Translations under genes and position numbers: made by a program | The notes under the pieces: model-generated | The model's input: only the letters and a program-made list of their open reading frames with translations | Database searches by the model: none | What the model was told of the DNA's origin: nothing | Source of the DNA: a virus | Taxonomy: Duplodnaviria; Caudoviricetes | Strand: one strand, 5' to 3' | DNA length: 48,830 nt | IMG/VR virus record: IMGVR_UViG_3300038318_000308 | Span: 1-48,830 of that record | Part shown: piece after piece, positions 1-48,830 of the stretch | Position numbering within the stretch: the first letter of the stretch is position 1 | How the letters are laid out: the number at the start of each line of letters is the position of its first letter

Positions 1-819
1 AACTCCTATTTTTGGGTCTTGACACATTTTACCAAGCAAGTTCCAGCCTATATCATCGAAATATTTCCATTCACAAGTTTTAATCTTATATCCACTATTT
101 TGTAAAATATTTTTAACACAAGCAACAATTTCATTTGGACCAGTTCCTGATTTTGTTACACCCATTTTTTTAGCTAAATAACTTTCGGAATAATATACTC
201 CAGTTAGTTCATATAATATTTGTTGTACCATATTTGCACTACAATACCATAAAGTTTCTTGTTTCATGTTTCCATTAGAGTAATATCTTGGATTTTTATA
301 ACAATCTACATTTGGAATTTCAATAGTTGTATTACAAGATTTTGTAGTGGTGGTTATATAATTAGGTTGTCTTTTATTTTTGCTTACAAAAGTATTATAA
401 TTTTTCAACATATTTTTATATGTAGAATAATTAATATAATCATACATAGTTGTCATGTCTAAATATACATGAGTTGTATCATTTAATGTACCTTTGAAAG
501 CATCTACTCTTGCTTTCATATCTAAAAATGTTTCAAGAGGTACTTTAACATTTTTATCATCAATTGGCCCTGCATTTACGGAAATTTGTAAAGAAGTTGG
601 TTCTTTATTATATTTGCTAACATATGCGTTATATCGAACTAACATATTTTTATATTTGTAATATAATACATATTCTGCTTTTGTGTCATAATCTAAATAA
701 ATTCTTCTTTCATCAATTGGTTTTCCGCCTTGTTCTATATATTTGTTGACACGAGATTTCATGTCTTTAAAAATTTTAATATCTATTTTCTTTTCATTAT
801 TTGTTAAATCTGTTACCAT
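1..819 (-). CDS. Endolysin, pseudomurein endoisopeptidase (pseudomurein-binding repeats + C39-like peptidase, PeiR-like); 3' end runs off the window
   Basis: Hand translation from ATG at 819 is open to base 1 (MVTDLTNNEKKIDIKIFKDMKSRVNKY...). Four PMBR-like repeats (FKDMKSRVNKYIEQGGKP; YKNMLVRYNAYVSKYNKEPTSL; FLDMKARVDAF; YKNMLKNYNTFVSKNKRQPNYI), then a C39-type motif QETLWYC...SESYLAKKMGVTKSGT; GTGA RBS upstream. Absent from the ORF track because no stop lies in the window. Confidence 0.85.
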   Translation of the reverse strand, partial: MVTDLTNNEKKIDIKIFKDMKSRVNKYIEQGGKPIDERRIYLDYDTKAEYVLYYKYKNMLVRYNAYVSKYNKEPTSLQISVNAGPIDDKNVKVPLETFLDMKARVDAFKGTLNDTTHVYLDMTTMYDYINYSTYKNMLKNYNTFVSKNKRQPNYITTTTKSCNTTIEIPNVDCYKNPRYYSNGNMKQETLWYCSANMVQQILYELTGVYYSESYLAKKMGVTKSGTGPNEIVACVKNILQNSGYKIKTCEWKYFDDIGWNLLGKMCQDPKIGV

Positions 820-823
820 ATTA

Positions 824-2146
824 TCACTTTATTATTAATTGTTTTGTCTCACTTTCGGATTTTTCATATTCAAAAAATTCTTTATAATACGCTTTAATCG
901 CTCTTGTCGCTGCTTTAGTTACTATATTACTTGCATATGCTTTTCCTTCGGTATTTAATTCTATACTACTAATTACTTTATCATCCATCGTAAATACTAC
1001 AATTCCACTAGTGACCGGTTTATTATCAGATGTTAAAACTGTTGCTTCGTATTCAACCGTTGTTCCATCTGTACCAACTGTAACTTCTGATTGTGGTAAA
1101 ACCAATGTCGTAGTAGTTTTTATAGTAGATGGATATTCTTCTATTGTAGTGACTGGGTCGTTTTCTAATACTGTTTTTATTAATTTAACAAAATGTGTAT
1201 ATCCATTACTTACAACAGCGGTTCCAGTCATAATACTATCTTCAATAACTACTCCATTATCATCAGTATCTTTAATAGTATAAGCAATTTCACCAAAATT
1301 AACATTTGCAGCATTTTCATCTATTATATTTGCTCCAATATATGTTTCTTGATTATATTTACTATTAATATCTTTAACTTTAATATGCGTTGTTAATGGG
1401 TCAATAACTATATAAATACTATCATATTTAATTCCATTATAAGTTATTTGATGACATTCTGCATATTTATTTGTTTCATTGAATTTTACACTAACTTCCA
1501 TAAGTTTTTGTTTTGTTGATGGAGTATCTTCTATATTTTTAGTAACGAACGAGCAGTTAACATGATTTTTAGTAATTTGTTCACTATAGCTCGTTCTATC
1601 AACTTTATAATTTAATGTACCGCTATACATTACCTCTTCAATATTTTTATATTTAGGAACAATTCTTGTTTCTAAATTTATTAATGTATTAGGTTTCGTA
1701 TGTATTTCTAATCTATTATTATCATTTAAATATGCGTTATCAATAAAAATTTCTGGAATAAATTGTTCTATTCTGTATTCAATAGTTTTAACACATTCAT
1801 TATAATATTTATTTTGTAAATATACTGCTGTGATATTATATATTCCTTTTGTATATTTATCAACATCTGTAATTTCTGTAGATGCAATACCTTGCTTATT
1901 AACTACAAAATATCCGTAATCATTATCATTAATTGTAAAATGAATTTGTCCGGTATCTACTGGCACCTCACCAATTTTAACTTCTGCTTCTAAAAATATA
2001 GACTCACCAAAACTTTGTGCTGTTTTGGTGTTGTCTGTAAATGTAATTGTAACATCTTGACGAACTAATTCTTGAACATCTAATTCTTTATCTTGTCCAT
2101 CAATAGTTGCTTTTATAGTACTTACTTTTTTATATTGTGTACTCAT
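824..2146 (-). CDS. Ig-like (Big_3-type) repeat virion/tail accessory protein
   Basis: 440 aa; repeated beta-sandwich pattern (G.I.F.I...G.A...YNITAVY; GIVVFTMDDKVI...GKAY...IKAYY) like the Ig repeats of the upstream giant protein; start overlaps the upstream stop. Confidence 0.7.
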   Translation of the reverse strand: MSTQYKKVSTIKATIDGQDKELDVQELVRQDVTITFTDNTKTAQSFGESIFLEAEVKIGEVPVDTGQIHFTINDNDYGYFVVNKQGIASTEITDVDKYTKGIYNITAVYLQNKYYNECVKTIEYRIEQFIPEIFIDNAYLNDNNRLEIHTKPNTLINLETRIVPKYKNIEEVMYSGTLNYKVDRTSYSEQITKNHVNCSFVTKNIEDTPSTKQKLMEVSVKFNETNKYAECHQITYNGIKYDSIYIVIDPLTTHIKVKDINSKYNQETYIGANIIDENAANVNFGEIAYTIKDTDDNGVVIEDSIMTGTAVVSNGYTHFVKLIKTVLENDPVTTIEEYPSTIKTTTTLVLPQSEVTVGTDGTTVEYEATVLTSDNKPVTSGIVVFTMDDKVISSIELNTEGKAYASNIVTKAATRAIKAYYKEFFEYEKSESETKQLIIK

Positions 2147-5100
2147 TCTTTAACCTCGATAATATCTATGTCCCCAAGTTTAATAGTTGTTGGAGTATCG
2201 CTAATAAATTTAGTTGTACAATGGTTATTTTTTATAACACTAACAGTTGGCGTAAATGTACCACTTGTTGCATTTAAATTAACTGCATAATCATGGAATG
2301 ATTTTTGTGCATCATAGGTAGATTTTTCATCTTCTATTTTAAACATTAAATCAATTTCTATTTCTGAATTAATAATTGCCGGAGATGGATTTGTTGATGA
2401 CGTAATTGTTGCCCATGTTGTCATATTAAATTCACCATTAAGATGTGTCATAATATCATTTTTACTATATTTATTACCAAAGTAATTATATGCTAAATCA
2501 TTGATACCTGTGTTTTTATATATTTCATTAATATTGGTATCGTTATAGTAAGTATTTGATTCAAATATATTATATTCCGTTGTTACTGTTCCATCAACCA
2601 TAGCTATAGCTCCACCATATGATGATGCACTATTTGTATGGTTCTTTTGGAATAAGTTTTGTAAAATATTCCCATTTCCAGTAATATATATAGCTCCACC
2701 TTTATTATTACATACGTTCATAATAAAACTATTATTAGTAATATTTAAATTATCTGCATTATATGAGTATATAGCTCCACCATTATATTCTGATATATTA
2801 CTATTGAATGTACAATTAGTTATTTGCGAATTTAATGACTGTCGTGCTAAATAAATTGCTCCACCAGCATAACCATGATTTCCATTAAATTTTGATTGAT
2901 TAACAATTATTGTTCCATTAGAATATATTGCTCCACCAAAATTGGTTCCACTTGATATTAATTTATTAAATTGACAATTTTGTACTTCTAATGTTTTATT
3001 ATTAATTATTCCGGCGCTTAAGGTATTTGATGTATTATTTTCTAAAGTAACATTATTTAATGTAAGATTATTATTATTAGTAATAATAGGTTCATCATTA
3101 TTTCCTTGTAATGTAGCTGTATTTCCATTAATTGTTAAATCTCTATCTATTATAATTGGTTCGTTATATATTCCAGTAAGGTATATAACACCATTATTTT
3201 TTAAATGTTTAATTGCCTCAAGTAATGATGTCATTGGATTTTCTTGGTTTCCATAATTTTGGGTTTCTTTTGTATTATCAACATATATGATGTCACTTGA
3301 ATTTATTGTAATTTGTCCGTATCCGCCGTATTTATTAAACACTCCATTGTCAGCAATATAATATCTTGTAGTATATGTACCCGGATATATATTTGATGGT
3401 ATATAACATTGTATTTGATAATTACCATCTGTATTAATTAATTCTTTTTCAAATAAAACTTCATCATTATTAAGGATTTGATATGTAACCGCTGTATTAA
3501 TCTTATTAGTTGTTGTTGGGTGTATAAATGTAACTGGACTATCAATATAATCTCCAATTGTATAAGTAAAATCATTTACCACGGATGTTGTAAAATCATT
3601 TAATAATAAATTAAGTGTATCATTTTCAGAGTAGGTATTAAATTTATCTGTATTCTCTGGATTATAGCTAACTATAACATTGGATTCTGGGTTATCTGAT
3701 AATATTGTGCTATATGTAGTATTAATAGCGATACTATCACTACCTATACTAACTCTTCCCTCATCAACTATATTATTGTTTTCGTCAATAACTGTTGGAT
3801 TAATAGTTAAAGCCCCAGCTTTATATCCGTCTAAAGTATCAAATGTAATATCTTTAATATTTGCTGGATTAATTGTTAATGTATTATTTGCCTCAATAGG
3901 TACATATATCGCGGAACCACTAAATTTCGCATAAATTTTATATGTGTTTTTAGTTTTTGAATATGGTAATATATATGTAGCACTTGCTTTACCATCTTTT
4001 ACGATGCCCTCTGTAACAATAACATTTTCGATATAGAAATCAACTCTCTTATTATCTGGTAATGTTGTTGTTGAATTAAAGGTAATTGTGTTTCCAACAT
4101 TTGCACTAATAGCTTCTAAAGATATTGTAGATGTTTCTTGATTAATTATTAAATCAAATGTTGCGGAAGTTTGGTTATAATATTTATTACCACTAAATTT
4201 AATTGTTATTTTATTATCGGTACTTTTTGTATCATCTGGTAACTTATAAGTTAATGTAAAATTATCTTGATTATCTAAACTTACAACATCAATAAATTTA
4301 TCTAAAATATAACAATATGCAACACCATCAAGTTTTCTATCGAATTTTGGATTAAGTGTAATTGTCTCATTAACTGATGCAGTAATACTTTCCATTGATA
4401 TAATAATATCTTTCTTTTCTACTATAAAAGTGTTATGGTTTACAAGTAATTCTGTATCTGCATAAATTTTAGAATCATGATATCTGAAATACATCGTATA
4501 TGTGTCTGGTGCTAATAAAGGTACATCAAACTCTAACGTTCCTGCATTGTTTGATATATATGTACTTGCTACTTTTTGGTCATTTATAACAATATCTAAT
4601 TGCCCATCTTCGACTTGTCCTATATCAGATTCAATATCATAATGTAATTTAACAGTTTCGCCATTAACGACATTAATATCTTCTGAAGTAATACTTTTTA
4701 TTGGAATTTTATTAACCTTAATTTCTTGAGTTGCACTTGAGCCACTATAAACATTTTCGGAATCAACATATTTTGCGATAAGTGTTATATCTCTTACTTC
4801 GGCTGGATATAAAATATATTTACCTATACCATCGACAACTTCGCATTCAGATATTTTCTTACCATCTTGATAGAATGATACGATTCCGTGCATAACATTT
4901 CTACGTAATGAGTCAATAATATTGACTTGGAAATTATTTTCGATTGGATAACATTCTGTATTGTTAAATGTTATGTTTGTCTCATTTGCGTGAATTGTTA
5001 ATATAATTTCTTGGCTGATATTATCATCAACCGCAGTAGCTTCTGGATTACCGAAGTAGTTATTGTTGATATATTCTAATTTAATTATATATGAGCCTAT

Positions 5101-8100
5101 TTCTAATTTTGGAATATTAAGGTCTATAGTAATTTTATCATTATAAACATTTTCCTTATTTTTTGGTACTGTACTAATTTTCGTATATTCTTTTCCATTT
5201 TTCAAGTATGCAACAACTAAACCATTATTAACTGTAATATTTTTAGTACTACTAATATCTAAAGTTTCTTCTATATTTACGTTTGAGATAGTAGATATTT
5301 TATTGTTACTATTAAACATAACGGTTCTTGGATAAACTGATAAGAGAATATTTGTCTCGGTTTGCGCGTATTCATTTTCATTATTTGTATACACGAGCTT
5401 TATATAATAATTTCCAGCTGGACAATGTATATTATATTTTTGACTAATATGTCCAGTACATGAAATATGTTCAATAATTGGTTCATCGATTTTTGTGTTT
5501 ATATCTGTTTTATATATACTGACTAATCCAGAGTCAACGATATCGCCATCTAAATTGGTAATTGTTGCATTAATATTAATATCGTCACCGTATTGGCATA
5601 CAATAGCATCTCCATCGATATTAACATTATATATTCCGTAATTAATCGTAAACTTTTGTATTGAAGAAGCATAATAATGATTATCTCCTTTGTATATAAA
5701 GGTTAACTGTCTGATTCTGTTGTTTTTATCTAATATACTGTTATCAATTTCAATTATTCCATCTGTTGTATGTATAGGATTTTGTGTTAATAATTTATCA
5801 TCTTGATACACATCAACTGTTCCATCTGTAATATTAATACCGGTTTCATCTTGAATATTAAATACTAAATCTTTACTATATGTTTCCGGGAAGAATAATA
5901 TTTTTGAGTCTGTATTTATGTAAGAAATATTTGTTGGACTTAATGCTATATTAAATGATACAATAGTATTTAATGTATCATATGTTGTTTTTGGGTTTGC
6001 AGTAATCTTTAATTGATGTTTTCCTGCTTCTGTTTTTCCGTAAACTACATGCTCGTTAATTTTACCATTATTAATTTTATATTTCACAGTATTGGCACCA
6101 ATATATTCAATTATTTCTTTATCATCAAGATATAATTTTATATCTTCACTAACTATACTGTTACCAAGATTATCTTCAGCATCGGCTTGTAATTTCAATC
6201 CGAATATTGTTGATGTAATATTAATATTTTTTAATATAATTGGTGTAAGTTTGATTTCAAAGGTTCCCTCAATGGTAGCTGATTGATATATATAGTTTGT
6301 TGTATCTTTATAAACCGCAACAATTTTATGTGTACCTAATTCTAGATTAATATTATTAATTGTTAGTTCAGATACACCTGATAGTGTTTGTCTTGTATTT
6401 AGTTCATCTCCATCAATATAAAACGTAATATCCCCTTGATTAATAGGGTCTCCATAGTAATTATGAGCATAACACTTAAATGTTATTTTATCATCATTAT
6501 AATAATTAGTATTATCAGCGAGTTCTAATTTAACAAAGAACGTATTTGCATCTTCGTTTGAATTATATAGTGTTTTAGCGTTATTACTAATATCTGTATA
6601 ATCAATTAATGGTGTTAATGAGCCCTTTTCTTTATTAATTGATTCTGTTTTAATTGCGAATATACCTTTTCTTGATGGTAAAAATTGTGTAGATAATTTA
6701 TATACTTCTTTTCCATCTGTATAATGATTTAATGAAGCAATTAATGTTGGTGTAGTACCCATATTAACTGGGTCGATTTTTGTAATAAAATCCATACAAA
6801 TCCAATATTTAACCGTTATATTATTAAGTAATTTAGTAAAATCTGGTGCGTCGACTCCCCACCAATTATATTCAGCAGTTGCGGTTCCAACATTATCAAT
6901 AAACTTATTTGAATTATTTACAATAGCACAATTGTTTATTTCTAAATTTCCTTCATTATATATAATATTTTTATATGTTTTAATATTATCCGCGTCTGTT
7001 GTATATGATTGGTTTTGATAGAATAATGTATTATTAAATATTAAAGTACCTACGTTATTAACTAAATCTGTAGTTCCTAAATAATTAATAAATTGTACTC
7101 CATCTATAGTAACTTTGTTTTGTGTTGATAATATTTTCTCTCCGCCATTAAATACAACATCATCTGAATATGCTTTAATAGTAACATCTCGATTAATTAA
7201 CCAATCGTTATCATTATAAATTCCGGATTTTACGTATATGGTTGACGCATTACTGGATAATGCTGCTCTCATGTTATTAAATGGATATTTAAATGAACCA
7301 GTTCCAGATTTTTCAACATCAGCCACAAAACAAATATCAGAGTCTGCAATAACTTTCATTATTGAATTTACTTCAGCATTATATTTTTTATCTATTGTAT
7401 GATATTTTGCAACCCAATTATAAGTTGTATCTATTGTATAATTTTCATCTAAATATATTGAAAATTCAGCAATTCCATCATTTACTTCAATTGTTCTTAT
7501 TAATTTATCATTAAGATAAAACTCAACTATTCCGCTATCAATTAATTTATTATCTGCATTAACTACTAAAGCATATATCGGTGTCTCATAACCAATTGGT
7601 GTTTCGATGTTTTGCATCTTAACTTCAACGTTTTTAATGTAATCTTCGATTGATAATTCTAATACTTGGTCATCAACTGTTGCATATAATAAAGTGTTAC
7701 TTAAAGCATTTGAATAGGTGGTTTCAAAATGATTATTTATTAACATTCCAGTATATAGCGAATACTCTCCTTGCTCGGAAGTCATAGTTACTGCTCTTTG
7801 CGGATATATATCATGACTTTTATTGTTGATAAAGTCAACATTCACCGTGAAAACATCACCTACTGTTGCTTGTTTATTTAATGATGTAGATATTTCCGTG
7901 GTTACCCAATTATCTGTGTGAGCTTGGACAAATGTATTTGGTTCATTTGTTCCCCACCAATTATTATCTAATACATATGTTCCTATATTACCAGATAATG
8001 TACATAATACAGTTGATTGGTTAATATATAAGAATCCATTAATATTATTAATATTTACATTATGTCCTAAAATACATTTATTAAAACTTAATGCTCCTTT

Positions 8101-11100
8101 ATCTTTTCCAACGGTACTTCCATTAATAATAAAATCGTATTCATATATATTATCAAAAGACATATTATTTATAATAACACTATGTCCTTGCATGATAGTA
8201 ATATTTAATTGTTTATCATTTTTTTGTTTTAATATAGCATCATTTTCACCGATAATAGTAATATCTTTTTTGAAAACAATATCTTGTACTTCATATACTC
8301 CTTTTAAAATATTGATAGTACCATTGTTTTTAATACACTGTAATGCTTGATTGATTGTTGCAAATGGTGATTCTTTGGTTCCAGCTCCTTCAACATCGTT
8401 ACCAATAACATTATGACTATTATCATTAATATCTTGATTAGCTATGTATACTTCGTCCATTTCATCAATAACAATTAATTGTTTTAGTGTCATAGCACTA
8501 TCTGCATAATTCAGTCCGCCTAAATATCTTACTTGTAATTGATAAGTTTTAAGTTCTTGTTGTTTATTTATATCAAATACAAAGGTTGCGGTTCCGTTTT
8601 TAACATTAATATTTTTATCATCAATGGTTGATTCTGGGTCTAAGCTGCCAAATAAATCACTACGTAAGTTAATATATCCCTCATTTATCACATCATCATC
8701 ATTTGCACTAACAGATACTGTTAATGTACAAGTATTTCCTCTTGCTATTTTTTGACTATCGAATTTTATCGTAGTTGGTAATTGAGTTGGTATTAATTTT
8801 AATTCAGCTGTTGCTGGCTCAACATAATCATCTCCAGTATATGTAGCTGTAATTGCATGATTGTTTTTAAAATTATCTGGCATTTTAATAACATCAATTA
8901 TTTTATCATTTAATTTTGTAATATCATGATAAAAGTGTTCTTCGCCGTCTAATGATATTGATACTTCTCCAGTTGGTTGTAGTATATTTAATCCATTATC
9001 AAAAGTAATCCATGAGCTTAAATTACTATCTACTCCGGCAAATACTCGATTAATATCTAAATGTAGCGTTGGAATAATTTTACTTATAATTAAAACATTA
9101 TAAACGATACAATTAATTTCATCATTTATCCAATGTTCGGCTCGAATAATATATCTACTTGGGGGTCTGTTTATTAAATAATTACTGACGGTTGCATAAT
9201 ATTCTGTTTCAAATTTTGTAGGGTCAGTTTTATCAGTATTAATCTCTCTAGATTGAATTGCTGTTTCGCCGATTTTATCATTATCAATAAAGAATTTAAC
9301 TACTCCCTCGTTATTACCCTCGATAGTTGTTTCGATATCAACCGTATTACCGTATTCTTGATTATATTTAAGTAATGACATTAGGTAATCGGTCTTTGGA
9401 TTCATAATAATTGTACCGGTCTTTTCTGAAGATTTATATTTAAGTTTTGAATGATATTTAGCAGTATAAGTATATTGATTATTTAATAACTCGCTTTCTG
9501 TTATCTTATCTTTCTTAATATATAAATTACCATTTTCTAAAATAAATACTTCAGTGTTATCTCCGCTTGGTAATGTAACGTATAAATTACCATCTTCAAT
9601 ACTGAACGAACGCTTATTCATCATTAAGCTTGTTAATTCTTCATTAGATGAAGCATCATATATTGCATATAAATCATCAACCATTAAAGCAGGTAAACCA
9701 GCGCCTTCTTCTGTTGCATATTGAATATCTTGTTTAAATGCGTATTTGGATAATTCTAACCATTCTTCATATGTTAATGAAAGCGTGTTATATAATATTT
9801 TTGCATATCCATATTTATCTACTTCGGCGCTTGCAATTGGTTCTGTTCCTAAATCATCAATATAAATATCAACAGTTCCTTGTTTTGCCGGTACTTGATT
9901 GCTGGTTAATACTTGGCAAATAAAACCAAGAGTTTGTCCTTGTGTTGCATTAATATCATTTGTAACAACTGAAGTATATAATAAATCAACTCTAAAAGTA
10001 CTTGTTTGCGTAATTGGGTTATATGTATTATCAATATCTGGTTTATATACTACTTTTAAAGTATATGTAATAGGAGGAGTAGTTCCATCTGGGATTAATG
10101 AGTCAGATACGTTATATATAAAGCTTGCAATTCCATTTTCATTAATTTGTACATCATTTCCGCCCGGTATCAATACATCATCAAGATAGAAATCAACTGT
10201 TCCAGAAACAACTGGTCTATTTATCATATCTAATAATTTCGCAGCTATATGTACAATATCACCAGTAATTACGTCATAATCAAATGCAAATAAATTTACA
10301 TCTCCACCAACAATATTAAGTGTTGTCTCATCTTGTGAAGCTCCAAATGCGACTGTTCCTCTATATCTTGCGATAATTTTATATTCACCAATAGTTGCGT
10401 ATGGCAACGAAGTAATTAATTTAGCTATTGATGTTGTGCTATCTACATTAGTATGTCCAATTTCTTCTTCTTTTCCATCTTGAACAATATAGAAGTACAT
10501 TTGCCCCTCGGTAACATTTTGGTTTTTCTCTGTAAGAACCTTAGCTGTTAATGTAAATTCAGCGCCTTGTTTGACCGGCGAAATATCGCTAATTGTTGTA
10601 ACAGTATCTTCTTTACTGATTAATATTGTATTTACATAATTACTTGTTGCATATTTTGATGTACCTAAATATTTAACTTTTATTTGATATAATCCTGCAA
10701 GATTTTCAGGTATTGGTATATTAGTTAATTCTACTTTACTATCTTTAACATTAAATTCATATAATCCATTCTGCTTAACTAAGTAATCATCGATATATAC
10801 TTTAACTACACCATCATTAATTGCAATATTATCTTCGGCGGTTACATAAATTTTTAAATCTGTTACTTTAACATTATCATTATTAAAATAACTATAAGCT
10901 GATTTGATATATGATTGAGTCTCTATTCGTCCACTAGAGTCTAGTTTAAGATATTCGTGTTTTTCTTTATCTCCACAATTGACAAATATATCATAACTTC
11001 CATCTGGAATAGTTGATGTGCCTCGGGCTACTGTAATACTTTTAGATATTGCGTCATTTGGTTTAAGATTGTCTGTACTAAATGTATACTTATATGGTTT

Positions 11101-13590
11101 TTGTATACTCGGGCTTAGTGTAAGCAATGGTGTTGTTATAACATTGACATCAGTTGTTAAATTAATACTTCCGGTATTTGATACTGTAACATCTAATGTG
11201 GCATTATCATTATTTGTTTGTAATAAATTAGTTGTTAATGTATATTTATTTGTTTTCTTTTTATAGTAAACATTTAATTTAATATTATATATATTTATTA
11301 TACAGTCTTGTTGTTGGTCTGTATTTGTTACTCCAAATCCGAAGTGAATTCCATTTTCAACTAAATAATCTCTTAAATCAACGCTTTCAATACCATTTGA
11401 TATTGTATCTTCAAATCCATATTTTTGTTCGTTATACCCATAGGTAATTGTTTTTCTTTTTTTATCAAATGAATCGGATTCATTAATTGATTGTATGTGT
11501 GAGACATACGTTCCTTGTTTAAGTTTGTATGTACCTATTCCATAATCTGCTGGCTCGGTAACTCTTATATATGTGTTTGTTTTTTTATCTATTGTTGTTT
11601 TTATATGTCCATCTAGGTTTCCACAAAATCCACAATATCTTGAATTACATTTACTACAATATAAGTGACCATGGGTTAATAAATCATCTTGTTTACATTC
11701 TACAGATTGTAATGAACCATATGTATCACAATGAGGACAATAATTTACCCATGTTTTATAATAATCACGATATTCTGTATATGTGTCATCATAAATACAA
11801 TAATTACAATATCCACTATCTTCTTTATCGCTTGTGGCTTTTCTATCTGGTCTATAAAATCCCATTAATGGTTGATAATTTACATCTGGGTCATATTTTT
11901 CATCAGGTATAAAGTAATCATAACCAATTCTATTATTTGTATATATATTTGTTCGTATATCGTTATATTTATTATCTGAATTATTTGAAGCTTCGGCGTC
12001 TAATAAGAATTCGAAACCAGTAATTAATACATCTTCTGGTAATTCTGATAAATCAAATAGTATGTTTACTAAATAACTTCTAAATGTTTCATCACTAATG
12101 TTTTGATTATAGTATTGATTTAACATTAATGACATTGGTTTACTATCATCATCATCTAATAAGTTTTCAATATCCTCGAAAGGTGTTTGTTTATATATTC
12201 CTGATGTACTATATTGTATTAAATTAGCTGGTTTCGCCGTTATTTTATTTTCTGTTTTTTCATTATTCGGAAGTCTACTTCCGGCATGAATCACTAAATC
12301 TTCAATATATGGGTCAATATCTTGTAAACTAATTATATTAGTTAGTTCTGTATCTTTTAAGAATACGTTATCTATATTATCCATATTCCATACGTATTCA
12401 TTAATTAATCTTCTTTCATACCAATAATCTTGTTCATCAATATATGGGTAATATGGTGGTAAAGTATTATAATAATCGTATTCGTCTATATCTTCTTTAT
12501 ATGTTCTACGTGATAATCCATATAATTGTCCCCATTTATCTAAATTTGTATTCATATGAAATGGATTAGTAATATCTTCAATAGCACTTTCTTGTGGGAA
12601 ACCACATGGAATTGATAAATCTAATCCGTAAAATGAAACAACGAAATAAAATTTTTTAGCATAAAATTGTTTAGTTAATCTATCATAAGTAATCCTTGCA
12701 TCATTAGGGTATTGTTTATGCCAGACATATCTCCAACCCTGAATGTTACTGTTAAATGGTGTATCATAAAATACATATAATTTAACTTCTTGAATTGGTA
12801 AAACAGACAATGTAGCAATTTTAATATTTTGTTCAACAGTAAAAACTGGTCTATTCATCGTAACATTTGTTTCAATATTGATAACATTAATAGCCGATAA
12901 TTTATCTCTGTTATCAGAATGAAGTATATTATCCAATTCTTTTTTAAATACTTCTTCTGTAAGATTTTTAGCACCAAAAATAGTATTAAAAGTTGATTCT
13001 AATCTTTGATATTCATTCCAATAAAGGTCTGCATAATTATCACATGTAATGCTTAATCTTACACATTCATTATGTAATGGAACAATTTCTTTAGCTTCAT
13101 TAGTGTTTAATGTATAATGTTGTGATGTTTCAAAATATTGAATACCTTTGCCGATTTTATTAACATCAACTTCCTCATCATTATAATAATATCTTTGATT
13201 ATCAATATCGATTAATAATGTTCCACTTTTTATAGAAAAAGGTAATGATATACCATTGACATCATTAATCATTATAGTGACATTATCAAGTGCTTTATCA
13301 CAATTAAAAATTAGTTCTATACTTCCTTTTGTTTTATAGAGAGGTGCCGGAAGTATATATTCAAAGGGGATATAATTAAAATTATATGTTTTCTGATATA
13401 TATCCTCTTTTTCTTGAGCATCGAGCCATACTTCGATTGGTTGCTCAAGTTTTGCTGTAAGTAGTGAATACGCGTAATAGTATCCTAATTCGCTGATAAA
13501 ATATCCTATAGCATCAAGAAATTTGTCTTCTTGCCACCATTCGGGAAAATTACGATACCAATTTGGAAAAGTTATAGTGTTAAAATCCAT
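2143..13590 (-). CDS. Giant baseplate-wedge/adhesin-like tail protein (~3815 aa): Ig-like repeats and beta-helix modules
   Basis: GAGGT RBS favours the start MDFNT at 13590 (ORF track starts at 13605). N-terminal LDKWGQLYGLSRR resembles baseplate I/XkdU-type wedge proteins; many Big_3-like repeats; three G..P...I/L..AL/I modules, NNWWG/YNWWG and several GGAI motifs typical of Methanobacteriales adhesin-like proteins; lies directly after the baseplate genes. Confidence 0.75.
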   Translation of the reverse strand: MDFNTITFPNWYRNFPEWWQEDKFLDAIGYFISELGYYYAYSLLTAKLEQPIEVWLDAQEKEDIYQKTYNFNYIPFEYILPAPLYKTKGSIELIFNCDKALDNVTIMINDVNGISLPFSIKSGTLLIDIDNQRYYYNDEEVDVNKIGKGIQYFETSQHYTLNTNEAKEIVPLHNECVRLSITCDNYADLYWNEYQRLESTFNTIFGAKNLTEEVFKKELDNILHSDNRDKLSAINVINIETNVTMNRPVFTVEQNIKIATLSVLPIQEVKLYVFYDTPFNSNIQGWRYVWHKQYPNDARITYDRLTKQFYAKKFYFVVSFYGLDLSIPCGFPQESAIEDITNPFHMNTNLDKWGQLYGLSRRTYKEDIDEYDYYNTLPPYYPYIDEQDYWYERRLINEYVWNMDNIDNVFLKDTELTNIISLQDIDPYIEDLVIHAGSRLPNNEKTENKITAKPANLIQYSTSGIYKQTPFEDIENLLDDDDSKPMSLMLNQYYNQNISDETFRSYLVNILFDLSELPEDVLITGFEFLLDAEASNNSDNKYNDIRTNIYTNNRIGYDYFIPDEKYDPDVNYQPLMGFYRPDRKATSDKEDSGYCNYCIYDDTYTEYRDYYKTWVNYCPHCDTYGSLQSVECKQDDLLTHGHLYCSKCNSRYCGFCGNLDGHIKTTIDKKTNTYIRVTEPADYGIGTYKLKQGTYVSHIQSINESDSFDKKRKTITYGYNEQKYGFEDTISNGIESVDLRDYLVENGIHFGFGVTNTDQQQDCIINIYNIKLNVYYKKKTNKYTLTTNLLQTNNDNATLDVTVSNTGSINLTTDVNVITTPLLTLSPSIQKPYKYTFSTDNLKPNDAISKSITVARGTSTIPDGSYDIFVNCGDKEKHEYLKLDSSGRIETQSYIKSAYSYFNNDNVKVTDLKIYVTAEDNIAINDGVVKVYIDDYLVKQNGLYEFNVKDSKVELTNIPIPENLAGLYQIKVKYLGTSKYATSNYVNTILISKEDTVTTISDISPVKQGAEFTLTAKVLTEKNQNVTEGQMYFYIVQDGKEEEIGHTNVDSTTSIAKLITSLPYATIGEYKIIARYRGTVAFGASQDETTLNIVGGDVNLFAFDYDVITGDIVHIAAKLLDMINRPVVSGTVDFYLDDVLIPGGNDVQINENGIASFIYNVSDSLIPDGTTPPITYTLKVVYKPDIDNTYNPITQTSTFRVDLLYTSVVTNDINATQGQTLGFICQVLTSNQVPAKQGTVDIYIDDLGTEPIASAEVDKYGYAKILYNTLSLTYEEWLELSKYAFKQDIQYATEEGAGLPALMVDDLYAIYDASSNEELTSLMMNKRSFSIEDGNLYVTLPSGDNTEVFILENGNLYIKKDKITESELLNNQYTYTAKYHSKLKYKSSEKTGTIIMNPKTDYLMSLLKYNQEYGNTVDIETTIEGNNEGVVKFFIDNDKIGETAIQSREINTDKTDPTKFETEYYATVSNYLINRPPSRYIIRAEHWINDEINCIVYNVLIISKIIPTLHLDINRVFAGVDSNLSSWITFDNGLNILQPTGEVSISLDGEEHFYHDITKLNDKIIDVIKMPDNFKNNHAITATYTGDDYVEPATAELKLIPTQLPTTIKFDSQKIARGNTCTLTVSVSANDDDVINEGYINLRSDLFGSLDPESTIDDKNINVKNGTATFVFDINKQQELKTYQLQVRYLGGLNYADSAMTLKQLIVIDEMDEVYIANQDINDNSHNVIGNDVEGAGTKESPFATINQALQCIKNNGTINILKGVYEVQDIVFKKDITIIGENDAILKQKNDKQLNITIMQGHSVIINNMSFDNIYEYDFIINGSTVGKDKGALSFNKCILGHNVNINNINGFLYINQSTVLCTLSGNIGTYVLDNNWWGTNEPNTFVQAHTDNWVTTEISTSLNKQATVGDVFTVNVDFINNKSHDIYPQRAVTMTSEQGEYSLYTGMLINNHFETTYSNALSNTLLYATVDDQVLELSIEDYIKNVEVKMQNIETPIGYETPIYALVVNADNKLIDSGIVEFYLNDKLIRTIEVNDGIAEFSIYLDENYTIDTTYNWVAKYHTIDKKYNAEVNSIMKVIADSDICFVADVEKSGTGSFKYPFNNMRAALSSNASTIYVKSGIYNDNDWLINRDVTIKAYSDDVVFNGGEKILSTQNKVTIDGVQFINYLGTTDLVNNVGTLIFNNTLFYQNQSYTTDADNIKTYKNIIYNEGNLEINNCAIVNNSNKFIDNVGTATAEYNWWGVDAPDFTKLLNNITVKYWICMDFITKIDPVNMGTTPTLIASLNHYTDGKEVYKLSTQFLPSRKGIFAIKTESINKEKGSLTPLIDYTDISNNAKTLYNSNEDANTFFVKLELADNTNYYNDDKITFKCYAHNYYGDPINQGDITFYIDGDELNTRQTLSGVSELTINNINLELGTHKIVAVYKDTTNYIYQSATIEGTFEIKLTPIILKNINITSTIFGLKLQADAEDNLGNSIVSEDIKLYLDDKEIIEYIGANTVKYKINNGKINEHVVYGKTEAGKHQLKITANPKTTYDTLNTIVSFNIALSPTNISYINTDSKILFFPETYSKDLVFNIQDETGINITDGTVDVYQDDKLLTQNPIHTTDGIIEIDNSILDKNNRIRQLTFIYKGDNHYYASSIQKFTINYGIYNVNIDGDAIVCQYGDDININATITNLDGDIVDSGLVSIYKTDINTKIDEPIIEHISCTGHISQKYNIHCPAGNYYIKLVYTNNENEYAQTETNILLSVYPRTVMFNSNNKISTISNVNIEETLDISSTKNITVNNGLVVAYLKNGKEYTKISTVPKNKENVYNDKITIDLNIPKLEIGSYIIKLEYINNNYFGNPEATAVDDNISQEIILTIHANETNITFNNTECYPIENNFQVNIIDSLRRNVMHGIVSFYQDGKKISECEVVDGIGKYILYPAEVRDITLIAKYVDSENVYSGSSATQEIKVNKIPIKSITSEDINVVNGETVKLHYDIESDIGQVEDGQLDIVINDQKVASTYISNNAGTLEFDVPLLAPDTYTMYFRYHDSKIYADTELLVNHNTFIVEKKDIIISMESITASVNETITLNPKFDRKLDGVAYCYILDKFIDVVSLDNQDNFTLTYKLPDDTKSTDNKITIKFSGNKYYNQTSATFDLIINQETSTISLEAISANVGNTITFNSTTTLPDNKRVDFYIENVIVTEGIVKDGKASATYILPYSKTKNTYKIYAKFSGSAIYVPIEANNTLTINPANIKDITFDTLDGYKAGALTINPTVIDENNNIVDEGRVSIGSDSIAINTTYSTILSDNPESNVIVSYNPENTDKFNTYSENDTLNLLLNDFTTSVVNDFTYTIGDYIDSPVTFIHPTTTNKINTAVTYQILNNDEVLFEKELINTDGNYQIQCYIPSNIYPGTYTTRYYIADNGVFNKYGGYGQITINSSDIIYVDNTKETQNYGNQENPMTSLLEAIKHLKNNGVIYLTGIYNEPIIIDRDLTINGNTATLQGNNDEPIITNNNNLTLNNVTLENNTSNTLSAGIINNKTLEVQNCQFNKLISSGTNFGGAIYSNGTIIVNQSKFNGNHGYAGGAIYLARQSLNSQITNCTFNSNISEYNGGAIYSYNADNLNITNNSFIMNVCNNKGGAIYITGNGNILQNLFQKNHTNSASSYGGAIAMVDGTVTTEYNIFESNTYYNDTNINEIYKNTGINDLAYNYFGNKYSKNDIMTHLNGEFNMTTWATITSSTNPSPAIINSEIEIDLMFKIEDEKSTYDAQKSFHDYAVNLNATSGTFTPTVSVIKNNHCTTKFISDTPTTIKLGDIDIIEVKE

Positions 13591-13636
13591 TATATAATAC
13601 CTCATTAATAATTATAGAAATTTATAATTTTTGTAT

Positions 13637-13644
13637 TATATAAA
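13637..13644 (-). promoter_or_regulatory. Archaeal TATA box for the adhesin/lysis genes
   Basis: Minus strand reads CCAAAAAAAATTAACCC-TTTATATA, about 47 nt upstream of the ATG at 13590, in an intergenic gap. Confidence 0.55.
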
Positions 13645-13665
13645 GGGTTAATTTTTTTGGCGTAT

Positions 13666-14181
13666 TTAAAAACTACCTGACCATGCTAGTCTTTCTTTGC
13701 CTGTAAAATCACCATATATTGAATTTACAGTCATTTCAAGAGCTAAACTACCTTTGTCTCCATATCTTAGTTTAACAAAAGGCACACTTATTATTTCAGG
13801 ATATTGGTGGCACATTTTTTTAATATAAAATGTAAATGTTTGTTCAAAGTTTCCATCAAGTTTTTCTCCCATTAAATCCCAAATTTGGCAACCATAAGTA
13901 TTTTGTCCAATAGATGGTAATACTCCTAATGGTGTTTTAATTTCTCCAATTAATGCTTGCCATAATGCTTCTTCATCTTCTACTAAGCTGATATCATTAT
14001 CACAAGCATCAAAATCAGTTATTTCCCCCCAACCCTCTGGGTGAAGGTCGGTAAGTAAATCTTGAATATCTCCTTTACTCGTTAAATCATCAACACAACA
14101 TTTTCCATAACAATCTATTTCTGAACCTGCTTCATAGACATCAGAAATACCATCTTGTATTCTATCTCTATTACAAATCAT
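13666..14181 (-). CDS. Baseplate wedge/sheath initiator protein (gp25/gpW/XkdS-like)
   Basis: 171 aa; DISLVEDEEALWQALIGEIKTPLG...YGCQIWDLMG pattern typical of the gp25 family; baseplate context. Confidence 0.7.
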   Translation of the reverse strand: MICNRDRIQDGISDVYEAGSEIDCYGKCCVDDLTSKGDIQDLLTDLHPEGWGEITDFDACDNDISLVEDEEALWQALIGEIKTPLGVLPSIGQNTYGCQIWDLMGEKLDGNFEQTFTFYIKKMCHQYPEIISVPFVKLRYGDKGSLALEMTVNSIYGDFTGKERLAWSGSF

Positions 14182-14182
14182 T

Positions 14183-15310
14183 TTAACTACCTGCGTAAGT
14201 TATATCTGTTACTATTTTATTTGTATATATTCTTTCAGCCTTTTCAACAGCAATTTTATTATTTTTACCAATAGTTACTCCCTCATCAAAACTAACATTT
14301 ACAGAATAAATGTCATATGCTGAAGCTAATTGTGTATTTATTTGAGTTAATAATTTATTAACTGATAAATCAGAACCAACAGCTAATGAATATGCAAAAA
14401 TATTCTGTATTGTATTTTGAACAATATTATACATATTTTGTTTTTCGGTTTCTGTATAATCTGTTTGTCCGACAGTTTTTAAATGAACATAGAAGTTTAA
14501 ATATGTTCTTGCTGAACGAACATAATGATACTTAACTCCTGCAATTTTAGCATAATCAATTTGTCTACATAAATCAGCGAATTCATCATCAGAGTCACAA
14601 TCTAATATAATTAATACAGTTCCATATCCTCTACCATATTGTTCTAAGTAATATTGTTGGTTTGATAATCCAATCATGTACAACAAAGAACGTAAATTAG
14701 CTAATGTTCCATCTCTATCATATCTAAATAATCCAGCTCTTTGTTTAGCCGTATTAGTACTTTCTTCATCCATACCACCAAATGCTGGCCCTAAATTAGT
14801 TACAGACATTCTGGAATTCCATACAGAACTACTAAAGTAAACTAATGTTTCAGCCGGTACATTATATTTACTTCCCGGAGTTACTGCATATGCTACAACA
14901 TTTGCTGATTGTTGCCCTTTCCATATATATAAGTCTCCGGCTGTTTTAAAAACTATTTGACTATTACCAGATGATGATACTGCAAAACCAGATGGTATTC
15001 TAATAGATTCATTATATCCAGAGTATCTTGTGAAAGTTAATACTACTCTTGCAGACTTTGCAGATGCTTTTCTAACAAATGGTTTAATCATTGAATCAAT
15101 TAATGCTGGGTCTGTACAAGTTTGTAGCGTAAATTGATTCGCATATCCATTTAATATTCCTATAATATTTCCTATTTCAGTTGCTATTGCTGAAGTTAAT
15201 AATCCTAATCTTCCTTTTGTAAATTGTCTATTTACTAATCCATATTGTATATATAACGCCCATAATTGATTGTCAATTTCTGCGGCGGTTGTTGTTGATG
15301 TAATTGCCAT
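14183..15310 (-). CDS. Baseplate J-like wedge protein
   Basis: 375 aa; A...LTF, IPSGFAV, VFKT, PGSKYNV, VTN...AFGGMDEES and G.GTV motifs of Baseplate_J. Confidence 0.85.
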   Translation of the reverse strand: MAITSTTTAAEIDNQLWALYIQYGLVNRQFTKGRLGLLTSAIATEIGNIIGILNGYANQFTLQTCTDPALIDSMIKPFVRKASAKSARVVLTFTRYSGYNESIRIPSGFAVSSSGNSQIVFKTAGDLYIWKGQQSANVVAYAVTPGSKYNVPAETLVYFSSSVWNSRMSVTNLGPAFGGMDEESTNTAKQRAGLFRYDRDGTLANLRSLLYMIGLSNQQYYLEQYGRGYGTVLIILDCDSDDEFADLCRQIDYAKIAGVKYHYVRSARTYLNFYVHLKTVGQTDYTETEKQNMYNIVQNTIQNIFAYSLAVGSDLSVNKLLTQINTQLASAYDIYSVNVSFDEGVTIGKNNKIAVEKAERIYTNKIVTDITYAGS

Positions 15311-15320
15311 TTCTTATCCC

Positions 15321-16712
15321 TCATGATGTTTTTGTAATAAATAATAATCTTGTATTTTTATCTTTACATGTATCAGCATTCGTATTTACTGACCCACAGA
15401 ATCCACAAAACGTTGTTGAGCATTTACTACATTTAATTTCTTGTTTTTTGTTTTTTATATTTGTTTTTAATACGTCCCATTCTTTACATTTTGGACAATA
15501 ATTTACATATGTCTTTTTCACAGTTTCTCCATTACAGCATTCACAAGTTTTATCTCCATTTGATGTAATTGTATGAGTTAAACTTTTTAATTGTCTTGTT
15601 GTATTACCACATACTTCTTTTAAATAACGACCACATACTCCACAGAATTTTGACTCACAAGCTTCGCATTTTAATACATTACCATCTTGAACCATATGTC
15701 CAAAAGTCTTACACATTGTACAATAATCAATCGCTTCTGTACTAAATGGTTCTTCATAATCTGTTTTACACGAACAAGTACATGATGGCGTTCCGGTAAA
15801 TTCAACTACATTTTTCTTATCAGCTAAATCAGTTATCCAAGTAATACTGGTATTGATAATTCTATCTCCATCATCTCCAGCCGTATATGCTATAATATCT
15901 CCAGTACTTGTAATTTTAATTGCGTCTAAGTTGATTGCTTTATCTGTTAACGCAATAAATGATTTTGATGTTGATGGCCATAAGCTTTCATTATATATAT
16001 GACATAATATTTTACCAGCTTTTGTCAAATAGGCTTGTGTATCGCTTAAGGTCATATTTGCAATATTAGATACTTTTTCAATCATAATTCCATTATTACA
16101 TTTGTTATATATTGTTGGAGTATTTTCATCTTCTAAATAACTTTGAATAGTCGTATTAAGAATATCTTTGATATCTTCCCCATTAACCATTACTTCTCCA
16201 TAGATATTAACTCCATCTTTAGTAACCTCAACTCCATTTTCTCCATCATCTGTCTTGGTTGCTATTTTAGATGAATCACTACTTACTTGAACAGCAGAAT
16301 CTTTATTCGCCATAGTGATAGTATCTGATTTTGTCCAGTTTGATATGCTCGAAAATCCACCACTTATTTCTGTAATTACATATTTACGCTTTACTGGGTT
16401 AACTGATATAACTACGGCCATTTCTGATTTAGGATATAGATATCCTTTTTTCTCAATACCTTCAGGAACTGTATAAAGCTCCGAAGATATAGAGCAATTA
16501 TATTTTTTCTTATCAGTTTTGCCTCTGCAAATCCAACCATTTCCTTGAATTTGAGACATATTAATTCTTTCTACGTATCCATCTACTTCTGTAATAATTT
16601 CTTCGTCATCTTCTAAATCTTGAATCTTAGAACCGGCGCTTTTACTACCTGAAATAACTCCCATACTTTTCTTAAAACTTGCATCTGTTGGTCTAAAAAA
16701 CGGTTTACTCAT
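15321..16712 (-). CDS. Baseplate central spike (gpV/gp45-like) with two C-terminal Cys-rich modules
   Basis: 463 aa; position between hub and J; OB-fold-like N-terminus, beta-rich middle (VEVTKDGVNIYGEVMVNG); two YCxxC...CxxC...FCGxCG modules. Confidence 0.55.
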   Translation of the reverse strand: MSKPFFRPTDASFKKSMGVISGSKSAGSKIQDLEDDEEIITEVDGYVERINMSQIQGNGWICRGKTDKKKYNCSISSELYTVPEGIEKKGYLYPKSEMAVVISVNPVKRKYVITEISGGFSSISNWTKSDTITMANKDSAVQVSSDSSKIATKTDDGENGVEVTKDGVNIYGEVMVNGEDIKDILNTTIQSYLEDENTPTIYNKCNNGIMIEKVSNIANMTLSDTQAYLTKAGKILCHIYNESLWPSTSKSFIALTDKAINLDAIKITSTGDIIAYTAGDDGDRIINTSITWITDLADKKNVVEFTGTPSCTCSCKTDYEEPFSTEAIDYCTMCKTFGHMVQDGNVLKCEACESKFCGVCGRYLKEVCGNTTRQLKSLTHTITSNGDKTCECCNGETVKKTYVNYCPKCKEWDVLKTNIKNKKQEIKCSKCSTTFCGFCGSVNTNADTCKDKNTRLLFITKTS

Positions 16713-16723
16713 CTATATTACCT

Positions 16724-19612
16724 CTAACAATAACTACACCCACTTGGTTGGGTTGGTTCTCCTGCTTCAAAATTACAATTATTTGTATCATTAGAACCTT
16801 TATGTCTATTTTTTCTTGTTCCGTCCATGGTTTTCCATGTTCCATCAATACATACTCCACACATAAAATGATTATTTAAATGAATAATATAACAAGGAAT
16901 ATTTGCTACATCTAAACAACATTTTAATAATCTCGCCATATCTCCACAATTTAAACATTGTGCTGAATATGCTGTTGTACAATCTGAATATTTATTATCT
17001 CCATAACAATCATATGGGTGCGTACTTGTAATGTGCATATATATTTCAGCCGCACTCATATTAGCGGTTGCTTGTGCATAATTAGTTCCAGCAACTCCTA
17101 TTTGACACCAATCATCTGCTGTTGGGTTACCTAAACTTCCATCTGGCTGAACGGCCCAATCATTACATGATAAATCATGACTTGTAGTTGCATGAGTATG
17201 CCCATTTGTACATGGACCATAATCGGTTAAATTACAAGTATTACCCTCACTACCAGAACCACCCGAGCTTCCACCTGAAAATGTAATAGTAGCATTTACT
17301 GGGTCTTCTGGTGTATCTGGACCATATTTAAGTTCAACATCCATTTGCAAAGTATGTTTATTATTCCATTTAATTGTATATCCTTGTACAAAATATTGCT
17401 CTAAATTTTCATTTGTTTTAATCTTACTTTCATCAGTTTTTTTACTATCATTTGTAGATTTATCTGTACTACTAGCTGATGATGTTACGGTTGTTTTTGT
17501 AGTATCATCATCTTCGCTTCTACTAATACTTATAGGATTATCTACTTTAATAAATGAACCTGCTGTAATTCCTGCATGATATAAAGTACTAAATTTTAAA
17601 CCCATACCATAATCTCTTACATGTTGTGCCAATAATGCAATAGCACGAGACCGTACTGTCATTTCTTCATCGGTTTTGTCTTTTTTATCTTCAGTATCTT
17701 CTTCGGTATTAGTCGTACTATCTGTTGTTTGCGTATTTGTAGTTTGGGTATTAGTAGTTTGCGTTTTAGATGTAAGTGTTTCATCTTCAGTACTTGAGCC
17801 ATCAGCCTCTTCTCCACTACCTAATATATCAGCCATTGAATAATGATATGCTTGTTCACCATAAAGATTTACTAAATCATCATATTGTACTTTAATATCT
17901 TCATCAATTATAACAGTGTTATAAAAACCCGTATTTGCCCAACTTTCTTTTATATTATCTTTGGAGATATATCGTTTATCAATTATATTGATATCATCGC
18001 TAAATTTATCTGCATAGTTATAGAAATCTTTATATTGTAATAAATATGCGCAATTATTAGCTATAACAAATACAGAATCTGTTGCTCCACATATTTGTTT
18101 AATTAATCCCCAAAATGTTTTATCCGGTATTTTAATATATGTAGAACCAGCTCCTCCGGTTGTTTGAGTTCCGCTTCCTGCGGTACCTGATGGAATAAGT
18201 GCAATACTGCCATCTGAACAACTTGTTGCACTAGCCTTACAACCACCACAACATATACAGTAATCTGCATCACAAGCACCACAAGTAATTTCTCCTTCCG
18301 CAACACCTTTAGGATTATCTTCTAATTTACCAACAGCAGTACATTGCGGACAATAATTATAAAATGATTGAGTAACAGTTCCAGTACACTTACAACTACT
18401 ACTACAACAACATGAACGAGAGCCAGTAAATGTAATAGTTTCGGTTGTTGGACATTGTCCACCGCTACCGGGATAGTTAGTTCCATTTCCACCAGTTGAG
18501 CTACCAACTGCTCCGGTAGTTGCGGTATTACCAGAACTACTAGTGTTTCCAGTATTGGTATTATTGCTATTTGTATTAGTTGTATTAGTGCTACTGTTGG
18601 CAGTATTTGATGTTCCGGTAGCTCCAGTTGTTCCGGTAGATGATGTATCAGTTGTTGGCGTAGAGCTTGTGGTATTGGTTGATGTTACCTTTGGCTCTAT
18701 TGTAATAGCGTCATAATCAAATACAGCGGTTACAACATCAGAATCTTCATATATTTGGTCACCTTTAATAAGGTTTCGTATTTTTTTTTCAAATTCTTCT
18801 TTGTATTTATCTTGAAGTTTTTTGATTTCCTCTTCACTACTTTCTTCTGTTTGTTGTTGTGTATCGGTATTTGCAGTATTTGTACCATCTACATTAGTTC
18901 CGTTTACATTATTGGTTAATGTAGAACTATTGGTCGTATTAGTATTACTATTAGTATTATTACTATTACTATTATTTGCATTAGTATTTGTGTTATCGGC
19001 TGCTGAAGAATTTATATCTTCGTTTTGTGTTTGTGTATCTATTTCTCCATTAGCTCCAGTTGTTTGATTAGCGACTTGTTCAATAGCTTCTTGATTTTGC
19101 AATAATTTAAATTCATCAGGTGCTTCTGTAATCGTACTACTACCACTTTGAATAGAATATCCATCACCAGCAAATGTATAGTCATATAATGCTTTTATTG
19201 AATAACAAAATTGTAAGCCCCAACCTTCGCATATCGCTTGAAATGTATCAGTTACATGTTGTCCTGCTACTAATCCACTTCTAAATTCTTTAGGAACTTT
19301 ATTTTTAAATTTCCAACCAGCGTTTTGAAGATATATAAACATCGAATATCCCTTAAGTGAGACTTTCTCAACTCGACCAATAAATGAATTATGGTCTGCC
19401 TCATCGAGACTTAAGTTAACAACAACCGGTGATTCGGTTGTGCTCCAATATTTAAGGTTATCTTCGTTATATGGAGTTTTTAGAATCATAGTACCAACTG
19501 GTTCATCATTATCAATATCTAATTCCATAGCATCGAAATATGTATATGTTTGGTTATCATCAAGTGTTTTAACGATTACTTTTTCTTTTAGCATACCAAT
19601 TTGATTTAACAA
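16724..19612 (-). CDS. Baseplate hub protein (full length) with Cys-rich module and C-terminal transglutaminase-like peptidase
   Basis: 962 aa; FIGRVEKV...G.K.K hub-like N-terminus; T/N/S-rich linkers; C-terminal NCGDMARLL...IIHLNNHF...W..MD gives a candidate Cys-His-Asp triad. Confidence 0.65.
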   Translation of the reverse strand: MLNQIGMLKEKVIVKTLDDNQTYTYFDAMELDIDNDEPVGTMILKTPYNEDNLKYWSTTESPVVVNLSLDEADHNSFIGRVEKVSLKGYSMFIYLQNAGWKFKNKVPKEFRSGLVAGQHVTDTFQAICEGWGLQFCYSIKALYDYTFAGDGYSIQSGSSTITEAPDEFKLLQNQEAIEQVANQTTGANGEIDTQTQNEDINSSAADNTNTNANNSNSNNTNSNTNTTNSSTLTNNVNGTNVDGTNTANTDTQQQTEESSEEEIKKLQDKYKEEFEKKIRNLIKGDQIYEDSDVVTAVFDYDAITIEPKVTSTNTTSSTPTTDTSSTGTTGATGTSNTANSSTNTTNTNSNNTNTGNTSSSGNTATTGAVGSSTGGNGTNYPGSGGQCPTTETITFTGSRSCCCSSSCKCTGTVTQSFYNYCPQCTAVGKLEDNPKGVAEGEITCGACDADYCICCGGCKASATSCSDGSIALIPSGTAGSGTQTTGGAGSTYIKIPDKTFWGLIKQICGATDSVFVIANNCAYLLQYKDFYNYADKFSDDINIIDKRYISKDNIKESWANTGFYNTVIIDEDIKVQYDDLVNLYGEQAYHYSMADILGSGEEADGSSTEDETLTSKTQTTNTQTTNTQTTDSTTNTEEDTEDKKDKTDEEMTVRSRAIALLAQHVRDYGMGLKFSTLYHAGITAGSFIKVDNPISISRSEDDDTTKTTVTSSASSTDKSTNDSKKTDESKIKTNENLEQYFVQGYTIKWNNKHTLQMDVELKYGPDTPEDPVNATITFSGGSSGGSGSEGNTCNLTDYGPCTNGHTHATTSHDLSCNDWAVQPDGSLGNPTADDWCQIGVAGTNYAQATANMSAAEIYMHITSTHPYDCYGDNKYSDCTTAYSAQCLNCGDMARLLKCCLDVANIPCYIIHLNNHFMCGVCIDGTWKTMDGTRKNRHKGSNDTNNCNFEAGEPTQPSGCSYC

Positions 19613-21195
19613 CCTGACCCATCTCCTCCAGCAAATACAAAACAGCCAGATTTTGTTTGCATATTTACGAAATTAGTATCGAATCCATATCCACGATAAT
19701 CAATATCTGTCCAAACTCCGTTTTCCATTGTTTGTACACTTCTATGTGTACCACTTGGTGCGGCACTTGAGGCATATTGTAAAATACGAGCTTGAATTCC
19801 AGCGGCAGTTAATTTAGTATATAATAAATTACTCATTCCATAACAATCGGTTTTACCCTCATTATATGTACATTCAGCGTCAGACCAATCACAACTATAA
19901 TCATGTGAGTATCTAATTTTTTGTGCGCAATCTTGACAAATACTATCCTTAGTTCCGCCTGAACTAGTACCACTACTTGCTGAACCAGTTGGACTATTTG
20001 GTTCTTCAATTTCATCAGGAGATTCTGGACCAAATCCTAAATCTAAATCTACATACATTGGTTGATGTTTTTGTGTTCTAATACTGTATCCTTTTAAGAA
20101 ATAAAACTCATTTGTTTTTGTAAGTGGATTTTCTACAATATAAAAATTACCACCTAAATATCTAAATCTTTGTAATGTTCGAACACGTGTTTTGTTGTTA
20201 TACATACGAACATATTGGGCGAGATATGAATTTGCTTTATAACGAGCTGTTGCTTCATCAACTTCTTCATCGTCATATTCTTTATTTATTTCACCATATA
20301 TTGCTACTAAATCTTCATATCGTTCAGTTACTGTTCCACCTGAATAATTAACACTTACTGAATTATAAAATCCATCATTTGCATAATTAAATTGAAACGT
20401 TTCTGGGTCTAAATCTTTCTTATATATATGTTTGAATCCTTTGTTTTGATTAAGCAAGTTCATCCAATCAGTATATGGGAATAAAAACGCAGCATTACAT
20501 TCTACAATAAATACTGAATCAGTTGATGCACATATTCTTCTGATACAGTCATCAAAGGTATTATCTTTATATGCCATACCGCCCCCACCGCCACTTGATG
20601 TACCTGCGGCAGTAGTTCCAGATACCATTGCTACAACAGCCGGAGGAAAACCTTCTTCTGTAGTTGATTCACAATATCCTAATCCAGCTGATTGTAAAAA
20701 CTGTACTGGGTTATCTATACCCTGAAAATCACTACTTGAAAAATCATCATCATGTGCACGTTCTAAATGAGTAACGTTTTTAAGTCCATCTTTATATTCT
20801 CCTGAGTAGCAGGTAATAAATGCAATACCTGATTTATTGTTATTAGATGATAAGGCATCTTGATACCAAGAACTCGCCATATCTTGAAAAGTTCCGGCGC
20901 ATGCTCCACCTACGATACATACAATATATGTGTCTTTTTGTGTTTTAGCATTAGTTGAATGAGCATCTGGGTCAATTCCTCCATTAGATGCTGTATAACC
21001 TGCTTGGGTTAAAGCTGAACATACATTATCTATCCTAGTTCCATCTTCAGATTTTCCAGATATATTATCACTATTAACAGATACATTTCCACCAGCTGTC
21101 GTGCCAGTTGTACCCGTTGTTCCAGTTGTACCCGTTGTTCCAGTTGTTCCATTAGTATTTGTATTTGTACTACTATTTGTATTAGTTGTTGGCAT
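19606..21195 (-). CDS. Hub paralog, C-terminal half, with an extra N-terminal domain and a C-terminal transglutaminase-like peptidase
   Basis: 529 aa; aligns by eye with the C-terminal half of 16724..19612 (ICASTDSVF/ICGATDSVF, GFYNSV/GFYNTV, YEDLVAIYGE/YDDLVNLYGE); DCYGMSNLLY...HRSV...W.DID candidate triad. Confidence 0.65.
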   Translation of the reverse strand: MPTTNTNSSTNTNTNGTTGTTGTTGTTGTTGTTAGGNVSVNSDNISGKSEDGTRIDNVCSALTQAGYTASNGGIDPDAHSTNAKTQKDTYIVCIVGGACAGTFQDMASSWYQDALSSNNNKSGIAFITCYSGEYKDGLKNVTHLERAHDDDFSSSDFQGIDNPVQFLQSAGLGYCESTTEEGFPPAVVAMVSGTTAAGTSSGGGGGMAYKDNTFDDCIRRICASTDSVFIVECNAAFLFPYTDWMNLLNQNKGFKHIYKKDLDPETFQFNYANDGFYNSVSVNYSGGTVTERYEDLVAIYGEINKEYDDEEVDEATARYKANSYLAQYVRMYNNKTRVRTLQRFRYLGGNFYIVENPLTKTNEFYFLKGYSIRTQKHQPMYVDLDLGFGPESPDEIEEPNSPTGSASSGTSSGGTKDSICQDCAQKIRYSHDYSCDWSDAECTYNEGKTDCYGMSNLLYTKLTAAGIQARILQYASSAAPSGTHRSVQTMENGVWTDIDYRGYGFDTNFVNMQTKSGCFVFAGGDGSGC

Positions 21196-21212
21196 ATATT
21201 ACACACTCGTTT

Positions 21213-22847
21213 TTATTTGATAAGCCTAAATCCAGTTAAGTTTGATAACACTGTTGACGCATAATTTTTATTACTTATTGATTTGTTTGATGATGATTTT
21301 TTACTTGATGATTTATTACTATTATTTGATGTAGTACCAGTAGTTCCAGTTATTCCAGTAGCTCCAGCTGTAGCTGCGGTTCCGGTTGCTGTAGTTGGTG
21401 TAGTGGTAGAAGCTGTATCACCACTAGATTTTGGTGTTATTGTGATAGCATCATAATCCATAATTTCATCATGTAATTCATCAAAATTTTCTCCTTTTAA
21501 ATATTTTAATAAATCTTCATGAATATCTTCAACACTTGGATATTCAGGTTCTTTTGCATTTTGTGTTACTTCTTCAGCTTTTTGTTCTGCTGAATTTGTA
21601 GAATCTGAATTTGTTGATGATGTTTTCGAATTTGCATCACTTGCAGATTTTGTAGAACTTGCTAATTGATTAGATGCTGGTGTATTTATAGATGTAGTTT
21701 TATTTGTTGAATTACCAGCCGTATTTCCGCTACCAGTTAATGTAGTTTTTAATGTTCCAGTAAATCCTGCAAAAAAATCACTACTTGTTTTTGATTTAGT
21801 TTTTGTATTACTTGTACTTATTTTACTATTAGTTCCAGTAGTATCTGTGCTACTGTCTGTACCTGATTCTTCAGCTTCTTTTTTAGCTTTTAAATATTCC
21901 TCGTATTCTTTAGCATATAAATTAAATGGTAAATCTGTTAATACAGTTGTTTGTTTAATTGTATCAGGATTTTCTTCTATCTTAGTTCCTGATTTACATA
22001 TTGCTCCACTTGCATCAAAAGTAATATTTTTATAACCTACTTGTTCAGTTATTTGGTCTTCGCTTCCCTCGGTTGCTTCTGTGTTTTCATCTGTTGCTTC
22101 ATCGCTATTTGAATCAGTACTTGCAGTATTACCAGAACCTTTGAGATTACTATTAGTATTACTATTTGTTGTTTTAGTATTACTATTAGTAGTTTTACTA
22201 TTTGTAGTTGCGCTTCCAGCTATACCATTTTCTGTATTAATGTTAGTAGTTGCTGTATTGTCTCCAGTAGTTGTATCTGTACCAGTTGATGCAGTTGCGT
22301 CATCTTCTAAATGTGGTGGACACACAAAATGAACACCAATGAATTCACATATTGCTTGAAAAGCATCTCTAACGTTTTGATTATAAATAAATGCTGTACG
22401 AAATTCATCAGGAATTTTTTGTTTAAATCGGCGGCCGATATTATCTATCTGTATTTCTAATTTATAACCCACTTGTTTAACCATCGAAACTTTACCATAA
22501 AATACTTCAATTAATTTATCATCATTATTTTCATCTACATAGCCAGAATAGACAGTTACATAATCATCATTATTAGTCCAATACTTAATCATTTCATCAT
22601 CTGTTTTTCCACAAGTTAATGTGCCGGGTGCAACTGCAAAATCAACATCATAATTCATTTCGAAATCGCTAAAATATTTATGTATTTTCCCATCAGATGT
22701 TGTTTTAACTAAGATTTGCTCACATAATATAGAAGAACCTTTTTTTTCACTTTTATCCTTATATGTTAAAGGGTCAAATGATATTGTTGATTCCTTTACC
22801 TCTTTCTTAGTTTTTTTATTACTATCTGTACTTGTTGTTTCTGGCAT
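21213..22847 (-). CDS. Hub paralog, N-terminal half
   Basis: 544 aa; aligns by eye with the N-terminal half of 16724..19612 (FKQKIPDEFR/FKNKVPKEFR, DAFQAICE/DTFQAICE, DYDAITITPK/DYDAITIEPK). Confidence 0.65.
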   Translation of the reverse strand: MPETTSTDSNKKTKKEVKESTISFDPLTYKDKSEKKGSSILCEQILVKTTSDGKIHKYFSDFEMNYDVDFAVAPGTLTCGKTDDEMIKYWTNNDDYVTVYSGYVDENNDDKLIEVFYGKVSMVKQVGYKLEIQIDNIGRRFKQKIPDEFRTAFIYNQNVRDAFQAICEFIGVHFVCPPHLEDDATASTGTDTTTGDNTATTNINTENGIAGSATTNSKTTNSNTKTTNSNTNSNLKGSGNTASTDSNSDEATDENTEATEGSEDQITEQVGYKNITFDASGAICKSGTKIEENPDTIKQTTVLTDLPFNLYAKEYEEYLKAKKEAEESGTDSSTDTTGTNSKISTSNTKTKSKTSSDFFAGFTGTLKTTLTGSGNTAGNSTNKTTSINTPASNQLASSTKSASDANSKTSSTNSDSTNSAEQKAEEVTQNAKEPEYPSVEDIHEDLLKYLKGENFDELHDEIMDYDAITITPKSSGDTASTTTPTTATGTAATAGATGITGTTGTTSNNSNKSSSKKSSSNKSISNKNYASTVLSNLTGFRLIK

Positions 22848-22855
22848 TATTTAAC

Positions 22856-23878
22856 CTACCATTGTGTATTATTTGTTTTAGTTGTTGTATTTTTTGTTCC
22901 TGAACCAGTATCAATACCTTCGGCCGCATTATTAATAAATTGTTTTTCTTGTTGTGCTTCAATTTTATCATCAGCTTCTGTTCCGCTTGTTTTTGAACTT
23001 GCCGTTAATGATGTATCTGCGTCATCTGGTATAATAACTTCTTCAATTTTTATACTATAAACTGCATCTGTTTCACCAGAATCTAATTTATAATTTAAAT
23101 CAGTTACTACTCCTTGGAATACTCCAAATACATTACTTGTAAATGTACAAGCCCAACCTGAGTATTCTTGCATAAATCGTTGTCTGATACGAATGAATTG
23201 GTCGCTTTCTTCTAACTCGGAGTTGTTTACTAAATCAACACTTCTTCTGGTATATAAATCTGATAGCCCCATCCATTGAGACGAACCAGAATATTCTTTT
23301 GCATAATTTGCGTAGTTATAATAATAAAGTAATAATGTATTAAATGTTACATCAAATTCTACTATCATATGTTGATAATTTGCTTTTTCAATTCCTACTG
23401 TTCCCTCTGATGTATCAAAAAATGCAAAAGAAGTCATATGCGGAGTTACTCTTACATTCTCTATAGGAAATGCTTGAGTAACTGGCTGAGTACTTGTATC
23501 ATTATTTAAATATGTAACGCTTGTTTGGAAAGTAGTATCATCAGTTTTACCAGCTGAATTCGTAGATTTTTTCGTATTATATGCAAATTTCATTTCTGGT
23601 TTAATTTTTAAAATACCGTGTTGACCTGACCACGCATTCCATAAGCTTGAATATTTTTCCGGCATAGAAAAATTTTCTGTTGATTTAACCCCAAGCGCTT
23701 TAAAAGCTTGTTTAGTACTATCTGAATCACTTGAACTACTTCCAGTACCAGTAGACCCAGTATCTGTACCAGTAGAACCAGTATCTGCACTAGATGCACC
23801 AGTATCTGTTGCTTCTCCATCGGTTCCAGTAACGCCAGATTCTGACGCACTTTCGTCGTAACTTCCTTCTTCTCCCAT
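22856..23878 (-). CDS. Probable tail tube initiator/baseplate protein
   Basis: 340 aa directly after the tape measure; C-terminal FTSNVFGVFQGVVTDL...YSIKIEEV resembles tube-initiator folds; assignment mainly positional. Confidence 0.45.
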   Translation of the reverse strand: MGEEGSYDESASESGVTGTDGEATDTGASSADTGSTGTDTGSTGTGSSSSDSDSTKQAFKALGVKSTENFSMPEKYSSLWNAWSGQHGILKIKPEMKFAYNTKKSTNSAGKTDDTTFQTSVTYLNNDTSTQPVTQAFPIENVRVTPHMTSFAFFDTSEGTVGIEKANYQHMIVEFDVTFNTLLLYYYNYANYAKEYSGSSQWMGLSDLYTRRSVDLVNNSELEESDQFIRIRQRFMQEYSGWACTFTSNVFGVFQGVVTDLNYKLDSGETDAVYSIKIEEVIIPDDADTSLTASSKTSGTEADDKIEAQQEKQFINNAAEGIDTGSGTKNTTTKTNNTQW

Positions 23879-23888
23879 TTTTTAACCT

Positions 23889-26800
23889 CTATTTGACATT
23901 TAATTTTGAATAACTATATTCATTATCTTTTTTAGCGTTTTTCAAGAATGAATATTGAGATATTTGTCTAACAATTTTTTTACCATCATGTGTTCCTAAT
24001 ACAACATTAGTTCCATCATTACTTAATACTTTAGCGTAATTAGAGCGTGAAGCTTTTTCGTCTCCAGTAGCCGCAGTTACACCATCTTGAATACCATTAA
24101 CTCCGCTTGTGGTACTATTTGCATCTGTAGCAGTTGTACTTGAAGCCGCAACTGGCGGTGTTCCGGAAGTTTGTGAGACAACCTTTGGATTAATTCTTTC
24201 ACTTATATCTTCAAATATTTGCATCATTTGTGATTTCATATCATCTGGGTCTCCGGTTGTATTAATATACCAGTCTCCAGTAATGACAAATTTTTTGCCA
24301 TCATGTGGTCTTTTATCTAATGACCCTTTCATATCTCTTGCTTTAATAGCTTTAGGATTAAAGTCTTTATTAGTATGACCAGTTGCTACTGTAGTATTTC
24401 TTCTACCACCAGTTGCGATAGTGCTTTTTGAATATCTAACTCCTGCTATAGGACCACCTCTTGATATACCTATTGGTGCTCCAATTGGTGGCTCTCCAGT
24501 AATATTTTCAGCTCCACCATGTCTTTCAAGTGCTTTTTCTTTATTTCTTATTCCAGCAATTTGTTTTTGTTTTTTATTTCCACCTACACCTAATGGATTA
24601 AAGAAATCAAGAATTAATTGTAATGTTAATGATATATCTAATAAATATGTTTTCATTAATATTACATTATGAGATTGCATTCTGTTTAATCCTAAGATTT
24701 GCTTTAATGCTTCAAAAGAATTCTTAGGTTCTTTAGGTTTTTTTGGTTTTTGTTCTTTGGTTTTATTAATTTTACTATCCTTAGTTTTGTCTTTCTCGTG
24801 TTTGTTTTTAAATAAAGACCCAATAGCTTTAGCAGATAATATTGCTGGATTATTTTTAGCTAAAAATCCACCAACTTTACTACCACTATCTAATGAGCTT
24901 TTAAAACCACCACTTATTGCTTTAGCTGATAATGCTAATGGGTGATAGTTAGTTAAGAAATTACCAATACCTTTACCTACTTCATTAACTGTTTTTCCTA
25001 CATTTGGAGATTTAATTTTTTTACTTGTTTCTTTAGGATTAAGTTTTACTCTATTTTTTTCTTCAAGTTTTTTCCCAGTTGTAGCTATAGATTTAAGATT
25101 TTTTTGATTTTCTGTTTGCGTTGTAGTTGTTGCGGTTTGTAAATTCGTTTGTGTTGTTTGTGGTTTATTTGTGTCTCCAGTACTTTGAATACTAGTTCCT
25201 GAATTAGTTCCTGCACTTGTACCAACAGCGCTCCATTTTGGGGCATTAGCGTTTTGAGTAGATTGATTAACCGAATCTATTTGTTTACCACTTGCTAAAT
25301 CTTCTCTTTTACCAGTCACTTTTACATGTTTTAATAAATCTTTAGCGTTTTTAGCAGTATTGGTTTTTCCTTCCATACCTTTAATAGCAGTATTTGCTCT
25401 AGCTTGTTGTTTGTTGATAGATGCACGTCCTTTATCATCATTACCGTGCATTAACCATGAAAGAATTTTTCTAACTTCTAAAAATATATTTAAAGCATGA
25501 AGTTTAATAATATTTATACGAGCTTGTTTAGCTATATCTTCACCATACTGTAATGCTTGTAATTGTAGCATTTGTTTTTGTATATCAGATGCACCTTTAA
25601 GGTTTTTCATATCTTTAACATCTTCATTTGCAAATGCGGCACTTGTTTGTAAATTCATTTGGTCGATTATACTGGTTTTACGAACATTCATTTGTTGTTC
25701 GTATTGTTTGAAGTATTGTTCGTGCTTCATCCAACTTAAATATGATTTTATTTGTTTAGAAGTTAAGCCAGTCTTTTGACTCATCTCATTTAATGACTCT
25801 TTAAATTTTTTACTATTTTGAGCTTGTTTTTGGGTTAATCCAGTAGATATTAAAGAATTTTGTAAATTATATAAAGTAGATAATTCTGATTTATATTGGT
25901 TCATTTCTTCAAATTGTTTTTGATGACCATAGTAGTATGAGCGTATATTATCTTGTAATCCAAATTTTTGCGTACTACCTAAAACACTAGATTCTGCATT
26001 TTTTACCAAACCCACTATAACTCCTATACCACCAAGACCTGTAGTTAATCTATCACTATCTGCTTGAGTAACTATATTGCTAATACCCGCTGTAGTATCT
26101 TTTGAACGTGATTTAATTTCTTTATCATCTGTTAAATGTAATACTCGACCGAGGGTATTAAAGAATCCATGGTCACCCCAATCTCCGGCCATACGGGCAT
26201 TCATTTCATCATTAGCCGCTGCTCTATATTTAGTACCAGCATTTTGCGTTGCTAATCTTTCTAAATTAAGTTTATCAATATATTTATCTCTGTTTTTATT
26301 AATTTGCTGACTATAGAATTCATATTTTTTACGGTGCTTATCATAATCATCACCGCTAGATTTAAATCTTGCTTGAGCATCTTTACGAGCTTTTTCGTTT
26401 AATTTATTAGTACCTACTAATATAGCTATTATTGCAATTATTGGCGCAAGTACAGCCATTAATTCAATATTCAATATTCCTAATAATGCGATTTCACCAG
26501 TTCTGGCAGCATTTAATAATATTTCTAATGATGTAACTGTATCTAATAATATCGAACCAGTCATTAATGCGGCTGAAAATTGTGGCGCTACTGTGCTTGT
26601 TAACATTGCTAAATTTTGTCCAGTATTTGTAGCTGCGCCTCTTATTTGTTCTTTTTTTTGTTGGAATCGTGCTCCAAGTTTTTCTTTAATTTGTCTACCA
26701 CCGCCCATAGCTGTTTGCGCATATCCGGGAATAAATGAAATTGCTTTATCGATTGCTCGTGCAATTTTTCCTTTTGTACCTTCCATATTAGTAAATTGGG

Positions 26801-29800
26801 AATGTTGATATTTTTTCATATTATCAGTTAATGGTCTAGCAAAATCAGAAAATGCAGTTTTTAAATCTCTTTTAGTTTTACCAAATGCATCATTTTTAAT
26901 ATTTTGAGCTGTGCGTTTTCTATCATTACTATAATCTTGGCTAATTTTTTTAAGCATGGATTTAATTTCTTTTATATCAGCTTCATTATTTAATGTAAAC
27001 TTGTTACCATAAAGCATTTCTTGTATACCAATACGTTTTTGATAATCTCTATATTGTTGAGCGGCTGGTTTTGTTTGTTTTCTTTCTCGAATATCGGCAA
27101 TACGGTCAACTCTTGTCATGTTTTTATATTTATCGGCTGTTTGTTGTTCGAGATTTGCCATATGTTTTTGATAACCGATAGATTGTTGTTGCCATGATTG
27201 ATTTTGTTTACGTTGTTTTGCTTCATTAACAACATCATCTTCACTCATGGTACTATATCTTTTTGCAACTTGTTGGTCCATTAATCGCTCTTTTTCTTCA
27301 TTCGCATAATTATATAAATCTCTCATACTATCATCAATTAATGCGTTTTTTTGCATATTTGGATTAATAATATTTTTTATATTATTTTGTCCTAGACTGA
27401 GGTTATGAGCAATAGCGGATTGTATTTGTGATTCTATATCAGTAATATTAGGTTGTTGACTTAAAATTGTACTAGCTGCACGCACAGCCCTAGTTGTTTC
27501 ATTATTAGGAATATTTTCATTTTTTAGCTTATAAATAGGTTTCATATTTGTTTCAACTAAACCATTAACATATGATGATTTTATAGCTTGATTTTCTTCT
27601 TCTAGTTTTGTCATTTTAGAAGTTTGTTCTGTAATGTTTTTTTCTAATTTTTGACGTTTTTTAAGATTTTTGTTATAATTTTGTTCCGCTTTTTCTTCGG
27701 CTTCAAATGTATTAATAATTTCATCAAAATTTGTCTCATATTGATTTAATTTTTTGATTTTATCGCTACTTTGAAATTTGTGTGGTTTTGTCGTAGTAGA
27801 TAAAAAATCATTTGCTTCATTATATTCTTGCTCGGAATATGATTTACTATATGAAGAAAGCTGTGATTCAATTTTTTCTTTTTCTTGAATATATTTTTGT
27901 AACTTAATACCATCGTTTTTGGTAAAGTTTTGTTTATTATTTTTTTGTTTATTTGTAAGTCTTGTAATTTGACGTTTTTTATTGGTTAATTGTTTTTTTG
28001 CATTATTAATATCATCTTCATTACGAAGAGTATTATTAAATTCATCTATGACTTTTTGAGATTCATCAAAATCCCGTTGTACTTGGTCGTAATCTATAGA
28101 TTCAAAAGAATCAAGACTACTTTGTTTTTCTTTAAATCCATCTAATGTTTTTTGAGATTTTGGTTTATTGTTAAGAATTTTTTGAGCATTTTGATTAGTA
28201 GCAACAGCTTTTTGATATTTATCATATTCATCAATATTTTGTTCAAATACTTGTTTAACTTCTAATGCGTGTTTTTCTTGTTTGTTATAGTTATCAAATC
28301 GTTCTTGGTCTTGCTGTTTTAATGCTGCAATATTATTTTCTAAGTTAGTTTTTTGTGTTACAGCTGTATTATATGCATTTTGGTTTATAGAGCGTTGTGG
28401 TTTATTTTGTAATCGATTTAATTCAAGATTATCTTGGAAAATTTGTTTCTTAGATTGTTTTATGTCGCGTTGATTTTTTAGTAAAGATTTTTGGTCTTCT
28501 ATTGATATATTACTACGTGGCATTGTGCTCAATTGATTATGTAAATCTTCTAATGGTTTATTGGATACATATTGAGTTAATTCTTTTTTAAAAGTTTCTT
28601 TAAGATTGTTATCTAAAATACCAAATTTTGCATCTGCGAATATTTGAGCTTTTTGGTCTTGTAAGTTTTGCGGTAAAAATTTATCTTCTTTATTAAGATT
28701 TTGTTTATAAAAATCTTTTTCTCTTATATAATTATCTGTTTTACGAAGTTCCGTAGGTAAGTCAGCTTTACCATTAGATACCATTTTATCTGTTTTATCC
28801 CAACCTTCAGCATTAAGGCTATGTAAAAACCCACTTTGTATAGTATCAATTTCTGTTAAATGTTTATATAGGTCTTGATTAGTAGCTTCTTTGGGAGCTC
28901 TAGAAAAGAACATACTTTTCATTGTTTCTCCGGTATCTGCTTTAATATCTCCATATGCTATATTTAAAGCATTCCCTATAACTTCACGAGTATTTGAACC
29001 TTCACGATGATTTTTAGGAAAATTAATACTATCTAGAAATCTACTATCCGATTCACTAAGAGTATTTGTTTGTTTTGTTGTTTTTGGTGTTGAGTCATTA
29101 ATTTTATTATTTAATGATTTTTCAACTTGAGAACTTGGATTAGATGTTTCTCTAATTGCGGCTGTATTTTCTTTAATACTAGCTTCGACTTTTTGAATTT
29201 CATTATGTGTTTGTTTAAAATCAGTATGTACTTTGGCTCTATTTTCAGAGGCATTAGTACTACTTGGTTCTTGACCATCTTTAGCAGATTGTTTTCTTTT
29301 TTCTTCAGCACTTTGTTTGTTATATCTTGCAGCTTCTTCCTCTGTTGGAGCTTTTGGCACTATATGTTCTTCTGTAAATTTACCAACTAAATCTGTAAAA
29401 TGTTCACGCCCACCATATTTTGCATATGAAAAATCTTCATCTCTGGTAATCTCTTTCATAGATTTTTCATTTAATAAAGTTTCGGGTTTATTTAAATCCG
29501 CCATATTGAAAGCATTTATCATAATGCTTGTATCATATGTAGGCATAGCATTAAAAATTCGTCTTCGATATGGTTCAGAATATCTAGAGTCTAATCCTTT
29601 TTGAGCTGTATGGTATCGAATTGTATCAATTTCGGTTTCATTTAATTCACGAGCTTTTTTATGTAATAAATCAGGATTTTTAATTGCATTAATGGTTGCT
29701 GCTGTTCTACCAACTTCTTCCTCAATGTCTTTACCTATTCCACGTATTCCTTCAGCTTTATGAAATATAGATGCTACACTTGGTCCAACAGTATTAAATA

Positions 29801-31076
29801 GTGCAGCTCCAGCTGCAACGATAGCAGTAACTAATCCTCCAGCTCCTAACCAACCAAATAGTTGTGACATAATTCCGCCTAATATACCATCGCTACTAAA
29901 TACACTTGTTAGAATTTTAACAACTTGTAATAATGGGTTAATAATAATTAAAAACTTCGAACCTACATTAACAAAGAAATTTCCAATACTTGAAGTAATT
30001 TCGTTCCATAATTCTTTTGTCGAATTTAAGATAGTATTCATTTCATCTTGAGTATTAATACCATCTTCAATTTTTGCTTCATATTCATCTACTTGGTCTG
30101 GGTCAATCTTCATTAATTGATTTGCCATTTTAGGCCCTGCGAATTTAGACCAGAATGATAATTGGTCTTGTGTTGTCATTCCGCGGTCTTTCATGGTATC
30201 ATCAAGCATTCTCTTCATATCTGAAAAAGAACGCATAGTGTTTCCACCAAATTTCCATAATGAATCTCCGCTTAAACCAATTGATTCTAAAGCATTTTCA
30301 CCAGTAGATGTAATACTACGAGTCATAAAATTACGTAATGCAGTACCAGCTAATGCTCCTTTTGTACCACGGGCTCCTAATGCTGATATTGTTGCTAATA
30401 AGTTATCTTGGTCCATATGTGAGACAGCAGCTGAACCCCCTGCGTATTGTAATGACTCTATAATATTTTTAACATCTAATGGCGCTACTTGTGATGCTGT
30501 TAATAATTTTGTATTCATTTCTGATACTTGAGTAGAATATTCAGATGAGTTCATATCTACTGTACTACCATTTAATAAATTAGTTGTCGTAATTAAATCT
30601 TCTAATGATTCATTTAAGTCCATACCCTCAAGTTTTGCCATCTTGAATCCTTCTTCAAGAACCCCAGTTTGTACAGCCGCATTATTAATACCAGCACGTC
30701 CTAAAGTGATTAATCCATCGGTAATATCATCTAATGACATACCATATTTTGCTGATAATTGTTGAGCAGATGCCCCTAGTTGATTTACTTCTGCATCTGA
30801 TTGACCTGATATTGCTTTTACTTGAGCCATTTTAGCTTGATATTCTGATGCAGCTCCTATAGCTTTTTGCATCCCCATAACTGCAACTGTACCCAATGTT
30901 AATGCTGCAGATTGAGCTGTAGTCATTGCATCTGATAACCCTCTACCAACTGACCCAGCTACAGCTGTTAATGAGTTTAACCCTGATTGTACAGCGAGTA
31001 ACGTTGCGCTCATTTGGTTTGTGCTTCTAAAAGCGAAATTTATTACTTGTTCATTTGTGGACATTGCGCGTGCCAT
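23889..31076 (-). CDS. Tail tape measure protein (TP901/PhageMin_Tail-type N-terminus)
   Basis: 2395 aa; MAQVKAISG, LGRAG, SLQYAG, GTKGALAGTALRN motifs; hydrophobic segments and long coiled coils; follows the tail chaperone. Confidence 0.9.
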   Translation of the reverse strand: MARAMSTNEQVINFAFRSTNQMSATLLAVQSGLNSLTAVAGSVGRGLSDAMTTAQSAALTLGTVAVMGMQKAIGAASEYQAKMAQVKAISGQSDAEVNQLGASAQQLSAKYGMSLDDITDGLITLGRAGINNAAVQTGVLEEGFKMAKLEGMDLNESLEDLITTTNLLNGSTVDMNSSEYSTQVSEMNTKLLTASQVAPLDVKNIIESLQYAGGSAAVSHMDQDNLLATISALGARGTKGALAGTALRNFMTRSITSTGENALESIGLSGDSLWKFGGNTMRSFSDMKRMLDDTMKDRGMTTQDQLSFWSKFAGPKMANQLMKIDPDQVDEYEAKIEDGINTQDEMNTILNSTKELWNEITSSIGNFFVNVGSKFLIIINPLLQVVKILTSVFSSDGILGGIMSQLFGWLGAGGLVTAIVAAGAALFNTVGPSVASIFHKAEGIRGIGKDIEEEVGRTAATINAIKNPDLLHKKARELNETEIDTIRYHTAQKGLDSRYSEPYRRRIFNAMPTYDTSIMINAFNMADLNKPETLLNEKSMKEITRDEDFSYAKYGGREHFTDLVGKFTEEHIVPKAPTEEEAARYNKQSAEEKRKQSAKDGQEPSSTNASENRAKVHTDFKQTHNEIQKVEASIKENTAAIRETSNPSSQVEKSLNNKINDSTPKTTKQTNTLSESDSRFLDSINFPKNHREGSNTREVIGNALNIAYGDIKADTGETMKSMFFSRAPKEATNQDLYKHLTEIDTIQSGFLHSLNAEGWDKTDKMVSNGKADLPTELRKTDNYIREKDFYKQNLNKEDKFLPQNLQDQKAQIFADAKFGILDNNLKETFKKELTQYVSNKPLEDLHNQLSTMPRSNISIEDQKSLLKNQRDIKQSKKQIFQDNLELNRLQNKPQRSINQNAYNTAVTQKTNLENNIAALKQQDQERFDNYNKQEKHALEVKQVFEQNIDEYDKYQKAVATNQNAQKILNNKPKSQKTLDGFKEKQSSLDSFESIDYDQVQRDFDESQKVIDEFNNTLRNEDDINNAKKQLTNKKRQITRLTNKQKNNKQNFTKNDGIKLQKYIQEKEKIESQLSSYSKSYSEQEYNEANDFLSTTTKPHKFQSSDKIKKLNQYETNFDEIINTFEAEEKAEQNYNKNLKKRQKLEKNITEQTSKMTKLEEENQAIKSSYVNGLVETNMKPIYKLKNENIPNNETTRAVRAASTILSQQPNITDIESQIQSAIAHNLSLGQNNIKNIINPNMQKNALIDDSMRDLYNYANEEKERLMDQQVAKRYSTMSEDDVVNEAKQRKQNQSWQQQSIGYQKHMANLEQQTADKYKNMTRVDRIADIRERKQTKPAAQQYRDYQKRIGIQEMLYGNKFTLNNEADIKEIKSMLKKISQDYSNDRKRTAQNIKNDAFGKTKRDLKTAFSDFARPLTDNMKKYQHSQFTNMEGTKGKIARAIDKAISFIPGYAQTAMGGGRQIKEKLGARFQQKKEQIRGAATNTGQNLAMLTSTVAPQFSAALMTGSILLDTVTSLEILLNAARTGEIALLGILNIELMAVLAPIIAIIAILVGTNKLNEKARKDAQARFKSSGDDYDKHRKKYEFYSQQINKNRDKYIDKLNLERLATQNAGTKYRAAANDEMNARMAGDWGDHGFFNTLGRVLHLTDDKEIKSRSKDTTAGISNIVTQADSDRLTTGLGGIGVIVGLVKNAESSVLGSTQKFGLQDNIRSYYYGHQKQFEEMNQYKSELSTLYNLQNSLISTGLTQKQAQNSKKFKESLNEMSQKTGLTSKQIKSYLSWMKHEQYFKQYEQQMNVRKTSIIDQMNLQTSAAFANEDVKDMKNLKGASDIQKQMLQLQALQYGEDIAKQARINIIKLHALNIFLEVRKILSWLMHGNDDKGRASINKQQARANTAIKGMEGKTNTAKNAKDLLKHVKVTGKREDLASGKQIDSVNQSTQNANAPKWSAVGTSAGTNSGTSIQSTGDTNKPQTTQTNLQTATTTTQTENQKNLKSIATTGKKLEEKNRVKLNPKETSKKIKSPNVGKTVNEVGKGIGNFLTNYHPLALSAKAISGGFKSSLDSGSKVGGFLAKNNPAILSAKAIGSLFKNKHEKDKTKDSKINKTKEQKPKKPKEPKNSFEALKQILGLNRMQSHNVILMKTYLLDISLTLQLILDFFNPLGVGGNKKQKQIAGIRNKEKALERHGGAENITGEPPIGAPIGISRGGPIAGVRYSKSTIATGGRRNTTVATGHTNKDFNPKAIKARDMKGSLDKRPHDGKKFVITGDWYINTTGDPDDMKSQMMQIFEDISERINPKVVSQTSGTPPVAASSTTATDANSTTSGVNGIQDGVTAATGDEKASRSNYAKVLSNDGTNVVLGTHDGKKIVRQISQYSFLKNAKKDNEYSYSKLNVK

Positions 31077-31144
31077 TTATATAACCTCTATAAAAATTAG
31101 ATAAATATTTCTTTTTTGTTGTATATAAGCAACAAAATTTTTTT

Positions 31145-31179
31145 AAAAAAAAAGCCAAGTAGCTATTAACTACTTGGCT
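31145..31179 (-). terminator. Hairpin plus T-run terminator after the tail chaperone genes
   Basis: Perfect 10-bp inverted repeat AGCCAAGTAG (31153-62) / CTACTTGGCT (31170-79), 7-nt loop, followed on the minus strand by a T-run; 6 nt after the stop of the frameshifted chaperone. Confidence 0.65.
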
Positions 31180-31185
31180 ATATGG

Positions 31186-31937
31186 TTAAAAGAATAATAA
31201 CGGTCCACGGTCTTTAGTTATATCGAATTCCCATTCTAAACCTGCTGCTATAAATAATTTTTGTTCCGGAGTAAAAAGTCCCTTTTCAGATAATACTGCT
31301 AATTCCCCGGGTGTTTTTCCTAAAGCTCGACATATAAGATATTCTGTCTGAAAGTCGCCATCATTTTTTACTTTTTTCTAAAATCATCAAATAATGCGGA
31401 ATCATCAACGTTTCCTAAAACTTTACTAACTTCTCTAATTAATTTTTGAACTAATGCCGTGTCTGCTTTTTTCCAATCTGTTGCAGTCATTTTTGGTTCA
31501 ACTACACATCTTTCTAATAATCTATAATTATAATCATTAGATTCTTCTAATTCTTCAGCCGTCATTTCTTCTAAATCTTTTACGGCTAAACTTCTATCTA
31601 AAATATCAGAGTTATCAGATTCAGATAATCTTTTAATTTTAAAAATAAGAACATCGTCATCGCTAACTACAATTGGCAAATCAATAGTTTTTCCTACTCT
31701 AGAAAATAATAAAGACTTAGTTGCTGCTTTTGCGTTATATTCATCAAGTTTTTTTTGTTTTCTTTGTGTATTTTTACTATCAATCTGTTCCTGCATACTT
31801 TTTAATATTTCATCTGCAGATGCGTTAGGGTCGATTTTTTGGTCTTCTGTTGCAATGTCATCAAATAAACCGACATCTTTTTTTTCTTCTTCTTCTTTCT
31901 CTTCTAAATTAGAGTTATTAAATATTTTATCTACCAT
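31186..31937 (-). CDS. Tail assembly chaperone, long form (gpGT-like, ~250 aa) via -1 frameshift
   Basis: Slippery A AAA AAG at 31377-31371 just before the TAA; the -1 frame stays open for 61 codons (VKNDGDFQTEYLICRALGKTPGELAVL...GPLLFF*) to TAA at 31186-88. Confidence 0.8.
31368..31937 (-). CDS. Tail assembly chaperone, short form (gpG-like)
   Basis: 189 aa, acidic, between tube and tape measure; ends FRKK* on a slippery site. Confidence 0.8.
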   Translation of the reverse strand: MVDKIFNNSNLEEKEEEEKKDVGLFDDIATEDQKIDPNASADEILKSMQEQIDSKNTQRKQKKLDEYNAKAATKSLLFSRVGKTIDLPIVVSDDDVLIFKIKRLSESDNSDILDRSLAVKDLEEMTAEELEESNDYNYRLLERCVVEPKMTATDWKKADTALVQKLIREVSKVLGNVDDSALFDDFRKK

Positions 31938-32022
31938 TTTTAAACCTCGATATTGTATTATTATTTTATGTAGTATTTAAATAGCCAAAATTTTTTAAAA
32001 AAATATAGGTTTCAAATGAAAC

Positions 32023-32475
32023 CTACATATTAAAGTTTTTGCTGTTTCCAGAAAATGAACATCTAGAAGATACAGCTGTTGCAATATCACCGAAATCTAC
32101 GGAACGGCTAATTGCTTGTCCTTGAATATCTTCCATAACAACATCTTGACCATTGATTGGTCCAACGTTATCTTGTGAGAGTTTACAACCATTTAATGTC
32201 ATAATTGGTTGGTCAGTATCTGGGTCAGCGTTCCATAATACCATAATGAATTCACAATCATATTCGTACATTCTAGCTAATACGGCATCAGAAAATGCTC
32301 TTTTAAATGTAAATTCAATTTTCTTACGCCCACTTCGAATTGTCAATGGATTTTTTTGTCCAGCAACATAATACGGATTGGCGTCTCTGGTTGCGTTAAC
32401 TGTAATTTCTTGTACTTCAAATTTATTTCCATTAATTACAATATAACCTGTTTCAAAATATACTGGGTCTGCCAT
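32023..32475 (-). CDS. Tail tube protein
   Basis: 150 aa directly after the sheath; beta-rich XkdM-like pattern (GRKKIEFTFKR...TLNGCKL). Confidence 0.75.
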   Translation of the reverse strand: MADPVYFETGYIVINGNKFEVQEITVNATRDANPYYVAGQKNPLTIRSGRKKIEFTFKRAFSDAVLARMYEYDCEFIMVLWNADPDTDQPIMTLNGCKLSQDNVGPINGQDVVMEDIQGQAISRSVDFGDIATAVSSRCSFSGNSKNFNM

Positions 32476-32487
32476 TTAAATTCCTCC

Positions 32488-34242
32488 TTATTGTACTATA
32501 ACACTAGCTTCAACTTGTCTAAGAGCATATACTGGAGTAATCTTAAGATTAACATGTATTCTTCCAACTCTTTGTTCAGAACGAGGTGTTATAATAACTT
32601 CAACATCATATGCCTTAAGATTATCGGTATCAACATCTTGTAATGTATTATCATATGTTTTCATATCAGATAAAGCAGATTTAATAGCTTCTTCTAAAGA
32701 AGTTTTTAAATTAACATTAATGTTTTTACCTTGGTATCCATAACATATATCATATGTTGTATTAAGTGCATATTTTACAATATTAACTACAGATTCTTCA
32801 GATGTGTAATCAGTTGATTGTGATGTAGTTACTCCTTCTCTAAACGTAACTGTATCATATTCTTTTTTAACTGTTACTACACCAGCTTCATTAAGTTTAA
32901 CATATACTTCTGGTTCAAATCTAACTTCATCCTCAGTAGATAATAACGGCATTACGCCAGCGATAGGTTCTTTTTTACCTTCAATAGTAGACCAAGAATA
33001 TAATATTTTACTATCTTCTCCACCATACATAGAGTTACCATAACTAAGTTTACTTCTAAGTCCTGCCCAATACATAGTTACTTTATAAGGTAATATTTCA
33101 TTACCATCGTAATCAATCATTCCTTGTCCTATGTATATAACATATTGATTATCAAAAAGTCTTGCTCTATCTTCTAAATCACCAGTATCAGCTAATCTAT
33201 CATCTTCATTAGCTCCGATACATGCATATCTCCATTTACATACATCATCTGCGCTCATTTTTTCAGAGTGTTCAGCATATTTGTTTTGAATATCCCAGTC
33301 TGGATATACACAGAATACACCTGCTAATCTTTCATCTTCTAATTGATGTAATGCGGTTTCGTGTGCTTTTCTACCTGCATATGCTTTATCTTCAATATCA
33401 TCTGCAATGTTTGGTATTCTTTGAGTAGTACTATCCCATAAACCATTACTACCTTGTATTATACCTTTGGTATTGCTAAGACTATTAATTAAGTTTACAC
33501 TTACTGTAGCTTCAGTAATTTGATTAAGAGCTATAGTTTCAGATGGACCTAATGGTTTAATATTTGTTTTATCTGATAATTTATCAAATAATGCTCCTTC
33601 ATCTGTGAGAACAGCATTAATAGCATAACTTCTTTTATTAATTTTTTCAACAATTTTAGCTAATGTTGTTGCTCTTTGTATAGTTAATACATCTGTAGTA
33701 CAGTTTTCATATTTACCGGCAATAAATTCTGCTTCATTACCAAATACTAAAGATTTAACTACAAATTTATATTCTCCTCTAATATCTTTGGAGAATTCTA
33801 TACGAACTGGACAACTACCTTTATAATTAGTAGTTAATTTAATGAAATCAGCATCTGTTAAAGTTTTTGTTTCAGCTGTAACGGTATCTCCTTCTCCGGC
33901 TACACCTATAGTGTATGTGAGATTACCAGTAATAGTAGTTGTTCCTTCTTTTGCAACAATATTATTTGTACTGTTTTCAATTTCTACTCCAGCACTATCT
34001 TTTTCTACATAATCGCTGTTAGCACGTACTAATATTAAACCAGTTCCACCATTATCAAAAAATGGGTCTGCATTAAATCCAAAAATCTGTTTGGCATGCG
34101 ATTTACTTTCGATAAAGGTTGGCTCATTGATTGGCCCTTTTGTAGTTTCAACAACAGTTGCCCATCTTTTATCATGAGATGGTTTTACATACGCAGCTTC
34201 TGCGCTTGTTTTTATACGAATATAAGGTATTCCTTCAACCAT
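32488..34242 (-). CDS. Contractile tail sheath protein
   Basis: 584 aa; KGPINEPTFI and FFDNGG N-terminus, LNEAGV...GVTT and GRIHVNLKITPVYALRQV C-terminus typical of sheath proteins. Confidence 0.88.
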   Translation of the reverse strand: MVEGIPYIRIKTSAEAAYVKPSHDKRWATVVETTKGPINEPTFIESKSHAKQIFGFNADPFFDNGGTGLILVRANSDYVEKDSAGVEIENSTNNIVAKEGTTTITGNLTYTIGVAGEGDTVTAETKTLTDADFIKLTTNYKGSCPVRIEFSKDIRGEYKFVVKSLVFGNEAEFIAGKYENCTTDVLTIQRATTLAKIVEKINKRSYAINAVLTDEGALFDKLSDKTNIKPLGPSETIALNQITEATVSVNLINSLSNTKGIIQGSNGLWDSTTQRIPNIADDIEDKAYAGRKAHETALHQLEDERLAGVFCVYPDWDIQNKYAEHSEKMSADDVCKWRYACIGANEDDRLADTGDLEDRARLFDNQYVIYIGQGMIDYDGNEILPYKVTMYWAGLRSKLSYGNSMYGGEDSKILYSWSTIEGKKEPIAGVMPLLSTEDEVRFEPEVYVKLNEAGVVTVKKEYDTVTFREGVTTSQSTDYTSEESVVNIVKYALNTTYDICYGYQGKNINVNLKTSLEEAIKSALSDMKTYDNTLQDVDTDNLKAYDVEVIITPRSEQRVGRIHVNLKITPVYALRQVEASVIVQ

Positions 34243-34246
34243 TTTT

Positions 34247-34501
34247 TCATCTTCTTATTATTTTATTATATAATTCAACTAATTCAGATTCAGTAATAAA
34301 ATCATTTTTATTAATTTTCTTTTCTTTACATATTAAGAAAAAATCATATTTATTTATTCCTAAACTATCAGCAATCATATTAGCTTCATATTTTTGCTCT
34401 TTTGGTACTGTTTTTTTAGGAATACTTTTTTTAGGAGTTTCTTTCTTATTTTCAGCTTTTATATCTTCTTTTTTATTTGTCATTTTTAGCACCAATATCA
34501 A
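34247..34501 (-). CDS. Small basic hypothetical protein
   Basis: 84-aa ORF tightly packed between neck and sheath genes; real start may be MTNKKE. Confidence 0.55.
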   Translation of the reverse strand: MILVLKMTNKKEDIKAENKKETPKKSIPKKTVPKEQKYEANMIADSLGINKYDFFLICKEKKINKNDFITESELVELYNKIIRR

Positions 34502-35258
34502 TATTTTCTATTAGCGGTCCATCTTTTCTTTGATGTACGAGTCCATATATAACATTTATTTCCATCATAATACGTTCTACTTCATTTTTTTCCAAATCAC
34601 TCATATTTTGAGCATTAGTAATTTTGATATCAAATACACCACGACTATATAAAGTTGTGTTATCAGGGAATATTCTCCCATCATATATCGACATTACTTT
34701 AACAGTTGTAATATCTAAATCAGTTTTAATATATAATCCATCATCACCAAGATACCAAGAATTATTTACTAAATTTTTAACATCACATATAGGTTCTAAT
34801 ATTTGATTTTCAACACTTACCCAACCAAGAATAAAATTTTTATCTTCATATATACTGTTTTTATAATAATCCGTCATATCAACATAATCAGAATTATATC
34901 CATATATAATAGTATTTGTATCTAATAATTTTTCTATTCTTAATTCGAGTGCACGATAAATCTTATTTACTTCAGCTACCGATGTTGAGTACATATCAAT
35001 TTGAAAATCGGCCTTATATATATCTTTAATATTTCGCCAACGTTGTGATATTTTATTAGTTAATGATAATCTTTCTGCATTAGTTATAAATGGAGAAATA
35101 CGAATTTCTGGATATTCACTTTTACCATCTTGATATAAATAATTTGGTACTTTAGTATCATCATCTATGGTTAAATAAAAACCATCTGGAGCTTCGTCTC
35201 CACATACTTCTCGTATTGTATAAATAACATCATTTTTATTATAAAACATAAATATCAC
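34473..35258 (-). CDS. Probable tail terminator/completion protein
   Basis: 261 aa; YPEIRI and ADFQIDMYSTS pattern; position before the sheath. Confidence 0.5.
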   Translation of the reverse strand: MIFMFYNKNDVIYTIREVCGDEAPDGFYLTIDDDTKVPNYLYQDGKSEYPEIRISPFITNAERLSLTNKISQRWRNIKDIYKADFQIDMYSTSVAEVNKIYRALELRIEKLLDTNTIIYGYNSDYVDMTDYYKNSIYEDKNFILGWVSVENQILEPICDVKNLVNNSWYLGDDGLYIKTDLDITTVKVMSIYDGRIFPDNTTLYSRGVFDIKITNAQNMSDLEKNEVERIMMEINVIYGLVHQRKDGPLIENIDIGAKNDK

Positions 35259-35887
35259 TTAAATGTTTCTCTTCCTGAAAAATGTGATTTTCCAAATATA
35301 TCATATGTTTCATGAATTTCATATCTTTTACTTGGATGTCGACTATATCCTTTATTATTTTCTCGATATCTTTGAGTTGCTTGTAAACTTGCTCGCGAAA
35401 CATATACTAAGTTACTTGCTCCTCTAAAATATGCATCTCTTACATCATCTTGGGCTGTTTTATAGTATCGTTTCATAGCTGTTTGTATTGCGGGTCTCAT
35501 AATAGGTACTGGAGCCATTTGTTGTCTTTTAAATAAATTCCAATGCCCATATTCCCAATGAGTTGCATATGGTTCTCCGGTAACACTAGAGATAGCATCA
35601 TTACCAAAAACAATATCACCATTTTTTCTTAATTTACAAAAATAACCGTTATACATTTCAGATGATTGTTGATTTAAATTAGACCGTCTATATCTTATTT
35701 TTGCAGATATAAGAAAACTTTTAGATACCTCTGATGCTAATTGACGAACATGAGGATTAGATGCTGCACCCGGACCACATAAAGAATTAACTTCATGTCC
35801 CATTGATGCTAAACCACTCCAAGGGTCTGGTGGGTTATATGTAACCTCAACACCAGTATATTCTTCACTAGGTACTTTCCCGGCCAT
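35255..35887 (-). CDS. HK97 gp10-like neck/tail completion protein
   Basis: PYATHWEYGH...APVPIMRPA motif; start MAGKVP at 35887 preferred over the ORF-track start 35932. Confidence 0.65.
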   Translation of the reverse strand: MAGKVPSEEYTGVEVTYNPPDPWSGLASMGHEVNSLCGPGAASNPHVRQLASEVSKSFLISAKIRYRRSNLNQQSSEMYNGYFCKLRKNGDIVFGNDAISSVTGEPYATHWEYGHWNLFKRQQMAPVPIMRPAIQTAMKRYYKTAQDDVRDAYFRGASNLVYVSRASLQATQRYRENNKGYSRHPSKRYEIHETYDIFGKSHFSGRETFK

Positions 35888-36314
35888 ATTTTTTATCTTC
35901 CGTAAATCCCATCTTATAATGATGTTTATCATTTCGTAAAAATAAATTTGGATTAAATTCTGTAATTTTTAAAATAACAGTTTCATAATTTCTGATTATT
36001 TTAACTCGATAATCTGATAATTTATTTGTATCTAAATTAAATTTTTTCGGATTAAAGTATCCAACGTATTCTATTTTACTTTCTTCTCCGGACTCATCAG
36101 TTTGAGCTTTTTGTTTTAATTGTATAACGCCTTTAAGTTCAACCACATCTTGCCAATTAATTTTAGTATTACCAACTTCATCTTTAGTAATAATATTACC
36201 AACTTCATCTTTTAATACATTATCTGTATTATCGATTTGATATTCTTCTTTTTTTTGAAGAATGTATTTTTCAGTTGGTCTTTTAATTATATTATTGAGG
36301 GCCGTAATATCCAT
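35868..36314 (-). CDS. Probable head closure (stopper) protein
   Basis: Beta-rich ~148 aa between adaptor and gp10-like genes; GGTG RBS favours the start MDITAL at 36314 (ORF track 36356). Confidence 0.5.
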   Translation of the reverse strand: MDITALNNIIKRPTEKYILQKKEEYQIDNTDNVLKDEVGNIITKDEVGNTKINWQDVVELKGVIQLKQKAQTDESGEESKIEYVGYFNPKKFNLDTNKLSDYRVKIIRNYETVILKITEFNPNLFLRNDKHHYKMGFTEDKKYGREST

Positions 36315-37113
36315 ATTTAACACGTGCACCTGACCTATCAAAAGATTTAATCCCATGAACTCCTTCTGTACTAGATATTAAATCATTTAATGCAGAGTCA
36401 TATAAATCACACCAAGTATCAGATGATTTTGTAAATGATGTATCAAATGATTCACTTACATCACCAACTTCATATTCCTTTGGTCCAATTATTGCAGAAG
36501 GATTTGTTTTAAAAAGTTGACATGCTATACCCAAATAAACAGCTTCTTTGAAAACTTCAGTTGTAGTATCTGCATCTTCACCGAGTTTTTCTGATATTAA
36601 GCTTGTATAATGGTCTAATAAAAATTCAATTTGTGTATCTGGAATAATTTCTGGGTCTAAATTTAATAATCTTCTAACATAATCAACTGTTGATTCATTA
36701 GTAGAATATTTTTTTAAAACATCACTATATTCACTATACAAGATACACCAATTTAAGATATATTTATCTTCTTCAATGACTAAATGAGTTAAATCAATGT
36801 TTTGTATAAAATACTCATATTCGTTATTTGTAATGTCTTTTATTGCGATTTGCATATTAATTAATGAACATGCAATTCCTAAAATTAAAGTTTGTTGGAA
36901 AAGTGTTAATTTATTATTAATAATTAATTCTTCTTCAGTAATATCTTGTTCAATTATAGTATTACTAATTTCTTCTTTTTCCATTGTTGTCACTAAATTC
37001 ATCATTTCAACAATATAATCATAATAATGTTGAATTAAATATTCAATTGATGAATTAGGTGTTGTTTCAGGAATTACTAATGCTTGTCTAATATATGCAA
37101 CATCGATAATCAT
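36292..37113 (-). CDS. Head-tail adaptor (gp6/gp15-like) with an internal tandem duplication
   Basis: 273 aa; two similar halves (VAYIRQAL...IEYLIQHY...LGIACSL...WCILY and VDYVRRLL...IEFLLDHY...LGIACQL...WCDLY); EVGDVSESF motif. Confidence 0.6.
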   Translation of the reverse strand: MIIDVAYIRQALVIPETTPNSSIEYLIQHYYDYIVEMMNLVTTMEKEEISNTIIEQDITEEELIINNKLTLFQQTLILGIACSLINMQIAIKDITNNEYEYFIQNIDLTHLVIEEDKYILNWCILYSEYSDVLKKYSTNESTVDYVRRLLNLDPEIIPDTQIEFLLDHYTSLISEKLGEDADTTTEVFKEAVYLGIACQLFKTNPSAIIGPKEYEVGDVSESFDTSFTKSSDTWCDLYDSALNDLISSTEGVHGIKSFDRSGARVKYGYYGPQ

Positions 37114-37484
37114 TATTCAACCTTTATAAATTTATCTTTGTAAATATCATTTAATTGTGAAGCGTTACGAGTTTTTGGGTCTATACCTGATTGTTTTGGT
37201 AATTCTTGTCCAACTTCTAAACGTGCACTTCGGTCTTTTTCTGTTTCGACAAAACCGAAAGCATATAATTGTTTAAATTGTTCAGGTGTTACTTCAACAA
37301 TTTCATCTCGTTTAATCGTAAATACTTGTGGTAAACCATCAATTAATTCACGAATAACATATTGTTCAACGCCATTAACTCTTTCTAACTTACGTTCTTT
37401 TAATAAAACTGTTTTTTGCATAGCCGCACTATGTAAGGGATTAAAAGTTATTTTTATTTTTTGATTTGAATCGTTTTTTGACAT
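37113..37484 (-). CDS. Hypothetical head-module protein
   Basis: 123-aa ORF with GAGGT RBS; its stop overlaps the next start. Confidence 0.7.
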   Translation of the reverse strand: MSKNDSNQKIKITFNPLHSAAMQKTVLLKERKLERVNGVEQYVIRELIDGLPQVFTIKRDEIVEVTPEQFKQLYAFGFVETEKDRSARLEVGQELPKQSGIDPKTRNASQLNDIYKDKFIKVE

Positions 37485-37520
37485 TTTTATTACCTCGACT
37501 TCTAACTTTTTAATTGTTTA

Positions 37521-38958
37521 TTAGTTTTTTGTAACTTTTATATTAAGTGTTTCAGTATCACTATCAACTACTAAATCATCAATTGATACAGGAGCTGTAT
37601 ATCCAGTTGCACTTGTTAAATCAAGCGATACTGCATATGTTCCATAACTAACATTGCTTATTGTTGCTCCACCAGTTGAGCCGGTTCCGGATGCACTAGT
37701 TGAGAATGTAATTGTATTATGAGCTTTATTTGTTAGTGTTATAACAGCATTTTGGACTCCGGCATCTGCATTATCTAATACAGATACAGATACATTTCCA
37801 GTTTTTATAACCATATTATTAATATTAAATGTAGTTTCTGAACTGGATACGGTTATTGATTGTGTATTATCGTTATAATTTGCATTTGTAATTGTACATT
37901 GATATGTTCCATCAACTACTGTTGTTGAAAATACACCATTGCCATTTGTAACTCCATTATAAGTATTTTTATCATTTGATAATTTTACTGTTGCACCATT
38001 TATATTATCTGTACCATCACTAACGGTTAATGTGATGGTGCGCCCTACTGGGTTCTCAGGGAGATGGATAACCAGTTAATGGGTCCCAGCCTTCAGGGAA
38101 AGTACGTTTTTCATCAGTACGTGTAATTGCTATTTTTGCAATTGCGTCTGGTCTTAATACAGCTGGTTTTTCATATAAAGTTAAATCTAAAACATCTTCA
38201 CGAGTTTCGGGTACTCTATATCTTTCTGTATTCATAGTTCCCATTTGAACTAACCATAATGGGTCTTGAGTTGTATCAATTAAATAAACATTATCGCCTA
38301 CTTCAGGTATTTTCATAATTGCCATTCCATCAACAGACATTCCTACATCTCCGGTGTTAACTACACCCGGAATACCTGAATTAGCATATACTTTAAAGTT
38401 AGGGTCTTTTATTAAATCTGCATAACTTCTTGCAGACATAAGTATAACATTTGGATTTACTCCATATGGATTTTCTTCTAATTGTGTTTTAGTATCTACT
38501 ATATCATCAAATGTTAATGTTGCATTTGCGGATTGAACTTCGAGTCCTGCTCCTGCAAGTAATACGTTAGATATATCTACATTTTCTTTTTTCATCATTC
38601 TTTCTGTTGCACGACGAGCTTCGTTGTCCCAGTAATTTTGGTCGAACTTCATCATAATTTTTGCTTCGTCGGTCATTCTAATACCAGTACCGTTTTGTCT
38701 AAGATTTAAAGTAATATTATCGTAAACATCGTGTGCTTTTGGTATTTCGGAACCTTCAACAACTTCAACTGCTGTTCCAGCTGACCATCGACGTGGTAAT
38801 ACTATTGCAAAACTATCTGTATTAACAACTTTAACAAATTGTCTAAAGTCAGATTCTGTTTCTATATATTGTATAATATCAGTACTAAGTTCCGGGTCCC
38901 ATGCGTTATCATTTGAAGCTACAGCTCCATTAGCGAATTCTGCTAAACCTTTTGCCAT
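37521..38958 (-). CDS. Extended major capsid protein (~478 aa, two C-terminal Ig-like domains) via +1 frameshift at CCC-UGA
   Basis: MCP ends TCT CCC TGA G. The +1 frame is open from 38057 for 178 codons (ENPVGRTITLTVSDGTDNINGATVKLS...MVIKTGNVSV...KVTKN*). It has no start codon before 37814 and a TAA at 38078-76. Confidence 0.78.
38056..38958 (-). CDS. Major capsid protein (HK97 fold)
   Basis: 300 aa; P.LS..I, V.EG.EIP, G..I..TDE, NVILMS, AVLRPDAI patterns; GGTGA RBS; position after protease and decoration genes. Confidence 0.9.
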   Translation of the reverse strand: MAKGLAEFANGAVASNDNAWDPELSTDIIQYIETESDFRQFVKVVNTDSFAIVLPRRWSAGTAVEVVEGSEIPKAHDVYDNITLNLRQNGTGIRMTDEAKIMMKFDQNYWDNEARRATERMMKKENVDISNVLLAGAGLEVQSANATLTFDDIVDTKTQLEENPYGVNPNVILMSARSYADLIKDPNFKVYANSGIPGVVNTGDVGMSVDGMAIMKIPEVGDNVYLIDTTQDPLWLVQMGTMNTERYRVPETREDVLDLTLYEKPAVLRPDAIAKIAITRTDEKRTFPEGWDPLTGYPSP

Positions 38959-38971
38959 TTTATCATCTCAC

Positions 38972-39421
38972 CTATTGTGCTCCAATATAAGCATAGATTA
39001 TATTATTACTGTCGGGGTTACTATAAGCTGTTCCAACTTTTTTAGTAGCATCTGTTGTTTTAGCAAAAGCACCATCTGCTCCCAATGTAATCATATCTCC
39101 TTCTTTGATAGTAGCATCGCCCATAACATGTATTAAGCAATTTCTAGCCATCGTAAAATACTTATCTTTTGGTATTGTATAATTTCCATCAAAATATGGA
39201 ACTTTACTTGTTAAATTAGTTTCAGCTTCTCCAGAAACTGCAAATACTATTCCACCAAAGTTAGCTATATCAGTTGTTGCTTCGGCAACTTTATAACCAT
39301 CATTAGTTACATATACAGCTTTACCTACTTTTTCTTTTGAGGAAGTAGTACCGTATGTTTTAATAGCATCTACGATTTCTTCTCCAGCTTTAACTGTAAA
39401 TTGGTCTCCACTTGTATCCAT
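38972..39421 (-). CDS. Capsid decoration/cement protein
   Basis: 149 aa between scaffold and MCP; IKEGDMITLGADG...VGTA pattern of DUF2190/gpD-like proteins. Confidence 0.6.
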   Translation of the reverse strand: MDTSGDQFTVKAGEEIVDAIKTYGTTSSKEKVGKAVYVTNDGYKVAEATTDIANFGGIVFAVSGEAETNLTSKVPYFDGNYTIPKDKYFTMARNCLIHVMGDATIKEGDMITLGADGAFAKTTDATKKVGTAYSNPDSNNIIYAYIGAQ

Positions 39422-39434
39422 TTAAATCACCTAT

Positions 39435-40478
39435 TTAATTGAAAAATTTTTGAATATGAAATTTATTAGTTGGTTCTTTATCATTTTTTAAAGAATCTTT
39501 TTGTTCTTCACTAAATTGTCCAATTTGTGGAGCGTTTTTTTCCATATCTTCTAACATTTTTAATGTACTGTTAATAAATTTTTCGTCAGCATCTTCTAGG
39601 TCAATAGTTTCTGCAATACCAAATTTGGTTGCAATTTCATATACTTTATCGACCTTTGCAGATAATTCTGCATCTTTTTGTTCTTGTACTGCTTTATGGA
39701 ATTGTTCGAGTTCTACGGAAGCTTCTTTTAGTTCTTTCTCGAATTGATTTCTTTCTGCAGTAATTTTTGTAATAGCACTTAATTTTTCTTCTTTGAATTC
39801 CTTGAACTCTTTTTCTTGGTCTTCAAATTTTTTCTCGAATTTTTCAGTAACTTCAGATATTTCATTTTCTTTATCTATAAGAGTTTGCTGTAATTCTTCG
39901 ATTGTTTTTTCAGTCATAAAATCACTTTTTAATTCCTTAAATTCTTCTTTAAATTTTTGTATACTAAAATCTGCTCCAACTGTTGCATTTCTATCTTCAC
40001 CAGCATATACAAGAGATAATTCTGGAATTTCAGTATTTCTTACTAAAATATGAGTATCATCTTCATCTCCAAACCAATGTGAACATTCACTAAATTTTTT
40101 GTGACAAGTTGAACAGTATGGTTCAAAACTAAAACCAATTGATACAGAATCAACATACCCTTTCTTGATTTTTTCAATAAGTTTTGTCTCATCTGGGTCA
40201 ATTTCAGCACTATATTGTACCGCTTTAGTATCAGTTTCTGGGTCAGTAACTGTTTTAGCATTTTTTACTACACCGATGATATCGTCAATAGAGTCACTAT
40301 GGTCCTTCATCAGTTTAGCGTTTTTGATACTTTTAGAGCATTTACTAATTTCAGATGGCTCAAATTCAAAGATATCTCTATATCTTCCTTCATGAATTGC
40401 CATTCCGCTTAATAAAAACTCTTCATTATCTTTATTCAAAGAAAAAGTGTTGTTTATTTCAAACTTATTATCTTGCAT
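39435..40478 (-). CDS. Prohead protease fused to a coiled-coil scaffold
   Basis: LMKDHS (His) and DSVSIGF (Ser) motifs of HK97-type proteases, CSTC...CSH insert, ELSLV, E/K-rich coiled-coil C-terminus; AGGTG RBS favours the start MQDNKF at 40478 (ORF track 40586). Confidence 0.85.
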   Translation of the reverse strand: MQDNKFEINNTFSLNKDNEEFLLSGMAIHEGRYRDIFEFEPSEISKCSKSIKNAKLMKDHSDSIDDIIGVVKNAKTVTDPETDTKAVQYSAEIDPDETKLIEKIKKGYVDSVSIGFSFEPYCSTCHKKFSECSHWFGDEDDTHILVRNTEIPELSLVYAGEDRNATVGADFSIQKFKEEFKELKSDFMTEKTIEELQQTLIDKENEISEVTEKFEKKFEDQEKEFKEFKEEKLSAITKITAERNQFEKELKEASVELEQFHKAVQEQKDAELSAKVDKVYEIATKFGIAETIDLEDADEKFINSTLKMLEDMEKNAPQIGQFSEEQKDSLKNDKEPTNKFHIQKFFN

Positions 40479-40520
40479 AGTTACACCTTTTACAATGATA
40501 TAAGAATAATAAGTATTATC

Positions 40521-40552
40521 GGGTATATAAATACCCAAATTTTTTAACAAAA
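40521..40552 (-). promoter_or_regulatory. Late promoter for the capsid genes
   Basis: Minus strand TTTTTTGTTAAAAAATTTGGGTA-TTTATATA-CCC; TATA about 45 nt upstream of the ATG at 40478. Confidence 0.55.
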
Positions 40553-40557
40553 AATAG

Positions 40558-40845
40558 TTATTTTTTAGTGTAGAAAGTATATCCACCGCATCTATATTTA
40601 CGAGTTTTTGGATAACCCCTTTGTTTAAGATGATATGTTATACTTCTACCATTAACGTTTAAATTATTAGTTTTGTATTTATCAATTATTGTATTTGCAA
40701 TTTCGTTGCTTGTCGCCTTACCTTTATCATTAAGCACATCTTCAGCGACTTCATATAATTTATTATAAGAATTAATAGATTGTTTCTTACTCACGGATAA
40801 CATCCCAGACATGATGATTATATTGATTGATTTGTTTACTTCCAC
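40558..40845 (-). CDS. Small basic winged-helix-like DNA-binding protein
   Basis: 95 aa; ATSNEIANTI...GRSITYHLKQRG helix-turn-helix pattern with a C-terminal wing; start uncertain. Confidence 0.5.
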   Translation of the reverse strand: MEVNKSINIIIMSGMLSVSKKQSINSYNKLYEVAEDVLNDKGKATSNEIANTIIDKYKTNNLNVNGRSITYHLKQRGYPKTRKYRCGGYTFYTKK

Positions 40846-40941
40846 ATTCGGGACATATCTTTAATACTTTATCGGATAATATTTGTTTCCCGCAATTATC
40901 ACATTTGTTTAATATTAAATTTTCTTGAATCGTCAAAATAA

Positions 40942-42393
40942 TCACTCTTGGTCTTTTTGGTCTTTTGTATCTTCAGGCGTACCCTTACCTGACTTATCTC
41001 TTGGTGTTTTGTCGTTACTTTTTGCATCTGGATTATCAGAAGCAGACTTTCCGGAACCTGATGTATTTGTAGTATCGGTTGTTGGTTGCATAGCAATTTC
41101 TTTTAATGAACTATCAACAAATTCTAAATCTTCAACATCAATTGCTTGGCCTCTATATCCTAATTGAGCTCTTGCTTCATTTCTAGATATTAACCCATAC
41201 TTAACAGCTGGGAATATCCAAGCAGCAGCATCAGAGTTTGCTTCAGCACTTAATACTGGAAATATTAAATAAATATTAAGATAATCATCACCTAAAATCT
41301 TACCTTGTGACTCAAGGAACGGTTTATAGAATTGTTCAATAAGCGCATCTGAGACTATCAACTGATAGTTTTGCAGGTCAGAAAGATATTGTGCAACTTG
41401 TACTTTGATTGCTGATAAATTATCTGCTTTTCCACCTAATAATTGGAACGGTACTGTAAGGATTCCTAAAGATTCTTTAAGCTCTTGTAAAATCTCTGGC
41501 AAATTATATTGACCTTGTGCTGCCCCTACTACGTCTGTTGTAATTCGTGCATCACTAATAATATCATTTGAATATTCATATTGGTCTTGTATAGACTTTA
41601 CGATATCATTTAACTCTTGGTCAGATAATTCTTGGTCTTCTTCTGCTTCTACTAACCAATGAACTATTGGTACAGCAAATTTATCAACAATTTCTGCAAT
41701 ATTTAGTTCTGTATTTAATAATAAATGTAAAGTTTCTACTAAACTACCTAATAATGAGCGACCATATACATTATCTAATCCTCTATCATAAGCAAAGCAT
41801 AATATGTCTTCTTTTGGTACATTAACATCACTATTTCCTCCAGAATAAGTCCAAGAATCAATTTTTCCATCTTTTATGACTGGTTGTACGTACTGTGGAT
41901 GAATATTGAAGATATTATCGGGCCTATCATTCTCTTTATCGCCAATATATGTAAATATTGTACCATATAATAGCATATATACGAAAATTTCCTTTAACTG
42001 ACTTCTTCTTAAATTTGCATGATATTGTGAACATAATAACTCTAAATCAGGCATTCTGTTTCCATCTAAATCAAAAATTTGCACATTATACATATCTGGA
42101 ACACAATTTGATGCTATTTTATTAAATAATCTGTTTAATATGGTACTTTCATATAAACCATCTATTAAATCGTAATCTAAATCATCAGAACCGTATATAT
42201 CATTATATGAAGCAAATCCTTGCGCATATGTTTCTTTCGTTAATCGTGAGACATCGGTACTAAATTTCTGTATTTTGTTTTTTTTTAAATTATTTGTTTC
42301 TTTATCTAAAGTCTGCGGCGAGATGAAGTTTTTAAGTCTCTGGAACCGTTGGCTATTCTTCTTTGTTGTTTTTGATTCTGATTTCTTTGCCAT
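40942..42393 (-). CDS. Portal protein
   Basis: 483 aa directly after terminase; LLYGTIF, NIHPQYV, YGRSLL, LTVPFQLLG and GLISRNEARAQLG portal motifs; GGAG RBS. Confidence 0.88.
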   Translation of the reverse strand: MAKKSESKTTKKNSQRFQRLKNFISPQTLDKETNNLKKNKIQKFSTDVSRLTKETYAQGFASYNDIYGSDDLDYDLIDGLYESTILNRLFNKIASNCVPDMYNVQIFDLDGNRMPDLELLCSQYHANLRRSQLKEIFVYMLLYGTIFTYIGDKENDRPDNIFNIHPQYVQPVIKDGKIDSWTYSGGNSDVNVPKEDILCFAYDRGLDNVYGRSLLGSLVETLHLLLNTELNIAEIVDKFAVPIVHWLVEAEEDQELSDQELNDIVKSIQDQYEYSNDIISDARITTDVVGAAQGQYNLPEILQELKESLGILTVPFQLLGGKADNLSAIKVQVAQYLSDLQNYQLIVSDALIEQFYKPFLESQGKILGDDYLNIYLIFPVLSAEANSDAAAWIFPAVKYGLISRNEARAQLGYRGQAIDVEDLEFVDSSLKEIAMQPTTDTTNTSGSGKSASDNPDAKSNDKTPRDKSGKGTPEDTKDQKDQE

Positions 42394-43847
42394 ATGCTAT
42401 CTCCTTTTATTTGGTTTGCACCTATTTTAAACCCAGTATTTCTTACTAATGGGGTATTTTTAAAATTTAATGGAAAATTAAGATTATAATTACATAAATT
42501 TAACGCATCAACGAAGTCGTCTGATGTACCTTTATGATAAACAATATTACCAGTATCAGTACTTTCACGTTTATATGACTCCATTTCTCTAACTAATTTT
42601 GGGTGTGGAACTATTTTATTGGTACCATTTTCAAGTGCTAATACAGATGCTTCAACTAATGACTTCTTACTTTCTTTAGAAAACTTAAATTCTTCTGTTT
42701 TATATGAAGTTTTACCCTCAATAAGCTCTGAAAATGCTAACCCAACACCGGTTGCATCAAAAATTAATCTTTTAAAGTTTGGAAATTTTTTCGGTATTAC
42801 TTTTATTAAATATTTTGCAATATTATCATATCTTGTCCCTAATGGGAATGGTTTATAGTATTTTGTTAATAATTTGTTATCTTCTGTTACCTCTGCGATG
42901 ATAAGAACCGAATTATTACGTTGTTTACCAATATCTATACCACCAACACATAGTTTATCGCTATAAAATCCGTCTGGTAATTCATCAATTGATGCTGATT
43001 TTATTAATTCATCACTATATACAACACTCAAATCATCTAAAAATTGAAGACAATATTCTTGTTTAAACTCAATTGTATCTAAAATATCTAAATCTTGACG
43101 TAATTCTTCAATACTAATTCTCGGTGTACCTGATTTAATAATTTGGTCATTATCATTCATAAAAGCAGTTGGTTTTTTAAAAACAGTAAATAATCCCTCG
43201 CCATCTGACTCTACCATATCATCATTTTCATATATTTTTTTTGCATTATAGATAGATTCAAAGAAAAAACCTCTTTTTGACCGTGGTGTCCCTGCTAAAA
43301 TAAGCTCAGAACGTCCAGTTTGACCACGAAAAACCGGCAAAATTTTACTAAATAATGTATCTGATACATCTTGCGCTTCATCAATAATTAGCAAATTAAC
43401 CCCAGAACCTATAACGCTTGAAGTATTTTCTTTACCTCCGGCGGTTCTAAAATCAATTTTTGACTTATTTATGAATTTTTTAGTAAATACATTATCAACT
43501 AATAGATAATCAAGCACTACTGCCGAACGTGAAATCATATCTGATACTGTATCTGCTAAATCACGTGACTGACTTTGGGTCGGTGAGAGTATATATATTT
43601 TATAATATTTATTGAAGAAACATTTCCATATCGAATACATAGCTACTACTAAAGATTTACCCATACGACGTCCTAAGAAATATACTTTCATAGCATCTTC
43701 ATCTCGTAACATAAGCTTTTGGTGGTCTTCTAATTTATATAAGTGACCACTATCATTAAATAACATATGTTCTACGAAATATACTGGGTCTTGATAACAT
43801 TTACGTAAAAAATTAACTTGCTCTTCTTCAAATTCCAAAGATTTCAA
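42306..43847 (-). CDS. terL: Terminase large subunit
   Basis: Walker A GRRMGKS, Walker B LLIIDEAQ, coupling motif GTP, FKQEY, RNase-H-like GIDIG, DATGVG and DDFVDAL; TTG start uncertain. Confidence 0.93.
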   Translation of the reverse strand: MKSLEFEEEQVNFLRKCYQDPVYFVEHMLFNDSGHLYKLEDHQKLMLRDEDAMKVYFLGRRMGKSLVVAMYSIWKCFFNKYYKIYILSPTQSQSRDLADTVSDMISRSAVVLDYLLVDNVFTKKFINKSKIDFRTAGGKENTSSVIGSGVNLLIIDEAQDVSDTLFSKILPVFRGQTGRSELILAGTPRSKRGFFFESIYNAKKIYENDDMVESDGEGLFTVFKKPTAFMNDNDQIIKSGTPRISIEELRQDLDILDTIEFKQEYCLQFLDDLSVVYSDELIKSASIDELPDGFYSDKLCVGGIDIGKQRNNSVLIIAEVTEDNKLLTKYYKPFPLGTRYDNIAKYLIKVIPKKFPNFKRLIFDATGVGLAFSELIEGKTSYKTEEFKFSKESKKSLVEASVLALENGTNKIVPHPKLVREMESYKRESTDTGNIVYHKGTSDDFVDALNLCNYNLNFPLNFKNTPLVRNTGFKIGANQIKGDSIWQRNQNQKQQRRIANGSRDLKTSSRRRL

Positions 43848-43929
43848 ACTCCATACTATAAATTATTACTATTTATGTAATAAGTATTATTTATACTTGT
43901 GATTTTTTTGACGATTAAAAATGAATACA

Positions 43930-43948
43930 TTTATATATGAAGTGAGAC
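43930..43948 (+). promoter_or_regulatory. TATA box followed by a TGAGAC motif, promoter of the divergent two-gene operon
   Basis: TTTATATA at 43930-37, TGAGAC at 43943-48, ATG at 43961 without an RBS (spacing fits a leaderless archaeal transcript). Confidence 0.55.
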
Positions 43949-43954
43949 AAATAA

Positions 43955-45001
43955 TTGTTTATGTTACAGAAATATTTTAGTGGTACACGTAATAATGACC
44001 AAAAAAATCGGGCTGTTTATAAAATTTATCAAGGACATTTTACTATGAAGCATTTTCGTGCGCGAATAAATCGTTTTCTTAAAGATGGTAAACCATTATC
44101 TGATTTACTTGATTTATATGCGTGTCTTATGGTTGTTGGTTTAGGTGATATATATGATGAATTTATTATGTCTGATGATGTAAATGATGAGACATCGTGC
44201 AAAACTTGTTTTTTAGAGCGTAAAATACCCCCTAATTACTCGTTTTTGATTGACCAATGGGAAGATACTGGTAGTTTTTATGGTATTACACCCGAAGATA
44301 TGATTACTTACCTATCTTATAATCCTAAATTAAATTTTGATTATGTTAGTGCTTTAGACTGTTTAAAACTTCAACCAAACGCAATTTATAGCATTTTTTA
44401 CCAAATAATGGGTAAAATGGGTGAATATTTCCGTATTTTGCCAGATATTGACGAACCAGTAATTATTCCAACCCCTAGTAAAATATTATCAGGTATGGAT
44501 TTTCCCGTGTTAGTGTGTAATTACCCACATACACTTGTGTGTAAGCGTGTAATGAATAATCTTTTTGTTTTTAATGAGGGTGATAAGGTGGTTGATGTTG
44601 TGTCTTTGGGTACGTTTCCGGTGTATAGTGAGACATTGAATCAGCGGCGTAATTATTTTTGGCGTGGGGGCGAGGAAGAGAAGATGCTTGTGTGTAGTAA
44701 GTATGAGGATTTGCATGAGGCTAGTAATATGTTGGGTGATAATTTAATGGTTAGACCATTAGGTGAGACATTCGTACGTTCTGGTTGGTTTATGTGGGGC
44801 CCTGATGCTATTTTCGCCGCGAAGGGAGTTAATAAGTTCGTTACTGGTGTTGATAAGGTTCAAACTACGTTTTATGGTGGTGTTACTGGGCCTCATTGGT
44901 ATAAGGTTAAGGACTTTTCTCCATATGCTGAATGTCGCCTTAAGGATTGTGTTTTTAGTGGCGAGGATATTTATACGATTGATAAATTAATTAATAGGTG
45001 A
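43955..45001 (+). CDS. Hypothetical protein, possibly a degenerate ATP-dependent DNA ligase-like fold
   Basis: 348-aa ORF (ATG at 43961 is the likely start); ligase-like motif remnants described under findings. The ORF is solid, the function is speculative. Confidence 0.6.
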   Translation: MFMLQKYFSGTRNNDQKNRAVYKIYQGHFTMKHFRARINRFLKDGKPLSDLLDLYACLMVVGLGDIYDEFIMSDDVNDETSCKTCFLERKIPPNYSFLIDQWEDTGSFYGITPEDMITYLSYNPKLNFDYVSALDCLKLQPNAIYSIFYQIMGKMGEYFRILPDIDEPVIIPTPSKILSGMDFPVLVCNYPHTLVCKRVMNNLFVFNEGDKVVDVVSLGTFPVYSETLNQRRNYFWRGGEEEKMLVCSKYEDLHEASNMLGDNLMVRPLGETFVRSGWFMWGPDAIFAAKGVNKFVTGVDKVQTTFYGGVTGPHWYKVKDFSPYAECRLKDCVFSGEDIYTIDKLINR

Positions 45002-45006
45002 TTATA

Positions 45007-45339
45007 ATGAGTGATAATGAAATGAAGAGTGAGACAAGTGAGACACCGAATGCGCGGGTTTCTGAAATTAAGCGTTTGTATATTGATGAGGGTAAGAGTT
45101 TACGAGAGGTCGAGAGTGAGACAGGCATTAGTCGTTCAACTTTGAATCGAATAGTGAGACAGTATGGTTTCTCAAAAACTCAAATCAGTAACAGTGAGAC
45201 AGCGCGCAATTTATTACTTGATGGTAAGACGGTTAATGAGATTGCTGATATATTGTTTGTCTCACCGCAAACTGTGAAGTTGTATTTGCGTGAGACGGGC
45301 GCGATGAGACATTCTGAATTTAATAGTTTACGAAATTAG
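45007..45339 (+). CDS. Double helix-turn-helix DNA-binding protein
   Basis: GKSLREVESETGISRSTLNRIV and GKTVNEIADILFVSPQTVKLYL; GGTGA RBS before the ATG at 45007 (ORF track 44998). Confidence 0.8.
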   Translation: MSDNEMKSETSETPNARVSEIKRLYIDEGKSLREVESETGISRSTLNRIVRQYGFSKTQISNSETARNLLLDGKTVNEIADILFVSPQTVKLYLRETGAMRHSEFNSLRN

Positions 45340-45448
45340 TCTCATGAGAATGTCTCAAGGGTGAGACATCGTTATTTTTTTTCTTCTTTTTTTGTCTCAT
45401 AATTGTGAGACGGCGTTATTTGTGCATTTATTTGCTGTCTCATGAGAC
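45030..45448. repeat. Cluster of 15 TGAGAC/GTCTCA motifs
   Basis: Copies start at 45030, 45039, 45117, 45155, 45195, 45259, 45291, 45305, 45339, 45352, 45362, 45394, 45406, 45437 and 45443, in both orientations. Confidence 0.85.
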
Positions 45449-45540
45449 ACCGGAATTTTTGGTGTAATTATAAGAGAAGTACGGGGCACCTGGAATTTTT
45501 GGATCATTCGTGCTAATTTTTAGGTACACCTAAATTTTAA

Positions 45541-45599
45541 TTTGTCATGATTAATCATTATAAATCTATGATCACTATTTGTCATGATTAATCATTATA
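45541..45599. repeat. 22-bp direct repeat, each copy containing the palindrome ATGATTAATCAT
   Basis: TTTGTCATGATTAATCATTATA at 45541-62 and 45578-99. Confidence 0.85.
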
Positions 45600-45649
45600 T
45601 ATTTTTGAGTTCCTATATAATAATATAAGGGTACTTTTTTTAAAAAATA

Positions 45650-45665
45650 CCAAAACCTTTATATA
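45650..45665 (+). promoter_or_regulatory. Archaeal BRE/TATA promoter of the plus-strand small-gene cluster
   Basis: CCAAAACC-TTTATATA (TATA at 45658-65), upstream of RBS GGAAGTGA and ATG 45730. Confidence 0.6.
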
Positions 45666-45729
45666 CTGAATGGTACTAAAGTACTATTAAGCAAGTACAA
45701 AAAAAGTATTTGTTTTTGGAAGTGAAAAA

Positions 45730-46479
45730 ATGAAGACTATAATAAAAAATTTTGAAGCAAAACATAGAAATGGACAACATTTTACTTTTACCGTCTATTT
45801 TGAAGAAGAAGGGGAAAGTATAACTTTTTTTGATAGAGAAAATAACCAAAGTGAAAAAATAGAAACTATAACAACAATAGGAGAACAGTTTATATATGAT
45901 TTTAGGGAAGCTTTAACCGGTTTTAATCTCATGCAATTTTTATATGACTTAGAACCCGGTAAAACCATTAAAATTTGTGATATTGAATTTAAAAACCTTG
46001 AGGAAGTGGAAAACATGGAGATAGAAAAAGAATTTTTAATAATTGATGAAGAAGGGAAAGAGGAAATTATAACAGTTAGATATAAAAATGGAGAAAAAAT
46101 AAAACTATTTAGATACTTAAATATGGATTATATAAATAAAGTTGTAAATAATCCTAAAACTGAAGAATATGACAGTTTAGAAGAAGGAGAAAAAATAGAA
46201 ACAGATAATAATTTAATTGAATGTTTTGTAGTCCGTGAAGTAGATAGTGAAAAGTGTAATGGTTGGAAAAATTGGAGTACTTGGGAATTTGCATTAGAAT
46301 TAGACAGTTTAGAAGAAAACCAACAATACATAATGGAAAATAAGGAGGAGATTTTAAAAAATTGGGGTATTGAAACCGTAGACAGAATATATAGGGACTG
46401 TCTATTTAGGGAAGCAATAAACACCGATAATATAGACCTTGAACGGATAAAAGAATTTATAAAAGATTTTAATTTTTAA
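45730..46479 (+). CDS. Acidic hypothetical protein (early-type)
   Basis: 249 aa, E/K/I-rich, with RBS; C-terminal NGWKNWSTW recalls an NGWxNxxTW motif of small phage proteins. Confidence 0.75.
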   Translation: MKTIIKNFEAKHRNGQHFTFTVYFEEEGESITFFDRENNQSEKIETITTIGEQFIYDFREALTGFNLMQFLYDLEPGKTIKICDIEFKNLEEVENMEIEKEFLIIDEEGKEEIITVRYKNGEKIKLFRYLNMDYINKVVNNPKTEEYDSLEEGEKIETDNNLIECFVVREVDSEKCNGWKNWSTWEFALELDSLEENQQYIMENKEEILKNWGIETVDRIYRDCLFREAINTDNIDLERIKEFIKDFNF

Positions 46480-46522
46480 ATCTTTTTTTTGGAGGTATAA
46501 AAATTTAGGGGGTGTTTAAAAC

Positions 46523-46612
46523 ATGTTAAATTTTATAAATTATTTGATTTATATTTTTTTTGAATGTGAAAAAATAGAAAACAAAAGATATTTAGAAAAA
46601 TGGGAAGATTAA
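46523..46612 (+). CDS. 29-aa small ORF
   Basis: MLNFINYLIYIFFECEKIENKRYLEKWED*, preceded by GGGGGTG RBS; below the ORF-track cutoff. Confidence 0.4.
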   Translation: MLNFINYLIYIFFECEKIENKRYLEKWED

Positions 46613-46625
46613 AGAGGTTTTTAAC

Positions 46626-46787
46626 ATGGATATAAAAACAAAAAACAATAAAGTACTTATTGAAATACATTTAAAGGAATTTAATATAATAGATAGAGTA
46701 GAAGCAAAAATATATATTGGTAGTCCTGAAGACTTTGTAGAGTCTGGGGAGTGGGTAAAATATAGTATTATAAAAGAAGGCGTTTAA
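46626..46787 (+). CDS. 53-aa small ORF
   Basis: MDIKTKNNKVLIEIHLKEFNIIDRVEAKIYIGSPEDFVESGEWVKYSIIKEGV*, GAGGT RBS; abuts the next gene. Confidence 0.6.
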   Translation: MDIKTKNNKVLIEIHLKEFNIIDRVEAKIYIGSPEDFVESGEWVKYSIIKEGV

Positions 46788-46788
46788 T

Positions 46789-47025
46789 ATGGAAAGAAGA
46801 ATAACAAAGAAAGATATAAAAGACAAAGGAGTATATTTATTAAATATTACACATACAATAAAAATAAAATTTAATGATCCTTTTTTAATAAAGGAAAAAA
46901 TATTTAATAATGTTTTTAGAGTAAAATATAATAAATATTGTGATGAATATTATTTATATATAGGTACAACCTACGTAGAATATATAGAAGGAGAAAATAT
47001 AAAATCAATATGGGAAGTATTTTAA
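46789..47025 (+). CDS. Hypothetical protein (78 aa)
   Basis: Starts 1 nt after the previous stop; same purine-rich codon style. Confidence 0.65.
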   Translation: MERRITKKDIKDKGVYLLNITHTIKIKFNDPFLIKEKIFNNVFRVKYNKYCDEYYLYIGTTYVEYIEGENIKSIWEVF

Positions 47026-47094
47026 ATGTTGATACATAGTCTGCAGTACAACATTTAAACATGGAAATAAAATTTAGTTTTAGGAGGTTATAAT

Positions 47095-47319
47095 ATGATA
47101 AGTAAAAAAATAAAAATATATGAAGTTGGCTTAGACGCCATAAGTACACAATTGGCCAATATGTGTCATATAGATATAGATTTTTCTAAATCTATATTAT
47201 TAGAATTTTTTACTTTAGGGGGTTGTCTGACCCTCGACGAGTATATATACTGTCTTGAGATTGACAATATAGCAAATACTTTTAAATTAAATTTAGATGT
47301 GTTAAATAGTTATGATTAA
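47095..47319 (+). CDS. Hypothetical protein (74 aa)
   Basis: GGAGGT RBS; followed by a T-run. Confidence 0.6.
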   Translation: MISKKIKIYEVGLDAISTQLANMCHIDIDFSKSILLEFFTLGGCLTLDEYIYCLEIDNIANTFKLNLDVLNSYD

Positions 47320-47352
47320 CTATTTAATACTTTTTTTTTAAAAAAATTAATT

Positions 47353-48425
47353 GTTCGTAAATGTACGAACAGTTTTTAGATCTTTTTTTTGTTCGTATAA
47401 GAACGAATTGTTCGTATAGAGACGAACTTTTTTTAGATCTTTTTTTTATTCGTATAAGAACGAACAGTTTGGTAAGAATAAAACTGTTTTAAGAAGAACG
47501 AAGAATTAGTAAGAGTACGAACAGTTTGATACTATAAGAACTATTTTAGAGGTCACGAATGTTCGTATAAGAACGAACAGTTTTTAACACTACGAATTGT
47601 TCGTATACCATAAAACTGTTTTTAGAGGAACGAACTGTTTGTAAGAGTACGAACAATTTAATAGTTGCCGAACTGTTCGTAAAGAGGCGAATTGTTTGTA
47701 TACTAACGAACAGTTAGTTATCTGGCGAATTGTTCGTAAAGAGGCGAACAGTTTTGATACCTACGAATTGTTCGTAAGAAGACGAACTATTAGTTACCTG
47801 CGAAACTGTTCGTATAGAGGCGAACATTTTAAATAAAAATTAGAATGTTTGTTAAAATACGAACTATTTTTTTGCCGAAAAAGTTGTTCGTATAGAGGCG
47901 AACTATTTAAACAAAAATTGAAATGTTCGTATATATAAAAACTAATTTTTGAGATCTTTTTTTTGTTCGTATAGATACGAATTATTAGTATTTTATGAAA
48001 CTGTTCGTATGTGTACGAATTGAGGGATCTTTTTTTTGTTTCATATGTTACGAACTTTGAAACATTTTTTTAAATTGTTTGTATATTTACTAATTGTTTT
48101 ATAAATATAAAATTTTTTAATTTTTTGTTAAATAGTTTGTATATATTAGAACTTTATAATATTTTTTAAGATTGTTCGTATATTTACGAATATTTTAATA
48201 TTTTTTTAAATTATTAGCAGATACACGAATTATAGAATATTTTTTGTAAAAATTCGTATAAATAGAAACAATTAAACTTTTTATTGATTTATTAGTATAT
48301 TGCCGAATTAATTGACTGACCAGTAGTCAGTGAATAGTTGCACCTGTAAACTGTTTGGTTTCAAAACTAACACTTGTTAGTTTGAGGTTTTGCAGATTTA
48401 CTAATTTATTCGTATATATAGAAAC
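47353..48425. repeat. Non-coding tandem array of degenerate 19-bp palindromic units GTTCGT-N6-ACGAAC-N
   Basis: 25 contiguous units from 47353 to 47826 in 19-bp register (one 18-bp unit at 47543), then recognisable units, often about 38-40 bp apart, decaying to about 48425. Confidence 0.9.
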
Positions 48426-48830
48426 AAGTTTTAGGTGAAAAACTTAAAAGCCACAATTACTAAATTGGCATAAATTGGTAGTTTGATGTAGGGCAAAATG
48501 GCACAAAATGGTAAAGTTGGCAATTACGATATTTCAGGTACTTTGCTCTGCAGATTATAGTACTTGCATGGGCAAGTAGTGTTTTGCTTGGTCATTCCTT
48601 GCAGTAAATGAAAAGGTGGTTTTTTTGGATTTTCAGATTTGCCAAATTGTAATACTTTTTTAGTATTTAAGTATTACTTTTTTTTGGCAGTTGCTCGGAT
48701 TTGGCTGTAAATGGCTGAGATTGCTTGTTTTTGTCTGAATCGGCCGGATTGGTGGCCAATCAAATTTTGAGGACTTGTACATTTTTTTTGTAAATTAAAG
48801 CAAAATTATTACCAATTGGCATAAAATTAT

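Follow-up and report, generated by a model that had tools for sequence, protein, structure and literature searches.

In the MSTV1-like viruses of Methanobacteriales ('Usuviridae'), a -1 frameshift at A AAG GAA is predicted to add an immunoglobulin (Ig)-like domain to the capsid protein, and in one member of the group the Ig-like domain is fused in frame, according to the available text of the report on these viruses (PMC11375127). Shifts in the +1 direction are on record for phages of Gram-positive bacteria. In the Listeria phages PSA, A118 and A500, a +1 shift occurs at CCC_UGA in the tail-shaft genes, and the capsid gene of PSA shifts +1 at CCC followed by the sense codon UCC, with a pseudoknot (PMC5009743, as far as its accessible sections go); the CCC-stop site that a first-pass annotation of the DNA considered here had cited from PSA is therefore that of the tail-shaft gene and not that of the capsid gene. 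In the tail tube of Bacillus phage SPP1, a +1 shift at CCCUAA gives rise to gp17.1* beside gp17.1 in a 3:1 ratio and adds an FN3-like extension (PMC6316719, available portion). For archaea, a +1 shift has been predicted for the tail assembly chaperone of the haloarchaeal virus HSTV-2 (PMC5009743, PMC8211752), which a review of 2021 lists as unconfirmed, and the accessible part of the same review gives the number of programmed frameshifts demonstrated in archaea as one, in the -1 direction (PMC8211752). In the literature searched, which most subscription journals lie outside, no +1 capsid shift in an archaeal virus was found. The first-pass annotation had known of no description of such a shift for a Methanobacteriales virus; this must be narrowed to the +1 direction, since the available text on the MSTV1-like viruses already predicts a capsid Ig frameshift of the -1 kind (PMC11375127).

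The locus presented here lies in a viral contig of 48,830 nt, which was analysed at its full length and is hereafter called the window. Judged from a CCC-UGA site at the end of the capsid gene and a start-less frame of 178 codons behind it, a fraction of the ribosomes of what is likely a methanogen very probably slip +1 and make a predicted 478-aa capsid protein with two Ig-like domains beside the 300-aa protein. Pfam and PHROG matches identify, in the window, genes for the terminase, the portal, the prohead protease and the capsid as well as for the sheath, tube, tape measure and baseplate J, a set that marks the virus as contractile-tailed. The major capsid protein, of the HK97 type, is encoded on the minus strand at 38056..38958 (300 aa, 33.4 kDa; PF05065, E 5e-6; phrog_10, E 2e-11; TIGR01554 above cut-off); of 50,697 deposited phage records, the one that matches it best is Methanobacterium virus PhiF1 (32.5%). 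Ahead of the gene, a Shine-Dalgarno-like GGTGA can be read off the upstream sequence at 38968..38972 (minus), and upstream of this, on the same strand, stands the head module (38972..43847), with a cement-like protein, a prohead protease/scaffold, a portal and the terminase large subunit, which match PF22758, PF04586, PF04860 (all below cut-offs) and PF04466 as well as PHROG head and packaging families.

The last codons of the capsid gene are CCA TCT CCC TGA, with CCC at 38061-38059 and TGA at 38058-38056 (minus). An upstream TAA (38078-38076) closes the +1 frame, which then stays open over 38075-37521 on the minus strand, for 184 codons from stop to stop and 178 from 38057. Its first ATG, GTG or TTG comes at 37814, past 81 codons, and an open stretch of 81 codons arose by chance in 40 of 20,000 dinucleotide resamples. 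No Shine-Dalgarno-like sequence precedes the start at 37814, where the upstream sequence is AT-only. The open +1 frame overlaps that of the capsid gene by six codons (38058..38075, minus), none of them a start codon, and, on the reading frames, this overlap is the sole place where this shift could occur. The predicted site, U-CCC-UGA-G, spans 38055..38062 (minus) and is placed by the conservation of CCC-TGA and by the contrast between CCC and the long frame among relatives. CCC, the last sense codon of the capsid gene, accounts for 19/392 proline codons (4.8%) in 29 genes of the window, and the 60 nt round the site have a GC content of 57% against 30% for the window, placing them in the top 0.03% of 60-nt windows. 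Read in the +1 frame from the site, the product is 478 aa and 51.8 kDa, as compared with 33.4 kDa for the unshifted capsid protein. In all this the first-pass annotation agrees with the recomputed values, having named the capsid end, the upstream TAA, the 178 open codons, the first start at 37814, a rare CCC in GC-rich surroundings, and predicted products of about 51 and 33 kDa; it had given no strand, and its numbers hold for the minus strand. Two other ways past the capsid stop were rejected, namely stop read-through, the capsid frame being shut again within 10 codons past the stop, and an MSTV1-type -1 shift (A AAG GAA, Ig domain in the -1 frame), the -1 frame being shut four codons past it.

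The extension consists of two domains in one frame. Ig-like domain 1, which ORF callers missed, fills the 81 codons without a start (37815..38057, minus) and matches PF13620 over residues 7-76 (E 2e-12), a family found in the extensions of 15 of 18 aligned relatives. Ig-like domain 2 (37521..37814, minus) is the called 97-aa ORF and matches PF17802 over residues 88-177 (E 1e-7). An AlphaFold model of the extension, built with an 18-row alignment, has a mean pLDDT of 93.5 (domain 1, 89-98 per block) and beta strands only; the fold from the single sequence is poor (pLDDT 51.5). Among solved structures, the best matches to the model are Gram-positive surface proteins with CnaB-type repeats (TIE protein, SdrD, pilins), and the viral structures matched are baseplate, fibre and structural proteins; by sequence, neither the capsid protein nor the extension matches any solved structure. 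From the Pfam and structure matches, both domains are predicted to be Ig-like sandwiches of the CnaB/prealbumin, or transthyretin-like, type, which refines the Ig-like beta-sandwich of the first-pass annotation. The extension is not uniform across close relatives. One locus (L014) encodes a capsid protein identical to that of the window, yet differs at 34% of synonymous sites in domain 1 (37815-38057), and contig 4 of run X16 diverges from the window over 37866-37983, so that, going by these sequences, the extension seems to have been swapped or to vary far faster than the capsid. Another arrangement occurs at L037:1156-1854, where a +1 frame of 233 codons encodes one Ig-like domain and then a different second domain.

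Comparison across the family was based on 48 capsid loci, the window and PhiF1 among them, drawn from collections of viral, metagenome and genome sequences. Five were dropped as truncated, either within the gene or on its 3' side, and the remaining 43, grouped at about 90% nucleotide identity, give 25 clusters. A long +1 frame follows the stop in twelve of these and nothing does in ten, and in the other three the domain is joined to the capsid in frame. CCC occurs within the last six codons in 12/12 long-frame clusters, the window's included, and in 0/13 of the others (Fisher p 2e-7, a value that overstates independence because the clusters share ancestry). Proline as such is common at this position in the clusters that lack CCC, 11/13 of which have it within the last ten codons, encoded by 20 CCA and 4 CCT; in the bodies of related capsid genes CCC makes up 1 of 397 proline codons. 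The codon that follows CCC in the 12 long-frame clusters is TGA in three, AGC in six and AGT in three, and the base before it is T in ten and C in two, as against A before 151/397 of the body proline codons. With a serine codon (AGC/AGU) after CCC in 9/12 clusters, the family signal is Y-CCC-(UGA or AGY), which is wider than the 'CCC-stop' that the first-pass annotation had expected to find conserved ahead of a long +1 frame; the CCC part of that expectation is borne out in every long-frame cluster and the stop part in three of them. Within the window's own type, CCC-TGA is present in 7/7 loci, at 68-100% capsid identity.

On the capsid tree, the three CCC-UGA clusters need two origins, the long-frame type appears in several parts, and seven changes are required to account for all four states. 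In-frame fusions of capsid and domain were seen in three clusters with DNA and in four of the 120 protein homologues listed, 27 of which carry serine-proline-type C-terminal tails as in the frameshift loci. Two of the fusions mark where the shift happens: L010 has ACT CCA GGC where the frameshift locus L040 has ACT CCC AGC, which amounts to one C lost at the site, and L049 retains the motif in full but reads into it in the +1 frame. The central proposal of the first-pass annotation, that a +1 shift at CCC adds two Ig-like domains to part of the capsid subunits, thus finds backing in conservation, in the codon contrast and in the in-frame fusions, and is retained as a prediction.

The Ig-like frame might instead be translated apart from the capsid gene, from a non-standard start (e.g. 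ATC 38036) by re-initiation or translational coupling, or yield domain 2 alone from ATG 37814. Gene callers do give 97-aa and 153-aa products, these truncated calls being the only database entries for the extension, and 4/4 close relatives compared retain the Met with which domain 2 begins. In 10/12 long-frame clusters, ATG, GTG or TTG codons also occur where the two frames overlap ahead of the capsid stop, scattered from -7 to -57 codons, so that separate initiation is possible in those ten on sequence alone; no start codon was found in the overlap in the window's cluster or in that of L004. Against this, the domain 2 ATG has no Shine-Dalgarno sequence in any of the four relatives, and Met also closes the last strand in several single-domain relatives, so that the domain 2 Met can be a residue of the fold. 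A separate protein would moreover leave unexplained the link to CCC in all 12 clusters, the in-frame fusions, and the purifying selection seen in the 81 start-less codons: in six pairwise comparisons among four close relatives, dN/dS is 0.40-0.61 for domain 1, 0.21-0.66 for domain 2 and about 0.2 for the capsid, which indicates that coding selection on domain 1 is weaker than on the capsid but real. Separate translation is accordingly regarded as improbable. The long form could also be reached by another route, such as polymerase slippage at the C run, a -2 shift, or an out-of-frame A-site tRNA-Pro on the preceding codon, and the pyrimidine before CCC in 12/12 clusters does indicate that the upstream codon matters somehow. 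That codon varies, however (UCU, AAU, CGU, ACU, CCU, UCC), and offers no common re-pairing for a -2 shift. The run comprises three C only in most loci, and a run of three C is too short for usual transcriptional slippage; RNA-library contigs, which span the locus and from which level and strand are not readable, also have no indel, though contigs drop rare variants. Taken together, these other routes appear slightly less probable again than a separate protein.

As a last alternative, the two frames might owe their separation to faulty assembly, or to a recent mutation that interrupted a capsid gene once fused in frame with the Ig-like domains, a kind of fusion that does exist in relatives. Among 24 sequencing runs listed, 20 contain part of the region and eight were examined; the junction is spanned, with no gap, by contigs of X2, X7, X8, X15, X1, X12 and X16, but not by those of X17. 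The bridging runs come from five independent studies (X15 and X16 belong to one) besides X1, the possible source, and the junction is identical in the contigs of all six. An assembly indel, for which the first-pass annotation had proposed a check by read mapping, was on these grounds rejected, the check having used contigs and not raw reads, so that rare variants would be missed. The same junction recurs in relatives whose capsid proteins are 82% and 68% identical, and the downstream frame is intact and under selection. Strain differences near the site fall upstream of it on capsid-frame third positions (38068, 38071) and downstream on +1-frame third positions (38049, 38037, 38031), and all five are synonymous. 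An assembly error or broken fusion is therefore the least probable of the three alternatives and very improbable in itself. The reading preferred here remains that of a conserved +1 frameshift, which is real and probably translational.

In this +1 frameshift, a peptidyl-tRNA-Pro would occupy the P site on the rare CCC as the A site waits on UGA or, in most relatives, on AGC/AGU; AGU is a slow codon in yeast +1 sites. In the window the tRNA-Pro would re-pair from CCC to CCU, the next codon would be GAG, and translation would go on in the +1 frame; in the AGY type the re-pairing would be from CCC to CCA. Re-pairing of the P-site tRNA-Pro from CCC to CCU or CCA is the sole one common to all loci. 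From this arrangement we infer the slip itself as well as its rate. The long form would then be packaged into capsids with its domains displayed outward, and the extension may bind cell surfaces or particles.

As to why CCC should be slippery, it can be speculated that the host reads it with tRNA-Pro(UGG), a tRNA-Pro(GGG) being absent or scarce. In published tables, 9/10 Methanobacteriales genomes have no tRNA for CCC and each genome has one or two tRNA genes for CCA (PMC6000648 Table S3), and in Methanobrevibacter ruminantium CCC makes up 3% of proline codons, as against 12-23% for GCC, GTC and ACC among theirs (PMC6000648 Table S4). In Methanobacterium formicicum, CCC makes up 38.5% of proline codons, yet the tRNA for CCC is absent in the table (PMC6000648), so that the table is suspect for this species and the gene may simply have been missed. 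No tRNA gene was found in the window, and no tRNA-Pro was among the tRNAs called in the stretches of relatives that were read. A virus-encoded tRNA was considered as a switch and set aside, given the small number of genomes: a viral tRNA-Ser(GCU) is present in G001, G004 and G006 and absent from the stretches read of G003, which is of the CCC-AGC type, and of G005. G006 has 18 tRNA matches in all, and tRNA genes at L058:3008-3118, L059:349-517 and L066:4401-4521 carried by two relatives, have short inserts in the anticodon loop which, on visual inspection, resemble archaeal introns.

Weak candidates for a 3' stimulator lie at 38013..38052 (minus), in the form of a 3-bp stem at 38052-38043, of only -3.6 kcal/mol, and a longer stem from near 38041. 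The fold of 38057-37990 has a z of -2.2, a value also reached in L004; L018 has none. Several AGY-type loci have short hairpins that begin 6-9 nt past CCC. The 3' fold is better than that of synonymous recodings (p<=0.05) in 8/12 clusters, a count to be read with the facts that the null ignores GC content and double coding and that the clusters are related, and no conserved 3' structure was found across the 12 long-frame clusters. An upstream Shine-Dalgarno stimulator of the RF2 type was rejected, since the 4-mer occurs in 4/12 clusters only and is absent from the window. A scan for promoters and terminators returned fewer promoter-like sites than in shuffles and no terminator.

The main marker of the host is a protein with pseudomurein-binding repeats, endolysin-like, which is encoded at 1..819 (minus) and cut by the window end (PF09373, E 1e-13, two repeats) and is 70% identical to a protein of L051. 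PF09373 occurs in 5/5 large relatives, of 136-152 kb, and in 0/14 control genomes. The host is therefore likely to belong to Methanobacteriales, in keeping with the methanogen-virus reading of the first-pass annotation. Two relatives, L048 (147 kb) and L049 (41 kb), stand in genome bins titled Clostridia bacterium, which were the sole hits in the genome collection, and one capsid homologue is labelled Bacilli; these labels are likely binning errors. PCNA and MCM were each found in 0/5 relatives, and this absence points to neither archaea nor bacteria. Several further genes of the window deserve mention. Past the baseplate genes, two proteins of 3820 aa (2143-13605, minus) and 440 aa (824-2146, minus) contain group 3 Ig-like repeats (PF16640) and are likely adhesin or fibre proteins. 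Between the tape measure and baseplate genes, a 529-aa protein (19606-21195, minus) has a C-terminal transglutaminase-like domain (PF01841) and is possibly a virion-borne pseudomurein hydrolase. The right end, about 1.3 kb at 47330-48660, has no ORF of more than 46 codons, and peptide words that recur in its short frames suggest repeats.

A second recoding site may exist in the tail module. A gene of 189 aa in the position of a tail assembly chaperone (31937-31186, minus) ends in A AAA AAG TAA and has a start-less -1 frame of 63 codons directly before the tape measure gene, a layout from which a classical G/G-T -1 frameshift is likely. With a -1 shift in the chaperone and a +1 shift in the capsid, one virus would use both directions. 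In relatives, the downstream domain of the chaperone (L061-L065) lies in the -1 frame in G001 and G006 and in the +1 frame in G003, G004 and G005, so that the direction flips inside one family; the last three share TTT CAA AAH TAG, a sequence compatible with slippage by +1 from UUU to UUC. A tentative wider model, to which we would give somewhat less than an even chance, is that Methanobacteriales support efficient +1 shifting at Y-CCC through tRNA-Pro(UGG) alone, with the rate set by UGA or AGC/AGU in the A site, and that their 136-152-kb viruses tune capsid decoration by frameshift, fusion or loss and have flipped the chaperone shift between -1 and +1. If this model holds, no +1 signal would have been defined for an archaeal ribosome before this one, and its natural variants are ready to test.

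By analogy with described systems, the site works like those of PSA and SPP1 and its product is of the kind made at the -1 site of MSTV1. What is new here is the +1 direction and its signal on a likely archaeal ribosome, together with a family-wide Y-CCC-(UGA or AGY) that has natural fused and lost states. Since the conserved signal is short and occurs in natural on, off and fused variants, archaeal +1 recoding becomes directly testable by reporter. The locus also illustrates that gene callers truncate such capsid products, leaving databases with pieces of them, and, if the domains are displayed, pilin-like domains on the capsids of digester and rumen methanogen viruses could affect attachment to cells or particles.

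As far as the available parts of the cited reports allow the comparison, the Listeria phages resemble the window virus in having a low-GC genome, a +1 shift that extends a structural protein and a rare CCC (5% there and 4.8% in the window), and both of their site forms, with a stop codon and with a serine codon after CCC, occur in the window's family (PMC5009743). They differ in that their ribosome is bacterial, that the pseudoknot of PSA has no conserved counterpart found here, and that the serine codons here are AGC/AGU. With SPP1 the window shares CCC on a stop codon, a slip to CCU and a surface beta-sandwich as the extension; in SPP1, however, the protein is a tail tube, the host a bacterium, the stop codon UAA and the ratio measured (PMC6316719), whereas the window has a capsid protein and UGA, and its shift is predicted from sequence. 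With HSTV-2 it shares a +1 recoding predicted on an archaeal ribosome, in another gene and another host order (PMC5009743, PMC8211752). The closest likeness in product is to MSTV1, also a Methanobacteriales virus with an HK97-type capsid, in which an Ig-like C-terminal extension on part of the subunits is predicted, as it is here, and which likewise has a fused relative (PMC11375127). In contrast to the -1 shift at A AAG GAA and the one domain of MSTV1, the window has a +1 shift at CCC and two domains, in a virus that carries a tail-sheath gene and whose near-complete relatives measure 136-152 kb.
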